DNA from: Candidatus Woesearchaeota archaeon
Lineage (GTDB): Archaea > Nanobdellota > Nanobdellia > Woesearchaeales > GCA-2686295
Reading direction: 5' to 3'
Length of the DNA: 64,000 nucleotides
NCBI GenBank assembly: GCA_937912225.1
Contig: CALDOJ010000035.1
Location: forward strand, 10,571 to 74,570
Position 1 is the first letter of the stretch; each line of letters starts with the position of its first letter. The notes under the pieces are model-generated. The model worked only from the letters and a program-made list of their open reading frames with translations, was not told the origin of the DNA and made no database searches. The position numbers and the translations under genes were made by a program. Positions 1-64,000 of the stretch are shown piece by piece.

Positions 1-209
1 ATTTGGCTATTTCTTAAACTTCTTAACTAACCTTATAAAAACCTTTAGCCAAAGCTTTATAAAGAGATAATAATTCTTTCAAATACATCTGAGGTGGTCA
101 AAAAGGTGAAACTTTTAAGACCTTATAGGTGTGTATAATTTCAGAGGCAATCAAAAAACAAAAGTTTTTTGGTGACTCAAAATTTGAAATTATTTTGGAG
201 GTAAAAAAG

Positions 210-392
210 ATGGAATTAAAAGAACCAAATTCAAAATTTATTAAATTACGTTGCGCTAAATGTAAAAATGAACAGATCGTGTTTGGAAAATCTGCTACAA
301 AAATTAATTGTTTAGTGTGTGGAAAACCTATCGCAGAATCTGGTGGTGGAAAGACTAAGATTAAAACTAGAATCTTAGAGGTGTTAGAGTAA
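210..392 (+). CDS. rps27e: 30S ribosomal protein S27e
   Basis: 60-aa product MELKEPNSKFIKLRCAKCKNEQIVFGKSATKINCLVCGKPIAESGGGK with a CxxC...CxxC zinc ribbon typical of S27e. GGAGGT lies a few nt upstream of ATG 210. The track ORF 129..392 starts at an upstream GTG with no S27e-like sequence. Confidence 0.85.
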   Translation: MELKEPNSKFIKLRCAKCKNEQIVFGKSATKINCLVCGKPIAESGGGKTKIKTRILEVLE

Positions 393-1172
393 ATGCTTTT
401 TCGAAGATCTGGTTTTCCTGAAGAAGGTGAATTAGTATTATGCACTGTAACAAAAATTCAATTTCATTCAGTATTTGTAAAAATAGATGAATTTGATAAG
501 TCAGGACTAATTCACATTTCAGAGATAAGTCCAGGTAGAATTAGAAACATTAATGATTATGTTAAAGAAGGTAAAAAGATAGTCTGTGTAATTCTTAGAA
601 CTAATGAAGAAAAAGGACATATTGATTTGTCTTTAAGAAGAGTAAATACTAGTCAGAGAAGAATAAAAACTGACGAAATAAAACAGGAACAAAAAGCTGA
701 GAAGATTCTTGAAATGTTAGCTAAAGATCTAAAAAAACCTGTTGATGAAATCTATAAACTTGTTTCTAAACCAATCTTAGAAGAGTATGATATGATTCAT
801 ATGGCTTTTGAAGACGTTGTTGAAAATGATGTTTCATTAGAGAAGTTAGGTGTTGAGAAGAAAATAGCAGCTAAACTAACTGAATCAATTAAAGAAAAAA
901 TTAAACCAAAGCAAGTAGAAATTTCAGGTCAGTTTCACATAACTAGTTATGCAGAAGATGGACTTGAAGTTATAAAAACTGCTTTGATTAAAGCCGATAA
1001 AATTAGTGATTCAATATCAATAAAGTATGAAGGTGGAGGATCTTACGGAATAGCTGTAATTGCTCCTGATTACAAAGAAGCTGAAGAAACTTTGAAGAAA
1101 GCAACTGAAACTGTAATCAGCTATGTTGAAGAGAATAATGGTACGGCAAGTTTTGAAAGAGCTGAAAAATGA
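393..1172 (+). CDS. eif2a: translation initiation factor aIF2 alpha subunit
   Basis: 259 aa. N-terminal S1 fold GELVLCTVTKIQFHSVFVKIDEF..GLIHISEISPGRIRNINDYVKEGKKIVCVIL..GHIDLSLRRV. Sits in the conserved archaeal S27e-aIF2alpha-Nop10 gene order. Confidence 0.9.
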   Translation: MLFRRSGFPEEGELVLCTVTKIQFHSVFVKIDEFDKSGLIHISEISPGRIRNINDYVKEGKKIVCVILRTNEEKGHIDLSLRRVNTSQRRIKTDEIKQEQKAEKILEMLAKDLKKPVDEIYKLVSKPILEEYDMIHMAFEDVVENDVSLEKLGVEKKIAAKLTESIKEKIKPKQVEISGQFHITSYAEDGLEVIKTALIKADKISDSISIKYEGGGSYGIAVIAPDYKEAEETLKKATETVISYVEENNGTASFERAEK

Positions 1173-1324
1173 GTAATATTTTGAAATGTGCTAAATGTGG
1201 CTCTTATAGCTTACAAGAAAAATGTGATTGTGGGGGTAAACGAGTTAACTCAAAGCCACCGAAATTCAGTGTTGAAGACAAATACGGAAAATACAGAAGG
1301 ATGTACAAATATGAAAACAAATAG
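1169..1324 (+). CDS. nop10: H/ACA RNP protein Nop10
   Basis: 51-aa ORF below the track size cut-off: MSNILKCAKCGSYSLQEKCDCGGKRVNSKPPKFSVEDKYGKYRRMYKYENK. It has a zinc ribbon plus the PPKFS.EDKY.KYRR Nop10 signature. Its ATG overlaps the aIF2alpha stop (ATGA). Confidence 0.85.
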   Translation: MSNILKCAKCGSYSLQEKCDCGGKRVNSKPPKFSVEDKYGKYRRMYKYENK

Positions 1325-2078
1325 CTGGAATGTATTAACATTAAAAAACGTGAAAGTTAATAAGCCAATATTTATCGAAGGCTTACCAGGTCTTGGAAAT
1401 GTTGGTAAAGTAGTTGCTGACACTTTAGTTGGTGAATTAAAAGCCGATAAAATTGTAGACATTTTTTCTCATACTCTTCCTAATTCTGTTTTTGTAAATG
1501 AAAAGAACTTAGTAGAACTTCCAAAAATTGAGTTATATCATAAGAAAATTGGAAAACAAGATTTTATATTCTTAACAGGAGATGTTCAACCAATGGATGA
1601 AGTCTCATCATACGAATTTACTGAAAAAATTCTTGATTTAATTCAAGGCTATAATTGTTCTGAAATAATCACTCTTGGAGGTATTGGCGTTAATGAAGTT
1701 GAACCAATGCCAAAAGTATTTTGTACTGGTAATCATTCAAAGTTTGTTTCAGAATTTCAAAAACACAAAGTTAACACCAAACTTTACGGCATTGTTGGTC
1801 CAATAATTGGAGTTTCTGGTTTATTACTTGGTTTAGGAGAAAAAAGAAATATTAAAGCGGCTTCATTATTAGCAGAAACTTATAATCATCCAATGTACAT
1901 TGGGCTAAGAGGCGCAAAACAAATTCTAAAAGTATTGATGAACAAGTATGGGCTTGATGTATCTTTAAAACAATTACAAAAAGAAATTAAAGACATGGAT
2001 ATTGAGATGGGTAACGATCCAAAACACGCAACAATTAACCAACTCAAAGGTGTTAAGGATGTTAACTATATAGGATAA
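1311..2078 (+). CDS. PAC2 (proteasome assembly chaperone 2-like, COG1938) family protein
   Basis: From ATG 1311: MKTNSWNVLTLKNVKVNKPIFIEGLPGLGNVGKVVADTLV...FLTGDVQP...ITLGGIG, the PAC2 pattern. This family commonly follows nop10 in archaea. The 41-aa N-terminal extension of track ORF 1188.. is the Nop10 gene read in another frame. Confidence 0.7.
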   Translation: MKTNSWNVLTLKNVKVNKPIFIEGLPGLGNVGKVVADTLVGELKADKIVDIFSHTLPNSVFVNEKNLVELPKIELYHKKIGKQDFIFLTGDVQPMDEVSSYEFTEKILDLIQGYNCSEIITLGGIGVNEVEPMPKVFCTGNHSKFVSEFQKHKVNTKLYGIVGPIIGVSGLLLGLGEKRNIKAASLLAETYNHPMYIGLRGAKQILKVLMNKYGLDVSLKQLQKEIKDMDIEMGNDPKHATINQLKGVKDVNYIG

Positions 2079-2534
2079 TTATTTGTATTCTGGTTGAAAT
2101 AATTCTTTTTCTTTTGCATATTTTTTATTTATATTTCTTTGTTCATAGTCAAACATATCTTGTTCTATTCCGTTGATACGAATAACTCCTGGTTTTTTTG
2201 GTGTTCGTAATACTTTTTCTAACTTCCAAGTTTTTGAATCAATCCTTGCTTTTAATAATCTATATTCTTCTACTGTTTCTGGATTATCATCATAATTATA
2301 GTATATTTCTCTTGTTGATAAACTGTCGTGTGGAGGTCTATACCAAGGTTCTATACAGTATTTTCCTTCACTAGTTTTGTCAATTACTAACATTGTTCTG
2401 TTTCCTTTTTCTTCATTCCATGGACTTTTTTTCTCTGCATGAAAATCATAGTTGTGTAGTGTTGTTCCTGCAATTAAAGTGCTTAATATTAAAAATGTTG
2501 AAAGTCTTTTTTTGTATGTATTCATTTGTTTCAC
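2079..2534 (-). CDS. hypothetical secreted or membrane-anchored protein
   Basis: 151 aa. N-terminal hydrophobic segment LSTFLILSTLIAGTTL after a basic n-region. No recognisable domain. Confidence 0.5.
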   Translation of the reverse strand: MKQMNTYKKRLSTFLILSTLIAGTTLHNYDFHAEKKSPWNEEKGNRTMLVIDKTSEGKYCIEPWYRPPHDSLSTREIYYNYDDNPETVEEYRLLKARIDSKTWKLEKVLRTPKKPGVIRINGIEQDMFDYEQRNINKKYAKEKELFQPEYK

Positions 2535-2545
2535 CTTTTTTATTT

Positions 2546-2908
2546 TTAAAATATAGTTCGTTTTTCATAATGTTTTATTTTAGATTCTAATCTGCTTAAT
2601 GTTGTATCGTTTGGAAAATGTTTTCTGATGTAATATCTTTTATTCAAGTCTCGTTCTATAATTCTACTACTTTTTATAATTGCATTAAATATTCGATATT
2701 CGCGTGTTTCAAAATCGTGTTTAGATATTCCACATTCTCCTGGTGGAAGTCCGTGTTCTTTTACATATGCTTTTTTCCACAATTTGTCTTCTACTTTGTA
2801 TCTTTCTTTTTCTAGCGCGTTGATTTTTGTTTCATAATAAATTTCGTTAGTTACTAATGTTCCTAGTATCCATAAACTTCCCAAAATAATTTTAGTTCTT
2901 TTTTTCAT
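2546..2908 (-). CDS. hypothetical membrane-anchored protein
   Basis: 120 aa. MKKRTKIILGSLWILGTLV signal anchor. Tandem with 2079..2534 on the minus strand. Confidence 0.5.
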   Translation of the reverse strand: MKKRTKIILGSLWILGTLVTNEIYYETKINALEKERYKVEDKLWKKAYVKEHGLPPGECGISKHDFETREYRIFNAIIKSSRIIERDLNKRYYIRKHFPNDTTLSRLESKIKHYEKRTIF

Positions 2909-2973
2909 GTAATTTAGGAGTGTTCTTTAGAATATTAACTTTTGTGGTAAGAATCCTTACATCAATAGAAATA

Positions 2974-2981
2974 TTTATATA
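2974..2981 (+). promoter_or_regulatory. archaeal TATA-box-like element (TTTATATA) upstream of the TrmB gene
   Basis: TTTATATA centred about 26 nt upstream of ATG 3004. The spacing fits a leaderless or short-leader archaeal transcript. Confidence 0.35.
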
Positions 2982-3003
2982 TTGTCGAGTATATTAATTA
3001 ATT

Positions 3004-3714
3004 ATGGATTCAAAACAACTTGAAAAAATAGGTTTTTCAAAGAACGAATCTAAAATATACTTGTCATTAATAGAGCATGGACCTTTAATGGCAGGAGCAA
3101 TAAGTAAGAAAACTCAGATTAACAGAAGAACAACTTATGATACGATTGAGCGATTAATAGAAAAAGGATATGTTTCATATAGTATTGAAGCAAACAGAAA
3201 AGTTTTCAAAGCAGTTAATCCAAGCATTATAATAGATAAACTTGAAGAAAAAGAACGAGAAGCAAAAAAAATTGTTCCTGATTTACAAAAATTATTTGAC
3301 CAAACAAAAGAAAATGCTGATGCAGAAATATATAGAGGAAGAAAAGGAATACGATCAATTCTTTTTGATATTTTAAAAGAACCTTCTTATGATGTATTCG
3401 GATCAAACATTTTTCCAGATATATTAAAACATGATTTTTTAATTTTTCAAAAAAAGAAAAAAGAATTAAAGATAAAAAGTAGGATGGTTGTTAATAAATC
3501 TGTAAAAAAACATCCTATGTTTAAAGAAACAAGTATGAAATGTAGATTCATAAAAGATGAATTCTCATCACCAACATCAACTTATGTTTATGGAAATAAA
3601 ATTGCAATAATAATTTTATCGCCCTTAATGGTTGGACTGGTTGTTGAAAATAAATCTGTTGCTACTTCATTTAAAAATTATTTTGAAACCTTGTGGGGTG
3701 TTGGTGAAAAATGA
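3004..3714 (+). CDS. TrmB-family transcriptional regulator
   Basis: N-terminal wHTH LEKIGFSKNESKIYLSLIEHGPLMAGAISKKTQINRRTTYDTIERLIEKGYVSY followed by a coiled linker and a C-terminal effector-type domain ending FETLWG. Heads the pilus locus. Confidence 0.8.
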   Translation: MDSKQLEKIGFSKNESKIYLSLIEHGPLMAGAISKKTQINRRTTYDTIERLIEKGYVSYSIEANRKVFKAVNPSIIIDKLEEKEREAKKIVPDLQKLFDQTKENADAEIYRGRKGIRSILFDILKEPSYDVFGSNIFPDILKHDFLIFQKKKKELKIKSRMVVNKSVKKHPMFKETSMKCRFIKDEFSSPTSTYVYGNKIAIIILSPLMVGLVVENKSVATSFKNYFETLWGVGEK

Positions 3715-3752
3715 AAAAACTTTATAAACCTAGAAGTGAAATCTTTAATCTT

Positions 3753-4157
3753 ATGGGAAGAGGTCAGGTGAGTATGGAGTTTCTACTAATTATGGGAGTA
3801 GCTTTTGTTATGATAATCCCTGTTCTAATTCTTTTCTTAACACAATCTCAAGATATGCAAGAAGACGTGTCTGCAGCTCAAGTAAATAAACTAGCTGATG
3901 AACTAGTAGATGCAGCTGATAATGTATATTATTTAGGCACTCCATCTAAAAAAACTATTAAAGCTTATATGCCTAATTTTATTGAAAGTTTTAATTTTAC
4001 TTCTAATAGAATAATTATTAATGTTAATACAGGTAGCAGACAATATTCTATTTTCAAAGTAACAGCTGCAAATCTTACAGGCACTTTATCAACTGAAGTA
4101 GGACTTCATGTAATTGAGATAACTGCTGAAAATAATGGTGTTAAGATAGAAGGATGA
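3753..4157 (+). CDS. type IV pilin-like protein (class III signal peptide)
   Basis: MGRG|QVSMEFLLIMGVAFVMIIPVLILFL. Short basic leader, Gly at -1, Gln at +1, Glu at +5 and a hydrophobic helix, as in Epd/DUF361-type archaeal pilins. Track ORF starts at 3711; ATG 3753 gives a typical leader length. Confidence 0.7.
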   Translation: MGRGQVSMEFLLIMGVAFVMIIPVLILFLTQSQDMQEDVSAAQVNKLADELVDAADNVYYLGTPSKKTIKAYMPNFIESFNFTSNRIIINVNTGSRQYSIFKVTAANLTGTLSTEVGLHVIEITAENNGVKIEG

Positions 4158-4540
4158 GATTCAAAAAGTCCCAACTAAGTCTTGAATTTATGTCGTTCTT
4201 AGCTTTAGGAGTTGTTTTTGCATTAGTCTTTTTGCTAATGGTCAAAATTCTAATTAATGACCAGACAGAAGATAGGAATGTTGCTGAAATTAGAGATTTT
4301 GGTTATTCAATTCAGCGAGAACTCATCTTAGCTGCAGAAGTTAATCCAGGTTATGAAAGACAAATGATGATTCCGGATAAAGTTGGTTTAATTGATTATG
4401 CAATTAATAATACTGAAAGCTTATTAATAATTAATTATGACAATAGTGATTATACTTTTCCAATACCAAATATTTCTGGAACTGTAACTAAAGGATTAAG
4501 AACGATTAAAAATGTTGGAGGCCAAGTCCAAATTGAATAA
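4154..4540 (+). CDS. type IV pilin-like protein (class III signal peptide)
   Basis: MRFKKS|QLSLEFMSFLALGVVFALVFLL. Same Q+1/E+5 pattern. Start overlaps the upstream stop. Confidence 0.7.
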   Translation: MRFKKSQLSLEFMSFLALGVVFALVFLLMVKILINDQTEDRNVAEIRDFGYSIQRELILAAEVNPGYERQMMIPDKVGLIDYAINNTESLLIINYDNSDYTFPIPNISGTVTKGLRTIKNVGGQVQIE

Positions 4541-5033
4541 GCAAGCTCAGATTTGGATAACTGATTTTATAATTGGGTTTTTAATATTTTCATTAGGTGC
4601 AGTTATGTCAATAAAATTCATTTTTCATATGATGGCCGAAGATAATTTTGCAGAAATCCAAAATGAAGCTCAAGTTATTTCAGAATTTTTAATGAGTGAA
4701 GGAGTTCCAAATAATTGGAATAATGAAACTGTTATCAGGCTTGGATTAACAACTGATAATATTCTTAATTCAACTAAACTCGGTTATTTTTATGATTTAA
4801 ATTATTCAGTTTCAAGAGATTATTTTAATACTAAATTTGATTATTTTGTTTTCTTTCAAGATAATGGGACTGTCATGAATATAACAACTTGCGGATATGG
4901 CCATCCTGATGTTCAAACAGATAATTGTAGTATTAATATTTCTGGGTTAACATATGATGATTTTGTTTATGTTAAAAGATTAGTTCCTTATAATAATTCA
5001 ATAATTGAGATGGTGATTTATTTATGGGCTTGA
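4512..5033 (+). CDS. type IV pilin-like protein (minor pilin candidate)
   Basis: ..KLNKQA|QIWITDFIIGFLIFSLGAVM pilin-like N-terminus. Translationally coupled to its neighbours. An alternative TTG start lies near 4533. Confidence 0.55.
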   Translation: MLEAKSKLNKQAQIWITDFIIGFLIFSLGAVMSIKFIFHMMAEDNFAEIQNEAQVISEFLMSEGVPNNWNNETVIRLGLTTDNILNSTKLGYFYDLNYSVSRDYFNTKFDYFVFFQDNGTVMNITTCGYGHPDVQTDNCSINISGLTYDDFVYVKRLVPYNNSIIEMVIYLWA

Positions 5034-7771
5034 GAAAAAAAGGATTTTTTTTTACATTAGATGCTTTTTTTGCAGTAGTACTTCTAGTAACTGGCATGAT
5101 TTTACTTTCAAAATTTACATTTCAAGAAATTAATACTGAACAAATTGATACTATTTCAAAAGATGTTCTGGTGGCATTTTCAGAATTAAAAGTTGGTAAT
5201 ATTAATAATTCTTGGATTCAGAACGAAATAAATTCCAGTAGTATAACCTCAGTTGATAATTCAATTCTTGAACAAATTGGGGAGTATTGGGCGACTGGTG
5301 AATTGGCAAAAGCAGAATATCTTGCACAATTAATGTCTGCTAATTTAATACCTTCAAAATACGGTTTTAGTATTGTAATTGACGGTACAACAATTTATAA
5401 TCGAACTATTTCTAAAACTAGAGATTTAGTTAGCGCTCAAAGAATGGTTTCTGGAATTGCAGCGGGTTCACCTATTGAAGGATCTTCATCTTCAGCGTAC
5501 TTGCGAAAAATTAGGTCAAAAATGACTTCTTCATATGCTTATTTTGGAGGGTTTATTGGACAAGGAAACATATCTGTTTTATCAGAACCATTACCTATTG
5601 ATATAACTGGCGGGAATATTTTCGAGATGAAATTAGAGTTGGATGTAGCTGATGATTTTTATTTATACATTAACGACGATATTTGTAATTCTTCAAACAT
5701 AACTTCTTTATTTACTCCATCAACTGCAAATATGACTCCTGATATTTGGGATATTACAACTTGTAAATCTTATGTGAATCCTGGTAGAAATAATTTTTCA
5801 ATAATTTTTCAAGACTTCACAAACAATTCATATGTTGCAGGAGGTTATTTAAAAGTTAATTATAATACTAATGAAACTGTTAGTAATTTTACTTATGGAA
5901 TTAAAAAATATGATTTTCCTGAGATTAATGGTATTGTAAATTTATATGATTCTTTTTATATTCCTGGAACTTTAAATTCGATGAAAATTTATTTACATTA
6001 TTTTTTCAATCATACTAATAATTCAGAAGTTTCAACATACTTAACAATTGGTTCTGTGCCTGTTTTAAATGATACAACTTCAACATCTGAACAAATTATT
6101 TTGTTAAATGATTCTGACATATCTTCTCTTTTAAATTATTCTTTTTTAAGCAATAAAACAGTTCCTTTGAGAATGTCTTCATACAAACAAGTTCTAGAAG
6201 AATTTATTACTGGCGGAAATGCTGATGTAATATTAATTACTGACATGTCTGGAAGTATGAAAAAATCTATTTATGATAATACTGATCAGGGTAGTGCAGC
6301 TATTGATTGTGATGACCTTGGAGCTAATCCTAACGCTAGAAAAACTGCTTTAGCAAAATGTTTAGATAAGAAATTTGTTAATATTGTTATGAATTATTCT
6401 GGAAATAGAGTTTGGCCTATTCAAATTTATAATGATCAAATAAATGCTATGGATGCGCCTAGAAATTGGTCTGATGCATCTGATGTTGCTGATGAGATAA
6501 ATTCTTATAATGCAAATAATGGGCTGGGTAAAACTTGTTTGGCTTGTGCAGTGAATAAAGCTTATGAATTACTAGAACAATATGGTGATCCTTTAAAACA
6601 AAACTTTATTGTTTTAATGACTGATGGAGTACCAACACACTGTGCAGACGGTTCTTGTACAAGTAATTCGTCAACTTATGGAGCTTTAGAATGTGATGGT
6701 TATTGTGATGTTCCTGGTTTGAATTGTGGAGTTCCTGAAGGTTGTAATGACGATAGTTGTTCAGCAGCTGAAAATAATACTTTGTATTCTGCAAACAGAG
6801 TTATCAACGAATTTAACACCACTATTTATACTATAGGATTTGGATTGATTTCGGAATGTTCCAAAGCAATGACTTTATTAGATACAATTGCAAATATGAC
6901 AAATGGAACTTTTCAGAATAGTAGCAATGTAACAATATTAGAAACGATTTATGGAGATATTGCTTATGATGTATTAGAAAAATCAACCCAATACTCTCAA
7001 AAAGTTGTTATAAATTCCAGTGTTGAAAGATCAATTCTTTATGATGATTCTTATATTGAATTTAATTACACACCTGCATTTGCAGATATAAAACCTGACG
7101 AGATCTCAGTTAATTTTCAATCTGATCAGTTCGGTTCTTGTAATGCTTCTGTAAATCTTTCTGAAGGTGCAAGATTCTTTGATGCAAGAGTAACTTCTTA
7201 TTCTGCAGAACATTGGACTGATTTATTAACTGTGAATGGGATTGTAGTGTATAATTTATCAGATTATTTAATAAATTATTCTGTAGATTATGTTCGATTG
7301 GGAGATCCTTATACTATCGAAATACCTGTTGATTTATTAGTTAATGGTTTGAATAATATTTCTATTCGAACAGCAGATTCTCCAACTAACTCTACGGGGT
7401 GCTCGAATAATAATTCTTTAATTTATCGAGTAATGGTTAATTATTCTTCGTCCAGATCTGGAGTTGTTGAAAACTCTGAAGGTTGCGATTGGCTTTTAGA
7501 ATTTGAAGATGGAACGTTTTCTAATGTTTCAGTTCCTTCATCTTATGCTGGAATCAAAGAATGTAATTTTACAAACTCTTCAATCTATTACGATTCAGTT
7601 GATGCATATGACATTGCTGCTTATGGAATTTTTAATGCTTTAGATTTTGATGATGATGGACGATTATTATTCAATTTTGTATCTGAAGATCTTGAAATAT
7701 TTGTTAATGTTGTTACAGGCATTCCTTATCTTTGGGGTCCTGCAATAGTTGAAGCGAGGGTTTGGCAATGA
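5024..7771 (+). CDS. pilin-like N-terminus fused to a large VWA-domain adhesin candidate
   Basis: 915 aa. MGLRKKG|FFFTLDAFFAVVLLVTGMILL prepilin-like start. VWA MIDAS elements DVILITDMSGSMKK, VLMTDGVPT and YTIGFG. A Cys-rich patch follows. NxS/T sequons are very dense. Confidence 0.7.
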   Translation: MGLRKKGFFFTLDAFFAVVLLVTGMILLSKFTFQEINTEQIDTISKDVLVAFSELKVGNINNSWIQNEINSSSITSVDNSILEQIGEYWATGELAKAEYLAQLMSANLIPSKYGFSIVIDGTTIYNRTISKTRDLVSAQRMVSGIAAGSPIEGSSSSAYLRKIRSKMTSSYAYFGGFIGQGNISVLSEPLPIDITGGNIFEMKLELDVADDFYLYINDDICNSSNITSLFTPSTANMTPDIWDITTCKSYVNPGRNNFSIIFQDFTNNSYVAGGYLKVNYNTNETVSNFTYGIKKYDFPEINGIVNLYDSFYIPGTLNSMKIYLHYFFNHTNNSEVSTYLTIGSVPVLNDTTSTSEQIILLNDSDISSLLNYSFLSNKTVPLRMSSYKQVLEEFITGGNADVILITDMSGSMKKSIYDNTDQGSAAIDCDDLGANPNARKTALAKCLDKKFVNIVMNYSGNRVWPIQIYNDQINAMDAPRNWSDASDVADEINSYNANNGLGKTCLACAVNKAYELLEQYGDPLKQNFIVLMTDGVPTHCADGSCTSNSSTYGALECDGYCDVPGLNCGVPEGCNDDSCSAAENNTLYSANRVINEFNTTIYTIGFGLISECSKAMTLLDTIANMTNGTFQNSSNVTILETIYGDIAYDVLEKSTQYSQKVVINSSVERSILYDDSYIEFNYTPAFADIKPDEISVNFQSDQFGSCNASVNLSEGARFFDARVTSYSAEHWTDLLTVNGIVVYNLSDYLINYSVDYVRLGDPYTIEIPVDLLVNGLNNISIRTADSPTNSTGCSNNNSLIYRVMVNYSSSRSGVVENSEGCDWLLEFEDGTFSNVSVPSSYAGIKECNFTNSSIYYDSVDAYDIAAYGIFNALDFDDDGRLLFNFVSEDLEIFVNVVTGIPYLWGPAIVEARVWQ

Positions 7772-8721
7772 ATAAACGAGGAATGATTTACACTGTTGTT
7801 GTCTTAATCTTTTTTGCAGTTATGTTAAATGTTTTTTACACTCATGAAGTTTATAGTTTTGGAGAAAAACAAGATGCAATTGAAATTCGTATTAGTACGA
7901 TGAATGATTTTATTAAAGATTTAGATAAAGATGCAGAACGAGCAGCTTATATTGCTGGTTTTCGTTCATTAATTGCATTAGAAGAGTACATTTCTTCAAA
8001 AGGAGAATTTGTATCTGATATAGATGCTAGTTTCAGAGAAGCATTTTATAATGGCAGTATTGGTAATTATTCTCCAACAATTCTTGATCAGTCAAGTTTC
8101 TCAGTTTATCTTGCAAGAGTTAATGAAAAATCTGAAGAAATAGATATTCAATTGTCAGTAGTTGTAAAAGATGTTAATTTATATCAAGAAACTCCTTGGA
8201 TTGTAAAAGTTGAAGTCATTACTGCAATTAATATAACTGATAGAAAAGGTTTGGCTAATTGGGTTTATAATGATACATTTACTTCATTAATTCCAATAAT
8301 TGGTTTTAGAAATCCCCTTTTTAGTGTTAATACACTTGGAAGACTTCATAGTTTTGTTGCAGCTGTTCCTTCAAACATGACCGAGTTTGTTATTAATAAT
8401 CAAACAGATAATCTTTTAGAATTAATTGCTGAAGGATATTATGTTGAATCAACTCAAGCGCCTAGTTTCATAATGCGATTTGAAGGTAATTTATCAAATG
8501 ATACTAATGGAATAGAAGCTTTGGTCGATATTGAATTTTTAGAAAAACAAGAAGATATAACTATTGATTATGATAGGAGTCTGGTCGATTATATTTATTT
8601 TGGAAATCAATCAACAACAAATGTTTGCACTGTTCAAAATATGCCTGCATGGTTTAAAATAGACGATAATCATTTAAATGATTATGAGATAAATGAATTA
8701 ACTTATGTTGCTTGCCCATGA
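7768..8721 (+). CDS. type IV pilin-like protein (minor pilin candidate)
   Basis: MNKRG|MIYTVVVLIFFAVMLNVF prepilin-like N-terminus. ATG 7768 overlaps the upstream stop. The track uses TTG 7762. Confidence 0.6.
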   Translation: MNKRGMIYTVVVLIFFAVMLNVFYTHEVYSFGEKQDAIEIRISTMNDFIKDLDKDAERAAYIAGFRSLIALEEYISSKGEFVSDIDASFREAFYNGSIGNYSPTILDQSSFSVYLARVNEKSEEIDIQLSVVVKDVNLYQETPWIVKVEVITAINITDRKGLANWVYNDTFTSLIPIIGFRNPLFSVNTLGRLHSFVAAVPSNMTEFVINNQTDNLLELIAEGYYVESTQAPSFIMRFEGNLSNDTNGIEALVDIEFLEKQEDITIDYDRSLVDYIYFGNQSTTNVCTVQNMPAWFKIDDNHLNDYEINELTYVACP

Positions 8722-9053
8722 TAACTAATAAAACTAAAAACGAAATTTTGGTTGACAAGAGTCAAGTATGTGTTTCTAGTTGGTCAAAAGCTATTGGTTT
8801 AATGTTTTCTATGAAAAAAGAATTGGCTTTAATATTCACATTTGGTCATGCTAAAAAAGTTCCATTGCATATGTGGTTTGTTTTTTACCCAATTGATGTT
8901 TTATTTTTAGATGAACATAGGCGAGTTGTTGAAATAAAGCGAAATTTTAAACCTTTTACTTACTATAATCCAAGAAAAAAATCAAAATATGTCCTTGAGC
9001 TTCCTGTAAGAAGAACTGATAATACTGACATAAATGATCAAATAGATTTCTAA
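8712..9053 (+). CDS. DUF192 family protein
   Basis: KAIGLMF...LIFTF....PLHMWFVFYPIDVLFLDEHRRVVEI....YVLELP matches the DUF192 (COG1430) pattern GLM..l.F.....MwmknT..pLDiiF.d...V. Confidence 0.6.
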   Translation: MPMITNKTKNEILVDKSQVCVSSWSKAIGLMFSMKKELALIFTFGHAKKVPLHMWFVFYPIDVLFLDEHRRVVEIKRNFKPFTYYNPRKKSKYVLELPVRRTDNTDINDQIDF

Positions 9054-9082
9054 TTCTAACTTTTTGTTTTTATAGAAAGATT

Positions 9083-9090
9083 TTTATATT
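9083..9090 (+). promoter_or_regulatory. TATA-box-like element (TTTATATT)
   Basis: About 20 nt upstream of ATG 9105. A-rich BRE-like sequence lies upstream. Confidence 0.3.
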
Positions 9091-9104
9091 CTTGAGCTTA
9101 AATT

Positions 9105-10268
9105 ATGTTCATGGTAGTTAAAGATATAGAGACTGGAGTTGATAAATTAGTTTCTTTAGTATCTAGTAAAAAAAAAATTGAGTTAGAAGAAGCGGCTAAT
9201 GAACTTGGCGTTAGTCAAGATGTAGTTCGTGAATGGGGTGAATTCTTAGAAGAAGAAGGAACTTTAACTATTGAATATAGTTTGTCAAAAGTTTTTTTTG
9301 TTGAGAAAAGGCTTTCTAGAGGTGAAGTTGCAACTAAAGTTAAAGAGTATGGTTCTAAAAAAGATGCTTTTGTTAGAAAAGTTGAGACTACTTTACAAAC
9401 TTTAAGTAAAGAAACAGAAGAATTTGAAGCTATTAAAGAACATTTTGCAGATTTAAAACACAAGATTGGTTCTGAAATGGATGTTGTCAAACAAGAACTT
9501 GATGAACTTAAACATTATGAAGATTTAAAACAAAATATTGATAATGATATTCAAAAACAGCGAGATGAATATCTTAACTTAATGCAAAAAGCAAGAGCTG
9601 AAATTAGAAAAGAAGAAGATAAATATACTGAAATTCTAGAACGAATTGGTAACGAGCGAGAAAGAATAATAATAGAAAAAAAGGGTGTTCTTAGAATTGA
9701 AGAACAAGAAGATCATCTTAGAAAAAGATTAGAGGCGATTAGTGGAATTGTTAAAAGTATTCAATCAAAAGTTGATGGTCAAAAAGCTTCAATTGAGCTT
9801 TCTGAAAAACAATTACAAAAATTAGAAGAGTTAGCTAATCATGTTGAAGAAAATATTAAAGATAAACGAGAAAGTGTTATTGAGCCATTAATTAAAAAAA
9901 GTGAAGAGCAAACTAATAGGATTGCTCAAGTTCAAGAAGCGATTATTGCAAAAGTTAAGAAAAAAGAATCTGCGATTGCAAAGTATTCTGAAGAAAGTAG
10001 AAAATTATCTGATAAATTCAAATTATTTTTTGATAAAAAAATTCGAATAGAGCAATTAATGAATAAGATTGAAGATGAAAAGCGGCAAATGGAAGAACAG
10101 CTTAAAGAGTTAATTAAAAAAGCAAAGACTTTCAGTTTAGTAGCTAATAAAACTGATGTTAAAAAGTATGTTGAAGATTTACAAAATAGGTTCAATCAAG
10201 TTGAAGAACGAAAGGATTTATTAAGAAAAAAAGTTGAACGTTTAACTCAAATCATCAGGGGAAATTAA
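9105..10268 (+). CDS. coiled-coil protein with N-terminal wHTH-like segment, embedded in the pilus locus
   Basis: 387 aa. N-terminus LEEAANELGVSQDVVREWGEFLEEEGTLTIEY, then about 300 aa of K/E/Q-rich heptad-like sequence. No enzyme motifs. Confidence 0.5.
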   Translation: MFMVVKDIETGVDKLVSLVSSKKKIELEEAANELGVSQDVVREWGEFLEEEGTLTIEYSLSKVFFVEKRLSRGEVATKVKEYGSKKDAFVRKVETTLQTLSKETEEFEAIKEHFADLKHKIGSEMDVVKQELDELKHYEDLKQNIDNDIQKQRDEYLNLMQKARAEIRKEEDKYTEILERIGNERERIIIEKKGVLRIEEQEDHLRKRLEAISGIVKSIQSKVDGQKASIELSEKQLQKLEELANHVEENIKDKRESVIEPLIKKSEEQTNRIAQVQEAIIAKVKKKESAIAKYSEESRKLSDKFKLFFDKKIRIEQLMNKIEDEKRQMEEQLKELIKKAKTFSLVANKTDVKKYVEDLQNRFNQVEERKDLLRKKVERLTQIIRGN

Positions 10269-10343
10269 TTTATTTCTAAAATAACTGTTTTTTATTATTA
10301 TACACTAAAAAATCATAAGTTTTAAATACTTTAAACTAATAAA

Positions 10344-11909
10344 TTGTTCTATAAAAAGAGGGTGAAGTTTTTGGTTGAAATAAAAGAGGAGAAAAAGGAC
10401 TCTAAAAAAGAGGAAAAAGTTTCTGAAAAATCAACAAAAGTAATTGAAGAGTATGAATATAAATCTAAGAATATTCCAATTACAATAACTATTTTAAAGA
10501 AAAAAGGAGAGTTTGTTCCTATTTATGATGTTGCAATTTCAAGTATTAGTCGAACAACAGAGTTCATTCTTGAAAAAATTCGACAAGAGCTTATCAAAAG
10601 AGTAAATCTTGGTATGGTTGAGATTACTGATGTTAAAAAAACTCAATTAGTTGAGGATAAATTTGAAGAAACAATTTCTGATTTGGTAAATAAATATTTT
10701 CCAGATTTGGAAGATGAAACAAAAAGCTTTTTGAAATCTTATTTGATTGGAAAGAGTTTGGGTTTGGGAAATATTGAATTATTGATGAGTGATGAGAATT
10801 TAGAAGAGATTGTTATTAACCAAGCCGCAGAACCAATTTGGATTTATCATAAGAATCATGGTTGGTTAAAAACAAATATTTTGCTTAAGGACGAAGAACA
10901 GATTAAACATTATGCTAGAATTGTTGGACGAAGAGTTGGTCGACAAATAACTGTTTTAGAACCATTACTTGATGCTCATTTATCAGAAGGCGACAGGGTT
11001 AATGTAACATTAATGCCTATTTCTACTCATGGAAATACTATGACTATTAGAAAGTTTTCACGAGACCCTTGGACAATCACAAAGTTTCTAACTTCAAATA
11101 CTATTTCTGGTAGAGCTGCTGCTTTGATCTGGATGGCGATACAGTATGAGATGAGTATGTTGATTGCTGGTGGAACTGCTTCAGGAAAAACATCTGCTTT
11201 GAACGTTATTGCAAACTTTTTCCCACCAAACCAAAGAATTCTTTCTATTGAAGATACGAGAGAAGTAAGACTTCCAAAGTTTTTACATTGGGTTCCGCTT
11301 AACACAAGGCTTCCAAATCCTGAAGGAAAAGGAGAAATTAGTATGGAAGATTTACTTGTAAATTCTTTAAGGATGAGGCCTGACAGGATTCTTGTCGGGG
11401 AAGTTAGAAGGAAAAGAGAGTCTGAAACCTTATTTGAAGCTATCCACACAGGTCATTCAGTATATGCTACTTTTCACGCTAACAATGCAGAAGAAGCAAT
11501 TCAGAGGCTTACAAATCCTCCTATTGATGTTCCTAAAATCATGTTGCCTGCAATTTCGTTAATAATCGTACAATTTAGAAACCGAAGAACTGGAGCTAGA
11601 AGAACTTTTCAAATTGCAGAAATTCTTCCTGATGCTTCTGCAAATGTTTTGATGCAGTATGATCCTAAATCTGATAAATTGTTGACTATTAATAATTCAA
11701 AATCATTCTTTGGAACTCTTAAATTATATACTGGTTATTCTTCACAAGAAATTGAAAAAGAGATTTCTGAAAAAGAAGATATTCTAAAATATTTAGTCAA
11801 GCAAAGTATAACTTCTGTTGATGGTGTTGGAAGAATAATTGCAGAATATTACACCGATAAAGATAATTTGATGAAGTTTGTTAAGGCCAACAAACCATTT
11901 CAAGAGTAA
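10344..11909 (+). CDS. type II/IV secretion family ATPase (PilB/FlaI/EpdL-like pilus assembly ATPase)
   Basis: Walker A AGGTASGKTSALN, Asp/Glu boxes SIEDTREV, Walker B-like RILVGEVRRKRE, His-box FEAIHTGHSVYATFHA. The start is uncertain: TTG 10344 in the track, alternatives GTG 10362 and TTG 10371 after AGAGGGTG. Confidence 0.85.
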   Translation: MFYKKRVKFLVEIKEEKKDSKKEEKVSEKSTKVIEEYEYKSKNIPITITILKKKGEFVPIYDVAISSISRTTEFILEKIRQELIKRVNLGMVEITDVKKTQLVEDKFEETISDLVNKYFPDLEDETKSFLKSYLIGKSLGLGNIELLMSDENLEEIVINQAAEPIWIYHKNHGWLKTNILLKDEEQIKHYARIVGRRVGRQITVLEPLLDAHLSEGDRVNVTLMPISTHGNTMTIRKFSRDPWTITKFLTSNTISGRAAALIWMAIQYEMSMLIAGGTASGKTSALNVIANFFPPNQRILSIEDTREVRLPKFLHWVPLNTRLPNPEGKGEISMEDLLVNSLRMRPDRILVGEVRRKRESETLFEAIHTGHSVYATFHANNAEEAIQRLTNPPIDVPKIMLPAISLIIVQFRNRRTGARRTFQIAEILPDASANVLMQYDPKSDKLLTINNSKSFFGTLKLYTGYSSQEIEKEISEKEDILKYLVKQSITSVDGVGRIIAEYYTDKDNLMKFVKANKPFQE

Positions 11910-11911
11910 AA

Positions 11912-12706
11912 ATGGAGATTTATAAACAAATATCTAAGAAAGTACCTGACTTACAACTAAAACTTACTCAGGCAAGGATGGCTGAGACTCCAGAATTTTA
12001 TGTTAAGAAAAATTGGATGACTTCTATCATGTCTACTTTTGGAATTTTAATTGTATTATTTCTATTTTTTGATTCATTAATGATATTTCTTTTGTTTCCA
12101 ATACTGTTTTTTATGGTTTTTTCTTACTTCATGAAATATGTTGATGTTAAGATTAAAAAGATTAATGCAGGTATTGGAGGAGAAATTGTGTTTGCAGGTC
12201 GGTTCTTGTTAATTGAGTTAGAATCAGGTGTTCCTTTATATCAAACTTTTAAAAACTTGGCTGAGAGTTATAAGCAAATTGGTCCTTATTTTCAAGCGGT
12301 TATTGATAAAGTTGATTTTGGAACTCCTATGGAAGATGCTTTGAACGAAGTTATTCTAACATCTCCTTCTTCTAATTTAAGAAAACTTTTGTGGCAAATT
12401 TTAAACTCTTTTAAAACAGGATCTGATGTTACTGTTTCATTGAATAATGTATTAGAACAAATCGTTCGTGAACATCAAATAATGGCAAAAGAGTATGGAA
12501 GGAAACTTAATCCTTTAGCAATGTTTTACATGATGGTTGCAATAATAGTTCCTTCATTAGGTGTAACTTTACTTGCAGTTTTGGGTTCGTTTATTGGTTT
12601 AGAAATTAATATGATTGTTTTTGCAGTAATAGTTATTTTACTTGCGTTTATGCAGTTCATGTTTTTGGCTGTTATTAAATCTTCAAGACCGCCTTTAGAT
12701 ATATAA
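11912..12706 (+). CDS. T2SS-F domain membrane protein (TadB/C, EpdJ/K, FlaJ-like), first of two
   Basis: 264 aa with a single T2SSF-type domain (FAGRFLLIELESGVPLYQTFKNLAES...LRKLLWQILNSFKTGSDV) flanked by TM helices. Confidence 0.75.
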   Translation: MEIYKQISKKVPDLQLKLTQARMAETPEFYVKKNWMTSIMSTFGILIVLFLFFDSLMIFLLFPILFFMVFSYFMKYVDVKIKKINAGIGGEIVFAGRFLLIELESGVPLYQTFKNLAESYKQIGPYFQAVIDKVDFGTPMEDALNEVILTSPSSNLRKLLWQILNSFKTGSDVTVSLNNVLEQIVREHQIMAKEYGRKLNPLAMFYMMVAIIVPSLGVTLLAVLGSFIGLEINMIVFAVIVILLAFMQFMFLAVIKSSRPPLDI

Positions 12707-12707
12707 A

Positions 12708-13958
12708 ATGAAACTAGATTTTATAAAAAAAATAGAGAAACTAACTTTAAGAAAGAAGTTAGAAGACGAATCTCCTACTAAAGAATCTCAACCTAATAAT
12801 CCTTCAAAGACTCCTAATTGGTTTTTTAATAAATGGTCTTTGATGAAAAAAACATTTGCTGCTACTGCATTAAAAAAGAAACTTTTAGTTGATGCTAAAA
12901 ATAAAGAGTTAAAAGCTTTACCTGACATGGGTGCTTTTTCTATTAAAAAAAATAAGAAGCCAAAGCATATAAAGTTACGTAATGAAAAAATAATTAAGAC
13001 TTTTTTAAAAAAAGCTGGTTTTGAATATGTTGATGAAAGAGAATTTTCAAAGTCTATTAAAAAAGTCTCTGTTGGTATTACTGCGGTTTTAACTTTAGTG
13101 CTAATTTACCTTGTTATTGTTGGGATTGTTGGCATTGGTCAATTCATTTATTTTCTTATGGTATTATTGACTTTGGGTCTTGGAGCTGTTTTTGGTTTAA
13201 CTTGGTTGGCTGTTTATGTATTTTTAGATGTGAGAATTTTTCAAAGAACTTTGGCTGTTGAAAATGTTTTTCCAGATTTCTTACAGTTGGCATCTGCGAA
13301 TATGAGTGCTGGAATGACTATTGATAAAGCTTTGTGGTATGCTGTTAGACCTCAGTTTGGAGTGTTAGCTAAAGAAATTGAAGTTGTTGCTAAATCAACT
13401 ATTGCTGGAGAAGATCTTGCTGCTGCTTTGACTGATTTTGGAAATAAATATGATTCTTTATTGATCCAGAGATCTATGAGTTTATTGATTGAAGGAATGC
13501 AAGCTGGTGGAAAACTTGCAGAGTTACTTTCAAAGATAGCCATTAATATTCAGGAAGCTCGTCTTTTGAAAAAAGAGATGGGTGCTAATGTTACTACTTA
13601 TGTCATTTTTATTAGTTTTGCAACTGTTGTTGCTGCACCATTTTTATTTGCTCTTTCAACAGAATTATTGTCTGTTGTTCAAAATATTATGGGTGGTATT
13701 GATGCTGGTTCTTCATCTGTTGGTGGTTCTTTTAATATGGATTTTTCAGGTGATTCTATGTCTATAGGGGATTTTAAGTTGTTTTCTATGTTTATGATAG
13801 GAGTAACGTCTTTTTTTTCAGCAGCAATTGTTAGCACTATTAAGAATGGTAATGTGAAAGAAGGTGCAAAAATGATTCCTGTGTTCATAATTATTTCTAT
13901 ATTGTTGTATTTTTTAGCAACTTCTATGCTTGGTGGATTAATGAGCGGATTTATCTGA
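12708..13958 (+). CDS. T2SS-F domain membrane protein (TadB/C, EpdJ/K, FlaJ-like), second of two
   Basis: 416 aa. T2SSF-type domain FPDFLQLASANMSAGMTIDKALWYAV...SLLIEGMQAGGKLAELLSKIA plus multiple TM helices. Confidence 0.75.
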   Translation: MKLDFIKKIEKLTLRKKLEDESPTKESQPNNPSKTPNWFFNKWSLMKKTFAATALKKKLLVDAKNKELKALPDMGAFSIKKNKKPKHIKLRNEKIIKTFLKKAGFEYVDEREFSKSIKKVSVGITAVLTLVLIYLVIVGIVGIGQFIYFLMVLLTLGLGAVFGLTWLAVYVFLDVRIFQRTLAVENVFPDFLQLASANMSAGMTIDKALWYAVRPQFGVLAKEIEVVAKSTIAGEDLAAALTDFGNKYDSLLIQRSMSLLIEGMQAGGKLAELLSKIAINIQEARLLKKEMGANVTTYVIFISFATVVAAPFLFALSTELLSVVQNIMGGIDAGSSSVGGSFNMDFSGDSMSIGDFKLFSMFMIGVTSFFSAAIVSTIKNGNVKEGAKMIPVFIIISILLYFLATSMLGGLMSGFI

Positions 13959-13978
13959 TTAGTATATTAATATACTAA
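13959..13978. repeat. perfect 20-nt palindrome TTAGTATATTAATATACTAA
   Basis: Starts 1 nt after the stop of 12708..13958 and about 85 nt upstream of the major pilin gene. The two half-sites are exact reverse complements. Confidence 0.8.
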
Positions 13979-14061
13979 AACCCGCAAAAATCGAAAGCTT
14001 TAAATAAGATAATGCTTGAAATCAAAGCAAGTAGTAATACTTATAAAAAATATTGAGGTGA

Positions 14062-14559
14062 ATGTATATGTTTAAGAAAGGACAAGCAGCAATGGAATTC
14101 TTAATGACCTACGGATGGGCCATTTTAGTTGTATTAGCGGCAATTGGAGCTTTAGCATACTTTGGAGTATTAGACACAGCATCGATGCTTCCAGAAAGAT
14201 GTGCGTTTCCAGCAGGAATTGACTGTATTGGAAAAGCAGTAGTAAGTGCAAATGATAATACTATAGATTTTGTATTGCAAAACAGTAACGGTGCAGCAAT
14301 AACAGCTGTTGCAGGAACTGCAACAACATCTGATGATTGTGCAAATGGTAATTCAACAGTTTGTGATGCGAGTGCAGGTGCATGTACTCCAGGATCAAGT
14401 AATATATCTATTGCAAACAATGGAAAAGTACGTTACCGAATAACTTGTGATAGTATCACAGCAGGAAGATTTAAATCTGATATATCTGTTCAATATCTTG
14501 ACAGTAACACAGGATTAACACTTTCAGCTAGTGGAAGTATCAGAGGAAAAGCAAATTAA
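14062..14559 (+). CDS. major type IV pilin candidate (class III signal peptide)
   Basis: M(YM)FKKG|QAAMEFLMTYGWAILVVLAAIGALAYFGV. Small (165 aa), Cys pairs in the globular part, own GAGGTG RBS, and an 18-T run follows. Confidence 0.8.
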   Translation: MYMFKKGQAAMEFLMTYGWAILVVLAAIGALAYFGVLDTASMLPERCAFPAGIDCIGKAVVSANDNTIDFVLQNSNGAAITAVAGTATTSDDCANGNSTVCDASAGACTPGSSNISIANNGKVRYRITCDSITAGRFKSDISVQYLDSNTGLTLSASGSIRGKAN

Positions 14560-14568
14560 GAATATTAA

Positions 14569-14586
14569 TTTTTTTTTTTTTTTTTT
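14569..14586 (+). terminator. oligo-T archaeal terminator (18 consecutive T)
   Basis: Uninterrupted T18 starting 10 nt after the pilin stop codon. Oligo-T tracts are the established archaeal termination signal. Confidence 0.75.
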
Positions 14587-14661
14587 AGTTTTTATTTCTC
14601 TCATTCTCCAAAAAGTTTATATAAATAGGGTGTTCTATATCTATTAAAAAAGAGGGGTTTT

Positions 14662-15498
14662 ATGGATAGAGACACTTTAGTTAAGAAATTAAAGAAGAAA
14701 GCCAATATTATCAGAAAAGATATTCTTAAAATGATTTTTAAAGCTAACTCTGGTCATCCAGCAGGTGCTTTAGGAATGGCAGATGTATTTTCTGTTCTTT
14801 ATTTTCATGAGATGGAACACGAGCCTCGTAATCCTTATTGGATTGATAGAGATAGGTTGGTTCTTTCTAATGGTCATATTTGTCCTGTTCGATATTCTGC
14901 AATGGCTAGAAGTGGATATTTTCATCCTCATGAATTAAAAACTTTGAGAAGATTAGGTTCTAGATTGCAAGGTCATCCAAGTTATGTTGATCTTCCGGCT
15001 GTTGAATCAAGTTCTGGCTCTCTTGGTCAAGGTTTAAGTATTGCTGTTGGTATGGCTCTTGCTGCAAAACTTGACAAAAAAGATTACAAAGTTTATTGTG
15101 TGATGTCTGATGGTGAACTTGATGAAGGTAGTTCTTGGGAAGCAATAAATGCAGCTCATAAATTTGGTCTTGATAATTTAATTGTAATTGTAGATAGAAA
15201 TTTTATTCAAATAAGTGGGGAAACAGAAGGTATTTGGCCATTAGAACCTTTAGATAAAAAATTTGAAGCTCATAATTGGAATGTTTTGAAAAGTAGTGGT
15301 CATGATTTTAATGAATTACTAGAGGTATTTGAAACAGCTAATAATTCTGATAAACCAGTTGTGATAATTGCAAAAACTGTTCCTGGTAAAGGAGTTTCTT
15401 TTATGGAAGGAAGATTTGAATGGCACGGACGACCACCTAACAAAGAAGAACTTAAACAAGCTCTTTTGGAGTTAAAAAATGGAGGTTCTCAAAAATGA
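14662..15498 (+). CDS. tkt: transketolase, N-terminal subunit
   Basis: GHPAGALGMADVFSVLYF...LSNGHICPVRY...GSLGQGLSIAVGMAL...VMSDGELDEGSSWEA, the TPP-binding N-terminal half. A split tkt is usual in archaea. Confidence 0.9.
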   Translation: MDRDTLVKKLKKKANIIRKDILKMIFKANSGHPAGALGMADVFSVLYFHEMEHEPRNPYWIDRDRLVLSNGHICPVRYSAMARSGYFHPHELKTLRRLGSRLQGHPSYVDLPAVESSSGSLGQGLSIAVGMALAAKLDKKDYKVYCVMSDGELDEGSSWEAINAAHKFGLDNLIVIVDRNFIQISGETEGIWPLEPLDKKFEAHNWNVLKSSGHDFNELLEVFETANNSDKPVVIIAKTVPGKGVSFMEGRFEWHGRPPNKEELKQALLELKNGGSQK

Positions 15499-15509
15499 AA
15501 CATTTTTGG

Positions 15510-15565
15510 AATGCTCAAAACTTAAGTTTTGGCATACAAAAAGTGACTTTTTGGAACTTCAAAAT
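15510..15565 (+). repeat. AATGCTCA-type multi-hairpin intergenic element, copy 1
   Basis: AATGCTCAAAACTTAAGTTTTGGCATACAAAAAGTGACTTTTTGGAACTTCAAAAT. Two consecutive hairpins (CAAAAC/GTTTTG and CAAAAAG/CTTTTTG). Lies in the 84-nt spacer between the two tkt halves. Confidence 0.7.
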
Positions 15566-15582
15566 TTCGTTGAGGTGGAATT

Positions 15583-16527
15583 TTGGAAGACTATGAATTA
15601 AGAGCAACTCGAAGAGCGTATGGAGATGCATTAGTTGATATAGGTGGTGATGAAAAAATAGTCGTGTTATCAGCTGATCTTACGAACAGTACTTGTACGC
15701 ATGCTTTTTCAGAATTATTTCCAAGAAGATTCTTTCAATGTGGAGTTGCAGAGCAAAACATGGTTGGAATGGCTGTTGGACTTGCACTATCTGGAAAAAT
15801 CCCTTTTGTATCAACTTTTAGTGCTTTTATTCCAAATAGAGCTTTAGACCAAATTAGAGTTAGTGTTTGTTATAATAAAGCCAATGTTAAACTTGCTAGT
15901 ACTCATGCGGGTTTGACTGTTGGAGAAGATGGGGCTACTCATCAAGCGCTCGAAGATATTGCTATCATGAGAGCTTTACCAAATATGACTGTTATTGTTC
16001 CGTGTGACTTTGAAGAAACTAAAAAAGCTGTAAAACAAGCTGCGAGCTTTAAAGGACCAGTTTATATTCGTCTTGGAAGGAGTAAATTACCTGTTTTTAC
16101 TAAATCTCATACTCCATTTCATATTGGAAAAGCAGAATTATTTTGGAAAGGAAAAGATGCAACTGTGATTGCTTGTGGAATAATGGTTTATCAAGCATTA
16201 CTTGCAGCAGAAGAATTATCTAAAGAAGGAATTAATATTGATGTCTTAAATTGTCATACTATAAAGCCTTTAGACGAACACAAGATTTTACATTCAGTTA
16301 AAAAAACAGGTTGTGTAGTAACAGCCGAAGAGCACCAAATTAATGGCGGGCTTGGCGGAGCAATTGCAGAATTATTATCTGAACATCATCCAGTTCCATT
16401 AAAACGAATAGGAGTTGAAGATAGTTTTGGAGAGTCAGGTAAAGCTGATGAACTGATGAAGAAGTACGGTTTGACTGCTCATGATATAGTTAAAGCAGTA
16501 AAGAAAGTAATTAAGAAAAAGTTTTAA
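15583..16527 (+). CDS. tkt: transketolase, C-terminal subunit
   Basis: RRAYGDALVDIG....VLSADL..ST....F....P.RFFQCGVAEQNMVGMAVGLAL...PFVSTFSAF. Pyrimidine-binding and C-terminal domains. TTG start preceded by GAGGTGG. Confidence 0.9.
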   Translation: MEDYELRATRRAYGDALVDIGGDEKIVVLSADLTNSTCTHAFSELFPRRFFQCGVAEQNMVGMAVGLALSGKIPFVSTFSAFIPNRALDQIRVSVCYNKANVKLASTHAGLTVGEDGATHQALEDIAIMRALPNMTVIVPCDFEETKKAVKQAASFKGPVYIRLGRSKLPVFTKSHTPFHIGKAELFWKGKDATVIACGIMVYQALLAAEELSKEGINIDVLNCHTIKPLDEHKILHSVKKTGCVVTAEEHQINGGLGGAIAELLSEHHPVPLKRIGVEDSFGESGKADELMKKYGLTAHDIVKAVKKVIKKKF

Positions 16528-16566
16528 ATACTATAACTTCTTAAATAAATTAGAGGGGTGCATAAA

Positions 16567-16728
16567 ATGGATTTTGGGGTTTTTTTATGGTTGTTAATTC
16601 TTACTTTATTCTTAGCATTTTATGCAGTCGCAACATTTTTAGATCATCGAAATCATGAACGAGAATATGCTGATATTAAAGAAAGATTTTCTAAAATTGA
16701 AGAACGATTTAAGTATCGAAAGTATTAA
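16567..16728 (+). CDS. small hypothetical membrane protein (53 aa)
   Basis: MDFGVFLWLLILTLFLAFYAVATFLDHRNHEREYADIKERFSKIEERFKYRKY. One TM helix, GAGGGGTG RBS upstream. Below the track size cut-off. Confidence 0.35.
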   Translation: MDFGVFLWLLILTLFLAFYAVATFLDHRNHEREYADIKERFSKIEERFKYRKY

Positions 16729-17187
16729 TTAAGCTATGTGATATTTAGAATAAGTTCGTTCTATTTTTCTGATTTTATCAATTCGTCTTCGATGTCGACC
16801 TTCACCAAACTCAGTATTAAGCCAAGTTTCAATGATTTCTTTTACATCTCCACTTTCAAATTCTTTACTTAGAACTAAAACGTTTGGATCTTCATCTTTT
16901 TTACTGAGACGAGCTTGTTCTTTGTTGTTGCAAAGTGCGGCTCTAATTCCTGGAATCTTGTTAGCGGCCATGCTCATGCCAATTCCTGAGCCACAAATTA
17001 GTATTCCTAATCCTTCTTCTTTTAAAACATTCTTGCAAACTTCAAGCGCTATATCTGGATAATCATCTCCATCTATGTAGTTTGGAGTTACATCTATATA
17101 ATGTTCCTGCATTGAAGAAAGTACTCTCTTCACCTCTTCTTTTAACTCGAAGCCTCGATGATCGGCTCCTAGGAAAATAGTTTCCAT
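16729..17187 (-). CDS. rpiB: ribose-5-phosphate isomerase B (RpiB/LacAB family)
   Basis: IFLGADHRGFELKEEVKRVL...GILICGSGIGMSMAANKIPGIRAALC..., the canonical RpiB pattern. Confidence 0.85.
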   Translation of the reverse strand: METIFLGADHRGFELKEEVKRVLSSMQEHYIDVTPNYIDGDDYPDIALEVCKNVLKEEGLGILICGSGIGMSMAANKIPGIRAALCNNKEQARLSKKDEDPNVLVLSKEFESGDVKEIIETWLNTEFGEGRHRRRIDKIRKIERTYSKYHIA

Positions 17188-17326
17188 GATTTAATTTATA
17201 TTTTACATTATAAAAAGCTTTTTGAAAATGTAGTGATATTTCCGATTTTTCTTAGCTAATTTTTATAAATTCTATTTTAAATTGTTTATTAACAGAAAAA
17301 TTTAAATAGTACGTTGAGGTGTACAA

Positions 17327-17593
17327 TTGAATATTAAGAAAATATTAGTTCCTTTTACGATTCAAGAAAAAATTGTTAAGAAACATAAAGTTTTCAGAGA
17401 AGAATTAGAAGCAGTGTTTTTTGATGAACCATATTTTTTTAAAACAAGAAATGATAATTATTATGCCATAGGATTCATAGGAGAGTATGTAACTGTTGTG
17501 TTCAAATTTGATGAAGGACAAGCAATAATCACAACTGCTTATAGATCTTCAGAATGGCAAAAAAACCTTTACAAGAGAAAATGCAAAAAATAA
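17327..17593 (+). CDS. BrnT-like (DUF497) toxin candidate
   Basis: 88 aa. KKHKVFREELEAVFFDEPYFF...YYAIGFIGEYVTVVFKFDEGQAIITTAYRSSEWQKNLYKRK parallels the BrnT pattern KHGV.F.EA..VF.DP....iG.....l.VV......iRIISARkA...E...Y. TTG start after GAGGTG. Confidence 0.5.
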   Translation: MNIKKILVPFTIQEKIVKKHKVFREELEAVFFDEPYFFKTRNDNYYAIGFIGEYVTVVFKFDEGQAIITTAYRSSEWQKNLYKRKCKK

Positions 17594-17949
17594 ATTTTGA
17601 AATTGATAAGAAAGCTTTTGATGGACCTTTTACTTGTCATGGAAAGACAAAGTTAATCTCTAAAGAGTTGGCTGTAAATGGTAACACTTTCCAATATGAA
17701 GTTTGGCAATGTTCTAAATGTAAAAAAGATTATCTTGATACAAAACAAGCAAAAAAAATGGAAACTATTTGGATTGCTGAAAAGTTATTGAATGAAAGAG
17801 CTTTGACAATGAGCAGGTCTTTAAATTTTGATGGGAAAATGTTCTTCTTAAGATTTCCAAAAGAATTAACAAAAACTTGGAATCAAGATAATTATGCAGA
17901 AATAAAAGTTGTTGATAATCATCGATTCATTGTTGAAGTTAAAAATTAA
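17554..17949 (+). CDS. putative antitoxin (zinc ribbon plus AbrB/SpoVT-like C-terminus)
   Basis: Overlaps the upstream gene. Has C..H...CSKC metal-binding residues and a C-terminal MFFLRFPKELTKTW...AEIKVVDNHRFIVEV swapped-hairpin-like segment. An alternative ATG lies at 17581. Confidence 0.4.
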   Translation: MAKKPLQEKMQKINFEIDKKAFDGPFTCHGKTKLISKELAVNGNTFQYEVWQCSKCKKDYLDTKQAKKMETIWIAEKLLNERALTMSRSLNFDGKMFFLRFPKELTKTWNQDNYAEIKVVDNHRFIVEVKN

Positions 17950-17991
17950 ATTTCAAAAGCTTTTTATAAAATATTAACTTCCTTTTTTTTT

Positions 17992-18993
17992 ATGGGGAAT
18001 AAGGTTTTAGAATCAACAAAGGTATTAGTGGATAATCCTTCTTTTGTAAAAATTAATGACTTTAAATTAGAAGAAATGGCGAATCATTTTGCAAATCAAA
18101 AATGGTCTTTACCTTCTTATGAATCGCCAGTTTATCCTGGTTGTGTTGGTGATGATCTCGTTGATTTTTTTATTTTGATTAATACTATTAATTTTGCTTT
18201 TAAGGATTTTGAAACAAAAAAAAAGTATGGAACTGAATTTGACGGGCAGTATTATCGAGGAGCGATGGGGATGTTTGCTTCTTTAAAAAAATCATTTGAT
18301 GAAGGTTTGCCTTTATTTGATGGTGCTTATTTATCAGATATGCCTCGAGATGATTTAAAAAAAGTATTTACTGGAAATATTCCAATTCCTATGTTTGAAG
18401 AAAGACTTGATATTTTAAGACAGGTTGGAAGTACGCTTCATGAACTGTATGATGATTCTTTTCATAATATTTTAGATGCTTCAAATAATCGTTTATTTGA
18501 TGACGGGAATGGATTTATTGAACGGTTAATCGGAGATTTTCCTTCTTTTGATGATTCTGTAAATTATGACGGTCAAATAATTAGATTTGATAAAAGAGCT
18601 CAATTAGTTTCAGCAATGCTTTATGGAAGATTCAAAAAGTATAATATGGAGTTATTTGAAGACATTGATGAGTTAAATGTCATGGCGGATTATATTTTAC
18701 CTCAAACACTAAGAGATATGGGGATTTTAGAATATGAATCTAGTTTAGCTGAAAGAATTGACCGTGAAGAAATAATCCTTGCAAGTTCATTAGAAGAAAT
18801 GGAATTACGAGCTAGCACAATTCATGTAGCTCATAGAATGATTGAACAAGTTAATTATCGAATGCCAGATGATAAAAAAATTAATGTTATTCATATGGAC
18901 AATGCACTCTGGTCTTTTTTTAGGTCTGGAAAAGCAGAAGAACTTGGTTTGAAAAAAACACCTCATCATTTAACTCCAACTATTTATTATTGA
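17992..18993 (+). CDS. queuosine-salvage (DUF2419/QNG1-like) family protein
   Basis: 333 aa. N-terminal VLESTKVLVDNPSFVKIND, FFILINTINFAF and C-terminal HHLTPTIYY resemble the DUF2419 pattern. Confidence 0.5.
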   Translation: MGNKVLESTKVLVDNPSFVKINDFKLEEMANHFANQKWSLPSYESPVYPGCVGDDLVDFFILINTINFAFKDFETKKKYGTEFDGQYYRGAMGMFASLKKSFDEGLPLFDGAYLSDMPRDDLKKVFTGNIPIPMFEERLDILRQVGSTLHELYDDSFHNILDASNNRLFDDGNGFIERLIGDFPSFDDSVNYDGQIIRFDKRAQLVSAMLYGRFKKYNMELFEDIDELNVMADYILPQTLRDMGILEYESSLAERIDREEIILASSLEEMELRASTIHVAHRMIEQVNYRMPDDKKINVIHMDNALWSFFRSGKAEELGLKKTPHHLTPTIYY

Positions 18994-19028
18994 AAAATTT
19001 TATAAAGTTCTTGTTTGATATTATTCTT

Positions 19029-19640
19029 ATGATAAAAATAAGTGCATCTGCTCTTGCTGTTGATTTTTCTAATGAAGAAATTGCTAAAGCTAGTTCTGCA
19101 GATTATTTACATATTGATGTGATGGACGGGAATTTTGTAAATAATAAAACGATTTGGTCGGAAGAAGTTTCAGAGATTAAAACAAATTTAATTAAAGATG
19201 TTCATTTAATGATTATTGAACCGGAAAAACATATTGACGAATTTATTAATTCAGGTGCAGATATTATTGATTTTCATGTAGAAGCAGCACGTGACGCTGT
19301 AGGGCTTATAAATCATATTAAAGCAAAGGGTGTAAAAGTTGGTTTAGCAATAAGCCCTGAAACTGCTGTTGATGCAATAAGTTCTTATCTTGGAATGATT
19401 GACCAAGTAATTGTTATGAGTGTGAATCCTGGTTTTGGAGGGCAAGTTTTTATTTCAGAAGTTTTGGATAAGATTAGACATTTGCGAGAATTGAATTCAG
19501 AAGTTGATATTGTTGTTGATGGTGGGATAAATGAAGAAACTGGAAAACTTGCAATTAATGCTGGTGCTAATATTTTAGTTTCAGGAACTTATCTTTTTAA
19601 AAATCCTGAAGAAAGAATTAGACTTCTAAGAAATTTATGA
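19029..19640 (+). CDS. rpe: ribulose-phosphate 3-epimerase
   Basis: ISASALAVDF...YLHIDVMDGNFVNN...HLMI.EP...GADIIDFHVEA...VGLAISPET...VMSVNPGFGGQVF...VVDGGIN...GANILVSG. Probable start ATG 19029; the track starts at 18990. Confidence 0.9.
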   Translation: MIKISASALAVDFSNEEIAKASSADYLHIDVMDGNFVNNKTIWSEEVSEIKTNLIKDVHLMIIEPEKHIDEFINSGADIIDFHVEAARDAVGLINHIKAKGVKVGLAISPETAVDAISSYLGMIDQVIVMSVNPGFGGQVFISEVLDKIRHLRELNSEVDIVVDGGINEETGKLAINAGANILVSGTYLFKNPEERIRLLRNL

Positions 19641-19644
19641 TTAT

Positions 19645-20163
19645 TTATGGATTCTCAAAATATAGAATTTTTTTATTCTTATCAACGATTGGAACAAAAA
19701 CATTATTTTCATATCCTTCTATAATCTCTTCAATTCCTAAATAAAGGTCTGCTTGATTATTGTGAAATTTGACTTTAATGTCGTGAATATTTTCTACTGC
19801 GGTTTCAAGTTTGCCAGTGTAAGTTATTAGGAGATCTTCTGGTTTAGTCCTTTTAAAAATAGCTTCTTTACCATTTTCTTTTCTCATAGTTATAGGATTG
19901 GGAATTGTTAAAATAAATTTTTCTTCTACGTGATTAAGGTGAAGGTTATAATCATTCAAATCACCTTCTAGAATTAAATCTTGAATACTTTCTAGCATTT
20001 GAGGTTTTGGGTCTGCACCTAAATAACCCATTTGTTCAACAATACCTGCAAATTCTTCATATTGTTTAGGGTATTCTTTGTACAATTCTTTATTGAATCG
20101 ATCAGTTCTTAATGCTAAAAAAAGCATAAAATTATCGCTGCCCATAAGTTCCCTCTTTTTCAT
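19645..20163 (-). CDS. hypothetical protein
   Basis: 172-aa ORF with no recognisable motif. Confidence 0.5.
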   Translation of the reverse strand: MKKRELMGSDNFMLFLALRTDRFNKELYKEYPKQYEEFAGIVEQMGYLGADPKPQMLESIQDLILEGDLNDYNLHLNHVEEKFILTIPNPITMRKENGKEAIFKRTKPEDLLITYTGKLETAVENIHDIKVKFHNNQADLYLGIEEIIEGYENNVFVPIVDKNKKILYFENP

Positions 20164-20254
20164 TTCTGAATTTAAGAGTATTTAAAGTTTCCTATAAAAT
20201 AATAGAAATATTTTTAAATTATGAATTTAGCTCTTAAATTTGAGGTGTATATTT

Positions 20255-20929
20255 ATGGTTAATTATGTAGATGCAATCAAAAAACCTTTTTCTGATTGGA
20301 AAAAACTTTCAATTGGAGCTTTAATGTATTTATTACCGTTTCTTAATTTTTTAACTGGTTTCATTGGTCGAGGTTATACTTTAGAATGTGCAAAACATCA
20401 TAATAAGAAATTGCCTGTTTGGAAAAAGTTCTGGCAATTATTTGTAAGAGGAGTTGTTATGGTTGTTGTTGGATTAATATATGCTCTTCCTTTCTTAATA
20501 GTGTTATCTGTTATGTTAGGGTCTGCTTTAGCAGAAAATGTAACTGCAACAATGTCTGAAGAAGCTTTTGTAGCGTTTTTAGAAAGTACTTTTGTAGCAA
20601 TGGGTTTTCAAATAGTATTATTGCTTTTATTAATGGCTTTTACTATTTATTGTATACCTATGGCTTTGATGCATTATATGCAACATTATAAATTTGGTGA
20701 TGCATTCCAACTAAATAGTATTTTACAAAAAGTATTTTCAGTCAAGTATCTTATAACTTGCATTGTAATTGTGGCATATACTTTTGTATTATCTGGAGTT
20801 GCAGGATTATTATCTGGTTTGACGAAGATAACTGTAGTTCTTCCATATGTAATAAATGCTTATTTCAGTATCATAACTGGAATAACATCAATGACTATGT
20901 TTGGAGAAGTGTATAAAGAACTGAAGTAG
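20255..20929 (+). CDS. DUF4013-like multi-pass membrane protein
   Basis: MVNYVDAIKKPFSDWKKLSIGALMYLLPFLNF... followed by about 5 TM helices. GAGGTG RBS before ATG 20255. Confidence 0.5.
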   Translation: MVNYVDAIKKPFSDWKKLSIGALMYLLPFLNFLTGFIGRGYTLECAKHHNKKLPVWKKFWQLFVRGVVMVVVGLIYALPFLIVLSVMLGSALAENVTATMSEEAFVAFLESTFVAMGFQIVLLLLLMAFTIYCIPMALMHYMQHYKFGDAFQLNSILQKVFSVKYLITCIVIVAYTFVLSGVAGLLSGLTKITVVLPYVINAYFSIITGITSMTMFGEVYKELK

Positions 20930-20930
20930 T

Positions 20931-20956
20931 TCTTTTATTTTTTTTATTTTTTTTTA
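20931..20956. terminator. T-rich bidirectional terminator region between convergent genes
   Basis: TCTTTTATTTTTTTTATTTTTTTTT between the stops at 20929 (+) and 20975 (-). Confidence 0.4.
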
Positions 20957-20974
20957 AATCCTAATCTAAAAGCA

Positions 20975-21643
20975 TTATTGAAATTCTATTTTTTCATCTA
21001 GATAGACTCCTTTATCAAGCCTTACTGGTCTCCAAGTATCGATGACTAGTTTTGCTTCAAGCCAATCAGCGAGTTCTTGTGGGTTTCCAATTGTTGCACT
21101 AAGTCCTATAATCTGGATTTTTTTTTGAAGCTCACGCAAAATTGTAATTACTATTTCAAGTGTTGGTCCTCTACCAGGATCATTAAGTAAATGAATTTCA
21201 TCTAATACAACGACTTTAACCATGTTTAACCATGGTGCTTTATGTCTCATTAATGAATCAAGTTTTTCACTAGTTGTGATTATTAAGTCATATTTTTCTA
21301 AGTAAGAATCTGAGCTATCAATATCTCCAATACTCATAGCTATTTTGAAAAATTGTTCATAATGTCTTTTGAAATCCTTGAACTTTTCAGAAGCTAAAGC
21401 TTTTAATGGAACAACATAGATAGCTTTTCCTTTATCATGAAAGATTGCGTTAAGGATTGCAAGTTCTGCAACCAAGGTCTTCCCTGAAGCTGTTGGTGTG
21501 CAAACTAATAAGCTTTTGTCTTCGAAGAGTCCTGCATTTATGCTTTTAGTTTGAGATGGTCTAAGAGTTTCAAAACCTCTCTTCTTAAGAACGGAATAAA
21601 TTTTCTTTGGAATTTTATTTTCGAACTTGGATAATTGAGACAT
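20975..21643 (-). CDS. Hel308/Ski2-like helicase, RecA1 domain only (truncated or split gene)
   Basis: 222 aa with motif I TPTASGKT, Ia VVPLKALA, II LDEIH, III SAT, then WRPVRLDKGVY. It stops where the RecA2 domain should begin, and no continuation lies downstream. Confidence 0.7.
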   Translation of the reverse strand: MSQLSKFENKIPKKIYSVLKKRGFETLRPSQTKSINAGLFEDKSLLVCTPTASGKTLVAELAILNAIFHDKGKAIYVVPLKALASEKFKDFKRHYEQFFKIAMSIGDIDSSDSYLEKYDLIITTSEKLDSLMRHKAPWLNMVKVVVLDEIHLLNDPGRGPTLEIVITILRELQKKIQIIGLSATIGNPQELADWLEAKLVIDTWRPVRLDKGVYLDEKIEFQ

Positions 21644-21773
21644 AAAAAAAGAAAAAAGAAACGGGTTTAAAAAAGTAGTGAAAAATGCGTTTTTTACTTT
21701 AAAATGAAAACAAGGGAAAATTTTATATACTTATTTCACTAATGTTTTTTTTAAAGAGGAGATTGGTTGTTAG

Positions 21774-22178
21774 GTGATTTATTTGTTTGAAGATGAAAAT
21801 ACTAAAATCGAACACAGGACAAATGGTTTACTTTTTCATGTAGACAAAACTGAAACTGTTCAAAGAGTATCTCACTTTTTATCTTTCTATAAAGCTGATG
21901 CGGTAATAGTTAGACATAATGGTGTTCCTGTTGGTATGATTACTGCTGGTGATGTAATAAAAGGAGTTGCTATTTCTGGAGGAGACTTATCTGCAATAGT
22001 TGCTGAGAATATTATGTCTGCTCCAATAATAAGTTTAGATCATGATAAATATGTTGATGAAGTTAAAGCTTTCATGCTTGATAAAGGTTTAATAAAATTA
22101 CCCATAAAGAAAGAAGAGGATATTGTTGGGTTGGTTGTTGAACCAGAAATTCTAATTAACAGTAGTTTGTACAAATAA
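21774..22178 (+). CDS. CBS-domain pair protein
   Basis: VIVRHNGVPVGMITAGDVIKGV and IMSAPIISLDHDKYVDEVKAFMLDKGLIKLPI..EEDIVGLV are typical CBS repeats. GTG start. Confidence 0.7.
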   Translation: MIYLFEDENTKIEHRTNGLLFHVDKTETVQRVSHFLSFYKADAVIVRHNGVPVGMITAGDVIKGVAISGGDLSAIVAENIMSAPIISLDHDKYVDEVKAFMLDKGLIKLPIKKEEDIVGLVVEPEILINSSLYK

Positions 22179-22192
22179 AAAAATAAAAAAAA

Positions 22193-22666
22193 TTAGTTCT
22201 CATCTAAATTAACATAATCAAGAAACAATGAGATTGTGTGTGGTATGGCATTTCTTTCTGCAATTAAAAATAAAGTTTTATGTTCTGGTTTCTTTGGTTG
22301 AGTATCTGAGTTAAACACTCGATATTGGCCTTCACAAGAGGTTATATTCTTAGAATATAATTTTATGAATGTAGAAACATCTTTAATAGACGCTTCTTCA
22401 ATATGTTCTCCTATATCTGGACTGCTTATCAAGTATAACATTTTCAAAGAATAATTATCGGATTCTATTTCGGAAAGATACTGCTTTATTATGGAAAATT
22501 CATCGCCGTTTATTTGGTAGTTATTATCGTATTCTGCAAATAAAGAATCATAACTTGAAGAGATTTCTTTTTTAAAAAATTCTATGCCAATTATTGAACT
22601 GGTGGATTCAATAGATTCTTTAGTAGTTTGTTTTAAGTTATTTTCACTCATTTTTTTACCTTCCAA
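22193..22666 (-). CDS. hypothetical protein
   Basis: 157-aa ORF. Its start overlaps the stop of the upstream minus-strand ORF 22656..23081 by 11 nt. Confidence 0.45.
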   Translation of the reverse strand: MEGKKMSENNLKQTTKESIESTSSIIGIEFFKKEISSSYDSLFAEYDNNYQINGDEFSIIKQYLSEIESDNYSLKMLYLISSPDIGEHIEEASIKDVSTFIKLYSKNITSCEGQYRVFNSDTQPKKPEHKTLFLIAERNAIPHTISLFLDYVNLDEN

Positions 22667-23081
22667 TTTCCATCAAAGTTTGATATAAATTATCTATACT
22701 ATCTGCTTCTGCAGGAGTCATTACTCTGGTAGAGTTGCTATAATCCCAAGAATCAATACTTGAATCTCTGATAAGGTGATTTGTTCCCAAGGTTGGACGA
22801 TTAGATCCGCTTGTATAGTAAACTGTTATTGTTTCTTCAACTGTTTTTTTATCACCATCATGATCCATGAATCTTGTTTCTTTTTTGTAAAGTCTTTGAC
22901 TTCCAATGTATTCTGTTATTGCTATTGTTTTTGAAGAATCTGCTAAAATTAATTTATTAAGGTTTTTAGCTTGGTTTTGAAGTTTTTCTTGATGTTTTGC
23001 TTCAACATCACATCCTATGATTGTTGTAAGCAAACAAGTTCCTAATATTAAGTTTGTAATTTTATTCATTTTTTTTCTCAC
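22656..23081 (-). CDS. hypothetical secreted protein or lipoprotein candidate
   Basis: MRKKMNKITNLILGTCLLTTIIGCDVEA, a signal peptide with a lipobox-like IIGC. Confidence 0.5.
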   Translation of the reverse strand: MRKKMNKITNLILGTCLLTTIIGCDVEAKHQEKLQNQAKNLNKLILADSSKTIAITEYIGSQRLYKKETRFMDHDGDKKTVEETITVYYTSGSNRPTLGTNHLIRDSSIDSWDYSNSTRVMTPAEADSIDNLYQTLMEIGR

Positions 23082-23117
23082 CTTCTTTTTTTAAAAAATT
23101 AAAAAATTAAAAAATAA

Positions 23118-23789
23118 TTAAAATTTATACTGGATTCTTATAGCGGGTGTCGCTTTAGGTACTAGTTGGTCTTTGCTTTCTAAATCTCTTACAAGTTCTG
23201 CAAGTCCTGCAATGTTAACTGTTCCAATTGGTATTTCAAAGTCTCTTTCTATAACGAGTCTTCCGTATCCCCATTTCATATCTTCTGGGTCTGTTGCATC
23301 AACTACTCCGAATCCGTACATTTTGATTCCGAATGGCATTGGAGCTGAAAGGTAGTAGTCAAGACTTTTTTTCATTTGTTCTTCTTCGTTCTTCATAACT
23401 TTTCCTTCATCAATGTGTATTGGTAATGCACTTACTGATATAGTGTATCCTTCTGGCAAACCTGGTACTGTATAGTTTAATCCAATTCCAGTTGATGTGT
23501 GCATTTCGTTTGCTTGGACTGTTTCTGTTCTTGCAGCTACTCCTTTTGCAATTGGTGTTGTTAATTTTGTTTTTGTAACGTATCCACCGTCTTCTTTTAA
23601 GTCGATAAATCCGTTTGCGCTTAATTTATCCATTATGTTATATTTCCAGTTTAGTTCGATTGTGTTTTTTTCTGTTTCTGTGTTATAGATGTTTTGGATT
23701 GATGCACTATTTCCTTGTCCGAATGTTAATCCTGCCATTAAGGCAATGGTTCCGATAATTTTTGTTAGTCTTTTCATTTTATTTTTCAC
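23118..23789 (-). CDS. hypothetical secreted beta-rich protein
   Basis: Signal peptide MKNKMKRLTKIIGTIALMAGLTFGQG. Alternating-polarity strands (GIGLNYTV, YTISVSALPIHI, GIKMYGFGVV). C-terminal ...AIRIQYKF. Confidence 0.5.
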   Translation of the reverse strand: MKNKMKRLTKIIGTIALMAGLTFGQGNSASIQNIYNTETEKNTIELNWKYNIMDKLSANGFIDLKEDGGYVTKTKLTTPIAKGVAARTETVQANEMHTSTGIGLNYTVPGLPEGYTISVSALPIHIDEGKVMKNEEEQMKKSLDYYLSAPMPFGIKMYGFGVVDATDPEDMKWGYGRLVIERDFEIPIGTVNIAGLAELVRDLESKDQLVPKATPAIRIQYKF

Positions 23790-23901
23790 CTCTGTTGTGA
23801 ACTTAATACTACTTTAGAGTGATTACACTATATAAACATTACCTAACCCTGAAGGGGGAGAAATAATAAGTTTTTTATACTAGAGGAGCTTAAGACGAGT
23901 T

Positions 23902-25878
23902 ATGGACATATCTATACTAGAAGAAATAGGTTTAACAAAGTCAGAAACAAATGTATACTTGGCACTTCTTGAGCTTGGAAGTACCTCAACAGGAAAAATA
24001 GTTGACAAATCAGGAGCTGCAAGCTCAAAGATATATGAAATTCTAGATCGATTAATGCAAAAAGGATTAGTTAGTTATGTAATTAAAAATGGTGTTAAAT
24101 ATTTTGAAGCAGCACCACCAGAAAGGATAATGGATTATATGGAAGAAAAAGAAGAACATTTTCAAAAACAAAAAAACAAACTAAAAAATATTCTTCCAGA
24201 ACTAGAATTAAAAAGAACTTTATCTAAATATAAGTCAGAAGCAACAATCTATAAGGGAATAAAAGGAGTTGAAACGGCATTCTATTCAGCCTTAGATCTA
24301 TTAGAAGATGGTGATGAAATGCTTGTTACAGGAATTCCAAAAAGAACAGATGTTCTAAATAGATTTTTTCTAAAATTTGGAAAAGAAAGAGAAAAAAGAA
24401 ATATTCTGATGAGAGCATTATTTAATGAAGATGCAAAAAATGATGCTCAGATTGCAGCAGTATTTTCAGAAATTAAATTTATGTCACAAACAACTCCTGC
24501 AGCAATTAATATTTTCAATAACAGAGTGTTAATATTCCCAGAAACAGAAGAAAACCTTCTAATATCAATCGACAGTAAAGAAGTAGCAGAATCATTTAGA
24601 GTTCAATTTGAAATGCAATGGAATCAGGATACTAATACTACAACAGGATTTGAAAATGTAACGACTAAGTTTGACAATATGTTAGAAGAACTTAAAGAAG
24701 GAGATGAGTATTATGTTCTTGGAGCAAGTCTTGAATTAAAAGATCAAAAAATGAATGATTGGACGGATGAGTTTCATAAAAAAAGATTTGAACAAAAGAA
24801 GAAAGTTAAATTTTTAACTTCATATGAAGCGTATGACTTGGTAAAGAATAGCGTAATGCGATATGGAGATAAAAATCTTGAAATTACAAAGATGAAGAGA
24901 TTATCACCAGAGTTTTCTGCACCATTTCAAATTAATCTTTGGAAAGGAGACAGAGTATGGTTTACTTTTTGGGAAAAAGATATGAGATGTTTTGAAATAC
25001 TTTCTAAAGATGCTTATAATCATTTCAAAAAGTACTTTGATGCTTTATGGAATCAAGAAACGATGGCTGTAAAAGGTTTTGATAATTTAAAATTTTTATT
25101 GCGAGGTTTTATTGATGAATTAAAAGAGAATAACGAAGATTATTTAGCAATTGGAGCAGGTTTTGGTCCAAAAGCATCTGAAAGAAAATATTTAGATTTT
25201 TTTAAAGAAAACGCTGCTTATAGAAATAAACTTGGTGTAAATAGTAAATTATTATTTCAACAAGGCATGGAACAAACTGTTAAAGAAAGAAAAAAGTATT
25301 TAGATAATCCTGAAATTAAACATTTGCCTTATTCAACAAAAACTCCTGTATCAATAATGCCTTCTAAAGATAAAACATTATTAATAATTCAAGATAAAGA
25401 ACCAACAACAGTTGTTATAGAGAATGAATTAATTGGAAAAGCATTCATAGAAAATTTTAATTCTTTATGGAATCAGAAGACTGCCATTTATGAAGGCTTA
25501 GATAAAGTCAAGCAATTGATGTTAGAAATGGTTAATTATGGGGACTATAAAGTTATTGCAGAAGGAAATAATTATCTTTTCAAAACTTTGGGGAGAAAGT
25601 TTTTTGATGAATGGCAAGAAAAAAAGAAAGAATTAGGAGTTAAATCACAAGGAGTAACTGAATATGAATATAAAGGTCAATACATGATAACAAAATCAAC
25701 TGCTAACTTTCGATTCATAAAAGATCATAAGTCGCCTGCAACAACTTTTATATTCAAAGATAGAATTATAACAATAAACTTTTCAGACAGGCCAATTGCA
25801 AATATGATACATGATACACAAGTAGCGAATGATTATAGAATATATTTTGAAACGCTTTGGAATAAAGCAGAAAAATAA
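23902..25878 (+). CDS. TrmB-family regulator with four tandem C-terminal effector-type modules
   Basis: N-terminal wHTH LEEIGLTKSETNVYLALLELGSTSTGKIVDKSGAASSKIYEILDRLMQKGLVSY. Four modules of about 140 aa follow, ending FEMQWNQ, FDALWNQ, FNSLWNQ and FETLWNK. Compare FETLWG at the end of the 236-aa TrmB at 3004. Confidence 0.7.
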   Translation: MDISILEEIGLTKSETNVYLALLELGSTSTGKIVDKSGAASSKIYEILDRLMQKGLVSYVIKNGVKYFEAAPPERIMDYMEEKEEHFQKQKNKLKNILPELELKRTLSKYKSEATIYKGIKGVETAFYSALDLLEDGDEMLVTGIPKRTDVLNRFFLKFGKEREKRNILMRALFNEDAKNDAQIAAVFSEIKFMSQTTPAAINIFNNRVLIFPETEENLLISIDSKEVAESFRVQFEMQWNQDTNTTTGFENVTTKFDNMLEELKEGDEYYVLGASLELKDQKMNDWTDEFHKKRFEQKKKVKFLTSYEAYDLVKNSVMRYGDKNLEITKMKRLSPEFSAPFQINLWKGDRVWFTFWEKDMRCFEILSKDAYNHFKKYFDALWNQETMAVKGFDNLKFLLRGFIDELKENNEDYLAIGAGFGPKASERKYLDFFKENAAYRNKLGVNSKLLFQQGMEQTVKERKKYLDNPEIKHLPYSTKTPVSIMPSKDKTLLIIQDKEPTTVVIENELIGKAFIENFNSLWNQKTAIYEGLDKVKQLMLEMVNYGDYKVIAEGNNYLFKTLGRKFFDEWQEKKKELGVKSQGVTEYEYKGQYMITKSTANFRFIKDHKSPATTFIFKDRIITINFSDRPIANMIHDTQVANDYRIYFETLWNKAEK

Positions 25879-25936
25879 AATGCTCAGAACTAAAAGTTTT
25901 GGCACACAAAATTTACAATTTTGATGAGTTCAAAAT
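25879..25936 (+). repeat. AATGCTCAG-type multi-hairpin intergenic element, copy 2
   Basis: AATGCTCAGAACTAAAAGTTTTGGCACACAAAATTTACAATTTTGATGAGTTCAAAAT. Hairpins CAGAAC/GTTTTG and CAAAAT/ATTTTG. Lies between convergent stops at 25878 and 25961. Confidence 0.75.
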
Positions 25937-25960
25937 AAAAAATTTTAAACTAAATTAATT

Positions 25961-27610
25961 CTACATATGTGGCATTCCGCCCATACCACCCATTCCAGGA
26001 GGCATACCTTCAGGCATTCCACCACCATGGTTTGAACTGCCACTAGCGATAATATCATCAATTCTTAATATCATAACTGCGACTTCAGCAGCACTTGAAA
26101 CTGCTTGAGTTTTAATCTTTAAAGGTTCGATAACACCATTCTTCCAAGCATCCATGACTTTGCCAGTAAAAACATTAATACCAGCCCATTTCTCGTTTTT
26201 ATCATGCTTTGATTTTAAATCAGCAAGAACATCAATTGGGTCGAGTCCTGCATTTTCTGCAAGAGTTCGAGGAATAACTTCCATGGCTTCTGCAAATGCT
26301 TGAACTGCTAATTGTTCTCTACCTGATAATGAGTCTGCATATTTTCGAAGTTCTTTAGCTAGTTCCATTTCAGGAGCACCAGCTCCAGCAACGACTTTAT
26401 TATTCTTAAGAGCTGCTGCAACATCGCCAATAGCATCTTCCATAGCTCTTTTAATTTCATCAACAACATGTTCTGTTCCGCCTCTGATAAGAATTGTAAC
26501 TGCGCCTGCATTTTTGCACTCTCGGACATAAGTCATTGATTCATCACCAACTTTAATTTCTTCAACAACTCCTGCTTTTCCTAATTCTGAAGGTGCTAAA
26601 TCTTCAAGGTTTGAAATAATATTTCCAGTAGTTGCTTTTGATAATAATTCCATATCAGATTTTTTAACTCTTCGAGTTGCATAAATTCCTTTTTTTGCAA
26701 GGAAATGTTGAGCTAAATCATCAATACCTTTTTGACAGAAAATAACATTTGCACCACTAGCAACAATTTTATCAACCATTTTTCTTAACATGTTTTCTTC
26801 CATGTCAAGAAATGCTTGCATTTTTTCAGGATCGGTAATTGAAATCTTAGCATCAGTTTCAGTATTTTTAATTTCAAGAGCAGTATCAATTAATGCAATT
26901 CTAGCATTGTTAACAACTCGAGGCATACTACCATTAACTCGTTCTTTATCAAGAACAAGTCCTTGGATTAATTCAGTATCTTCAACACTTCCACCAATTT
27001 TCTTTTCAATTTTAACATTTGCAATGTCAATATTGTTTTTACCATTTTCTTTTGTTGAAACTCTTGTAAGTGCTTGAACAGTGATCTGAGCTAAATGTTC
27101 TTTTTTAGCTTCTGCACCTTTACCAGTCATAGCAGTAATAGCAATTTTTTCTAAAGTTTTTAAATCATTTTCAGAAACATTTACTGCTAGTGCATTTAGA
27201 ATTTCTTGTGCTTTTTCAGCTGCTAATCGATAACCTTTTGCAATGACTGTTGGATGAATCTCTTGATCAAGAAGTCCTTCAGCTTTTTTTAATAATTCTC
27301 CTGCAAGTACGACTGCAGTGGTTGTTCCATCGCCAACTTCGTTTTCTTGAGTCTTTGCGATTTCAACAATCATCTTTGCACTTGGATGTTCGATGTTCAT
27401 TTCTTCAAGGATTGTAACTCCATCGTTTGTTACAGTAACATCGCCCATTGAGTCAACGACCATTTTATCCATTCCTTTAGGACCTAGTGTTGTTCGAACT
27501 GATTCAGCAACTAGTTTTGCAGCAGTAATGTTCATTCTTTGAGCATCCTTACCGCTAGTTCTTGTTGAATCTTCCGGCATTATAAAAATTGGTTGTAAAT
27601 TATTTGTCAT
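25961..27610 (-). CDS. ths: thermosome subunit (group II chaperonin)
   Basis: 549 aa. [43 protein letters not shown], group II helical protrusion region, C-terminal [20 protein letters not shown] tail. Confidence 0.95.
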
Positions 27611-27748
27611 GTTAAAAACACCTCCAGATATATGTTTAATTATGAGTACTTTTGCGAATTGTATGCTGTTTATATAGGTTACGGTTCAAGACTAAAAAAT
27701 AGTTCTGCACGGAATATCTTTAAATAACTCTTTTGATTACCAATAGTT

Positions 27749-28141
27749 ATGAAAACATGGCAAAAATTATTTCTTGCAGCTTCATTGTTAGTTCCTGTTG
27801 GTTTAAAATCTCAAGAATTAGTTCCGTTAATTTATTTTCCAGATACAGTTTCTTGTATGCTTTATTCAAAAGTTATAAACGAAAATTTTGAAGATTGTTA
27901 TTCATTAAAAGTTAATACTGATATTGGAGAAAAAATACTTGAACCATATGATGATTTAGTTGAGACGGTTGATTCGCTTCTAAACAAGAATTCTCAATTT
28001 ATGTTTGAATTTAATATTAATACTGATCGTTCAGGAACTCTTCATTATGGGATTCAATCCGTTAGAAGTTATGAACTTGAAGGAAAAACTCATCTTGTTC
28101 TATCAACTGAACCTGTTTCTATTTTAGAAAGATATAAATAA
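27749..28141 (+). CDS. hypothetical secreted protein
   Basis: 130 aa with signal-like MKTWQKLFLAASLLVPVGL. Confidence 0.45.
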   Translation: MKTWQKLFLAASLLVPVGLKSQELVPLIYFPDTVSCMLYSKVINENFEDCYSLKVNTDIGEKILEPYDDLVETVDSLLNKNSQFMFEFNINTDRSGTLHYGIQSVRSYELEGKTHLVLSTEPVSILERYK

Positions 28142-28162
28142 TATTTAGTCTAAACTTTTTTT

Positions 28163-28708
28163 ATGATTATTACTATAGGGGGTGCGCCAGGTGCTGGCAA
28201 AACTTGTGTTTCTAAACTTTTATGCGAGAAGTTAGGTTACAAACATTATTACATGGGCCAGATTATGCGAGACTTAGCAAAAGAACGTGGAATGTCTCTC
28301 AATAAATTTTATTCTTTGATAAAAAAAGAACCTGAAGTAGATCGAGAAGTTGATGAATATCAACGTAAGCTTGGAGAAACAGAAGATAAGTTAGTTGTTG
28401 AAGGTCGAACTTCATTTCATTTTGTGCCAAACTCTTACAAAATTTTTTTAGATGTGGATGAAGATGTTGGAGCTCAAAGAATTTTTGAGGATTTGAAAAA
28501 AAATTCTGATCGTAATGAAGATATTTATCGATCAGTTTCTGAAGTTAAACAAAGTATTCAAGAAAGAGTTAATAATGAGATTGAACGTTATCAAAATCTT
28601 TACGGGATTAATCATTTAGATAAGAAAAATTTTGATTTAGTAATTGACACATCTTATATCACTGTTGAACAAGTTGTTAACCAAATTCTGACTTATGTTC
28701 AAAAATAA
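28163..28708 (+). CDS. cmk: cytidylate kinase, archaeal type
   Basis: MIITIGGAPGAGKTCVSKLLCEKLGYKHYYMGQIMRDLAKERGMSL...VVEGR...LVIDTS. P-loop and overall pattern of COG1102 archaeal CMP kinases. Confidence 0.75.
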   Translation: MIITIGGAPGAGKTCVSKLLCEKLGYKHYYMGQIMRDLAKERGMSLNKFYSLIKKEPEVDREVDEYQRKLGETEDKLVVEGRTSFHFVPNSYKIFLDVDEDVGAQRIFEDLKKNSDRNEDIYRSVSEVKQSIQERVNNEIERYQNLYGINHLDKKNFDLVIDTSYITVEQVVNQILTYVQK

Positions 28709-28791
28709 TGGTAACATTTATATATTCTAAACTCCAAAATTGAAGTATATCACTGTTTTTTTTGGGAATCGTTGGCGGTGATCAATTTAAA

Positions 28792-29166
28792 ATGGCAAAA
28801 AAACAAGAACATAACAAGCATCATGAGGGAATTCTAATAATTGGTTTTGTTGTAGTTGTAGTTGGATTATTAATAATGATTCTTAATCCTTTGACAGGCA
28901 ATAGTGCCGGTCAAGCAATTATGAACCCAGCCGACCTTTGTGAACCTGAAAGAACTTGTAAAGATTGGATTTGGATTGATCAATTAACTTCTGAATGTAA
29001 AGAATGGGGTTTAGTAGAGAAACCAGTTTGTATCAAATATGATCTTGATGGTGCTGGAGAGTTAATGTGTACTGAATGGCAAAATGAAGTTGAAGAATGT
29101 TTAGAATTCAAAACTGTTTCAGTTCAAGATTGTAGACGTTATGGTTATGTAAATCGTTGCGAATAA
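28792..29166 (+). CDS. hypothetical membrane-anchored Cys-rich protein
   Basis: MAKKQEHNKHHEGILIIGFVVVVVGLLIMIL anchor, then 8 Cys in about 80 aa. The track ORF begins at 28762. Confidence 0.45.
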   Translation: MAKKQEHNKHHEGILIIGFVVVVVGLLIMILNPLTGNSAGQAIMNPADLCEPERTCKDWIWIDQLTSECKEWGLVEKPVCIKYDLDGAGELMCTEWQNEVEECLEFKTVSVQDCRRYGYVNRCE

Positions 29167-29257
29167 AATTTTAATTTCTTAATTAATATGTTAAAAAAAT
29201 AAAACAAAGTATTCTTGAACAAAAGTTATTTAATTGAAATACTTTTTTTTTTATATT

Positions 29258-29881
29258 ATGATTTTTGAAATCAATAAACTTCCCAATGAGAAATTAGATG
29301 AAGTTTATGAAAAATCGATGAAAGAATTAGATTCTTTTTTCAAATTGGGTTGGAAGTATAATAGACCAAGTTTAGTTTTAATTCCTGATAGAAAAACAAT
29401 TGATTCTTTGAAAAGTGAAAAAACTGAAGAATGGGTTGTTGGTTGGGTGAATGGAACTACTGTTTACATGCTTTCTGATAAAAATTATGAAACTGAAAGT
29501 GATCATAAATATTCTGACTATGAATACTTTGCCTTATTGAAGCATGAATTAGCTCATTGTTTTTCTAATATTGTTAGTGGATTTGCGCAAAAACCAATTT
29601 GGTTACTTGAAGGAATTTCTATATTTTTATCAGGTCAACTTAAATTCAGAATAAAACCAAAAAAATTTACTCAGTTCATAGAATTTTATGAAACTGGCGG
29701 AAAAGGTGTTTATTCAGAATCTGGTTTTGCTGTTAAATTTTTAATAAAAAAATGTGGAAAAGAAAAACTACTTCGACTTTTGAAAAAAGTAAAAGAATCT
29801 AATTCTAAAAAAAAATTTGCAGATTTATTCAAATCAATTTATAATTTTGAATTAATTTATGAAAATTTTGAAGTATTATAA
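29258..29881 (+). CDS. putative zinc metallopeptidase (peptidase-MA-like, HExxH)
   Basis: LLKHELAHCFSN (HExxH) followed by WLLEGISIFLSG (downstream Glu ligand pattern). The track ORF begins at 29234. Confidence 0.5.
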   Translation: MIFEINKLPNEKLDEVYEKSMKELDSFFKLGWKYNRPSLVLIPDRKTIDSLKSEKTEEWVVGWVNGTTVYMLSDKNYETESDHKYSDYEYFALLKHELAHCFSNIVSGFAQKPIWLLEGISIFLSGQLKFRIKPKKFTQFIEFYETGGKGVYSESGFAVKFLIKKCGKEKLLRLLKKVKESNSKKKFADLFKSIYNFELIYENFEVL

Positions 29882-29885
29882 CAAG

Positions 29886-29908
29886 TAATGTGTTATCACA
29901 CATTAATA
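29886..29908 (+). repeat. 23-nt direct repeat, copy 1 (TAATGTGTTATCACACATTAATA; internal 7-bp hairpin)
   Basis: Begins 5 nt after the stop at 29881. TAATGTG/CACATTA form a stem around a TTATCA loop. 22 of 23 nt are identical to 30905..30927. Confidence 0.8.
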
Positions 29909-30070
29909 GAACGTAGAGATTAAATTTATTCCACTTTGTTTAATTTGATTTTTGTGTGTTCTATTGATAGTAAAGTATAAAGAACAGAAGTAAAAAATTG
30001 TTCTTAGCATGTAATAAACCAAGTATAATCAATAAGAATATTTATAAGTAATAACTCTTAATTATTTTAT

Positions 30071-30880
30071 ATGCATAAAGAACCAATTGTGCTTAGATAC
30101 TACTCGGAAGATTTTATTTCTCTTGAAGAGTTTAAAAACATTCTTAGTAATAATTTTGTCTCAGGACAACAAGAAGTTTCACAGGAATCTCTTAGTATGA
30201 CCTTAGATAGTCATATGGAGAAAATAACTTGCTTGGTTGAGAATCAAAAATCTGAAATTTATAAAATATTTAAAGGAGTGGATTATGGGCGATCTTCGGA
30301 AGGATATCAAGGACCGTTAGTACATTTAGGTTTTCAAAAACCTATATCTGAGTTCTCAATAGCACATATTCGTAAATTAAGAAAACTTGTTGTAGAAGGA
30401 AATTCAGAAGATGCGCTTTATTTTATTAAAGCAGGAAAATTAATATTTAAAGATAAGGAATACTTAATAAGTGCAAACTCATTTGTTTTCTTGGAAAATA
30501 ATGGGTTTTATGAATTGACTGGAAAAGATATAATTATTTCTAGATTTGGAAAACATGATTCTTTAGTTAATGTTGATGATCAAGAAAAATATCAGCTTGC
30601 AGAAGAAGTACAAACATGTCAATGGGCTTTTATGAATTTTCTTTCAGGAAATACCTTGGAACCACATTTACATAAAATGAAAAGCGAATTTTTTTATTTC
30701 TCAGGTGATGTTGATATCGATACTGATTTAGTTAATCCTAATAGTCCAAAATACTCAAAAAGAAATGGATTTATATCAATAAAACATTCTGTTGGTCATT
30801 CAATGCAAACAAATTATGGTGATGTTTGGTTTCATTCACTTAATATGCCCGATATATTAAATGATAGTAAAAGGTTATAA
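30071..30880 (+). CDS. hypothetical protein with C-terminal cupin-like motif
   Basis: GNTLEPHLHKMKSEFFYFSG fits cupin motif 1 G-x5-H-x-H-x4-E-x5-G. The N-terminal 190 aa have no recognisable motif. Confidence 0.45.
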   Translation: MHKEPIVLRYYSEDFISLEEFKNILSNNFVSGQQEVSQESLSMTLDSHMEKITCLVENQKSEIYKIFKGVDYGRSSEGYQGPLVHLGFQKPISEFSIAHIRKLRKLVVEGNSEDALYFIKAGKLIFKDKEYLISANSFVFLENNGFYELTGKDIIISRFGKHDSLVNVDDQEKYQLAEEVQTCQWAFMNFLSGNTLEPHLHKMKSEFFYFSGDVDIDTDLVNPNSPKYSKRNGFISIKHSVGHSMQTNYGDVWFHSLNMPDILNDSKRL

Positions 30881-30904
30881 AAAATAATTTATTCTTTTTA
30901 AAAT

Positions 30905-30927
30905 TAATCTGTTATCACACATTAATA
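30905..30927 (+). repeat. 23-nt direct repeat, copy 2 (TAATCTGTTATCACACATTAATA)
   Basis: Begins 25 nt after the stop at 30880. Contains an 18-nt perfect match (TGTTATCACACATTAATA) to 29891..29908. Confidence 0.8.
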
Positions 30928-30967
30928 ATCCTAAAACTTTATATATAGAACAATCTAGAATTGGTTC

Positions 30968-31834
30968 ATGGTTTTAGAGCATTTATTTCCTGAGAAATGG
31001 CTTGAGAAAAGAAATTATTATGGTTTCTTACTTGGAGCAGGTTATTCTATCATTGGAATATTGCTTGCAGGACTATTATTTCCTTCTGACCCTGCACTCG
31101 TAGCAGTTGCATTCACAGCACTTCTTTTATTGCCAGAACTCTATAAAATGTTTTCAATTGAAGAACGAATAGAAGAGAAGGAAAAATCATTTTCTTTTAA
31201 AGAGCTTTTCAAAGACAATAAAGACTTTATCAAAGTTTACTTGTTTGTAATGCTTGGAATATTTGTTATTTATAGTATTGCAGCAATTGTACTTCCTTCT
31301 TTTCAAGTAAATCAATTATTCAGAGAACAATTAGAAATGAGAGGTGCTAGTGGAGGTGCATCTGGTGGCGCATATTTTAGTTCAGGATTATTCTTAGAAT
31401 TATTATTAAATAACTGGTGGGTTTTATTTGCTTGTTTTATAGTATCTTTACTCACTGGAGATGGAGCAATATTTTTACTCACGTGGAATGCTAGTATGTG
31501 GGGCACAATTTTTGGAGTAACAGCAAGAAATGCAGCTCTTCATTCACAAGGAAATCCATTTGTTTATTTAGTGATTGTTCTTTTAATTGTTTTTCCACAT
31601 GCATTTTTAGAACTATTGGCTTATACATTGGCTGCTATTAGTGGAGGAGTAATTTCAAAAGATGTACTGCTTGAAAAATTTGAAAGCAAACGTTTTAATG
31701 AAGTATTTCAATATAATTTTTGGCTCTTTGTAATTGCGGTTGTTGTTTTAATAATTGGTGCGCTTGTAGAAACATGGGTTTTAGGAAATGTTACGATTTA
31801 TGCAGATATTATCCAACAAAGTTTTTTAGTTTAA
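30968..31834 (+). CDS. SpoIIM/DUF95-like integral membrane protein
   Basis: NNWWVLFACFIVSLLTGDGAIFLLTWNASMWGTIFG and FPHAFLELLAYTLAAISG are typical of stage II sporulation protein M-like (DUF95) proteins. Confidence 0.6.
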   Translation: MVLEHLFPEKWLEKRNYYGFLLGAGYSIIGILLAGLLFPSDPALVAVAFTALLLLPELYKMFSIEERIEEKEKSFSFKELFKDNKDFIKVYLFVMLGIFVIYSIAAIVLPSFQVNQLFREQLEMRGASGGASGGAYFSSGLFLELLLNNWWVLFACFIVSLLTGDGAIFLLTWNASMWGTIFGVTARNAALHSQGNPFVYLVIVLLIVFPHAFLELLAYTLAAISGGVISKDVLLEKFESKRFNEVFQYNFWLFVIAVVVLIIGALVETWVLGNVTIYADIIQQSFLV

Positions 31835-33642
31835 ATTCTTTTTCTATGAACTTCGTGAGTTAAGAAAATGATGAATATGAATACTAAAATGTAGATTACA
31901 ACTGCTAATACTTGCCATAGTAATTCGTGAATTGGAAGTCCGAATAAAATGATTCTTTTTAATAATTCATTGCTTATAACTAAAGGACTTAGTTTTGCAA
32001 TTGCGCCAACTAATACTGGCATACTTTCTAAAGGAATTATTATTGGTGAAAATAAAAATAAGAAACTGCTAATAAAAATGCTTGCCATAGTTGAACTTTC
32101 TTCATCTTGAAACAAGAATCCAATACTCATACCAATTAATATGAACACTGTAGAAATTAAAATTATAGCTGGAATAAATGATAAGATGTGTAGTAATTTT
32201 ATTTCAATTCCAAAAACTAATATTCCTACTGCCGAAACTAATAATATTTCAAACAAAATTATTATTAACATCACAATGAAATTACTAACTAAAAATAAGT
32301 AATCTTTTGCAGGCGTAATATAATTTCTAAAGAAAGCAGTAGATTTTTTTTCAATCATTATAATTCTTGAAGATAATAATATTCCTAAAAAACAAATAAC
32401 TAAGATTATTAGTAATGGGAATGAGTATTCTAAAAAAGTTCCTTCTTTACTGATTGATTCAATATTTATGTTTAATGGATTAACAATTTTTTCTACTTCT
32501 TTGACTTTAATAGCTGAATAATCGCTCAGAATTCTTGCAATATCGCTATCTACTTGATTTACTGATGAACTAGCGGAACTAGATTTTTGAGATATGCTAC
32601 TAATTAAAGAAAGTGAAGATGATTTAGTTGTTTTTGCAGATGATAAATCATTATTGATTGTTTCTAAAGTGGAAATAGTTGCTAATGCTAAATTTTTAAT
32701 AGCACTCACATCTGTGGTGTTAGTATTGTTAGAATCATAACCTAATAAATCAACATAAGATTGAATTGTGAATTGTGTATCTTCTAAAACTTCAATCTCT
32801 GATTCTAAATCTGTACAGTCACTATTGTTAGAAGCTAAGCATTCATCATAATCTGATTCTGCAGAACTTAAAGCATTTGATATGGAGTTATAATCATTTA
32901 TTATTTCAGTTGTTAAATCATTATAACCTGTTAGTTGAAGTTCAACTTGTTCAGCAGTATTAGCTATTTGATTTAAATTATTAAGTTCATCTGTAGTATC
33001 AACATTTAAGTTCATTGATTGTAATAAGTTTCGAACATCATTTGATTCTCGTTCAAGATTACTTAATGCTGTTTTTGCATCTGCAGTTTTTGTTTTATCT
33101 CCGGTAAGTAAATTGTTACTTGAAGAAATTGTATCTAATAATTGTTTAGTAAAAACAACGCTTAATCTTTTAGTTTCAAAAGATACTTTTTCAGAAATAT
33201 CTGCTAATAAAGAATAAGCCAGATTTATTTGTGAAACATCTGCATAAATATTTACATAGTTATCCACAGCAGTATTCTCAGGGTCAAGATTGTATGGTAA
33301 CTCAATACAAACATGAAATCCTTCTTTTTTAACACTATTGATGCAGGAATCCAATGAAAGGCGCTCATTGATGTAGAAACTTTCGTTCAATAAAAAGAAT
33401 ATTTTATTAACTGTTGCTCCTGCATCTATAGATGTTAATAATTCTTGAGTGTTATTTTCGTATCCTTGATTTATGAATAATGCGACATTTATGCTTTGTA
33501 AAGAAGAGTTACTAAATGCAATTCCTATGATTAACATTATTAAAAGCGGACCCATGATTATTGTAACCAGGGAACTTTTTGATCTACCCACTACTTTGAA
33601 ATGTTTTTTGATTAGTTCTTTTAATACGTCGAATTGCTTCAT
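31831..33642 (-). CDS. ABC-2 type transporter permease with large extracytoplasmic coiled domain (YhgE/Pip-like)
   Basis: N-terminal TM, about 350-aa S/T/N-rich extracellular region, C-terminal 5-TM ABC-2 block. Its start overlaps the stop of the ATPase gene. Confidence 0.7.
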   Translation of the reverse strand: MKQFDVLKELIKKHFKVVGRSKSSLVTIIMGPLLIMLIIGIAFSNSSLQSINVALFINQGYENNTQELLTSIDAGATVNKIFFLLNESFYINERLSLDSCINSVKKEGFHVCIELPYNLDPENTAVDNYVNIYADVSQINLAYSLLADISEKVSFETKRLSVVFTKQLLDTISSSNNLLTGDKTKTADAKTALSNLERESNDVRNLLQSMNLNVDTTDELNNLNQIANTAEQVELQLTGYNDLTTEIINDYNSISNALSSAESDYDECLASNNSDCTDLESEIEVLEDTQFTIQSYVDLLGYDSNNTNTTDVSAIKNLALATISTLETINNDLSSAKTTKSSSLSLISSISQKSSSASSSVNQVDSDIARILSDYSAIKVKEVEKIVNPLNINIESISKEGTFLEYSFPLLIILVICFLGILLSSRIIMIEKKSTAFFRNYITPAKDYLFLVSNFIVMLIIILFEILLVSAVGILVFGIEIKLLHILSFIPAIILISTVFILIGMSIGFLFQDEESSTMASIFISSFLFLFSPIIIPLESMPVLVGAIAKLSPLVISNELLKRIILFGLPIHELLWQVLAVVIYILVFIFIIFLTHEVHRKRI

Positions 33643-34706
33643 CTTTGTTCTAATGCTTCATCTACTAATTCTTTAGGATATTGTTTGAGTAGTTCTGTTC
33701 TAAGTTCTGACTGTTTAAATTTACTAATTGAATTGTCTATATCTGCATGTAATCTTTTTGTTCCGTCAATTTTATTATTTTTACCAATCATTGTTTCAAA
33801 GATTTCATTTAATGTTGGTTTATTTACTTCCAGTTCTACAAGTTTTTCTCCAAGCATTCCAACAATTCTTAAAATTAACATTAATGTTGAATCTGCATTT
33901 GGCGTATAGACTACTAAATTGTTGTCTCGTTTGTAAATATTTTTTATTCCGCTTTTCTGCATTGTAGATACTATTTTTTCATAGTTGCCTGGAATTGTTT
34001 CAATGATTATTTCTTCATTTTTAGAGTATAAATCTTTCATAGCTTTTGGCGTTCCAGTCGCGATGATTGTGCCTTCTTCAATGATGGCTATTCGATTACA
34101 AACATGTTCTACTTTGTTTAAGAAATGTGATGAAAGAATGATTGTTGTTCCAATAGCATTAATTCGTTTTAGTGTTCGCCACATATGTCTGGATGAAATT
34201 GGATCAAGTTCTGCAGTTGGTTCGTCAAGAATTAATACGTGTGGTGAATGGATTAAAGCGCATCCTAAATCTAATCTTCGTTTCATTCCGCCTGAAAGAT
34301 CTTTTGCTAATGCATCTTTTTTGTTTTCTAATTCTATTAATTTTAGAACTTCAATTATTTTTTGTGTTAGTAAGTTTTTTTTAAGATAATAGAGTTTTCC
34401 AAAGTAGAATAAATTTTCAAAAACTGTTAAATCATTGTAAAAACAGTTTTCTTGAGTTGCAAATCCAAAATTGCTTTTTAGAAACTCTCGATTCTTTGGA
34501 AGCTTATTGTCATTGTAGATGCTGTAATTTCCTGAATCAAAATGATAAAACCCTATTAAAACTCTTAATAAAGTTGTTTTTCCAGCTCCATTTCTTCCAA
34601 TGATGCCAAAAATCTCTCCATTATTTACTTCAAAACTAACATCTTTAAGGATTTGATTGTTGTTTATTGTCTTTGAAAGATGTTCTAATCTAATAAGAGC
34701 GCCCAT
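33639..34706 (-). CDS. ABC transporter ATP-binding protein
   Basis: Walker A GRNGAGKTTLL, signature LSGGMKRRL, Walker B VLILDEPTAELD, H-loop SSHFL. About 120-aa C-terminal extension. Confidence 0.9.
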   Translation of the reverse strand: MGALIRLEHLSKTINNNQILKDVSFEVNNGEIFGIIGRNGAGKTTLLRVLIGFYHFDSGNYSIYNDNKLPKNREFLKSNFGFATQENCFYNDLTVFENLFYFGKLYYLKKNLLTQKIIEVLKLIELENKKDALAKDLSGGMKRRLDLGCALIHSPHVLILDEPTAELDPISSRHMWRTLKRINAIGTTIILSSHFLNKVEHVCNRIAIIEEGTIIATGTPKAMKDLYSKNEEIIIETIPGNYEKIVSTMQKSGIKNIYKRDNNLVVYTPNADSTLMLILRIVGMLGEKLVELEVNKPTLNEIFETMIGKNNKIDGTKRLHADIDNSISKFKQSELRTELLKQYPKELVDEALEQR

Positions 34707-34811
34707 TTAAAATATTATTATATTAAAGGTTTTTAAATATTAGTGACTACTTTAAAATGGATTAAATTTGAATAGGAATATTTAAATACTGGTTTTCTTA
34801 GGAATTAACTT

Positions 34812-35450
34812 ATGAAAGTTTATAAGTTATTACCATTATTAATTCTTTTAATATTATTGTCTGGAATCGTGGTTGCACAGCTGCCACCTCCACCTCCTGC
34901 GCCACCGAATATGGGTGGACAAGCATCTTCGTCTACAATGGACTTATCAGATGAAGAATTAGATGCTTTAGAAGCAGAGATTTTAGGAGAAGAGTTTTTT
35001 GAAGAAGAAACTGAACCTGTGTCAACACAACAAACTCCAAGACAAACAACTTCAACAAGACAAACAGAACCAACCACAGAATGCCCTGCTGCTAATGGGG
35101 GCTTAATTTATAGTTTAGCAACTTTATCGGTTATATTAATTATAATACTAGGAATTATTTTGTTTATGTGGAAAAAAGACAAAGAAAGCTTTATACCTGC
35201 ACATAGAGAAGTAATGGATACTTTAGTAAGAAATAATGCTTCAGCTCCTATTCAACCAGTTGCACAACCTGAACCAGTTCAACCTATTCGATTTGAACAA
35301 CCAGAAATGCAAGAAGATCCTAGAAATCAAGAAATAAAAATTTATATTGATCAATGCAGAGCACAAGGGTTTGATGATAATGCAATTAAATTTGAATTAT
35401 TAAAACATGGATATTCTGCAGATATACTTGGAAAGTTTTTTAACAATTGA
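34812..35450 (+). CDS. hypothetical single-pass membrane protein (Pro-rich and acidic ectodomain)
   Basis: Signal peptide, QLPPPPPAPPNMGG, central TM GLIYSLATLSVILIIILGIILFMW. Confidence 0.5.
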   Translation: MKVYKLLPLLILLILLSGIVVAQLPPPPPAPPNMGGQASSSTMDLSDEELDALEAEILGEEFFEEETEPVSTQQTPRQTTSTRQTEPTTECPAANGGLIYSLATLSVILIIILGIILFMWKKDKESFIPAHREVMDTLVRNNASAPIQPVAQPEPVQPIRFEQPEMQEDPRNQEIKIYIDQCRAQGFDDNAIKFELLKHGYSADILGKFFNN

Positions 35451-35488
35451 AAAAATTTATATAATTTAAATCAAAATAAATATAGAAG

Positions 35489-36256
35489 GTGTATATTATG
35501 TTTAAAAAAATATTATTAATCATGTTTGTTGTAGCAATTCTAGCTTTATCTGGTTGTGTAAAAGATTTACCTCCAGTTCCTAACCCTCCAGGAACAGAAG
35601 AAGGGAATATTGGTGGACAAGCTTATCATCCAGGAGATACAATTGATGCAGGATACGCTCCGCCATGGGATGTGTTTGAAGAAGATGATGCTGGATTACC
35701 TGTAGAAATATTCACTATTATGCCTGAAGAATTATCTGTTGTGGATTATTTATTAGATGATTTTACAGACGGTGTAATTTCAGTTGATGATGGAATGACA
35801 GACTTATATGTTGATGTAACTCACATGGATGGAGTTATTTACAATAAAGGTTATATTTTTATTAATGGTGTTTGGGAAGAATTCACTTTTGATGATGAAC
35901 CAATTGAAGGAACGCCTTGGATAGAAGATTATGCTTCATACTTTTGGTTTACTGAAAATTTATGTCATGGACCAAGATATATTGTCGCTTATTCATGTAA
36001 AAAACATGATGATACTTGGAAATGTGGTTGTGATGCTGATGGTAATTGCGGTAAATGGATGGTTCAAGAATTCCCAGTTACAGCAACAGTTTGTAGTTCA
36101 GGACAAGACTTTTTATGTATAGGTGATGATTTATATAATTGTGCAGATACTTGTTGGTCTTATTCAGAAACTTGTGATACATATAGAACTTGTAGCGAAT
36201 CAGAAGGAGCATGTATTTTACCAGTTGATCCGCGTATTACGGACTTTACAACTTGA
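35489..36256 (+). CDS. hypothetical lipoprotein-like secreted Cys-rich protein
   Basis: ILALSGCVKD lipobox-like leader. 14 Cys in the C-terminal half. Confidence 0.5.
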   Translation: MYIMFKKILLIMFVVAILALSGCVKDLPPVPNPPGTEEGNIGGQAYHPGDTIDAGYAPPWDVFEEDDAGLPVEIFTIMPEELSVVDYLLDDFTDGVISVDDGMTDLYVDVTHMDGVIYNKGYIFINGVWEEFTFDDEPIEGTPWIEDYASYFWFTENLCHGPRYIVAYSCKKHDDTWKCGCDADGNCGKWMVQEFPVTATVCSSGQDFLCIGDDLYNCADTCWSYSETCDTYRTCSESEGACILPVDPRITDFTT

Positions 36257-36320
36257 TTTACATATTAGTAAATTTCTAATAAATTTATTAATTTTTTTAG
36301 TCTTAGGTATTATCTAAGAT

Positions 36321-36393
36321 TCAGCAGAATCACAAATTCTGTGTGCCAGAACTTTTAGTTCTGTGCATACCAGCAGATTTTCTGCTGAGCATT
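36321..36393 (-). repeat. AATGCTCAG-type multi-hairpin element, copy 3 (inverted, composite)
   Basis: The reverse complement reads AATGCTCAGCAGAAAATCTGCTGGTATGCACAGAACTAAAAGTTCTGGCACACAGAATTTGTGATTCTGCTGA. It shares the CAGAACTAAAAGTTCTGGCACACA core with the other copies and adds an extra CAGCAGA/TCTGCTG hairpin. Confidence 0.75.
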
Positions 36394-36424
36394 CTATTTC
36401 TTTACTCTATTATTTATAGAAAAG

Positions 36425-36432
36425 TTTAAATA
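36425..36432 (+). promoter_or_regulatory. TATA-box-like element (TTTAAATA) upstream of the toxin locus
   Basis: About 40 nt upstream of the proposed ATT/ATA start at 36472/36475. GGTG lies at 36461..36464. Confidence 0.3.
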
Positions 36433-36471
36433 GTATTTGTTCGAATATTTATCAGGAAAGGGTGTGGTTTT

Positions 36472-37680
36472 ATTATAGAGAAGACAGTTTTAGAAAGGAC
36501 GGGTGTAATTGCGATAGCTTTAGTAGTATTCTTTTTAGTAGGTTCAAATGTAGAAAATACTAACATGATTACTGGTTGGGTTGTTGGAAGTTGTCCTGAA
36601 GAATTTGACACTGTGAATGAAGTAAAAGAAGCTCGATTAAATATTCTAAATGATTTTAAAGCTAATAGAGGCAATGGAAAATATACTGTTGAAGAAGTCA
36701 AAGATTTTTCATCGTGGTATCGAACTGTTAGTAGAAGTCCGGAAATTGATTGTTCGCAAACTATGAAAACTTCAGGAACTTCAGTTAATGAATTTATGAA
36801 TGTTAAACTGCTTGGAAAAGCACCTTCAGAAGAATTAACTAAAACAGAGTATACAACAACTTCTAATACTGATTCATATTCTGGTTTAAGTATTTGTCCA
36901 GAAGAATATGATACTAAAAATGAACTTAAACAAGCTAGAAAAGATATTCTAAAAGAATACAAATCTAAATCTGATAAGTATGATAAACAAGAAGTTAGGG
37001 AGTTTACATTGTGGTATAAAACTGCAATTAAATCTGATACTATTGATTGTTCAGTTCAAATTGAATCAACAAGTATGAGTGTTGGAACAATGTTTAATAC
37101 AAAGCTTTTAGGAAAAACCGATTCTGATCATGGTTCATCATCTACTAATAATAATGAACGTGCACCTCCAGCAATTCCTTCTAACACAGATGTTTGTCCT
37201 GAAGAATATGATTCTAAGAAAGAATTAAAACAAGCAAGAAGTGCAGTGATGCAAGAGTATAAAGCTAAATCTGGTAAGTATGATAAGAAGGAAGTTAAGG
37301 AGTTTTTATCTTGGTATAAAACAGCTATGAAAGCTGATGAAATTGATTGTTCAACACAACTCGAAACTTCAAGTATGAGTGTTGGAACAATGTTAAATAC
37401 TAAGGTATTAGAACGATCTGCTTCTACTGCTTCAACTAGTTCTAAAGGAACTAATACTGCAACTTCAACTTCAACTGCTTCAAAAGTAAAAACTGCAGTT
37501 GCACAAGCATCTAATGCTGATGGATTAGTAATAATTGGAGAAGCGAACTCTCACTTTTCAGAACCAAACGGACAAAATGTTGTTTTAACAATGCCTGCAG
37601 GAATGGAAGCTGTTGAAACAACTGACTATATATATGCAGGCGGTCAATTAGTGGCAAAAGTTACTGAGGTGACTCAATGA
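36472..37680 (+). CDS. secreted protein with three 100-aa Cys-pair repeats and a C-terminal Rhs pre-core-like YIYAGGQLVAKV motif
   Basis: The canonical ATG is at 36565. The in-frame upstream sequence encodes a signal anchor (IEKTVLERTGVIAIALVVFFLVG) with no ATG, GTG or TTG, so an ATT/ATA start is suspected. Repeats start with CPEE(F/Y)D at 36592, 36895 and 37195. The stop overlaps the next ATG. Confidence 0.6.
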   Translation: MIEKTVLERTGVIAIALVVFFLVGSNVENTNMITGWVVGSCPEEFDTVNEVKEARLNILNDFKANRGNGKYTVEEVKDFSSWYRTVSRSPEIDCSQTMKTSGTSVNEFMNVKLLGKAPSEELTKTEYTTTSNTDSYSGLSICPEEYDTKNELKQARKDILKEYKSKSDKYDKQEVREFTLWYKTAIKSDTIDCSVQIESTSMSVGTMFNTKLLGKTDSDHGSSSTNNNERAPPAIPSNTDVCPEEYDSKKELKQARSAVMQEYKAKSGKYDKKEVKEFLSWYKTAMKADEIDCSTQLETSSMSVGTMLNTKVLERSASTASTSSKGTNTATSTSTASKVKTAVAQASNADGLVIIGEANSHFSEPNGQNVVLTMPAGMEAVETTDYIYAGGQLVAKVTEVTQ

Positions 37681-40600
37681 TTAAAAAGAAATTAGCTGCT
37701 ATGTTCACACTTATACTATTTATTATGTCAATTATCCCACAAGGTGTAATTGCAGCACCAGAAGCATACGCTTTTGAAGATTATTCTAAATTTAATAATG
37801 TAGAACTTACAAGTGGAGATATGAGTTTATCTGTTCCTTTATTAACAATTCCTGGAAGAGGCGGAATGACTTATTCTATTGCAATGAATTACCACGCAGG
37901 TATTCAACTAGATCAACAAGCAGATGTAGTTGGTCTTGGATGGTCATTGAACTTGCCTTTAATAACCAGATCTGTTAATGGTGTGCCTGATGATTGGCAT
38001 TTTACAGGAGATGATGATTCTTATATGTTATACAAAAATTTTCCGGCCGTGTTTCCAGCAAGTATGTTTCAAAATCAAATTAAACAACATGAAGCTGCAA
38101 AAGCACAAGCACGGAAAAATATGGCTAAACAAGCTCTTATTGGAGTTGCTTTAGCTGCCGCAACAGGTGGAATTGGAGCAGCCGCAGGAATTGGTGGGAT
38201 GTCTGCAATAGGTGCTGCAAAACAAGCAGCTGTATCAACTGTTACTCAATCAGGATATGGTGCTTTAACTATGAGTAGTACTTTTAAATCTCAAGCAAAA
38301 GATATGAAATCTGAACAAAAAAGAATTAAAGATTTAATAACCGCTACATCTACAACTACTACTGCCCAACCTTTAAGTGGAAAAGTTTATGATCCTGCTG
38401 CAGGCGGTGATGGAAATAATCATGTTTTTGCTTTAGATGAAGTTAATCCCGATTCTTATTTTGTTAATTCACCTTCTTATATGGGTTCTTGGTTATTACG
38501 TGATTCTGCAGGAACAGGTCAATTAGAATATTTTTTACCAACTCATTTTTCAGCTTCTCCAAATCAAATTTGTGTGCAAACAGGTGTTGGAACTTGCGAG
38601 GTTGACAGTGTTCAAGATAGAACTGCAAGTTATGCGACTGGTTCAAGTTTACCTATAACTGCTACTGAAAATAATGTTATTCCTTTAATGAAAGAAACTT
38701 TTGGAGGAGGATTAAAAGGTTTTGTAATTGTTGATCCTTCTGGAACAAGATATTTATTTACAACTGCTATTGAAGAAGCTGTTGCTTATGATGAACCTGC
38801 TGGTTTTTCATTTTTACCAGGAGATATTCCTACTGCTGCAAACGATGAGGAACGTGCTTATTCAAGTTTTTCATGGATTGATTTTTATCCTGGAGGAGTT
38901 AGTAGTACAGATATTGCTTTGAAAAATGATGTTCAAGGAAGACTTGGAAGTGGAACCTTTTTATTACAAGATCATACTTCTGTTTGGGGTTTAACAAAAG
39001 TTATGGATGCAAACACTGCTTTAATAGGTGGTCAAGGCGAAGTGATGGGTAATTCTGTTTCATTCATATATGTGAATGTTACTTTAAATGATGGAGTTTT
39101 TACAACTTCAAATTCTATGAATACAAAATCTGGTTCAGAGTATTTTAGTGTTGATGAAGATTTTTCAATAACTCCAACAGGTCATAAAACTGTTGCTCGA
39201 GCTTTTAAAACTATGAAACTAGTTGAAGAAATTCATACAGATACTCATTATACTAAATTCGTTTATGATTATAATAGGTATGATGGTAAAGAAGCATATT
39301 CTTCAGGAACACTTGATAATATGCCAAAGCTTGCTGAAATAAAATTATACGCAAAACAAGGTAATGATGATAATGCTGTTTTGTTAGAACGATACGAGTT
39401 TACTTATGATTACAGTTTAGCTAGAGGAGCACCTGATAATATTCTACCAATTGAAAATGAGAATAGTGGAAGACTTACACTTAAAGAAATAAGACATTGT
39501 TCAGGAAGTGGTGATACTTGTTTACCACCTATTAAATTTGAATATGCTAATAATGAAGAACCTATTATTGAAGATATTTGTTCAGGTTTATTAGTTGAAA
39601 ATGTTCCTCGGAATATGTGTGGCGATAGTTCTGGTTTAAAATGTGAAGAATCAGTTGCTGAAAGATATTGTAATAATGTTTATGGTTTAAACTATGTTTC
39701 TAATTCAAAAGTTTGTGATGGTGGAAATCATGGTCATGGAGATTGGGCTCATTATCCAAGCGATACTACACCTCCATGTGGTGGAAGTGGTTCTGATGAA
39801 TGGGTTAATTCATTAACTTGTGATTCATCTTCTTTAATTAGTTGTGTAATTGCAGGTGCAACTGTTAATTCAAATTTAGATAATACTAAAAACCCATTAT
39901 ATATTAAGAATGCTCGTGATCGATGGGGTTATTTCTTTTTATCAACTGATGATGAAAATGTTCATAATATTCAAGGCAACTCAAATCCTACTGTTGATGC
40001 GTGGAGTTTGACAAAAGTTATTTGGCCAACTGGTGGAGTTACTGAATGGGAATATGAAGAAGATAAATATAATTATGTTAATGATATTAATTTAGGAAGT
40101 AGTAAATATGGTGGTGGATTAAGAGTTAAGAAAGTAATTAACTGTGATGGGATGGGTCAATGTTATACTCAAAATTATGCTTATAGAAATCAAGATGCAG
40201 ATAAATATTCTGTAAATGCTTTTGAACTAGGAATTGAAAAATCAACTCACAGTTCAGGTGTTACTCTTGGAGAACCAGCTGTGCCTCTTTATTCAATGAA
40301 TTATCAACAGTTATCTGAATTAATTAATCCCTATCCTTCAATTGTTCAAAGTAATAATTTTGGTGTATCTTATGGAAAAGTTGAGACTTATTCTGATAAT
40401 AAAATCGCTTCTAATGGAGTAACCATATCTGAATTTACAACTGCTGTTGATTATCCTGGACAAGGTAAATATACTCCTAATCAAATGTATCCATTTTATA
40501 CTATTTCATATGGTGCAACAGGGTCAAATAATGCTGAACCTATAACTGAAGATTTTGTTGGATTTGACCGAATTAAAGTTGTTCCTAAAAAAGGAAGTGA

Positions 40601-42974
40601 TAATTATAACCAATTAAGAATTAATGAAGATAAAAAATATTTTGTTGTTTCAAGTACACCTGGATATTTATTCTTTTTAAGAATGAATGCTGGTGAAGAT
40701 GGAGGTGGTAATTGTGACTGTGGAATTAAAGCAACAGTACAACATCCTCAAAATGCACCTCCATTTATTGGTCCTGCTGAAGAAACAGGCGCTTGTCCTG
40801 GTGAATACGATACAGGTCTTTACTGTGCTGAAATAGAATTTGAAGATAGAGGTTGGCCTAGTTGGGGAACACAATGTGGATGTAAAGATCCTGGTAATAT
40901 ATTTTTATTTTGTCCTTCAAATGATAATGGTTTAATTGTAGATTCAGGAGGAACTACTGCAGACAATTATAATCCTTGGACTCATAGCGGTAGTTCTTGG
41001 TTTGATTCAGTGGAAAATAAATTTGAATATAGTGCTAGAGGAGGCAGAGATGATCCTTGGCAAACAAGTCCAATGAAATGGGCACATGATAGTACTTGTT
41101 ACTTTATTTTTGGAGGAGACTCAATGTGGGATTCTAATGAAAAAGTAGTATGGGACGCAAATGCTCCTGGTTGTATTGATAATAATAACGATGGAAATTG
41201 TGATTTACCATTAGTTGAAAATCTTGGAAAAGAAGTTAAGAGTTATATGCTTGGAATAAATAAAGAAACAAATACTTATTCAGCAGATAATCTTAATGAT
41301 CCTCTTGCTTGGTCTAAAACTCATTTTAATGCAGAGCCATTCACAGATTTGGAATCTGAAGGGGTTTTTATTGGAAAAACTAATATTTATAGAAGTGAAT
41401 CAATGCAAGAAGGGATTCATACAATAATTGATTATTCAAATTTTGATCCTTGGACTGGAGCTCCTCAAAGAGTTGAAACTACTGATAGCGAAGGTCGTAC
41501 AATTGTAACAGAAACATTATTTGCTTATGATACTGCTGCTGGTGCAGGTGAAGAAATGTATGGTGAATTTGGTAAAGAAGGATTACATATGCTTTCAGTA
41601 CCAAAAACTGTAACTATAAGTGAAGAAGGTTCTGATGATGCTTATTTAACTAAGACAATTTCTTTTTGGAAAAATAATTGGGATGTAGGATATATTGATG
41701 CAGGTGATAGTGCAAATAATGCTTGGTTGCCTTATGAAACAAAAGTTATTCATATTGAAGATGGATTTGAAAGAATTTCTGCAGGTAAATCTTTAGCTTA
41801 TGATAAATATTTTAATTTAATTGTTTCTGAAGATGCTAAAGAGGATGCTAAAACTTATTATTTCTTCGGAGATAATGATGAAAGTACTCAATGTAGAGAT
41901 GTTGATGGTGGATTTAATCGTCTTTATTTTGAGAATCCTACTTTTAAAAATGCAGTTCCTACTTGTGTAGAAAATGAATTAGGTCATACTGTTCGAACTA
42001 AATATGATTCAGATTACAGAGTAACTGATGTTTACGATATTAATGATTTAAGAACTCGTTATGCATATGATGGTCTTGGTAGATTAAGAAATATTTGGCA
42101 GCCTGGTAATACTGGTACTTCTGATTCAAATGCTGATATTCATTATGATTATGAATTTTATCAAGGTGCAGTTGTTGATAACCCTGACTTTGATGATGGC
42201 TTAGAAGATTGGACTGAATGGACTGCTTATGGCAATACTTTAAGCCCTTGTGCAGTTGCATCTGTTGTTGATGACCAAACAGCTGTTAGATTAAAAGTTA
42301 AGCCTGCAGGAACTTGTTTAAGAGAACAAGAAGTTGATTTAGATGTTTCAGAAACTTATACTATTAGTGCAGATGTTAAAATAATGGATGCACCGGCTAA
42401 TTGGATTCAAACTTATATGCGATGCAGATATGACCATAACAATGATGGTGTTTATAATACTGCTAATGGTGATCATTATCGTGATTATGGAGTCGCTGCA
42501 GATCTTGATTTAATAAATCGATGGCAAACAATTTCAAGGACTTTTAGTCCTTCTGAATATGCTAATAATGACTCTATACTTGATTGTAGATTAGCAGTCA
42601 GAATTCATTCAGATGAAGGTAGTAATAATGCTGGTGATGTTTTCTTTGATCATGTTGCAATTGGAAAACCTAACAAAATCACGACTACAACTAAATTAAA
42701 TAGTGCTGGTGCAAAAGCTATTGGTGTTTCATTCTTTGACGGACTTGGAAGAAATATACAAAGTCAAGCAAAAGAAAGTAATACTAATTGGATTGTTAGT
42801 TATACTGATTATTATGATTATATGCCTGCTGTTGATAAAGCATGGAGACCATTAAGAAAAGAAACTAGTGGTGAATATGATTTTACACAACCTACAGGAA
42901 TTTATTCAAAGACTATTTTTGAACATAGTCCTTTAGCAAGAGTTAAGGAGGTTTACCCTGCTCTGGTAATTTAA
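37677..42974 (+). CDS. TcB/SpvB-N-like plus YD-repeat (Rhs-family) shell protein, part 1
   Basis: 1765 aa. Sec-type leader MIKKKLAAMFTLILFIMSIIPQGVIAAPEAYA. SpvB/TcB-N-like LSVPLLTIPGRGGMTYSIAMNYHAG..VVGLGWSLNLPLITRSVNGVPD. TcdB-mid-like VWGLTKVMD, AWSLTKVIWPTGG and LPPIKFEY. YD repeats YAYDGLGRLRNIW and FFDGLGRNI. A CBM-like insert lies at about 42171..42668. Confidence 0.75.
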   Translation: MIKKKLAAMFTLILFIMSIIPQGVIAAPEAYAFEDYSKFNNVELTSGDMSLSVPLLTIPGRGGMTYSIAMNYHAGIQLDQQADVVGLGWSLNLPLITRSVNGVPDDWHFTGDDDSYMLYKNFPAVFPASMFQNQIKQHEAAKAQARKNMAKQALIGVALAAATGGIGAAAGIGGMSAIGAAKQAAVSTVTQSGYGALTMSSTFKSQAKDMKSEQKRIKDLITATSTTTTAQPLSGKVYDPAAGGDGNNHVFALDEVNPDSYFVNSPSYMGSWLLRDSAGTGQLEYFLPTHFSASPNQICVQTGVGTCEVDSVQDRTASYATGSSLPITATENNVIPLMKETFGGGLKGFVIVDPSGTRYLFTTAIEEAVAYDEPAGFSFLPGDIPTAANDEERAYSSFSWIDFYPGGVSSTDIALKNDVQGRLGSGTFLLQDHTSVWGLTKVMDANTALIGGQGEVMGNSVSFIYVNVTLNDGVFTTSNSMNTKSGSEYFSVDEDFSITPTGHKTVARAFKTMKLVEEIHTDTHYTKFVYDYNRYDGKEAYSSGTLDNMPKLAEIKLYAKQGNDDNAVLLERYEFTYDYSLARGAPDNILPIENENSGRLTLKEIRHCSGSGDTCLPPIKFEYANNEEPIIEDICSGLLVENVPRNMCGDSSGLKCEESVAERYCNNVYGLNYVSNSKVCDGGNHGHGDWAHYPSDTTPPCGGSGSDEWVNSLTCDSSSLISCVIAGATVNSNLDNTKNPLYIKNARDRWGYFFLSTDDENVHNIQGNSNPTVDAWSLTKVIWPTGGVTEWEYEEDKYNYVNDINLGSSKYGGGLRVKKVINCDGMGQCYTQNYAYRNQDADKYSVNAFELGIEKSTHSSGVTLGEPAVPLYSMNYQQLSELINPYPSIVQSNNFGVSYGKVETYSDNKIASNGVTISEFTTAVDYPGQGKYTPNQMYPFYTISYGATGSNNAEPITEDFVGFDRIKVVPKKGSDNYNQLRINEDKKYFVVSSTPGYLFFLRMNAGEDGGGNCDCGIKATVQHPQNAPPFIGPAEETGACPGEYDTGLYCAEIEFEDRGWPSWGTQCGCKDPGNIFLFCPSNDNGLIVDSGGTTADNYNPWTHSGSSWFDSVENKFEYSARGGRDDPWQTSPMKWAHDSTCYFIFGGDSMWDSNEKVVWDANAPGCIDNNNDGNCDLPLVENLGKEVKSYMLGINKETNTYSADNLNDPLAWSKTHFNAEPFTDLESEGVFIGKTNIYRSESMQEGIHTIIDYSNFDPWTGAPQRVETTDSEGRTIVTETLFAYDTAAGAGEEMYGEFGKEGLHMLSVPKTVTISEEGSDDAYLTKTISFWKNNWDVGYIDAGDSANNAWLPYETKVIHIEDGFERISAGKSLAYDKYFNLIVSEDAKEDAKTYYFFGDNDESTQCRDVDGGFNRLYFENPTFKNAVPTCVENELGHTVRTKYDSDYRVTDVYDINDLRTRYAYDGLGRLRNIWQPGNTGTSDSNADIHYDYEFYQGAVVDNPDFDDGLEDWTEWTAYGNTLSPCAVASVVDDQTAVRLKVKPAGTCLREQEVDLDVSETYTISADVKIMDAPANWIQTYMRCRYDHNNDGVYNTANGDHYRDYGVAADLDLINRWQTISRTFSPSEYANNDSILDCRLAVRIHSDEGSNNAGDVFFDHVAIGKPNKITTTTKLNSAGAKAIGVSFFDGLGRNIQSQAKESNTNWIVSYTDYYDYMPAVDKAWRPLRKETSGEYDFTQPTGIYSKTIFEHSPLARVKEVYPALVI

Positions 42975-42975
42975 A

Positions 42976-45900
42976 ATGAAAACAAAATTAATATTTGGAT
43001 TATTGATTATTTTTTTAATTAGTATGCTATCAGTTTCATCTTTTGAAGTTTGTAACAATTTAGATGATGACAATGATGGTTTAGTTGATGAAGGTCTTTC
43101 TAATTGTGATTGTAGAGAAGGCTGTGATGGGGCTGTTAGTTGCGCTTCATATAGTTATGATGCTTGTCCTACAAGTGTTGGTTGTTCCAGAGATAATGTT
43201 TGTGATGGTTCAGTATCTGCTTCTGAATTTTGTTTTGGTTTACAACAAATTGCTCAAGTTCGTTATGGTGCGGATGATTTTGGACAACGTGTTTGTTTAG
43301 ATTTTGGCGGTGATTTGTGCCAATGGTTTGAGATGGATAATTTGTGTGTTCCTGCTAATGGTGTTTATGGTTCTCAAACTTGTTCTGAGATTATAGGTCC
43401 TAGTGGTCGTAGTGGTTGTAGTTGGGCAACAGATTCTTATATAACTAATTATTATGGTTCTGGAGATTCTAGTTTTGGTTGGAGTGATTGTACTTATACT
43501 CAAATATGTGCTAATTCTCCATCTTGTTCAAGTCAAGGTTTTGATACTTGCAATGATCTTCATGGTTGTTCTTTATCAACAAGTAAATCTTCATTTGAAG
43601 TTTGTGGTGATAATATTGATAATGATTGTAATCAACAAGTTGATGAAACATGTGATATTCCAAGTATAAAGTCTACTTATAATCCTAGTAATGCTAATAA
43701 TGAAGATTATTCTTATGTGCTTGTAACTGATGAAGAAGGCACACAAACAAGATCAAAAACTGATAAATCAGGAAATCTTAAAGAAATAAAAGAAGCATAT
43801 AATTATGCGTCTGACAGAACAACTGCAGAATATAATTATGATGTTTTAGGACGATTAAAAACAATCACTTTACAAAATCCTGAAGGCGGAGATCATGTAA
43901 CAACTAAAGAATATAATTCGCTTGGTCAGTTAACTGATGAATATCATCCTGATACAGGTCATGTAAGTTTCACTTATGATTTGAATGGTAATTTACTCAC
44001 TTCTCAAGTTGAAGGCGCTCCTGAAAAAGATGTAGTTATAGACTATGATGTTTTAAACAGAGTTAATAATATTACTTGGCCTAATTATGAAGGCGGAACT
44101 ACTGCTGTTCAATATTATTATGATGATGACGATGAATGTACTTATACTTATTATTCAAAAGGAAAAGTTTGTAAGATTGTTGACTTGTCTGGAACTATAG
44201 AATTTATTTACAATTATAAAGGTCAAGTTGAGCGAGAAGTTAAAGGAATTCTTCCAATAACTAACATGGTTGCTAATCCTGGTTTTGATGCAAGTACTAT
44301 CTTTTGGTCTAATTATGGTTTGGGTTCAAAGTTAATTAGAGAAAATGGAGTTGCTTATGTTACTGTTAATAGTAGTGGAGCTGATAGTTATGCTGGAATG
44401 CATTATGCAGATAATACTAAAGGTATAATTAAAGTTGAACCTGATACTCAATATACTCTTTCTGCTTTAGTTAAAACAGGTAATATATATGGTGGTAATG
44501 GACATGTTACTTTAGATACTCATTGTCATAATGAAGAGCATACTAATGGTAATTTTCATCGTGTAATTATTTCGTCAGGTTCAGATAGAGTTTTACCTGC
44601 TAATTCAGAAACTTTTGTAAGATTATCTGAAACTATAACAACAAATGATACTGCAGATCATTGTCATGTAAAAATATATTTCCAAAACGATGGTGAATAC
44701 GGTGATTTCTGGGTTGATGAAGTTCAATTTGAACAAGCACCTGCTTTTAGTGGTGAATATAAACAAGATTTCTTCATAAGTGATTATGCTTATGATTCTT
44801 CAGGCAGATTAGTATCAATGGTTTATCCTAGCGGTAAACGATTAGATTACAATTACAATTCATTTTCACAATTAGAATCTATGAGTTTAGATGCTAATAA
44901 TGACGGTACTCCTGATAAAACAATTGTTCAAGGTTATGTTTATAATCCAACTGGTAGCCTTGCTAGTTTTCAAACAGGTGATGGAATTACTACAACTTAT
45001 TCTTATACAATAAGAGAATGGTTAAATAGCTTAGATATCGGTGATTTATACGAACGATCTTATGATTATGATAAGACTGGTAATATGATGACTATGTATG
45101 ATGACCTTTCACAAAATAATGATGTTGCAAGTTATGGTTATGATAAATTAAGTCGAATTAAAACAGTTAATTCAGATATTCTTGGGAGACAATCTTATGA
45201 ATATGATAAACTTGGTAATAGATTGCTTTTAAATACGCCTGAAAAAAGAGTTAGTTATGATTATTCTTATAATCCTGGTGTGAATCAAAACCCTGATATT
45301 TTAGAAGATAGTGCATCTATAAGATTAACTTCAATGTCTACTACAAGAAAATATACTGATGTGAATGTTGGCGGTGATATAGTTACAAGAGAAGTTGGTG
45401 GTAAAAGTATTGTTAGTAATAGTATTACTGGTAATGCTGTGAATACAGTTACTTCTTCAACATCTAGTTCTGAATTAGTATATGGTGTTACTGGTAGTTT
45501 AGAAAGTGATGGAACTTATACTTATGAATATTATCCAAATAATCGATTAAAAATTGTTAGAGAAAACTCCGGAACTATTGTTGAACAATACGTGTATGAT
45601 TATTTAGGTAATAGAATTATGAAAAAAGACGCTGATGGCGAAATTAAAAAATTATATTTATATGATTTAGGAAGTACTTTAATTGAAGAAATTGTTCCTA
45701 TTACTGCTTCTTGTGATGATGGTATTCAAAGTCCAGGAGAAACAGGTGTTGATTGTGGCGGTCTTTGTCCTGCTTGTCCAACTTGTAATGATGGCATACA
45801 AAATCAAGACGAAATTTATATTGATTGTGGCGGCTCTTGTGATGCTTGTGGCCCTGAAATCTGTGATAATGGTGTTGATGATGATTATGACAATAATGCT

Positions 45901-46632
45901 GACTGTGCAGACAATGATTGTTCAAATGGCGCTTTAGGAGTTCCTTGTTGTTCTGTTCAAGCTGATTGCCCAGCAGGATATGTTAATTCTTATGATACTT
46001 GTATGAATGGCCTTGAAGCTTGTTCAAGTAGTGTTTGTTCTTATGCTGATGATAGTCCTGTAGATGATAAGAATTGTGATGAAGCGATTTGTACTGCTAC
46101 TGGTTGGGATAATTCTATTTGTCCAACTTGTAGCGATGGTGTTCAAAATCAAGATGAAACTGGTGTTGACTGTGGTGGCGTTTGTGCTGCTGTTTGTCCA
46201 ATTTGTTCTGGAGAGCCAATAGATCCTTGTAGTGCATTTGATGCTGATGATGAGACTTGTATTATAGATGGTGGGCCTTCTTGTCATTGGGTTGGTGATA
46301 ATAATTGGGATGGTGCTTGTGTTTCTAATTCTCCATTAACTCCTTGTGATGATTATGATGATGAAGCTTTTTGTACTTCTCATGGTTGTGATTGGGGTGT
46401 AGAAATGCAACCTAAAACATTTAGTAATCCTCAAATTAAAATATCTGAAGGTACTTTTGCTGTTTGTGGAACTGAGAAGAGTATGGAGATGTTTTGTATA
46501 AGTGAAGGATTTGCTGGCGGCCAATTTACAAAGGCTTTTGGTGGCGGAAAATGTGCTAGTTTTGATGGCAAGGATTGGAAAGTTGGTGCTGATACTTATA
46601 GACAAATTGAGTGCGCTACTAATGCAAAATAA
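42976..46632 (+). CDS. YD-repeat (Rhs/TcC-like) shell protein, part 2, lacking the Rhs core and carrying a Cys-rich DCGG-repeat tail
   Basis: 1218 aa. Leader MKTKLIFGLLIIFLISMLSVSS. MopE-like CNNLDDDNDGLVDEG motifs. YD repeats YNYDVLGRLKTI, FTYDLNGNLLTS, YAYDSSGRLVSM, YDYDKTGNMMTM, YEYDKLGNRLLL and YVYDYLGNRIMK. After KLYLYDLGSTLIEEI it switches to C.DG(I/V)QN.DE.G(V/I)DCGG.C repeats instead of YYHxDHLGS. Confidence 0.75.
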   Translation: MKTKLIFGLLIIFLISMLSVSSFEVCNNLDDDNDGLVDEGLSNCDCREGCDGAVSCASYSYDACPTSVGCSRDNVCDGSVSASEFCFGLQQIAQVRYGADDFGQRVCLDFGGDLCQWFEMDNLCVPANGVYGSQTCSEIIGPSGRSGCSWATDSYITNYYGSGDSSFGWSDCTYTQICANSPSCSSQGFDTCNDLHGCSLSTSKSSFEVCGDNIDNDCNQQVDETCDIPSIKSTYNPSNANNEDYSYVLVTDEEGTQTRSKTDKSGNLKEIKEAYNYASDRTTAEYNYDVLGRLKTITLQNPEGGDHVTTKEYNSLGQLTDEYHPDTGHVSFTYDLNGNLLTSQVEGAPEKDVVIDYDVLNRVNNITWPNYEGGTTAVQYYYDDDDECTYTYYSKGKVCKIVDLSGTIEFIYNYKGQVEREVKGILPITNMVANPGFDASTIFWSNYGLGSKLIRENGVAYVTVNSSGADSYAGMHYADNTKGIIKVEPDTQYTLSALVKTGNIYGGNGHVTLDTHCHNEEHTNGNFHRVIISSGSDRVLPANSETFVRLSETITTNDTADHCHVKIYFQNDGEYGDFWVDEVQFEQAPAFSGEYKQDFFISDYAYDSSGRLVSMVYPSGKRLDYNYNSFSQLESMSLDANNDGTPDKTIVQGYVYNPTGSLASFQTGDGITTTYSYTIREWLNSLDIGDLYERSYDYDKTGNMMTMYDDLSQNNDVASYGYDKLSRIKTVNSDILGRQSYEYDKLGNRLLLNTPEKRVSYDYSYNPGVNQNPDILEDSASIRLTSMSTTRKYTDVNVGGDIVTREVGGKSIVSNSITGNAVNTVTSSTSSSELVYGVTGSLESDGTYTYEYYPNNRLKIVRENSGTIVEQYVYDYLGNRIMKKDADGEIKKLYLYDLGSTLIEEIVPITASCDDGIQSPGETGVDCGGLCPACPTCNDGIQNQDEIYIDCGGSCDACGPEICDNGVDDDYDNNADCADNDCSNGALGVPCCSVQADCPAGYVNSYDTCMNGLEACSSSVCSYADDSPVDDKNCDEAICTATGWDNSICPTCSDGVQNQDETGVDCGGVCAAVCPICSGEPIDPCSAFDADDETCIIDGGPSCHWVGDNNWDGACVSNSPLTPCDDYDDEAFCTSHGCDWGVEMQPKTFSNPQIKISEGTFAVCGTEKSMEMFCISEGFAGGQFTKAFGGGKCASFDGKDWKVGADTYRQIECATNAK

Positions 46633-46704
46633 TTTTATTTATGTTCTTCAAAATTTATTAATTATAAATTAAATTCTTATATTTGTGCTTGTTTTTCAGA
46701 AAAA

Positions 46705-46712
46705 TTTATAAA
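46705..46712 (+). promoter_or_regulatory. TATA-box-like element (TTTATAAA) with A-rich BRE, upstream of the RHH gene
   Basis: GAAAAATTTATAAA about 40 nt upstream of ATG 46748. Confidence 0.35.
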
Positions 46713-46717
46713 CTTCT

Positions 46718-46744
46718 GTTACTGATTGGTTACTGATTAGTAAC
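46718..46744 (+). promoter_or_regulatory. candidate operator: direct repeat GTTACTGATT x2 overlapping palindrome GTTACTGATTAGTAAC
   Basis: GTTACTGATTGGTTACTGATTAGTAAC lies between the TATA-like box and ATG 46748, where the transcription start is expected. Confidence 0.5.
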
Positions 46745-46747
46745 TTT

Positions 46748-46957
46748 ATGGCTGAAAAATCAAATAAAAATAAAGGAAATCGTGTTAATCTATCATTTAA
46801 CGCAAAACAGATTGAACTAATTGATTCTCTAATAGGTGAAATAGGTGATAATCGCGCAGATGTGGTTAAAACAATATTCTTCAGCTGGTTATCAGAAAAA
46901 GGAATAACTGCGTCAATTCTAAAGAAAAAATTTGAGGATTTACAAAGTGAAAAGTAG
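46748..46957 (+). CDS. ribbon-helix-helix (CopG/Arc-like) DNA-binding protein
   Basis: 69 aa. NRVNLSFNAKQIELIDSLIGEIGDNRADVVKTIFFSWLSEKGI gives a beta-strand, helix, helix layout. Its 3' end overlaps the first cassette. Confidence 0.65.
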   Translation: MAEKSNKNKGNRVNLSFNAKQIELIDSLIGEIGDNRADVVKTIFFSWLSEKGITASILKKKFEDLQSEK

Positions 46958-48086
46958 ATTTATATTAGGATTGTTAGTGATGATTCTTTTAATCAGTTCT
47001 ATTTCTGCTTACGAACTTGAGTTTTATCATAGTGACCATCTTGGGTCTCCTGTTATTGTGACTGATGAAAGTCAAGTTGTGAAGTGGTCTTCTGATTATG
47101 ATGTTTTTGGTGAGACTGTTAATGAAGAAGGCGATGGCGATTTGAAGTATAATCAAAAGGAAAAAGATGATACTGGTCTTCTTTATTATGGTGCTCGTTA
47201 TTATAATGCTGATACGGGTCGTTTTATCACTGCTGATACTTTTAAGGGCAATTTAGTTGATTTACAAAGCCAAAACTTGTACGTTTATGTTCAGAATAAT
47301 CCGATGAAGTATATTGATCCGACAGGAAATCAAAAAGAACTTTCAAATCCTTTTGTAGAAAAAGATGTTGGTCATACAATTGTTGTAAAAGCAATGGATT
47401 TTAGTGATTACCAAGCAAATATTCCTGGTTTTGATCTTGATGATTTTAGTGCTTTTAGTAAAGCTTATGCTTCTTTTAGTGCAGTTATGAATGGTAACTC
47501 TGAGTTAGTTGGAATGTTACAAGATTCTGTTTATAAATCTCAAGTAAGTGGTTTTGAAGGCATTGAAGTGTTTGGTGTTTCGGATAATGCAGAAGATTAT
47601 TTATCTTTTCCAGCAACAGATAGTAAAACAACTTGGATGAATAAACCTTTTGCATCTATACCTGGTATGATTTCTGAATTAATAGAGGTTATTGACAATA
47701 CAGACATTTCAAGTAAAGAAATACTTAATGTAGTTATTGTTTTACATGGTGCTCCTGAAGGTGTTATGATTGATAGTAAAATGGGTTCTATGTATTCTGA
47801 AGATTATTATAAAGAATTATTACGTTTAAAAAGACATCTTCCTAAAGGCAGTAATTTATTCATAGATTCTTGTTACGGAGGAGGTATGTGTGATTATGGT
47901 GAGTCTTTATCTAAAAAATTGAAATCAAATGTATTTATTCCTGCTATTAATAATGTTGTTGTTAGACCTTTTACTGTTGATCAAAATACTTTGGGCGGTA
48001 CTATTCCGTTGACATTAACTACTCAAAGTTATGGGAAACCTGATTTAAATGCTGAAAATTACAAGACTCATGTTTTTGCACGATAA
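46947..48086 (+). CDS. Rhs-core cassette A: Sec-type leader + Rhs-associated core + His/Cys (DUF4347/caspase-like?) C-terminal domain
   Basis: The GTG 46947 start gives MKSRFILGLLVMILLISSISA|YELEFYHSDHLGSP..YDVFGE..YNQKEKDDTGLLYYGARYYNADTGRFITADT..NNPMKYIDPTGNQ, and the core ends near 47333. The tip contains VIVLHGAPEG and LFIDSCYGGG. Confidence 0.75.
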   Translation: MKSRFILGLLVMILLISSISAYELEFYHSDHLGSPVIVTDESQVVKWSSDYDVFGETVNEEGDGDLKYNQKEKDDTGLLYYGARYYNADTGRFITADTFKGNLVDLQSQNLYVYVQNNPMKYIDPTGNQKELSNPFVEKDVGHTIVVKAMDFSDYQANIPGFDLDDFSAFSKAYASFSAVMNGNSELVGMLQDSVYKSQVSGFEGIEVFGVSDNAEDYLSFPATDSKTTWMNKPFASIPGMISELIEVIDNTDISSKEILNVVIVLHGAPEGVMIDSKMGSMYSEDYYKELLRLKRHLPKGSNLFIDSCYGGGMCDYGESLSKKLKSNVFIPAINNVVVRPFTVDQNTLGGTIPLTLTTQSYGKPDLNAENYKTHVFAR

Positions 48087-48087
48087 A

Positions 48088-49104
48088 ATGAAAAAACTAT
48101 TGTTGTTCGGATTGTGTATATTGTTTCTACTTAGTTTTAGCTCTGCTTATGAACTAGAATTCTATCATAGTGATCATCTTGGTTCTCCTGTTGTTGTAAC
48201 AACTGAAAGTGCTGAGGTTGTTTGGTCTTCTGATTATGATATCTTTGGTGAGGCTGTTAACGAGCAAGGCGTTGGTGATTTATTGTATAATCAGAAAGAA
48301 AAAGATGATACTGGTTTGCATTATTATGGTGCTAGATATTACAATGCAGAACTTGGTCGTTTTATCACTGCTGACACCGTGGATGGTGAGATAACTGACT
48401 TACAATCTTTGAACAGATATATTTATGTGAAAAATAATCCTATAAAATATATTGATCCTGACGGACATAAATTTAGAGCAAAATTTGGTGGTCGTCATTA
48501 TGCTAATTTTATGAATGAAGGATTGGGAGGAATAGATGCTTTTTCTTTTAATGAAGAAACTAAATTTATAGAACTTAATGATGTTGATTTGAGTTTGGAA
48601 TCTGATTCTGTTAAAGAATTATTTGGTGTTTACAAAACTGCAATTGAATCTAAAAAAGTAGTTGATTTGGTTATTGGACATGATGGTTTTTTTGGTAAAT
48701 CTAAAGGTGTGTTTGGCGGACTATTTGGTAAGTTGCACATTTCAATCCCTCCTAGAATAGATGAAGCTGCTTTGGGAAAAGAAGGTTCATTCATTGAATT
48801 TAATCCTGCAAATGTTTTGGCTCATGAAACAGGTCATTTTGTTCATTATTTAGATGTTGGAAAAAAAGGATTGACTGAGCAAGTTGGTGTCGCCGTAGAA
48901 AATCTTGCAAGAATGAATATGGGTTCGTCAGAAAGAGTATTTTATTCTTCTAGTGAATTAGTTGATGTTGATGGAGAAGGTAATTTGTTTTCCTCTTTTA
49001 GTTTATTCACTCCTGAAGAATTTGATGAAGGAGTTTCAACTTCTAGTGCTGCTTTATTAGTAAATATTGAAGGAGAATATATTTTTTCGGCAGGTATAAA
49101 ATGA
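48088..49104 (+). CDS. Rhs-core cassette B: leader + Rhs core + HExxH metallopeptidase-like tip
   Basis: MKKLLLFGLCILFLLSFSSA|YELEFYHSDHLGSP...ARYYNAELGRFITADT...NNPIKYIDPDGH, and the core ends near 48468. The tip has VLAHETGHFVHY (HExxH) and AVENLARMNMG. Confidence 0.75.
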   Translation: MKKLLLFGLCILFLLSFSSAYELEFYHSDHLGSPVVVTTESAEVVWSSDYDIFGEAVNEQGVGDLLYNQKEKDDTGLHYYGARYYNAELGRFITADTVDGEITDLQSLNRYIYVKNNPIKYIDPDGHKFRAKFGGRHYANFMNEGLGGIDAFSFNEETKFIELNDVDLSLESDSVKELFGVYKTAIESKKVVDLVIGHDGFFGKSKGVFGGLFGKLHISIPPRIDEAALGKEGSFIEFNPANVLAHETGHFVHYLDVGKKGLTEQVGVAVENLARMNMGSSERVFYSSSELVDVDGEGNLFSSFSLFTPEEFDEGVSTSSAALLVNIEGEYIFSAGIK

Positions 49105-50153
49105 AACAGCCAATATTATTCGGATTGTGTATGCTTTTCCTACTTAGTTTTAGCTCTGCTTATGAACTAGAATTCTATCATAGTGATCATCTTGGTTCTC
49201 CTGTTGTTGTTACAACTGAAAGTGCTGATATTATTTGGTCTTCTGATTATGATGTGTTTGGTGAAGCTGTTAACGAGCAGGGAGATGGAGATTTGAAGTA
49301 TAATCAGAAGGAGAAGGATGATACTGGTTTGTTGTATTATGGTGCTCGTTATTACAATGCTGATACTGGTCGTTTCATTACGGCTGATACTGTTAAAGGT
49401 GAAATGACTGATTCTCAATCTCAGAACTTGTATGTGTATGTTAAGAATAATCCTATGAAATATGTTGATCCGACTGGTAATAAATTTAGACCAAAGAATT
49501 ATGATTCTGGTTTGGATGCGGTTAATTTTATGAATGAATTATCTGGCGATGACTTCTTTTTTTATAATGAAGAATCAAGTTTAATTGAAATGACTGATTT
49601 AATATTTTCAGACAAATTCACCAACAAGAATGAACGTGTGTTGTATGATTTATTTAAAGAATTAGTTGAGACTGATACAAATTTTAATTATGTAAAAGAA
49701 ACATTTCCTTATTCTTCACATCGGAATGGAAATATTAGAGTAGGGTTATCTCCTGGTTCTTCAGAACTTGGAAGATTCTCTAGGAAAATTGATTTTTCTC
49801 GTGCTAGCATATTTGTTCATGAATTAAGTCATGCGTATACTGATTTATTTCCGAATGAATTTGATTACTCTACAGAAACGTTTGCTGTTGGAATGGAGAA
49901 TGTTGCTAGAAAGATTCTTGGTGAGAAGAAAAGAATTTATTATTCTATACTTCCTGAAATAGTTGATAAAAAAACAACTCCTGGTGTGGAAAGATTCTTT
50001 AAACCTGAAACCTTTGATAGAATAAAAAATAACGAGTATCATAAAGCTGTAGATCATTACAATAAACATGGGGGTTATGTTATTATTAAAATACAGGTAC
50101 TGAATGATCCTGCAAAAACTACTGCTGATTTAGTTAAAAGAAAAAATGATTAA
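49101..50153 (+). CDS. Rhs-core cassette C: leader + Rhs core + HExxH metallopeptidase-like tip (paralog of B's tip)
   Basis: MKQPILFGLCMLFLLSFSSA|YELEFYHSDHLGSP...NNPMKYVDPTGN, and the core ends near 49481. The tip has FVHELSHAYTD (HExxH) and AVGMENVARKILG, and starts KFRPK..NFMNE like B. Confidence 0.75.
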   Translation: MKQPILFGLCMLFLLSFSSAYELEFYHSDHLGSPVVVTTESADIIWSSDYDVFGEAVNEQGDGDLKYNQKEKDDTGLLYYGARYYNADTGRFITADTVKGEMTDSQSQNLYVYVKNNPMKYVDPTGNKFRPKNYDSGLDAVNFMNELSGDDFFFYNEESSLIEMTDLIFSDKFTNKNERVLYDLFKELVETDTNFNYVKETFPYSSHRNGNIRVGLSPGSSELGRFSRKIDFSRASIFVHELSHAYTDLFPNEFDYSTETFAVGMENVARKILGEKKRIYYSILPEIVDKKTTPGVERFFKPETFDRIKNNEYHKAVDHYNKHGGYVIIKIQVLNDPAKTTADLVKRKND

Positions 50154-51186
50154 AATGATGATATTTGGATTGTGTATGATTCTTCTAATCAGTTTTAGCT
50201 CTGCTTATGAGTTGGAGTTTTATCATTCTGATCATCTTGGTTCTCCTGTGCTGGTTACTGATGAGTCTGGTGCTGTTCAGTGGTCTTCTGATTATGATGT
50301 TTTTGGTGAAGCTGTTAATGAAGAAGGTGATGGTGATTTAGGTTATAATCAAAAAGAGAAAGATGATACTGGTTTGTTGTATTATGGAGCTCGTTATTAC
50401 AACGCAGAGCTTGGACGGTTTATTACTGCTGATACAGTCAAAGGAAGTGCTGGTAGTTTGCAGAGTCAGAACTTATATGTTTATGTTCAGAACAATCCGA
50501 TGAAGTACATTGACCCTACAGGAAATCAGCAACACCCCTCAACTTTATCAGATGCGGAAGGTGTTTGTAGAGATAAATCTTATTATTTTAAATTTTTATT
50601 AGAAAATGTTTTTCATATACCAAATAAAAATACTCTAGGTCATTTTAATTCTGAAGGAGTTTCTAAAGGAAGAGAACATGATTTATTTAAACAGGGTGAT
50701 GATTTGGTTACATATTCTGAGTGGACTTCTTCACCAACTGTAAATCTACTTACTAAATTGTTTATGTCAAAAGATGCTAATACTTGGACTGAAGATTTTG
50801 AAAATGAGCCAACGAATGAACAACTAGAAAGATTCAATCAGTTTGAAAGTGAAATGAAAGTTTTAGCTTCTGAATTATTTGCAAAACAAACATTTGTAGA
50901 AATGAATCCTGAAAATCAAAAAACTGTTTTGAATAAGATAATGAAAAGTATAGATGCCTATATACCTGTTGGAAGCGAATCATATAATTATGAACGAGCA
51001 AATAACGAAGAAAGTTTTTTTGGTTCTATTGCGTCCGGTATTATTCAAGGAGGTGATGCGCCTCCAAATCATGGTTGGAATACGATAATGTTAAGTGATG
51101 GATCCAGAGTGATAATGGATTTGACTAATTATGATGTTGTATTGGAAGAAGTTCCTAGAGAAAGATCATTTTATTATTGGAAATAA
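50146..51186 (+). CDS. Rhs-core cassette D: leader + Rhs core + transglutaminase/papain-like tip
   Basis: MIKMMIFGLCMILLISFSSA|YELEFYHSDHLGSP...NNPMKYIDPTGNQ, and the core ends near 50526. The tip has EGVCRDKSYYF (Cys), NHGWNTIML (His) and VIMDLTN (Asp), in the order of a transglutaminase-core triad. Confidence 0.7.
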   Translation: MIKMMIFGLCMILLISFSSAYELEFYHSDHLGSPVLVTDESGAVQWSSDYDVFGEAVNEEGDGDLGYNQKEKDDTGLLYYGARYYNAELGRFITADTVKGSAGSLQSQNLYVYVQNNPMKYIDPTGNQQHPSTLSDAEGVCRDKSYYFKFLLENVFHIPNKNTLGHFNSEGVSKGREHDLFKQGDDLVTYSEWTSSPTVNLLTKLFMSKDANTWTEDFENEPTNEQLERFNQFESEMKVLASELFAKQTFVEMNPENQKTVLNKIMKSIDAYIPVGSESYNYERANNEESFFGSIASGIIQGGDAPPNHGWNTIMLSDGSRVIMDLTNYDVVLEEVPRERSFYYWK

Positions 51187-51225
51187 TGGTTGTATTTTAT
51201 ATTTAAGAAAGTGTTTTAAGTAAAA

Positions 51226-52365
51226 ATGAAAAAAATAATTATTTTCGGATTGTATATGTTGTTTATATTTGGTTTTTCAAAACTTTTTTATACTGTTAAA
51301 TTTAGATTTTTATCTATGCGGCGACTTTGTTTAGTGTTTACTTGTTTTTTGTTGTTAGTTAGTTCTGTTTTCGCTTATGATTTGGAATTTTATCATTCTG
51401 ATCATCTTGGTTCTCCTGTTGTTGTGACTAGTGAATCTGGCGAGACTGTTTGGTCAAGTGATTATGATGTTTTTGGTGCTTCTGTTAACGAGCAAGGCGT
51501 TGGTGATTTATTGTATAATCAGAAAGAAAAAGATGATACTGGTTTATTGTATTATGGTGCTCGTTATTACAATGCTGAGCTTGGAAGGTTCATCACAGCT
51601 GATACTGTTAAAGGAACAATGACTGATTTGCAATCTCAGAATTTGTATGTCTATGTACAAAATAATCCGATGAAGTACGTTGACCCTACAGGAAACCAAA
51701 AAGTTTTAGGTATACTTTCTTCAACTATAGTTCACGAATATCTTGATGATAAAATACGAAGTACAAGTATTGTTAGAGCGAAATATAATGGTGGTGATGC
51801 TGAGGAAATTTATCAACAATTATTAACTGATGAGGATTTTGTACGAACAGAAATGGGTCGTTTAAGATCTCATTACGAGTCTTTTTTTGGTGGAAAAATG
51901 TATCAATGGAATTCTGAGAAACAATTATCTGGAGGTACTTTTAGAGAAGAAATAAATATTGAAGATATTACTTTTAAACTTGTTTCAAATATTGATGAAT
52001 TTGTTTCTCTTCTTAATGGCGGAATTGGAGATTATGATGAAGTAATAATTCATGGTCATGGCTCGCCTTATTCTATTGAATTTGGTGGCGAAAGATTAAC
52101 AACAAAAATACTTTCTAAATTAATAAAAAAAGGTCAAATAGAAAATAATTTTGAGGAATTAAGTAGTTGTACTTTAATTTCTTGTTCTGTATTTGGTGAA
52201 ACAAAAAAAAATTTTTTTAATAAACGTTCTGAGAATATTGGAACGATGTTAACTAATCTCTTAGGAGTGCCTACCTTAGGAAGTAAAATAAATATTGAGA
52301 CTAGCAGTAATATTTTAGAAACAGTCATGATTGGAGATTGGGCTATTTACGAACCAAAAGAATAA
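51226..52365 (+). CDS. Rhs-core cassette E: double leader + Rhs core + His/Cys (DUF4347/caspase-like?) tip, related to A's tip
   Basis: MKKIIIFGLYMLFIFGFSKLFYTVKFRFLS then MRRLCLVFTCFLLLVSSVFA|YDLEFYHSDHLGSP...NNPMKYVDPTGNQ, and the core ends near 51696. The tip has VIIHGHGSPYS and CTLISCSVFG. An internal start is possible at 51316. Confidence 0.7.
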   Translation: MKKIIIFGLYMLFIFGFSKLFYTVKFRFLSMRRLCLVFTCFLLLVSSVFAYDLEFYHSDHLGSPVVVTSESGETVWSSDYDVFGASVNEQGVGDLLYNQKEKDDTGLLYYGARYYNAELGRFITADTVKGTMTDLQSQNLYVYVQNNPMKYVDPTGNQKVLGILSSTIVHEYLDDKIRSTSIVRAKYNGGDAEEIYQQLLTDEDFVRTEMGRLRSHYESFFGGKMYQWNSEKQLSGGTFREEINIEDITFKLVSNIDEFVSLLNGGIGDYDEVIIHGHGSPYSIEFGGERLTTKILSKLIKKGQIENNFEELSSCTLISCSVFGETKKNFFNKRSENIGTMLTNLLGVPTLGSKINIETSSNILETVMIGDWAIYEPKE

Positions 52366-52366
52366 G

Positions 52367-53572
52367 ATGAATAAAATAGTGATTTTCGGATTGTGTATGT
52401 TGTTTATAGTTAGTTTTTCAAAACGTTTTTATACTATTAAATTTAGATTTTTATCTATGCGGCGACTTTATTTAGTGTTTACTTGTTTTTTGTTTTTAGT
52501 TAGTTTTGTTTCTGCTTATGAATTAGAGTTTTATCATTCTGATCATCTTGGTTCTCCTGTAGTTGTTACTAACGAAGATGCTGAGGTTCAGTGGTCTTCT
52601 GATTATGATGTTTTTGGTGAATCTGTTAATGAGGATGGTGTTGGAGATTTAGGTTATAATCAAAAAGAAAAGGATGATACTGGTCTGTTGTATTATGGTG
52701 CTCGTTATTATAATGCTGAGACAGGACGTTTTATAACTGCTGATACTGTGAAAGGAATTGCTGGTAGTTTACAGTCTCAGAATTTGTATGTTTATGTTCA
52801 GAATAATCCTATGAGATTTATTGATCCTACAGGAAATCAGAGAGTTAATTCGGAAGTTATAAATGAAGCTTATGATTGTACTACATTTGTAAGGGGTGCC
52901 TATGGGCAGTATGGCAGTTCTAAATCTGGAGGTATTGAAGCGGATGATGTTATTAGAAATTTAGCGAAAACTGGTGACTTCAAAGCAGTTGCATACGTTA
53001 TTTTATCCGGTTCAGAACCTGGAAGAACAGTTTCGCTTGAAGCATTTGCAATTGAATCTGAAGCTGATAATTACGAAACTTATGCTTATTTCGATACTAA
53101 TACTAATAGGGGTGTTATTGAGATTTGGCAGAAACAATCTATGCCTCATGATGTTGGAAGAATGTTCGAATTATTCGGTGGAAATCTTGAAATAATTGCT
53201 TATCCTGATAAAGAATCTAGAGCTGAAGCTATGAAAACTGTTTCTGCAGGTGCACCAGTTTTAAATACTGATTTTTTTGCTTCTCAAAGAATGCATGCTT
53301 TAATGAAGGGCGAAGGAGATCAAACTATAGAAGCTCATGTTGGTTATGGTGTTAGCATGGAGTCTGATGATATTATATCTCGTTTTAATGATCCTTTAAT
53401 TTTTGCTGTTCCAACAACCCAAAGAGGTGAGTCTTTAGCTTCAAATGCGCATTCTTGGGCTCAAAGAAAAGCCAATAGTCCCTCAGTAACTTCAGTCTGG
53501 GGAGGATTTGGAAAATATATTTATCATTATAATGGTGGAAGAACGTCTGTTGCAGAATATATGACTAATTAA
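52367..53572 (+). CDS. Rhs-core cassette F: double leader + Rhs core + papain-like (NlpC/P60 or CHAP-like?) tip
   Basis: MNKIVIFGLCMLFIVSFSKRFYTIKFRFLS then MRRLYLVFTCFLFLVSFVSA|YELEFYHSDHLGSP...NNPMRFIDPTGNQ, and the core ends near 52837. The tip has AYDCTTFVRGAYG (Cys) and IEAHVGYG (His). The track ORF starts at 52331. Confidence 0.7.
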   Translation: MNKIVIFGLCMLFIVSFSKRFYTIKFRFLSMRRLYLVFTCFLFLVSFVSAYELEFYHSDHLGSPVVVTNEDAEVQWSSDYDVFGESVNEDGVGDLGYNQKEKDDTGLLYYGARYYNAETGRFITADTVKGIAGSLQSQNLYVYVQNNPMRFIDPTGNQRVNSEVINEAYDCTTFVRGAYGQYGSSKSGGIEADDVIRNLAKTGDFKAVAYVILSGSEPGRTVSLEAFAIESEADNYETYAYFDTNTNRGVIEIWQKQSMPHDVGRMFELFGGNLEIIAYPDKESRAEAMKTVSAGAPVLNTDFFASQRMHALMKGEGDQTIEAHVGYGVSMESDDIISRFNDPLIFAVPTTQRGESLASNAHSWAQRKANSPSVTSVWGGFGKYIYHYNGGRTSVAEYMTN

Positions 53573-53576
53573 GAAA

Positions 53577-54194
53577 TTATTTTCTTCTTGTTGCAAGAAT
53601 TTGAAATTCGTCTTTAAAATTAGATAGTGGTTCTTCAACTACTTCTCCTGCCCAAGGTGAAGCATGAATTATATTTCCGTTTCCAGAATATATTGTTAAA
53701 TGATAACTCCATTGTGGTTTTCCTGCGATTGTATCTATTGGAATGTTTTCTTCTTCCATTCCTGGAACTGCCATATTAAAATCAACTAAGAAATATACTG
53801 CGTCACCTTTTTTTAAAGCATCAGTTGTTGTAGAATCTATATTTGGGCTCGGTAAGTCGACTAGATCTCCTAATGCACCTGATTCTATGTTATCAAATGC
53901 TGTAAATGTGTATTTTGAAGTATTGTACCATTTTTCATTGTGTGCTGTTGAAAATGCTCTATAAGGTAGTCCTAAACAATCTAATCCTGGAAACTTATTT
54001 GTTAATCGTCCTTCCCAAATATATGGTGTTCCTATTTTACTTCTCGCATAATTGATTATTTGATCTTGCTTGCTTTGTTTTTGAACGATGGTGGTTGGCT
54101 CGGATTTTGGGTTGTTTGATTCTGGAATTGGTGCTGCTAAAACTATTCCTGGCAGGATGAGTGTTGTAAGTAGTAATTCTAGAGTTTTTTTCAT
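53577..54194 (-). CDS. secreted NlpC/P60-family peptidase
   Basis: Signal peptide MKKTLELLLTTLILPGIVLAAP. ARSKIGTPYIWEGR...FPGLDCLGLPYRAF (catalytic Cys) and HLTIYSGNGNIIHASP (His) match the NlpC/P60 pattern. Confidence 0.7.
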   Translation of the reverse strand: MKKTLELLLTTLILPGIVLAAPIPESNNPKSEPTTIVQKQSKQDQIINYARSKIGTPYIWEGRLTNKFPGLDCLGLPYRAFSTAHNEKWYNTSKYTFTAFDNIESGALGDLVDLPSPNIDSTTTDALKKGDAVYFLVDFNMAVPGMEEENIPIDTIAGKPQWSYHLTIYSGNGNIIHASPWAGEVVEEPLSNFKDEFQILATRRK

Positions 54195-54205
54195 TTTTCA
54201 TTAAT

Positions 54206-54889
54206 TCATTGTTGATATAATAAATCTAAATTCATTTGACAATCTTGTTGTTTCTCAACATTGCCTGTTGCTTGGTATATGTCTATTAAAGTTTCGTAAT
54301 TTAGGATTTTGCTTTCAGTTCTTGATTCAGGAATTAATTGGAGTCCTTTTTGAATTAATATTTCTGCTTGTTCATAATCTTTTTGCATGAATTTAATTAA
54401 TCCAAGAGTTCCAAATCCTTCACCAATATTTGGTTCAATCTGAGTGTATAAGGTTGCTAATTTTTCTGCATAATCTAAATCTTGATTGTTTTTTGCTAAT
54501 GCGTATGCTAAATTATTCGAGTTTATTAATTTATATGGTGCTGCTTTGAGAGCTTCTTCATGTTCTATAACTGCTTTATCATATTCTTCTAAATCTAAAT
54601 AAGTGTTCCCTAATTTTTCATGTAATAAACTTTTCATTTCAGTATTTCCTTCTCCTATCTTGTGATATAGTTCTAAGCTTTCGTTAAAAAGCTCTATTGC
54701 TTCTTCATAATTATGATCTTTGTTTGCAGCTCTTCCTGATTGGTATTTTTCAACCATTAAATCTAAAGAATCTTGGTGTGTGGGTATTGTTTGCACTATT
54801 GGTGTTGGTTGATAATTAGAATTATTAATTGGTTCTGCTTTATCAGCACCAGTTAACATTGCTAATGAGAGTACTATTGCGCTTAACAT
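54206..54889 (-). CDS. secreted TPR-repeat protein
   Basis: Hydrophobic leader, then repeated 34-aa units (YEEAIELFNESLELY, LGNTYLDLEEYDKAVIEHEEALK, GLIKFMQKDYEQAEILIQKGLQL). Confidence 0.7.
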   Translation of the reverse strand: MLSAIVLSLAMLTGADKAEPINNSNYQPTPIVQTIPTHQDSLDLMVEKYQSGRAANKDHNYEEAIELFNESLELYHKIGEGNTEMKSLLHEKLGNTYLDLEEYDKAVIEHEEALKAAPYKLINSNNLAYALAKNNQDLDYAEKLATLYTQIEPNIGEGFGTLGLIKFMQKDYEQAEILIQKGLQLIPESRTESKILNYETLIDIYQATGNVEKQQDCQMNLDLLYQQ

Positions 54890-54953
54890 CTTGTGAGATT
54901 AGTTAACTAAATATATAAATGTTTCTATTTTTAACCACTAAGAAGTAACAAAG

Positions 54954-55634
54954 TTAAATGATTGCTTTGTCTAAATCACTTTTTTGCAACAGTTTATATT
55001 TTCCAGGTTCTAATTTATCTAAAGAAAGATTGCCAATTTTAACTCTTTTCAACTTTAAAACTTTATATCCAACAGCTTCAAAAATTCGACGAACAATACG
55101 GTTCTTACCTTCGTGAATTTCAATGCTAACAAAAGAACCTTGCATTAATTCAAGTTTTGCAGGACTAGTTTTACCGTCTTCTAGATCAACTCCTTTTTCA
55201 ACTTTTTTTAAATCCTTATCAGAAAGAACTTTATCAAGTTTTGCAACATAAGTTTTCTTAACTTCATTGCTAGGGTGAGTTACTTTATTAGAAAAATCTC
55301 CATCGTTAGTTAACAATAATAAACCCGATGTATCCTTATCTAAACGACCAACAGGAAAGACTCTTTCTTTAATATCAATAAATTCCATAATTGTTCGTTC
55401 ATGACGATCGTGAAGAGCAGAAACACAACCAACAGGTTTGTTCAACATTAAATAAACTTTCTCGCCTTTAGGAACAACTTTGTCATTAACTTTTATCTCG
55501 TCGTCAAAAGTGGCTTGATCACCGATAGTAATAAGTTTATCATTGACTTTTACACGACCTTCTTTAATTAATTCTTCAGCATTCCTTCTAGAACAATATC
55601 CGTAATTACTTAATAACTTTTGAACACGATGCAT
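54954..55634 (-). CDS. pseudouridine synthase, RsuA/RluB family (S4 domain + catalytic domain)
   Basis: S4-like MHRVQKLLSNYGYCSRRNAEELIKEGRVKVN and catalytic GRLDKDTSGLLLLTNDG motif. Confidence 0.85.
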   Translation of the reverse strand: MHRVQKLLSNYGYCSRRNAEELIKEGRVKVNDKLITIGDQATFDDEIKVNDKVVPKGEKVYLMLNKPVGCVSALHDRHERTIMEFIDIKERVFPVGRLDKDTSGLLLLTNDGDFSNKVTHPSNEVKKTYVAKLDKVLSDKDLKKVEKGVDLEDGKTSPAKLELMQGSFVSIEIHEGKNRIVRRIFEAVGYKVLKLKRVKIGNLSLDKLEPGKYKLLQKSDLDKAII

Positions 55635-55674
55635 AAGAAGTAAGATAAATGGTTATATTATAAAGTTAACTCCT

Positions 55675-56298
55675 TTAAACATTCTTTTTAGAAACAAAAC
55701 TAACTTTATTTTTAGAATTAGTTTTATGATAATGAATCATGATTGCTGAAGCCAAAATTGCTCCAAATAAATTATAAACTAAATCAATAGCATTATTCAT
55801 ATAATTTCCAACACCTTCTGCAGCACCTAAAAGAACGACTGCAAGTAATTCTAAAATTTCATTAAATGCTCCGATTCCTGAAGCAATCAGAACTAATAAT
55901 AAAGTAAGCAAGAACTTGTTGTGACTAAGTTTTTTATCAAGATGGGGATTTAATAAACTATAAGCGATGATTGTAGTAGTAAAAATGGCTATTAAATGAA
56001 CGAAGTTATCATATTTGAAAAAATTGCCAATTAACCAGAAATCATACAATCTAATACCTTGAATATAAACATGACCTCCTAAAATGTGCAATAAACCAAT
56101 GAGTGCTAAGCCTGTAATTACGCTGACATGTAAATGAAGTTTTTTATGGACAAAAAGAGTTATGAAAATCAAACTTGACATGACAACAGTATAAAATAAA
56201 AACTCTAAATTCCTATTAATAATTGCAAGGATTGTAAATAAAGCAAGGTATCCAATTGTAAAGTAAAGAACAAGTTTTAATTCAGTTTCTTCGTCCAT
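55675..56298 (-). CDS. hypothetical multi-pass membrane protein (possibly DUF2238/YjdF-like)
   Basis: 207 aa, about 6 TM helices. FFKYDNFVHL and FNEILELLAVVLLGA motifs. Confidence 0.4.
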   Translation of the reverse strand: MDEETELKLVLYFTIGYLALFTILAIINRNLEFLFYTVVMSSLIFITLFVHKKLHLHVSVITGLALIGLLHILGGHVYIQGIRLYDFWLIGNFFKYDNFVHLIAIFTTTIIAYSLLNPHLDKKLSHNKFLLTLLLVLIASGIGAFNEILELLAVVLLGAAEGVGNYMNNAIDLVYNLFGAILASAIMIHYHKTNSKNKVSFVSKKNV

Positions 56299-56420
56299 AT
56301 CGTATTCTTAATAGTTGGAGTTTATAAATTTTTTTTTCCGAAAGCTTTATATACGGTATTTGTTTCCTTTAAAGTAATATTCTCAGAACACTTTTAGACG
56401 AGAAAAAATGAGGAGCTAAA

Positions 56421-57095
56421 TTGGAAATTAAAAACATAAAAAAAGGAGATTTTATCGAGTTAGACTATACTGGAAAAATCAAAGATGGGAATGTAGTTTT
56501 TGATACGACCGAAAAAAAAGTTGCAGAAGAAAATAAACTTCAACAACAAAACGCAGAATACAAACCAATAATTATTTGTGTTGGTGAAGGACATTTAATC
56601 AAAGGATTAGATATAAACATTGAAGGTAAAGCTTTAGGAAAATACACTTTTGAAATTGAAGCAGAGAATGCTTTTGGAAAAAAGTCAGGTGATTTACTAA
56701 AATTAGTACCTATGAAAGTATTTCGTCAACAACAAATTAATCCTTATCCGGGTTTAGAAATCAATCTGGACAATATGTTTGGGATTGTTAGAAGTGTAAG
56801 TGGAGGAAGAATAATTGTTGATTTTAATCATCCTCTATCAAGCAGAGATTTAATTTATGATGTCAATATAAAAAAAGTTGTGACAGAAGAAAAAGAAAAA
56901 GTCGAATCATTAGTAAAACTAAGTGGAGCACATTATGATTCGGTAGCTGTTGCAAACGGAAAAGCACTTGTAATATTAGAACACGAAGTGCCAGTTGATG
57001 CACAAAATGCATTCAAAGAAGACTTGAAAAGATTGACTAACACAAAAGAAGTTACGTTCACAGTAAAAAAAGCTAAGAAAGAAGATACAAAATGA
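56421..57095 (+). CDS. FKBP-type peptidyl-prolyl cis-trans isomerase (archaeal long type with IF insert)
   Basis: IKKGDFIELDYTGK..DGNVVFDTT......VGEGHLIKGLDINIEGKALGKYTFEIEAENAFG....VDFNHPLSSRDLIYDVNI. TTG start. Confidence 0.85.
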   Translation: MEIKNIKKGDFIELDYTGKIKDGNVVFDTTEKKVAEENKLQQQNAEYKPIIICVGEGHLIKGLDINIEGKALGKYTFEIEAENAFGKKSGDLLKLVPMKVFRQQQINPYPGLEINLDNMFGIVRSVSGGRIIVDFNHPLSSRDLIYDVNIKKVVTEEKEKVESLVKLSGAHYDSVAVANGKALVILEHEVPVDAQNAFKEDLKRLTNTKEVTFTVKKAKKEDTK

Positions 57096-57159
57096 TAAAC
57101 TTTATATACTCAATTCCGAATAAAAACAGTATGCCTAAAGAGGTACGGGAGGTGTTAAA

Positions 57160-58257
57160 TTGAACACATACGGAGAAGCAGAAATTACAGCTAGTGATTC
57201 AAGATCAAAAAACATATTAGATGCGGAATTAGAAGAGCTTTTATCAAAACAAAAAGCAACAATTAAAGTTGTGGGTTGTGGTGGAGCTGGAAACAATACT
57301 ATTAATAGAATAACTGAAGTAGGGGTTGTAGGATCTGAAACAATAGCAATAAATACAGATGCGCAAGATTTACTATATACAACTGCTGATAAAAAAATCC
57401 TAATCGGAAAAGATTTAACAAAAGGAATGGGTGCAGGATCAGTTCCTAAAGTAGGAGAAGAAGCGGCCAGAGAATCAGAACATGAAATTAAACAGGCTAT
57501 AGCAGGTGCGGATATGGTATTCATCACTTGTGGATTGGGTGGTGGAACAGGAACTGGATCAGCACCAGTCGTTGCAGAAGTAGCTAAAAAAATGGGTGCT
57601 CTAACTGTAGGAGTAGTAACTTTACCTTTCCAAATGGAAGGACACAGAAGATACGAAAATGCAATTGTTGGACTTGACAAAATGGAGAAAAATGTAGATA
57701 CTCTAATAGTCATACCAAACGACAAATTATTAGAATTAGCACCTGAATTACCATTACACACTGCATTTAAAGTTGCAGATGAAATCCTAACAAATTCTGT
57801 AAAAGGAATTGCGGAATTAGTAACAAAAGCAGGACTTGTAAACTTAGACTTTGCAGATATTAGAGCTGTAATGAGTAATGGTGGAGTTGCTTTAATTGGA
57901 GTTGGAGAATCAGACACTGAACGTAGAGCAATCGAAGCAGTAGATAAAGCATTAAACAATCCATTACTAGATGCAGATGTATCAGGAGCAAATGGCGCAT
58001 TAATCAATGTTGCTGGTGGGCCTGACATGACTTTGGCAGAAGCAAAACAAGTTGTTGAAGCAATTTCAGAAAAATTAGATGAAGATGCAAAAATAATTTG
58101 GGGAGCACAAATCACTGAAGACTTAGAAGGAACAATTAGAGTAATGTTAATTGTTACAGGAGTAAAAAGCTCACAAATCATTGGTCGAGGAAAAACTTCG
58201 CCTGGTGAAGCAAAAAAAGAAATAGAAAGCGAATTGGGAATAGAATTCGTAGATTAA
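57160..58257 (+). CDS. ftsZ: cell division protein FtsZ
   Basis: [17 protein letters not shown], tubulin signature [41 protein letters not shown] start after GGGAGGTG. Confidence 0.95.
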
Positions 58258-58259
58258 AA

Positions 58260-58433
58260 ATGGATACTTACAAAATAAAAAGTTACATAAGCCATTGTAT
58301 AAGAGTTTTGAAGATTACTAAGAAACCAGATAAAGAAGAATATAAAGTAATTGTCAAAGTCTCAGGTTTAGGTATAGCGATAATAGGAGGAATGGGATTT
58401 ATCTTAAGTTTGGTAAATCAATTATTATTTTAA
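58260..58433 (+). CDS. secE: protein translocase subunit SecE/Sec61-gamma
   Basis: 57-aa ORF below the track cut-off: MDTYKIKSYISHCIRVLKITKKPDKEEYKVIVKVSGLGIAIIGGMGFILSLVNQLLF. Amphipathic N-terminus plus a single TM. Sits in the conserved archaeal ftsZ-secE-spt5 order. Confidence 0.8.
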   Translation: MDTYKIKSYISHCIRVLKITKKPDKEEYKVIVKVSGLGIAIIGGMGFILSLVNQLLF

Positions 58434-58435
58434 AA

Positions 58436-59065
58436 ATGTTAGAAGAAATTGAACGAAAAGAAGAAATTAAAGAAGACGGCCCTTTAGCTAATTTAAAAAA
58501 AACTGAAGACATGGATCCGGTAGAAGCTTTCTTAGAAGAAAAACAACCTGAAAAGAAAGTTAAAGACGAACCAGCAGCAGAGACGAAATCAAAAGAAAGA
58601 CCAAAATCAGAAACAAAAATATTTGCACTAAGAACAACTGCGAATAGAGAAGATCAAGTTATGAGCTTCGTAACAAGCAACGCATCTAGAAAAAAACTAG
58701 CAGTATTTTCTGTAATCAGACCTCATGGAATGAGGGGATATATCTTTATGGAAGCGGGAAGTAGAATTGATGCAGAACAAGCAGCACATGGAATTCCATA
58801 TGCAAGAGGCATCTTACCTGCAGAAGTTAACTATTCAGAAATCGAGCACATGTTAGAACAGGTTAAAAAAGAAATTAACATTCAGAAAAATGATATTGCA
58901 GAAATCATCAGCGGACCTTTCAAACGTGAGAAGTGTAAGATTACTCGTGTAGACAAACAAAAAGAAGAAGTTGTTGTTGAGCTTTTAGAAGCAGCTGTTC
59001 CGATTCCAATCACAGTCAAGATTGACGCTGTGAAAGTTATCAGAAGAGAAGATCAAGAAGAATAA
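58436..59065 (+). CDS. spt5: transcription elongation factor Spt5 (NusG), with K/E-rich N-terminal extension
   Basis: NGN domain IFALRTTANREDQVMSFV...VFSVIRPHGMRGYIFMEA and KOW IAEIISGPFKREKCKITRVDKQKEEVVVEL. A charged extension of about 60 aa precedes the NGN domain. Confidence 0.85.
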   Translation: MLEEIERKEEIKEDGPLANLKKTEDMDPVEAFLEEKQPEKKVKDEPAAETKSKERPKSETKIFALRTTANREDQVMSFVTSNASRKKLAVFSVIRPHGMRGYIFMEAGSRIDAEQAAHGIPYARGILPAEVNYSEIEHMLEQVKKEINIQKNDIAEIISGPFKREKCKITRVDKQKEEVVVELLEAAVPIPITVKIDAVKVIRREDQEE

Positions 59066-59072
59066 ACTTCTA

Positions 59073-59099
59073 TTTTTTTATTTTTTAATATTTTTTTTT
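59073..59099. terminator. T-rich region between convergent genes
   Basis: TTTTTTTATTTTTTAATATTTTTTTTT between the stops at 59065 (+) and 59109 (-). Confidence 0.4.
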
Positions 59100-59108
59100 C
59101 TCTAAATT

Positions 59109-60170
59109 TTATTTTAATTCTAAATACCAATCTCTTGTTTTAGGATTTGCAATAAAACCTTGATTTTTAGCAAAAGAGTCATAGATTTCTAAAGCATTTT
59201 CTAAAGGTAAGTGTATTTTTTTATCATCATAATGTTCTTCTGTCCAAGGATTGTTGTATCCGCTTTGAATTCCTATAGTGCTCATTCCTAAATATTTGGC
59301 AGTATGAATTCCTAAATCTGTTAATACTTCTTTGAATTTAATGTTGTAAAGACCTTTTGGAGTTATTCTAGGTACATCTTCATCTTTAACTTTGGTAAGA
59401 TTTAGTCCATTTAAATCATAAGGGTTTATGCCTTGAAATTGGGTTATTTTTAAAATATCTTTATCATCGACTGAAAAAGAAACGATTGCATTAGGTTCGT
59501 CTTTATACATTAACATTAATCCGAATAAACCATCAACAAAAACTTTGTGACAAAGGTTTGTTTTATCATCCTTCCAACCCCATTTTTGATGACGACTATA
59601 TGTATACTTTGGTATTGCTATTTCAACATTGTAATTACTTAATGCTGTTGTTGATAAATTAGCGGACGCTCTTTTATTTTTAAGAAGAATTTCTGAAAGC
59701 TCATTTTGTGAAACATTCATTTCTTTGATTTTATCTAATGTTAAATAATTAAGTCTGTCATATCGAAATATTTTTCTCTTATCATACTTTTCATCAGGAC
59801 GTAGTTTTCTTGCAGAATCAGTTAATCTCATTTGATCAAAATCAACAAGAGAATATTCGTCGCACCTTTCTCTAACTCTCTTAGCTAAAGTGGTGAATTG
59901 ATGTCTACAATCCAGTTCTTGAATCATTAATAACAATGCTTCTTTACCAAACTCTTTTTCAATATTATTAACTCCAATAAAAGGCAAACAATGAACAAAT
60001 TCTGTTACATGTTTGTATTCATCAATATTAGTTAGTTTATTCATATCTAAAGGATTATTAGAAACTAAAGTTGCAAGGTCAAGTAAAGAACGAGAGTCAT
60101 CTTCCATCAGGCGAAGAGTTTTTGCTTTATCGCCAACTCGTTTAGTTATTACTTCTTGAATGTTTAACAT
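59109..60170 (-). CDS. hypothetical protein
   Basis: 353-aa ORF with no motif I can assign. Confidence 0.5.
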   Translation of the reverse strand: MLNIQEVITKRVGDKAKTLRLMEDDSRSLLDLATLVSNNPLDMNKLTNIDEYKHVTEFVHCLPFIGVNNIEKEFGKEALLLMIQELDCRHQFTTLAKRVRERCDEYSLVDFDQMRLTDSARKLRPDEKYDKRKIFRYDRLNYLTLDKIKEMNVSQNELSEILLKNKRASANLSTTALSNYNVEIAIPKYTYSRHQKWGWKDDKTNLCHKVFVDGLFGLMLMYKDEPNAIVSFSVDDKDILKITQFQGINPYDLNGLNLTKVKDEDVPRITPKGLYNIKFKEVLTDLGIHTAKYLGMSTIGIQSGYNNPWTEEHYDDKKIHLPLENALEIYDSFAKNQGFIANPKTRDWYLELK

Positions 60171-60241
60171 GGACTGGAGAATTAATTGTTTTTTATAAAT
60201 ATTTACTTAGTTACTACTAAAAAGTGTTAAAAAAACAAACA

Positions 60242-60249
60242 TTTAAATA
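60242..60249 (+). promoter_or_regulatory. TATA-box-like element (TTTAAATA)
   Basis: Centred about 27 nt upstream of ATG 60273, suggesting a leaderless transcript. Confidence 0.3.
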
Positions 60250-60272
60250 TTCTTTAATGATTTTTATTTAAA

Positions 60273-60881
60273 ATGGCTTTTGACTGGTATGCATTATTTC
60301 CTGCTCACATAGGTTCTAAAATGTCTGGAACTGTGGGAAAACTTGAACATGAATTATCTAAATTTGATATTCATGAAAAGTTGTTAGAAATTGGAACTGC
60401 AGAAGCATATAATCTTTGTGAACTTGCAAAGAAAGAATTAATTTCTGAAGGTGTAGGATTTGACATTTCTAAAAAAAGAATTGCAAAAGCTAAAGAAAGA
60501 ATTTCAGACGAAGGTTTAGCTCATAAAGTGCAAGTATATGTTGGAACTGAACATACTATTAATTATGAAGATGGTTTTTTTGATGTGACCATTATACCTC
60601 AAGTTTTAGAACATGTTCCCAAACAAGAAGGAGTCTTGAATATTCTTCAAGAAGCAACAAGAATTTCAAATCAAGGAGTATTAATATCTTTGCCATTAAG
60701 AGATTCGAATCAAATGTTGATGCGGTATGCAAAATTTCTTGACCCTGATCATGTAAAAGGATTAATTAAACATAAAAATTCTTGGATTTATGATTCAAAA
60801 CAAGTAGAAATGTTTTTTGAAGAGAATAATTTTAGTTTTGAAAGGTCATCTGATAATGATGAGTTTTATATTTTAAAATAA
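60273..60881 (+). CDS. class I SAM-dependent methyltransferase
   Basis: Motif I-like LLEIGTAEAYN, post-I GVGFDIS, and FDVTIIPQVLEHVP, typical of Methyltransf_11-type enzymes. Confidence 0.65.
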   Translation: MAFDWYALFPAHIGSKMSGTVGKLEHELSKFDIHEKLLEIGTAEAYNLCELAKKELISEGVGFDISKKRIAKAKERISDEGLAHKVQVYVGTEHTINYEDGFFDVTIIPQVLEHVPKQEGVLNILQEATRISNQGVLISLPLRDSNQMLMRYAKFLDPDHVKGLIKHKNSWIYDSKQVEMFFEENNFSFERSSDNDEFYILK

Positions 60882-61652
60882 TTAAAAATCTTTTGTCTTC
60901 TTCCACAGAATTCCTTCAAGCATTTCTTTAATCTTTTCTTTATATGAACCAACACCTTTCCAATCAACAATCACTAGCTCTGCTTTAGGAACGGTCTTAT
61001 TCATTGCTTGAGCTAACATTTCTTTATCTAAATTTTCAAGGTTATACTTTGGACAACAATGACCTATGGCAATTTCATCACCAAGAATTATTTTTTTAAA
61101 ACTAGGCATGTGATGTAATCCTCCAATACCTACTGCAGTTTTACATTCTGGAATTTTCATTTCTAATAATTCAACAATTGTATTTGCAATTAACTCACCT
61201 GCTTTTTTATTCTGCCATTCACTAATACTTGAACCAATTTCAATAAAGAATGAAGGAACGTTTAAATCAGGACCGTGATGGGTTACTTCTTGAATAACTT
61301 CATAATGTAATTCTTCTGCTTTAACTTCTAATATTTTCATTCCTGCTTTAAGCCAATTTGCTGGACTTATTCCTAGATTTTTTTCAGAACCTCCAAGAAC
61401 TGCCTCACCCCAATTACCCTGGGTATGAACACTTAAAGAATGAACTCCTGATTTACTTTGATGCATTGTAGGAAAAATAATCATATCACAATCTAATCTT
61501 TCATCAATATTCTCTAAATAGATAGAATCTTTATCTTCAAAATATAATTTAACTTGGTGTTTGCCCATTTCATCTTTAATTCTGTCAACTAGAAAAGAAT
61601 GGATATTAGCACTAGCTTCATCATCTTTCGAACAAATAATTGCGATTATCAA
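60882..61652 (-). CDS. dtdA: D-aminoacyl-tRNA deacylase, archaeal type (DTD2/DtdA)
   Basis: 256 aa. IIAIICSKDDEASANI, PTMHQSKSG, SLSVHTQGNWG, EVTHHGP, FFIEIGSS..EW and GIGGLHHMP resemble the DtdA family. TTG start. Confidence 0.65.
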   Translation of the reverse strand: MIIAIICSKDDEASANIHSFLVDRIKDEMGKHQVKLYFEDKDSIYLENIDERLDCDMIIFPTMHQSKSGVHSLSVHTQGNWGEAVLGGSEKNLGISPANWLKAGMKILEVKAEELHYEVIQEVTHHGPDLNVPSFFIEIGSSISEWQNKKAGELIANTIVELLEMKIPECKTAVGIGGLHHMPSFKKIILGDEIAIGHCCPKYNLENLDKEMLAQAMNKTVPKAELVIVDWKGVGSYKEKIKEMLEGILWKKTKDF

Positions 61653-61773
61653 AATTTCACCTTTAAAAAATTTCGGACCAAAAAAGTTTTAACTTTTTTG
61701 ATTTCATAAAGAATAAAACAACTAATCAAGTTAAAAATTTTGTGGAAAAATTTGTAAGATTTTTAAATGAACA

Positions 61774-62577
61774 ATGATTACTATTAATATGGTAGAAGCA
61801 AATTTAATCAAAATTGAAGATATTTCCATCGAACAACTCGCAAGTATTTGTGATCATACATTTCTAAATAGAAGTGAAGCATTTAAACATGTTGCAAAAA
61901 AAGGACAGAGTTCAATAAAACTTAGAAGCGTATCCTTTCAACAATTCTTAGAAAAAACTATTAATTTGAGATTCTTACCTTTTTCAGTCTGTGTTAGGCC
62001 TGAAGAAGTAAGCCATACAGTTAAATTTCTAAAAGATAATAATCGATCAAGAATTAAAGTCGCATCAGTTATTGGATTTCCAGACGGATCATTATACGGC
62101 ACAGATTTTAAAGTTGCAGAAACCAATCTTGCAATTGATCATGGTGCAGATGAAATTGATATGGTTCTAAACATTCTTAAATTTAAAGAAGGAGATTTTA
62201 ATTTTGTAAAAGAAGATATAAACGCGGTTGTTACAGCAGCACATGCAAAAGGCGCAATTGTAAAACTTATTTTAGAAAACTCAGAACTAAACTTGGAAGA
62301 AACAAGAAAGATTTGTGAATTGGCAAACGAAACAAATCTTGACTTTGTAAAAACATCAACTGGATTTAGTGGTAGTGGAGCAAAATTTGAAGATCTTAAA
62401 GTTATGAGGGACGTTTTCAAAAAAGGAGTAAAAATGTCTGGGGGGGTTAAGATGATGAATGTAAAAGAGCTCTTAACAGCAGTCTCTGGTAGAACTGATG
62501 GGCTGATTGAATTGAATCCTAATAAAATTAGAATTGGAGAAAGCAGTTTATTAAGTGGTGCAAAAGCGGATTATTAA
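61774..62577 (+). CDS. deoC: deoxyribose-phosphate aldolase
   Basis: ICDHTFLN, SVCVRPEEV, VASVIGFPDG, GADEIDMVLNI, VKLILENSEL, DFVKTSTGF (Schiff-base Lys context). Confidence 0.8.
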   Translation: MITINMVEANLIKIEDISIEQLASICDHTFLNRSEAFKHVAKKGQSSIKLRSVSFQQFLEKTINLRFLPFSVCVRPEEVSHTVKFLKDNNRSRIKVASVIGFPDGSLYGTDFKVAETNLAIDHGADEIDMVLNILKFKEGDFNFVKEDINAVVTAAHAKGAIVKLILENSELNLEETRKICELANETNLDFVKTSTGFSGSGAKFEDLKVMRDVFKKGVKMSGGVKMMNVKELLTAVSGRTDGLIELNPNKIRIGESSLLSGAKADY

Positions 62578-62586
62578 AAAAATTAC

Positions 62587-62702
62587 TTTCTATCGCAAGA
62601 AAAATTGAAAATTTTTGTGTAGTAAAAAACTAAGTTTTCTATTACAAGAAAAATTAAAAATTTTTATGTGCTAAAAAACTACGTTTTTTATCACAATAAA
62701 AC
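62587..62702 (+). repeat. about 48-nt tandem repeat, 2.4 copies, each with an A/T hairpin
   Basis: TTTCTATCGCAAGAAAAATTGAAAATTTTTGTGTAGTAAAAAACTAAG / TTTTCTATTACAAGAAAAATTAAAAATTTTTATGTGCTAAAAAACTACG / TTTTTTATCACAATAAAAC. Lies between the deoC stop and the HAD gene start. Confidence 0.75.
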
Positions 62703-62731
62703 TTATAAACTCTTACTTTCCCCGATGAAGG

Positions 62732-63424
62732 ATGGCGAATAAGTATAAATTGGTTTGTTTTGATTTAGACGGAACATTAATCGACATGCCTGGACATGTT
62801 TGGGAACAAATCCATGAATTCTTTGGAACTATGGATGAACGTGATAAAACTTTTGAAGACTATAAAGTTGGAAGAATTTCTTATCAAGAATGGTTTGAAG
62901 CAGATGTTAAAATCTGGGCTAATGCAGGTGCTAATAAAGATAAATTATTGGAAGCTGTAAAAGATGTTCAATTACATGAAGGAGCTCTTGAAACACTTCA
63001 AAAAATAAAAAATAATGGATTATCAATTGCTTTAATTTCAGGAAGTTTGAACTTTGTATTTGAACACATTTTTAGACAACACACAATGCTTTTTGACTAT
63101 GTATTTATTAACAAAATTTATTTTGGTGAAGGTGGAAGTATTATTGGTGGAAAACACAATCCTTACGATGGAGCTGGAAAAGCAGAAGGTCTTAAAAAGA
63201 TTGCAGAAGAAACTGGTTTTTCATTAGAACAATGTGTTTTTGTTGGAGACAATGATAATGATATTGAAATTGCACAAACAGCAGGATTATCAATTGCATT
63301 TATGCATAAATCAGAAAGACTTGCTCAAGTTTCAAATGTTGTTGTTAAAGATAATAATTTGAAAGCAATCTTACCATATATTCTGCCTGCAGAAAAAAGT
63401 AATCCAAGCCCTTTTGATTTGTGA
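62732..63424 (+). CDS. HAD-superfamily phosphatase (subfamily IB, SerB-like)
   Basis: Motif I VCFDLDGTLID, motif II ISGSLNF, motif III/IV K...GDNDNDIE. Confidence 0.75.
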   Translation: MANKYKLVCFDLDGTLIDMPGHVWEQIHEFFGTMDERDKTFEDYKVGRISYQEWFEADVKIWANAGANKDKLLEAVKDVQLHEGALETLQKIKNNGLSIALISGSLNFVFEHIFRQHTMLFDYVFINKIYFGEGGSIIGGKHNPYDGAGKAEGLKKIAEETGFSLEQCVFVGDNDNDIEIAQTAGLSIAFMHKSERLAQVSNVVVKDNNLKAILPYILPAEKSNPSPFDL

Positions 63425-63452
63425 TTAGAATTCTAAAAAAATAAAAGAAAAA

Positions 63453-63499
63453 AATGCTCAGAACTAAAAGTTCTGGCAAGTTTTAAAAAATTAAAACTT
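63453..63499 (+). repeat. AATGCTCAG-type multi-hairpin intergenic element, copy 4
   Basis: AATGCTCAGAACTAAAAGTTCTGGCAAGTTTTAAAAAATTAAAACTT. Hairpins CAGAAC/GTTCTG and AAGTTTTAA/TTAAAACTT. Lies between convergent stops at 63424 and 63521. Confidence 0.75.
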
Positions 63500-63520
63500 A
63501 AAAAAAAATAGAAGTAAATT

Positions 63521-63934
63521 TTACTTCTTTTTCTTGCAAATTACTCTTTCTAAGCCTAGTACTCCTTCGCCTGAAAACATCAATGAAAGTGCTACTAGTA
63601 AACTAACAGCTGCTTTTCCATAATTAACGAACTGTCCACCATCAAAGTGTGCGGTCAAAAGAGCTACTACCATGATTATTGATAGCAATGCTGATGCATA
63701 TCTTGTGGCTAAACCAATAAGAACTGCTATTCCTCCTAAGAGTTCTACAAGTCCTACAACTACTGCAAAGAATCCTGCCAGTGGAATTCCAAGACTGCCA
63801 AAAAAGCCTGTTGTTCCTGCTATGTTCATCAATTTTCCCCATCCTGCTGGGATGAAGATAAATGCTAACAGAAGTCTTAAAGATATTGTTGCCCATTCTT
63901 TGTGCTTATCGCACCATTCAGTCATTTTACACAT
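63521..63934 (-). CDS. DoxX-family membrane protein
   Basis: 137 aa, 4 TM. LRLLLAFIFIPAGWGKL..., GFFGSLGIP and GLVELLGGIAVLIG resemble DoxX. Confidence 0.6.
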   Translation of the reverse strand: MCKMTEWCDKHKEWATISLRLLLAFIFIPAGWGKLMNIAGTTGFFGSLGIPLAGFFAVVVGLVELLGGIAVLIGLATRYASALLSIIMVVALLTAHFDGGQFVNYGKAAVSLLVALSLMFSGEGVLGLERVICKKKK

Positions 63935-64000
63935 ATTATCACCTTTAAATTAACTATTGTTAAGTTGATTGGCATTATTCTTTATAAATTTTTTGCAAAA

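Follow-up and report, generated by a model that had tools for sequence, protein, structure and literature searches.

Six tandem genes in the window (the whole 64-kb stretch of DNA analysed) may encode proteins that are expressed, exported by Sec and act as plug-effectors of a Tc/Rhs-type system, which a tiny symbiotic DPANN archaeon of the Woesearchaeota/Nanoarchaeota group would direct against another organism; we give this reading a probability of about 0.45. The cassette array is the end of an operon that also encodes a TcB-like SpvB protein and a YD-repeat shell protein. The cassettes had originally been predicted to form a self-standing polymorphic toxin array, but they correspond to the missing C-terminal part of the shell gene immediately upstream, and they may complete that shell in trans.

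Organisation of the cassette array

The array consists of six plus-strand ORFs at 46947-53572, and the ORF listing places them where the original prediction did, all in one direction. Every gene encodes a signal peptide, a 106-aa Rhs core and a tip of 212-252 aa. Cassette A (46947..48086) has its leader at 46947-47009, core at 47010-47327 and tip at 47328-48086 (252 aa); its start is taken as the GTG at 46947, and the ORF listing gives a TTG at 46932. Cassette B (48088..49104) comprises leader 48088-48147, core 48148-48465 and tip 48466-49104 (212 aa). The corresponding segments are 49101-49160, 49161-49478 and 49479-50153 (224 aa) in cassette C (49101..50153) and 50146-50205, 50206-50523 and 50524-51186 (220 aa) in cassette D (50146..51186). 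Two leader types occur, and the last two cassettes bear both in tandem. Cassette E (51226..52365) has a double leader at 51226-51375 (internal Met at 51316), core at 51376-51693 and tip at 51694-52365 (223 aa). In cassette F (52367..53572), the double leader spans 52367-52516 (internal Met at 52457), the core 52517-52834 and the tip 52835-53572 (245 aa). No seventh core was found in any frame of the 64-kb window.

A separate start codon opens each cassette, and the leaders have a typical n-h-c organisation ending in small residue-x-Ala. The predicted SSA end holds for B, C and D, as does VFA for E, but A ends in ISA and F in VSA. The junctions are tightly coupled (TAAAATG, ATGA). The spacing from A to F was reproduced at 1, -4, -8, 39 and 1 nt and therefore leaves no room for immunity genes between the cassettes, as had been claimed. 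ORFs inside the cassette genes are at most 83 aa long and either shadow the conserved core in another frame or consist of low-complexity sequence, also in line with the earlier description. The 39-nt gap upstream of cassette E contains a TATA-like TTTTATATTT (51195-51204).

The conserved block is an Rhs core

The proposal that the shared block is an Rhs core was borne out by profile searches. The core matches Pfam RHS (PF03527) in all six proteins (E 1e-8 to 6e-12) and passes TIGR03696 Rhs_assc_core in all six at 70-76 bits (cut-off 32.5). Its profile also matches the extreme C-termini of solved Rhs/TcC proteins, namely 8h8a (7e-13), YenC2 and TccC3. Alignment of the cores revealed ~80 invariant columns running from AY(E/D)LEFYHSDHLGSP to DPxG. 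Similarity between cassettes ends at most two residues past DPxG, which supports this motif as the core/tip boundary. In solved structures, this region forms the plug and aspartyl protease deep inside the barrel, and cleavage requires the Asp of the second motif (PMC8636562). Both Asp positions are kept here (ITADT and DPTG, aligned to the last ~100 residues of the solved Rhs/TcC proteins). The AlphaFold model of the isolated core is of low confidence (pLDDT 42) and speaks neither for nor against docking.

The cores had been called near-identical, but they share only 73-86% identity in DNA and 77-89% in protein. With dN/dS of 0.09-0.20 at dS of 0.6-1.45, they are old, conserved paralogues under purifying selection. 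These values, together with the separate starts, leaders and coupled junctions, suggest that the cassettes are expressed as proteins. Identical patches connect the cores of B and E (64 nt, permutation p<0.0005) and of B and C (50 nt, p=0.002). In a 1.1-kb contig from a different sample, core B continues as core E precisely within the 64-nt patch; because this contig has 2.5x coverage and the crossover falls at a 64-nt repeat, it may be an assembly chimera.

The tips carry motifs but have no significant family match

The six tips had been described as all different, but B and C align at 31% identity over 198 aa (E 1e-15); they are homologues, which brings the count of tip families down to five. 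Tip A carries VIVLHG and FIDSC, and tip E carries IIHGHG and LISC, each pair 42 residues apart. Tip B has HETGH ... ENLAR and tip C has HELSH ... ENVAR; HExxH and ENxAR are invariant across B, C and a homologue in locus L088. Tip D (GVCRD ... HGWN ... MDLT) is 42% identical to a tip behind the same kind of core in a Nanoarchaeota MAG (L005), with Cys, His-x-Trp and Asp-x-Thr invariant between the two. Tip F carries YDCTTFV ... AHVGY.

Searches of Pfam up to E<=10 matched none of the six tips, save tip E against DUF4347 at E=0.088. No tip had a match in NCBIfam or a significant match among plasmid records or in the PDB, where the best match of tip F was CwlO (E 0.62). For tip A, 1.84 billion representative proteins yielded no true homologue, and for tip E a word-indexed search of a 5.8-billion-sequence collection yielded none. 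Comparison of the tips did not show homology between A and E. The AF2 model of tip F is of low confidence (pLDDT 36.6). A gene for a secreted NlpC/P60 protein adjoins the array, and tip F has no similarity to that protein. The motifs read in the original prediction are thus present, but profile, PDB and structure searches placed none of the six tips, and the peptidase-like nature suggested by the motifs is not established. In the relative L003, a cassette of the same family bears a nucleotidyltransferase tip (PF01909, 21.1 bits), so extracellular peptidases cannot be all that the family carries. The tip of one relative weakly matches the transglutaminase-like DUF553.

Genes upstream of the array

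Protein X (36565..37680, + strand) combines three ~105-aa repeats flanked by Cys with a Ser/Thr linker and ends in a YD-type hairpin (TTDYIYAGGQLVAKVTEVTQ, then stop). The last 4 nt of its gene are shared with the start of the TcB-like gene. In L005 and L006 the same hairpin closes proteins that differ in all other respects and are likewise encoded upstream of TcB-like genes. This retention of a lone C-terminal hairpin in three lineages suggests a second docking-type element, which we count in favour of the plug-effector reading. A strain variant of protein X (P0030) has 22 extra N-terminal residues with a hydrophobic anchor, and the window reads ACG for its ATG.

The TcB-like protein (37677..42974, +; 1765 aa) has a signal peptide, an SpvB N-terminal domain (27.8 bits, cut-off 22), an inserted CBM_4_9 (30.6 bits, cut-off 25.9), which is a carbohydrate-binding domain, and a C-terminal DUF6443 (45.5 bits). 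In the shell protein (42976..46632, +; 1218 aa), a signal peptide and a Cys-rich N-terminal region precede YD repeats that contain a CBM_4_9-like insert; after the last hairpin (...KKLYLYDLGSTLIEEIVP), the protein closes with a Cys-rich tail of ~300 aa. It matches RHS_repeat (50.4 bits) and the PDB Rhs shells 8h8a, Tse5 and 7q97. The shell has no match to the RHS or Rhs_assc_core profiles (Pfam, NCBIfam) and no core motif, and it ends ~1-2 hairpins short of where a core would start. No TcA-like translocator was found in the 64-kb window.

Between the shell gene and the array, we read a direct repeat (GTTACTGATT, 46718-46727 and 46729-46738) and an overlapping palindrome (GTTACTGATTAGTAAC, 46729-46744), which together form a candidate operator (46718..46744). 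The palindrome lies 4 nt upstream of a 69-aa ORF (46748..46957, +) that runs 11 nt into cassette A and that is annotated as a gene on a JGI contig. We recognised its ribbon-helix-helix-like pattern by eye; its sole family match is weak (BrnA antitoxin, E 0.041). This RHH-like protein likely regulates transcription of the array.

The split between shell and plug recurs in relatives

Among 80 metagenome loci fetched, a leader abutting the core occurs only in the Woesearchaeota/Nanoarchaeota clade; the comparison of the split covers three or four lineages. The shells of the window, L003 and L006 end alike (...YVYDYLGNRI.K......Y(L/I)YDLGS(T/N)LIE(E/M)I(A/V)P) and then continue into unrelated tails. 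Leader-core-tip genes follow a core-less shell in L003/L008 (three genes) and L006 (one). In both the window and L006, the shell gene comes after a TcB-like SpvB gene, and in L005 such a gene is linked to a cassette. The split between the shell gene and the core-bearing genes is real and recurs in Woesearchaeota/Nanoarchaeota MAGs. Solitary cassettes, far from any shell gene and next to unrelated genes, occur in L004, L009 and L088. In L006, an ADP-ribosylglycohydrolase adjoins the cassette. It could be an immunity gene, and the absence of immunity may therefore fail for the family as a whole.

The unsplit form is represented by L010 (metagenome contig Ga0209541_10005107), a more distantly related contig in an archaeal setting (S11/S4/S13/DUF655 genes). 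Its core shares 47% identity with that of the window, is preceded by hairpins in the same order and is followed by a variable tip; the last hairpin of its shell falls 1-2 hairpins before YYHPDHLGS. L010 differs from the window in that FG-GAP, TcdB_midN, YD shell, core and tip all lie within one 2032-aa TcB-TcC fusion, and a 139-aa ORF, a possible immunity gene, overlaps its end.

Comparison with known systems

The BC sub-complex of the Tc (ABC) toxins of Photorhabdus and Yersinia entomophaga resembles the window in several respects: its TcB-type protein has SpvB as the N-terminal domain, more than one polypeptide makes up its YD-repeat cocoon, and an Rhs core/aspartyl protease lies directly ahead of a hypervariable effector. 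Tc loci also hold several alternative effector-bearing genes, sometimes in tandem, without immunity genes. This is a direct precedent (PMC7861908) for the original proposal that the targets lie outside the producer. Lack of immunity genes sets effectors aimed at other organisms apart from classical polymorphic toxins (PMC3482391). Tc hypervariable regions, like the window tips, mostly lack a recognisable domain (PMC7861908, PMC11067744). However, each TcC has its own half-shell of ~680 aa, whereas the window has one constant shell gene and the 106-aa plug is all that its cassettes retain. Tc BC comes together in the cytoplasm, whereas all parts in the window have Sec signal peptides; no TcA was found in the window either, and its host is an archaeon. 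Teneurins, which are eukaryotic, likewise have an extracellular YD shell, with a toxin-like C-terminal domain outside it, but each is one chain that includes its plug in cis, and they have no exchangeable effectors.

Classical Rhs/WapA loci share with the window the order of Rhs_assc_core, DPxG and variable C-terminal domain, the tandem core-plus-tip modules downstream of a YD-repeat gene and the signs of core exchange. The cassettes might be silent orphan modules, unexpressed as they stand, a reservoir from which a main rhs gene could replace its tip by recombination. The layout is the textbook one (PMC3482391), and the identical patches and the joined B-E contig would fit. Nevertheless, we consider this very improbable. 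The main gene upstream offers no core as a recombination partner, every cassette has a start codon and signal peptide fused straight to its core, and the modules lack immunity genes. The cores have diverged at synonymous sites, where those of classical loci stay identical in DNA, while their proteins were strongly conserved, the opposite of a mere recombination handle, and the joined contig may be chimeric.

An autonomous role for the cassettes is less improbable, though still unlikely. They would then be secreted pro-enzymes whose core is only a self-cleaving pro-domain or folding aid, with tips freed to the medium or cell surface without contact with the shell; the shell and TcB-like protein would form a separate surface structure such as an adhesin. 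Each cassette is self-sufficient for export and retains both autoprotease Asp positions, solitary cassettes exist, and the shell has a C-terminal tail of its own. Extracellular YD shells without enclosed cargo are also known, as in teneurins (PMC8636562). However, a free 106-aa plug, buried in the barrel in solved structures, is unlikely to fold or form the protease site. This explanation also leaves unexplained why every shell in the clade lacks a plug and ends at the same hairpin, followed by plug-bearing genes, and a nucleotidyltransferase tip (in at least one relative) would be pointless outside a target cell. Similarly doubtful, and compatible with either mode of delivery, is the idea that all tips are peptidases acting on extracellular or foreign cell-envelope targets, making self-protection needless. 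In A and E, one hydrophobic strand precedes His-Gly and another Ser-Cys, a layout that we take to resemble clan CD peptidases. The conserved HExxH and ENxAR, the transglutaminase/papain order of Cys, His and Asp in D and its homologue, the DUF553 and DUF4347 matches and the adjoining NlpC/P60 gene point the same way, and Woesearchaeota have been proposed as attackers of bacterial walls (PMC9723730). Against this stand the lack of any significant family, PDB or plasmid match, the missing A-E homology, Cys-His gaps of ~170 residues in D and F (far above typical members), the dissimilarity of tip F to its NlpC/P60 neighbour and the non-peptidase tips of relatives.

A possible mechanism

If the six genes encode plug-effectors, the mature protein would start with the ~106-aa core right after the signal-peptide cleavage site, followed by the variable effector. 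The TcB-like and shell proteins, with their own signal peptides and carbohydrate-binding inserts, would supply the rest of the cocoon. The parts would leave the cell separately, and one of the six alternative plug-effectors would enter the unplugged shell by beta-strand addition. The conserved DPxG Asp would then free the effector by cutting, and the effector would work on another organism, a host or prey cell, which would explain cassettes without immunity genes. Several points count against this reading. Insertion of a plug into a shell that has already formed is not known from any experiment or structure. The known systems enclose their cargo while a single chain, or a cytoplasmic TcB-TcC pair, folds, whereas here all parts would have to meet outside the cell. 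In addition, the Cys-rich tail stands where the plug would follow, and the solitary cassettes, the lack of a TcA-like translocator in the window, the possible immunity gene in L006 and the ACG at the protein X anchor weigh on the same side. We interpret the locus as a split Rhs cocoon, in which the shell is encoded without its plug and the plug is carried by separate effector genes, and which would be an unusual version of a well-known bacterial toxin system.

Results

An ORF listing revealed six co-directional + strand genes at 46947-53572, where the original prediction had placed six tandem cassettes. These are cassettes A (46947-48086), B (48088-49104), C (49101-50153), D (50146-51186), E (51226-52365) and F (52367-53572), with the start codon of each ORF chosen to give a normal leader. 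The encoded proteins are 338-401 aa long, lack YD repeats and each have their own start codon and leader. In all six, the signal peptide directly abuts the Rhs core, with no YD-repeat shell N-terminal to it in the same polypeptide, and the predicted mature N-terminus is Y(E/D)LEFYHSDHLGS. Intergenic distances from A to F are 1, -4, -8, 39 and 1 nt. As predicted, these gaps leave no space for immunity genes and none lies directly downstream of a tip (the variable C-terminal domain); ORFs within the cassette genes reach 83 aa at most and are shadow frames. No RNA genes or tRNA were detected in the cassette region. An alternative genetic code or read-through fusing the genes was ruled out, as the 1765- and 1218-aa ORFs upstream are intact in table 11; stop codons in the region are mixed (TAA, TGA and TAG). 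Recent horizontal acquisition was rejected, the GC content of 31-34% being like that of the remainder of the window. Two - strand genes at 53577-54889, encoding a secreted NlpC/P60 protein of 205 aa and a 227-aa TPR protein, run toward cassette F and come within 4 nt of its end.

All six cassettes carry the leader that had been expected, but the leaders are of two types rather than one. Type 1 (MKKLLLFGLC...) is common to B, C, D and the upstream shell gene, at ~70% DNA identity. Type 2 (..Y.VK.RF...) occurs in A, in the second half of double leaders in E and F, and as the sole leader of a cassette from a comparison locus (L009). The double leaders are tandem (51226-51375 in E, 52367-52516 in F), with a B/C/D-type hydrophobic segment leading into an A/L009-type signal peptide, and look like a relic of past rearrangement. 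Their second halves have their own Met (51316 and 52457), and the start codons of E and F are putative. The sequence TTTTATATTT lies at 51195-51204, 22-31 nt upstream of the E ATG and in the array's sole real intergenic gap. It could be a candidate archaeal TATA box for a leaderless transcript of E.

The conserved block is an Rhs core, as predicted: all six score 70-76 bits on Rhs_assc_core (TIGR03696; cut-off 32.5), and Pfam RHS (PF03527) matches 6/6 cassettes at E 1e-8 to 6e-12. About 80 alignment positions are invariant across the six cores, from AY(E/D)LEFYHSDHLGSP to DPxG. The alignment also bore out DPxG as the core/tip boundary, with similarity gone within two residues beyond it. Searched against the PDB, the core profile matched the extreme C-termini of 8h8a (7e-13), YenC2 (4e-12), TccC3 (~2e-11), RhsA 7q97 and Tse5. 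In solved Rhs and TcC structures, this ~95-aa segment is the C-terminal plug, an aspartyl protease domain deep in the barrel, and self-cleavage occurs after the second of two DPxGL-type motifs, whose Asp is required (PMC8636562). DP(T/D)G and the Asp of the upstream ITADT are invariant in the six cores, and these Asp residues align to SADP../DPDG of YenC2 and DPTG of 8h8a; the residue after the Gly is Asn or His, not Leu. Since the core aligns to the plug and both Asp are kept, each cassette corresponds to a signal peptide, a plug/autoprotease and a variable domain without a shell, and is predicted to cleave itself at DP(T/D)G. No further core motif occurs in any frame of the window, including downstream of the shell gene, and a hidden core in another frame after that gene was thereby ruled out. 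A search with leader plus core for more relatives returned only 13 proteins, mostly fragmentary. The AlphaFold model of the isolated core, built with 18 sequences, was unusable (pLDDT 42.2).

The cores had been described as near-identical, which they are not: they share 77-89% protein identity and only 73-86% DNA identity. Pairwise dS is 0.6-1.45 and dN/dS is 0.09-0.20, values that mark the cores as old paralogues whose protein sequence is held by strong purifying selection. A segment preserved purely for recombination would not show this pattern. At 79% overall identity, cores B and E are nonetheless identical over a 64-nt patch (48254-48317 = 51482-51545; permutation p<0.0005), which points to local gene conversion, and cores B and C over one of 50 nt (p=0.002). 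A 1105-nt contig from another sample (L007, 2.5x coverage) runs from tip A through leader B and core B into core E. Its switch from B to E lies exactly within the 64-nt patch and skips tip B, cassettes C and D, and leader E. This join is either a B-to-E deletion variant or an assembly chimera.

Six different, peptidase-like tips had been predicted. The tips are distinct except for B and C, whose homology (31% identity, E 1e-15) brings the number of families to five. The peptidase-like motifs are present, but no tip has a significant Pfam, NCBIfam or PDB match. Pfam searches with whole proteins (E<=0.1) and with tips alone (E<=10) returned only DUF4347 for tip E (E 0.088), and NCBIfam matched no tip. 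PDB sequence searches with tip F, tip E and a profile of B, C and their homologue on an archaeal contig (L088) found nothing significant, the best match for F being CwlO (E 0.62). Nothing significant was found by tblastn of tips F and D against 72,556 plasmids, and a word-indexed search of a 5.8-billion-sequence collection with tip E returned only itself. An exhaustive HMMER search of 1.84 billion representatives gave no trusted homologue of tip A; its matches were judged spurious because they are internally repetitive proteins, each matched many times. AlphaFold prediction of tip F from a single sequence without an alignment gave an unusable model (pLDDT 36.6).

We compared the motifs across the available relatives. 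For the zinc metallopeptidase candidates, HExxH and ENxAR are invariant in three homologues, namely tips B and C and the L088 tip. For tip D the candidate families were transglutaminase-like and papain-fold peptidases; this tip and a 42% identical tip from a Nanoarchaeota MAG (L005) both keep Cys, His-x-Trp and Asp-x-Thr. The Cys-His distance in tip D is 168 residues, and hhalign against a DUF553-like tip aligned only the His-Asp stretch, weakly (E 0.08). Tips A and E, as read from their sequences, have His-Gly and Ser-Cys, each after a hydrophobic strand and 42 residues apart in both, a layout that we take to resemble clan CD cysteine peptidases (C80/caspase-like). Homology between these two tips was not detectable by MAFFT; hhalign did not establish it either, and was uninformative in that its profile contained the target. 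Tip F, for which NlpC/P60 was the candidate family, has only a Cys...His pattern and no sequence similarity to the adjoining NlpC/P60 protein. As the tips match by motif only, it is a reasonable guess rather than a finding that all of them are peptidases. Tips of related cassettes include a nucleotidyltransferase domain (PF01909, 21.1 bits), a weak transglutaminase-like match and a weak Ntox10 match. With no detectable relatives, the five tip families may represent novel folds of enzymes or toxins.

The six cassettes close one single-strand gene string, in which they follow protein X, a TcB-like protein, a shell protein and a ribbon-helix-helix (RHH)-like ORF. The TcB-like protein (1765 aa, 37677-42974, +) has a signal peptide, SpvB (27.8 bits; cut-off 22), an inserted CBM_4_9 (30.6 bits) and DUF6443; a PDB sequence search gave no match, nor was there a hit to TcdB_midN. 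A gap of 1 nt separates its stop codon from the shell gene (42976-46632, +), which encodes 1218 aa with a signal peptide, YD repeats (RHS_repeat, 50 bits, with PDB matches to Rhs shells) and a weaker CBM_4_9-like insert (19.3 bits). The YD part ends ...EQYVYDYLGNRIMKKDADGEIKKLYLYDLGSTLIEEIVP and is followed by a Cys-rich tail of ~300 aa. Pfam, TIGR03696 and motif searches found no core in this protein. The CBM_4_9-type inserts in both proteins suggest glycan recognition by the scaffold. MopE-like Cys/Asp motifs are a further feature of the shell, whose tail contains three CxDGxQNQDExxxDCGGxC repeats (45702-46191).

Protein X (36565-37680, +) consists of three ~105-aa repeats flanked by Cys and a lone terminal YD-type hairpin. 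X-type proteins upstream of TcB-like genes have different lengths and sequences and the same lone terminal hairpin, which reads TTDYIYAGGQLVAKVTEVTQ in the window, VIDYVWMGGQLVARIKE in L005 and VTDYIWANGQLVAKVVEGNE in a Woesearchaeota locus (L006), in each case up to the stop. It would make sense as a strand adding onto the YD sheet. A strain variant of X (P0030, 393 aa) starts 22 codons earlier and has a hydrophobic anchor; its ATG reads ACG in the window, so X may lack the anchor here.

The RHH-like ORF (69 aa, 46748-46957, +) shares 11 nt with the start of cassette A. In the region 46718-46957, two copies of GTTACTGATT (period 11) and the palindrome GTTACTGATTAGTAAC precede it; this direct repeat and palindrome are a likely operator. 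A small MarR-type wHTH gene stands in the place of the RHH-like ORF upstream of a solitary cassette in locus L004.

The window is archaeal, with 31% GC and genes for a thermosome, an archaeal-type pilus ATPase, FKBP26, FtsZ and Spt5-NGN. At 3000-14000 there is an archaeal type IV pilus-like cluster with a T2SSE ATPase (10344-11909), T2SSF (12708-13958) and several large unannotated ORFs, one of 915 aa at 5024-7771. This cluster may form a surface apparatus of the symbiont. A scan of large ORFs in the window detected no TcA-type domain.

The closest relatives of the cassettes are from Woesearchaeota and Nanoarchaeota MAGs. In a Nanoarchaeota MAG (L003/L008), the shell ends ...TTIYIYDLGSNLIEMIAP plus an unrelated ~85-aa tail, and a leader-core-tip gene follows 5 nt after it, with two more further downstream. 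L006 (Woesearchaeota bin.305) encodes an X-type protein, a TcB-like protein, a shell ending ...TTIYLYDLGSTLIEEIAP plus a ~130-aa tail, two small genes and one leader-core-tip gene. L005 has a cassette with a D-type tip, then a gene for an X-type protein and TcB-like genes. Solitary cassettes occur in L004 (behind the small wHTH gene), L009 and L088. Among the remaining 70-odd metagenome loci retrieved with the core profile, at least 100 aa or a full shell precedes the core, and the leader directly precedes it in none. The C-terminal region of the shell, used as a query for relatives, gave one weak match.

An unsplit protein of 2032 aa, with FG-GAP, TcdB_midN, RHS repeats, core and tip, is encoded on another archaeal contig (L010, 4859-11373; S11/S4/S13/DUF655), where a 139-aa ORF overlaps its stop. 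This TcB-TcC-type fusion is a useful outgroup for dating the split. In a by-eye alignment with it, the last hairpin of the shell corresponds to the hairpin one or two positions before YYHPDHLGS, which places the fission between neighbouring hairpins, about at the shell/plug boundary.

At 9992-12827 of L006, a 571-aa ADP-ribosylglycohydrolase is encoded after the single cassette, whose tip has the weak Ntox10 match, and on the other strand. Bacteria use such proteins as immunity against ADP-ribosylating toxins, so immunity-like partners are possible in the family as a whole. In L088 (332-1356), whose archaeal contig also encodes ribosomal proteins, a 128-aa leader-core ORF stops directly after DPRGSK and the B/C-type HExxH tip continues in another frame, which is either a frameshifted cassette or a sequencing error.

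Discussion

Functionally, the system resembles either a Tc BC complex that has alternative TcC subunits or an Rhs locus accompanied by orphan modules. An SpvB-domain TcB encoded beside an RHS shell gene is shared with the Tc toxin complex, and the Rhs_assc_core directly before a variable domain is shared with Rhs/YD polymorphic toxins. It differs from both kinds of locus in that the core is not in cis with the shell, the cassettes have their own export signals, immunity genes are missing and no TcA was found. Whereas TcC combines half-shell, core and hypervariable region in one ~850-1050-aa protein, the cassettes here are 338-401 aa and the shell is separate; the TcA translocation subunit was not found in the scanned large ORFs of the window. 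Rhs polymorphic toxins have an N-terminal shell in the same polypeptide and a downstream immunity gene, and the window cassettes have neither. The literature searched, which did not include the archaeal survey of Makarova et al. 2019, yielded neither an account of Rhs systems in Woesearchaeota or Nanoarchaeota nor one of leader-plug-tip genes that accompany a core-less shell.

We interpret the cassettes as expressed, exported Rhs-core/effector fusions that are functionally part of the upstream Tc/Rhs-like genes (probability about 0.8). If instead they were a silent reservoir of orphan cassettes, as known from Rhs loci, they would be expected to lack their own start and export signal, and they have both. 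The main (shell) gene also has no core, and the cores have diverged to 73-86% DNA identity at a dN/dS of 0.09-0.20. We therefore regard a silent reservoir as very improbable.

How the exported fusions act is less certain. That the plug closes the shell in trans and then cleaves itself is a serious possibility, somewhat short of an even bet. The wider model, which we put forward tentatively, is a cocoon divided into interchangeable parts and assembled extracellularly. A constant, unplugged shell with its TcB-like partner would be closed by any of six separately exported plug-effectors, self-cleavage would follow closure, and protein X would attach via its lone terminal YD hairpin. Docking is favoured by the shell always being plug-less, by the plug being buried in known structures and by the cut lying near a structural boundary. 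Against it stand the need for extracellular assembly of all parts, the shell's own tail, the solitary cassettes and the failure to find a TcA. Alternatively, the cassettes could be autonomous pro-proteins whose core is only a self-cleaving pro-domain, a possibility that we rate somewhat lower.

Tc loci without immunity genes are known (PMC7861908), an observation generalised to effectors against foreign organisms (PMC3482391), and attacks on bacteria have been proposed for Woesearchaeota (PMC9723730). That the cassette array has no immunity genes fits a target in another organism.

The accepted picture of an Rhs or Tc toxin is a cocoon that closes around its own C-terminal toxin during folding. 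A separately exported plug plus toxin gene product would put cargo loading and docking in trans to the test, a question with practical bearing on the engineering of Tc/Rhs containers for custom payloads. If docking in trans is true, the Rhs plug would be a docking module comparable to a dockerin. A genome-reduced DPANN archaeon could then direct a single shell, loaded with any of many payloads, at its host or prey and would do so without immunity genes. Should the cassettes instead be autonomous secreted pro-proteins, they would still be the clearest case found of shell-less "mini-Rhs" proteins under selection. For the question of how DPANN symbionts attack or feed on their partners, on which little is known, this locus offers concrete, testable secreted effectors and, alongside them, a putative delivery scaffold that binds glycans.
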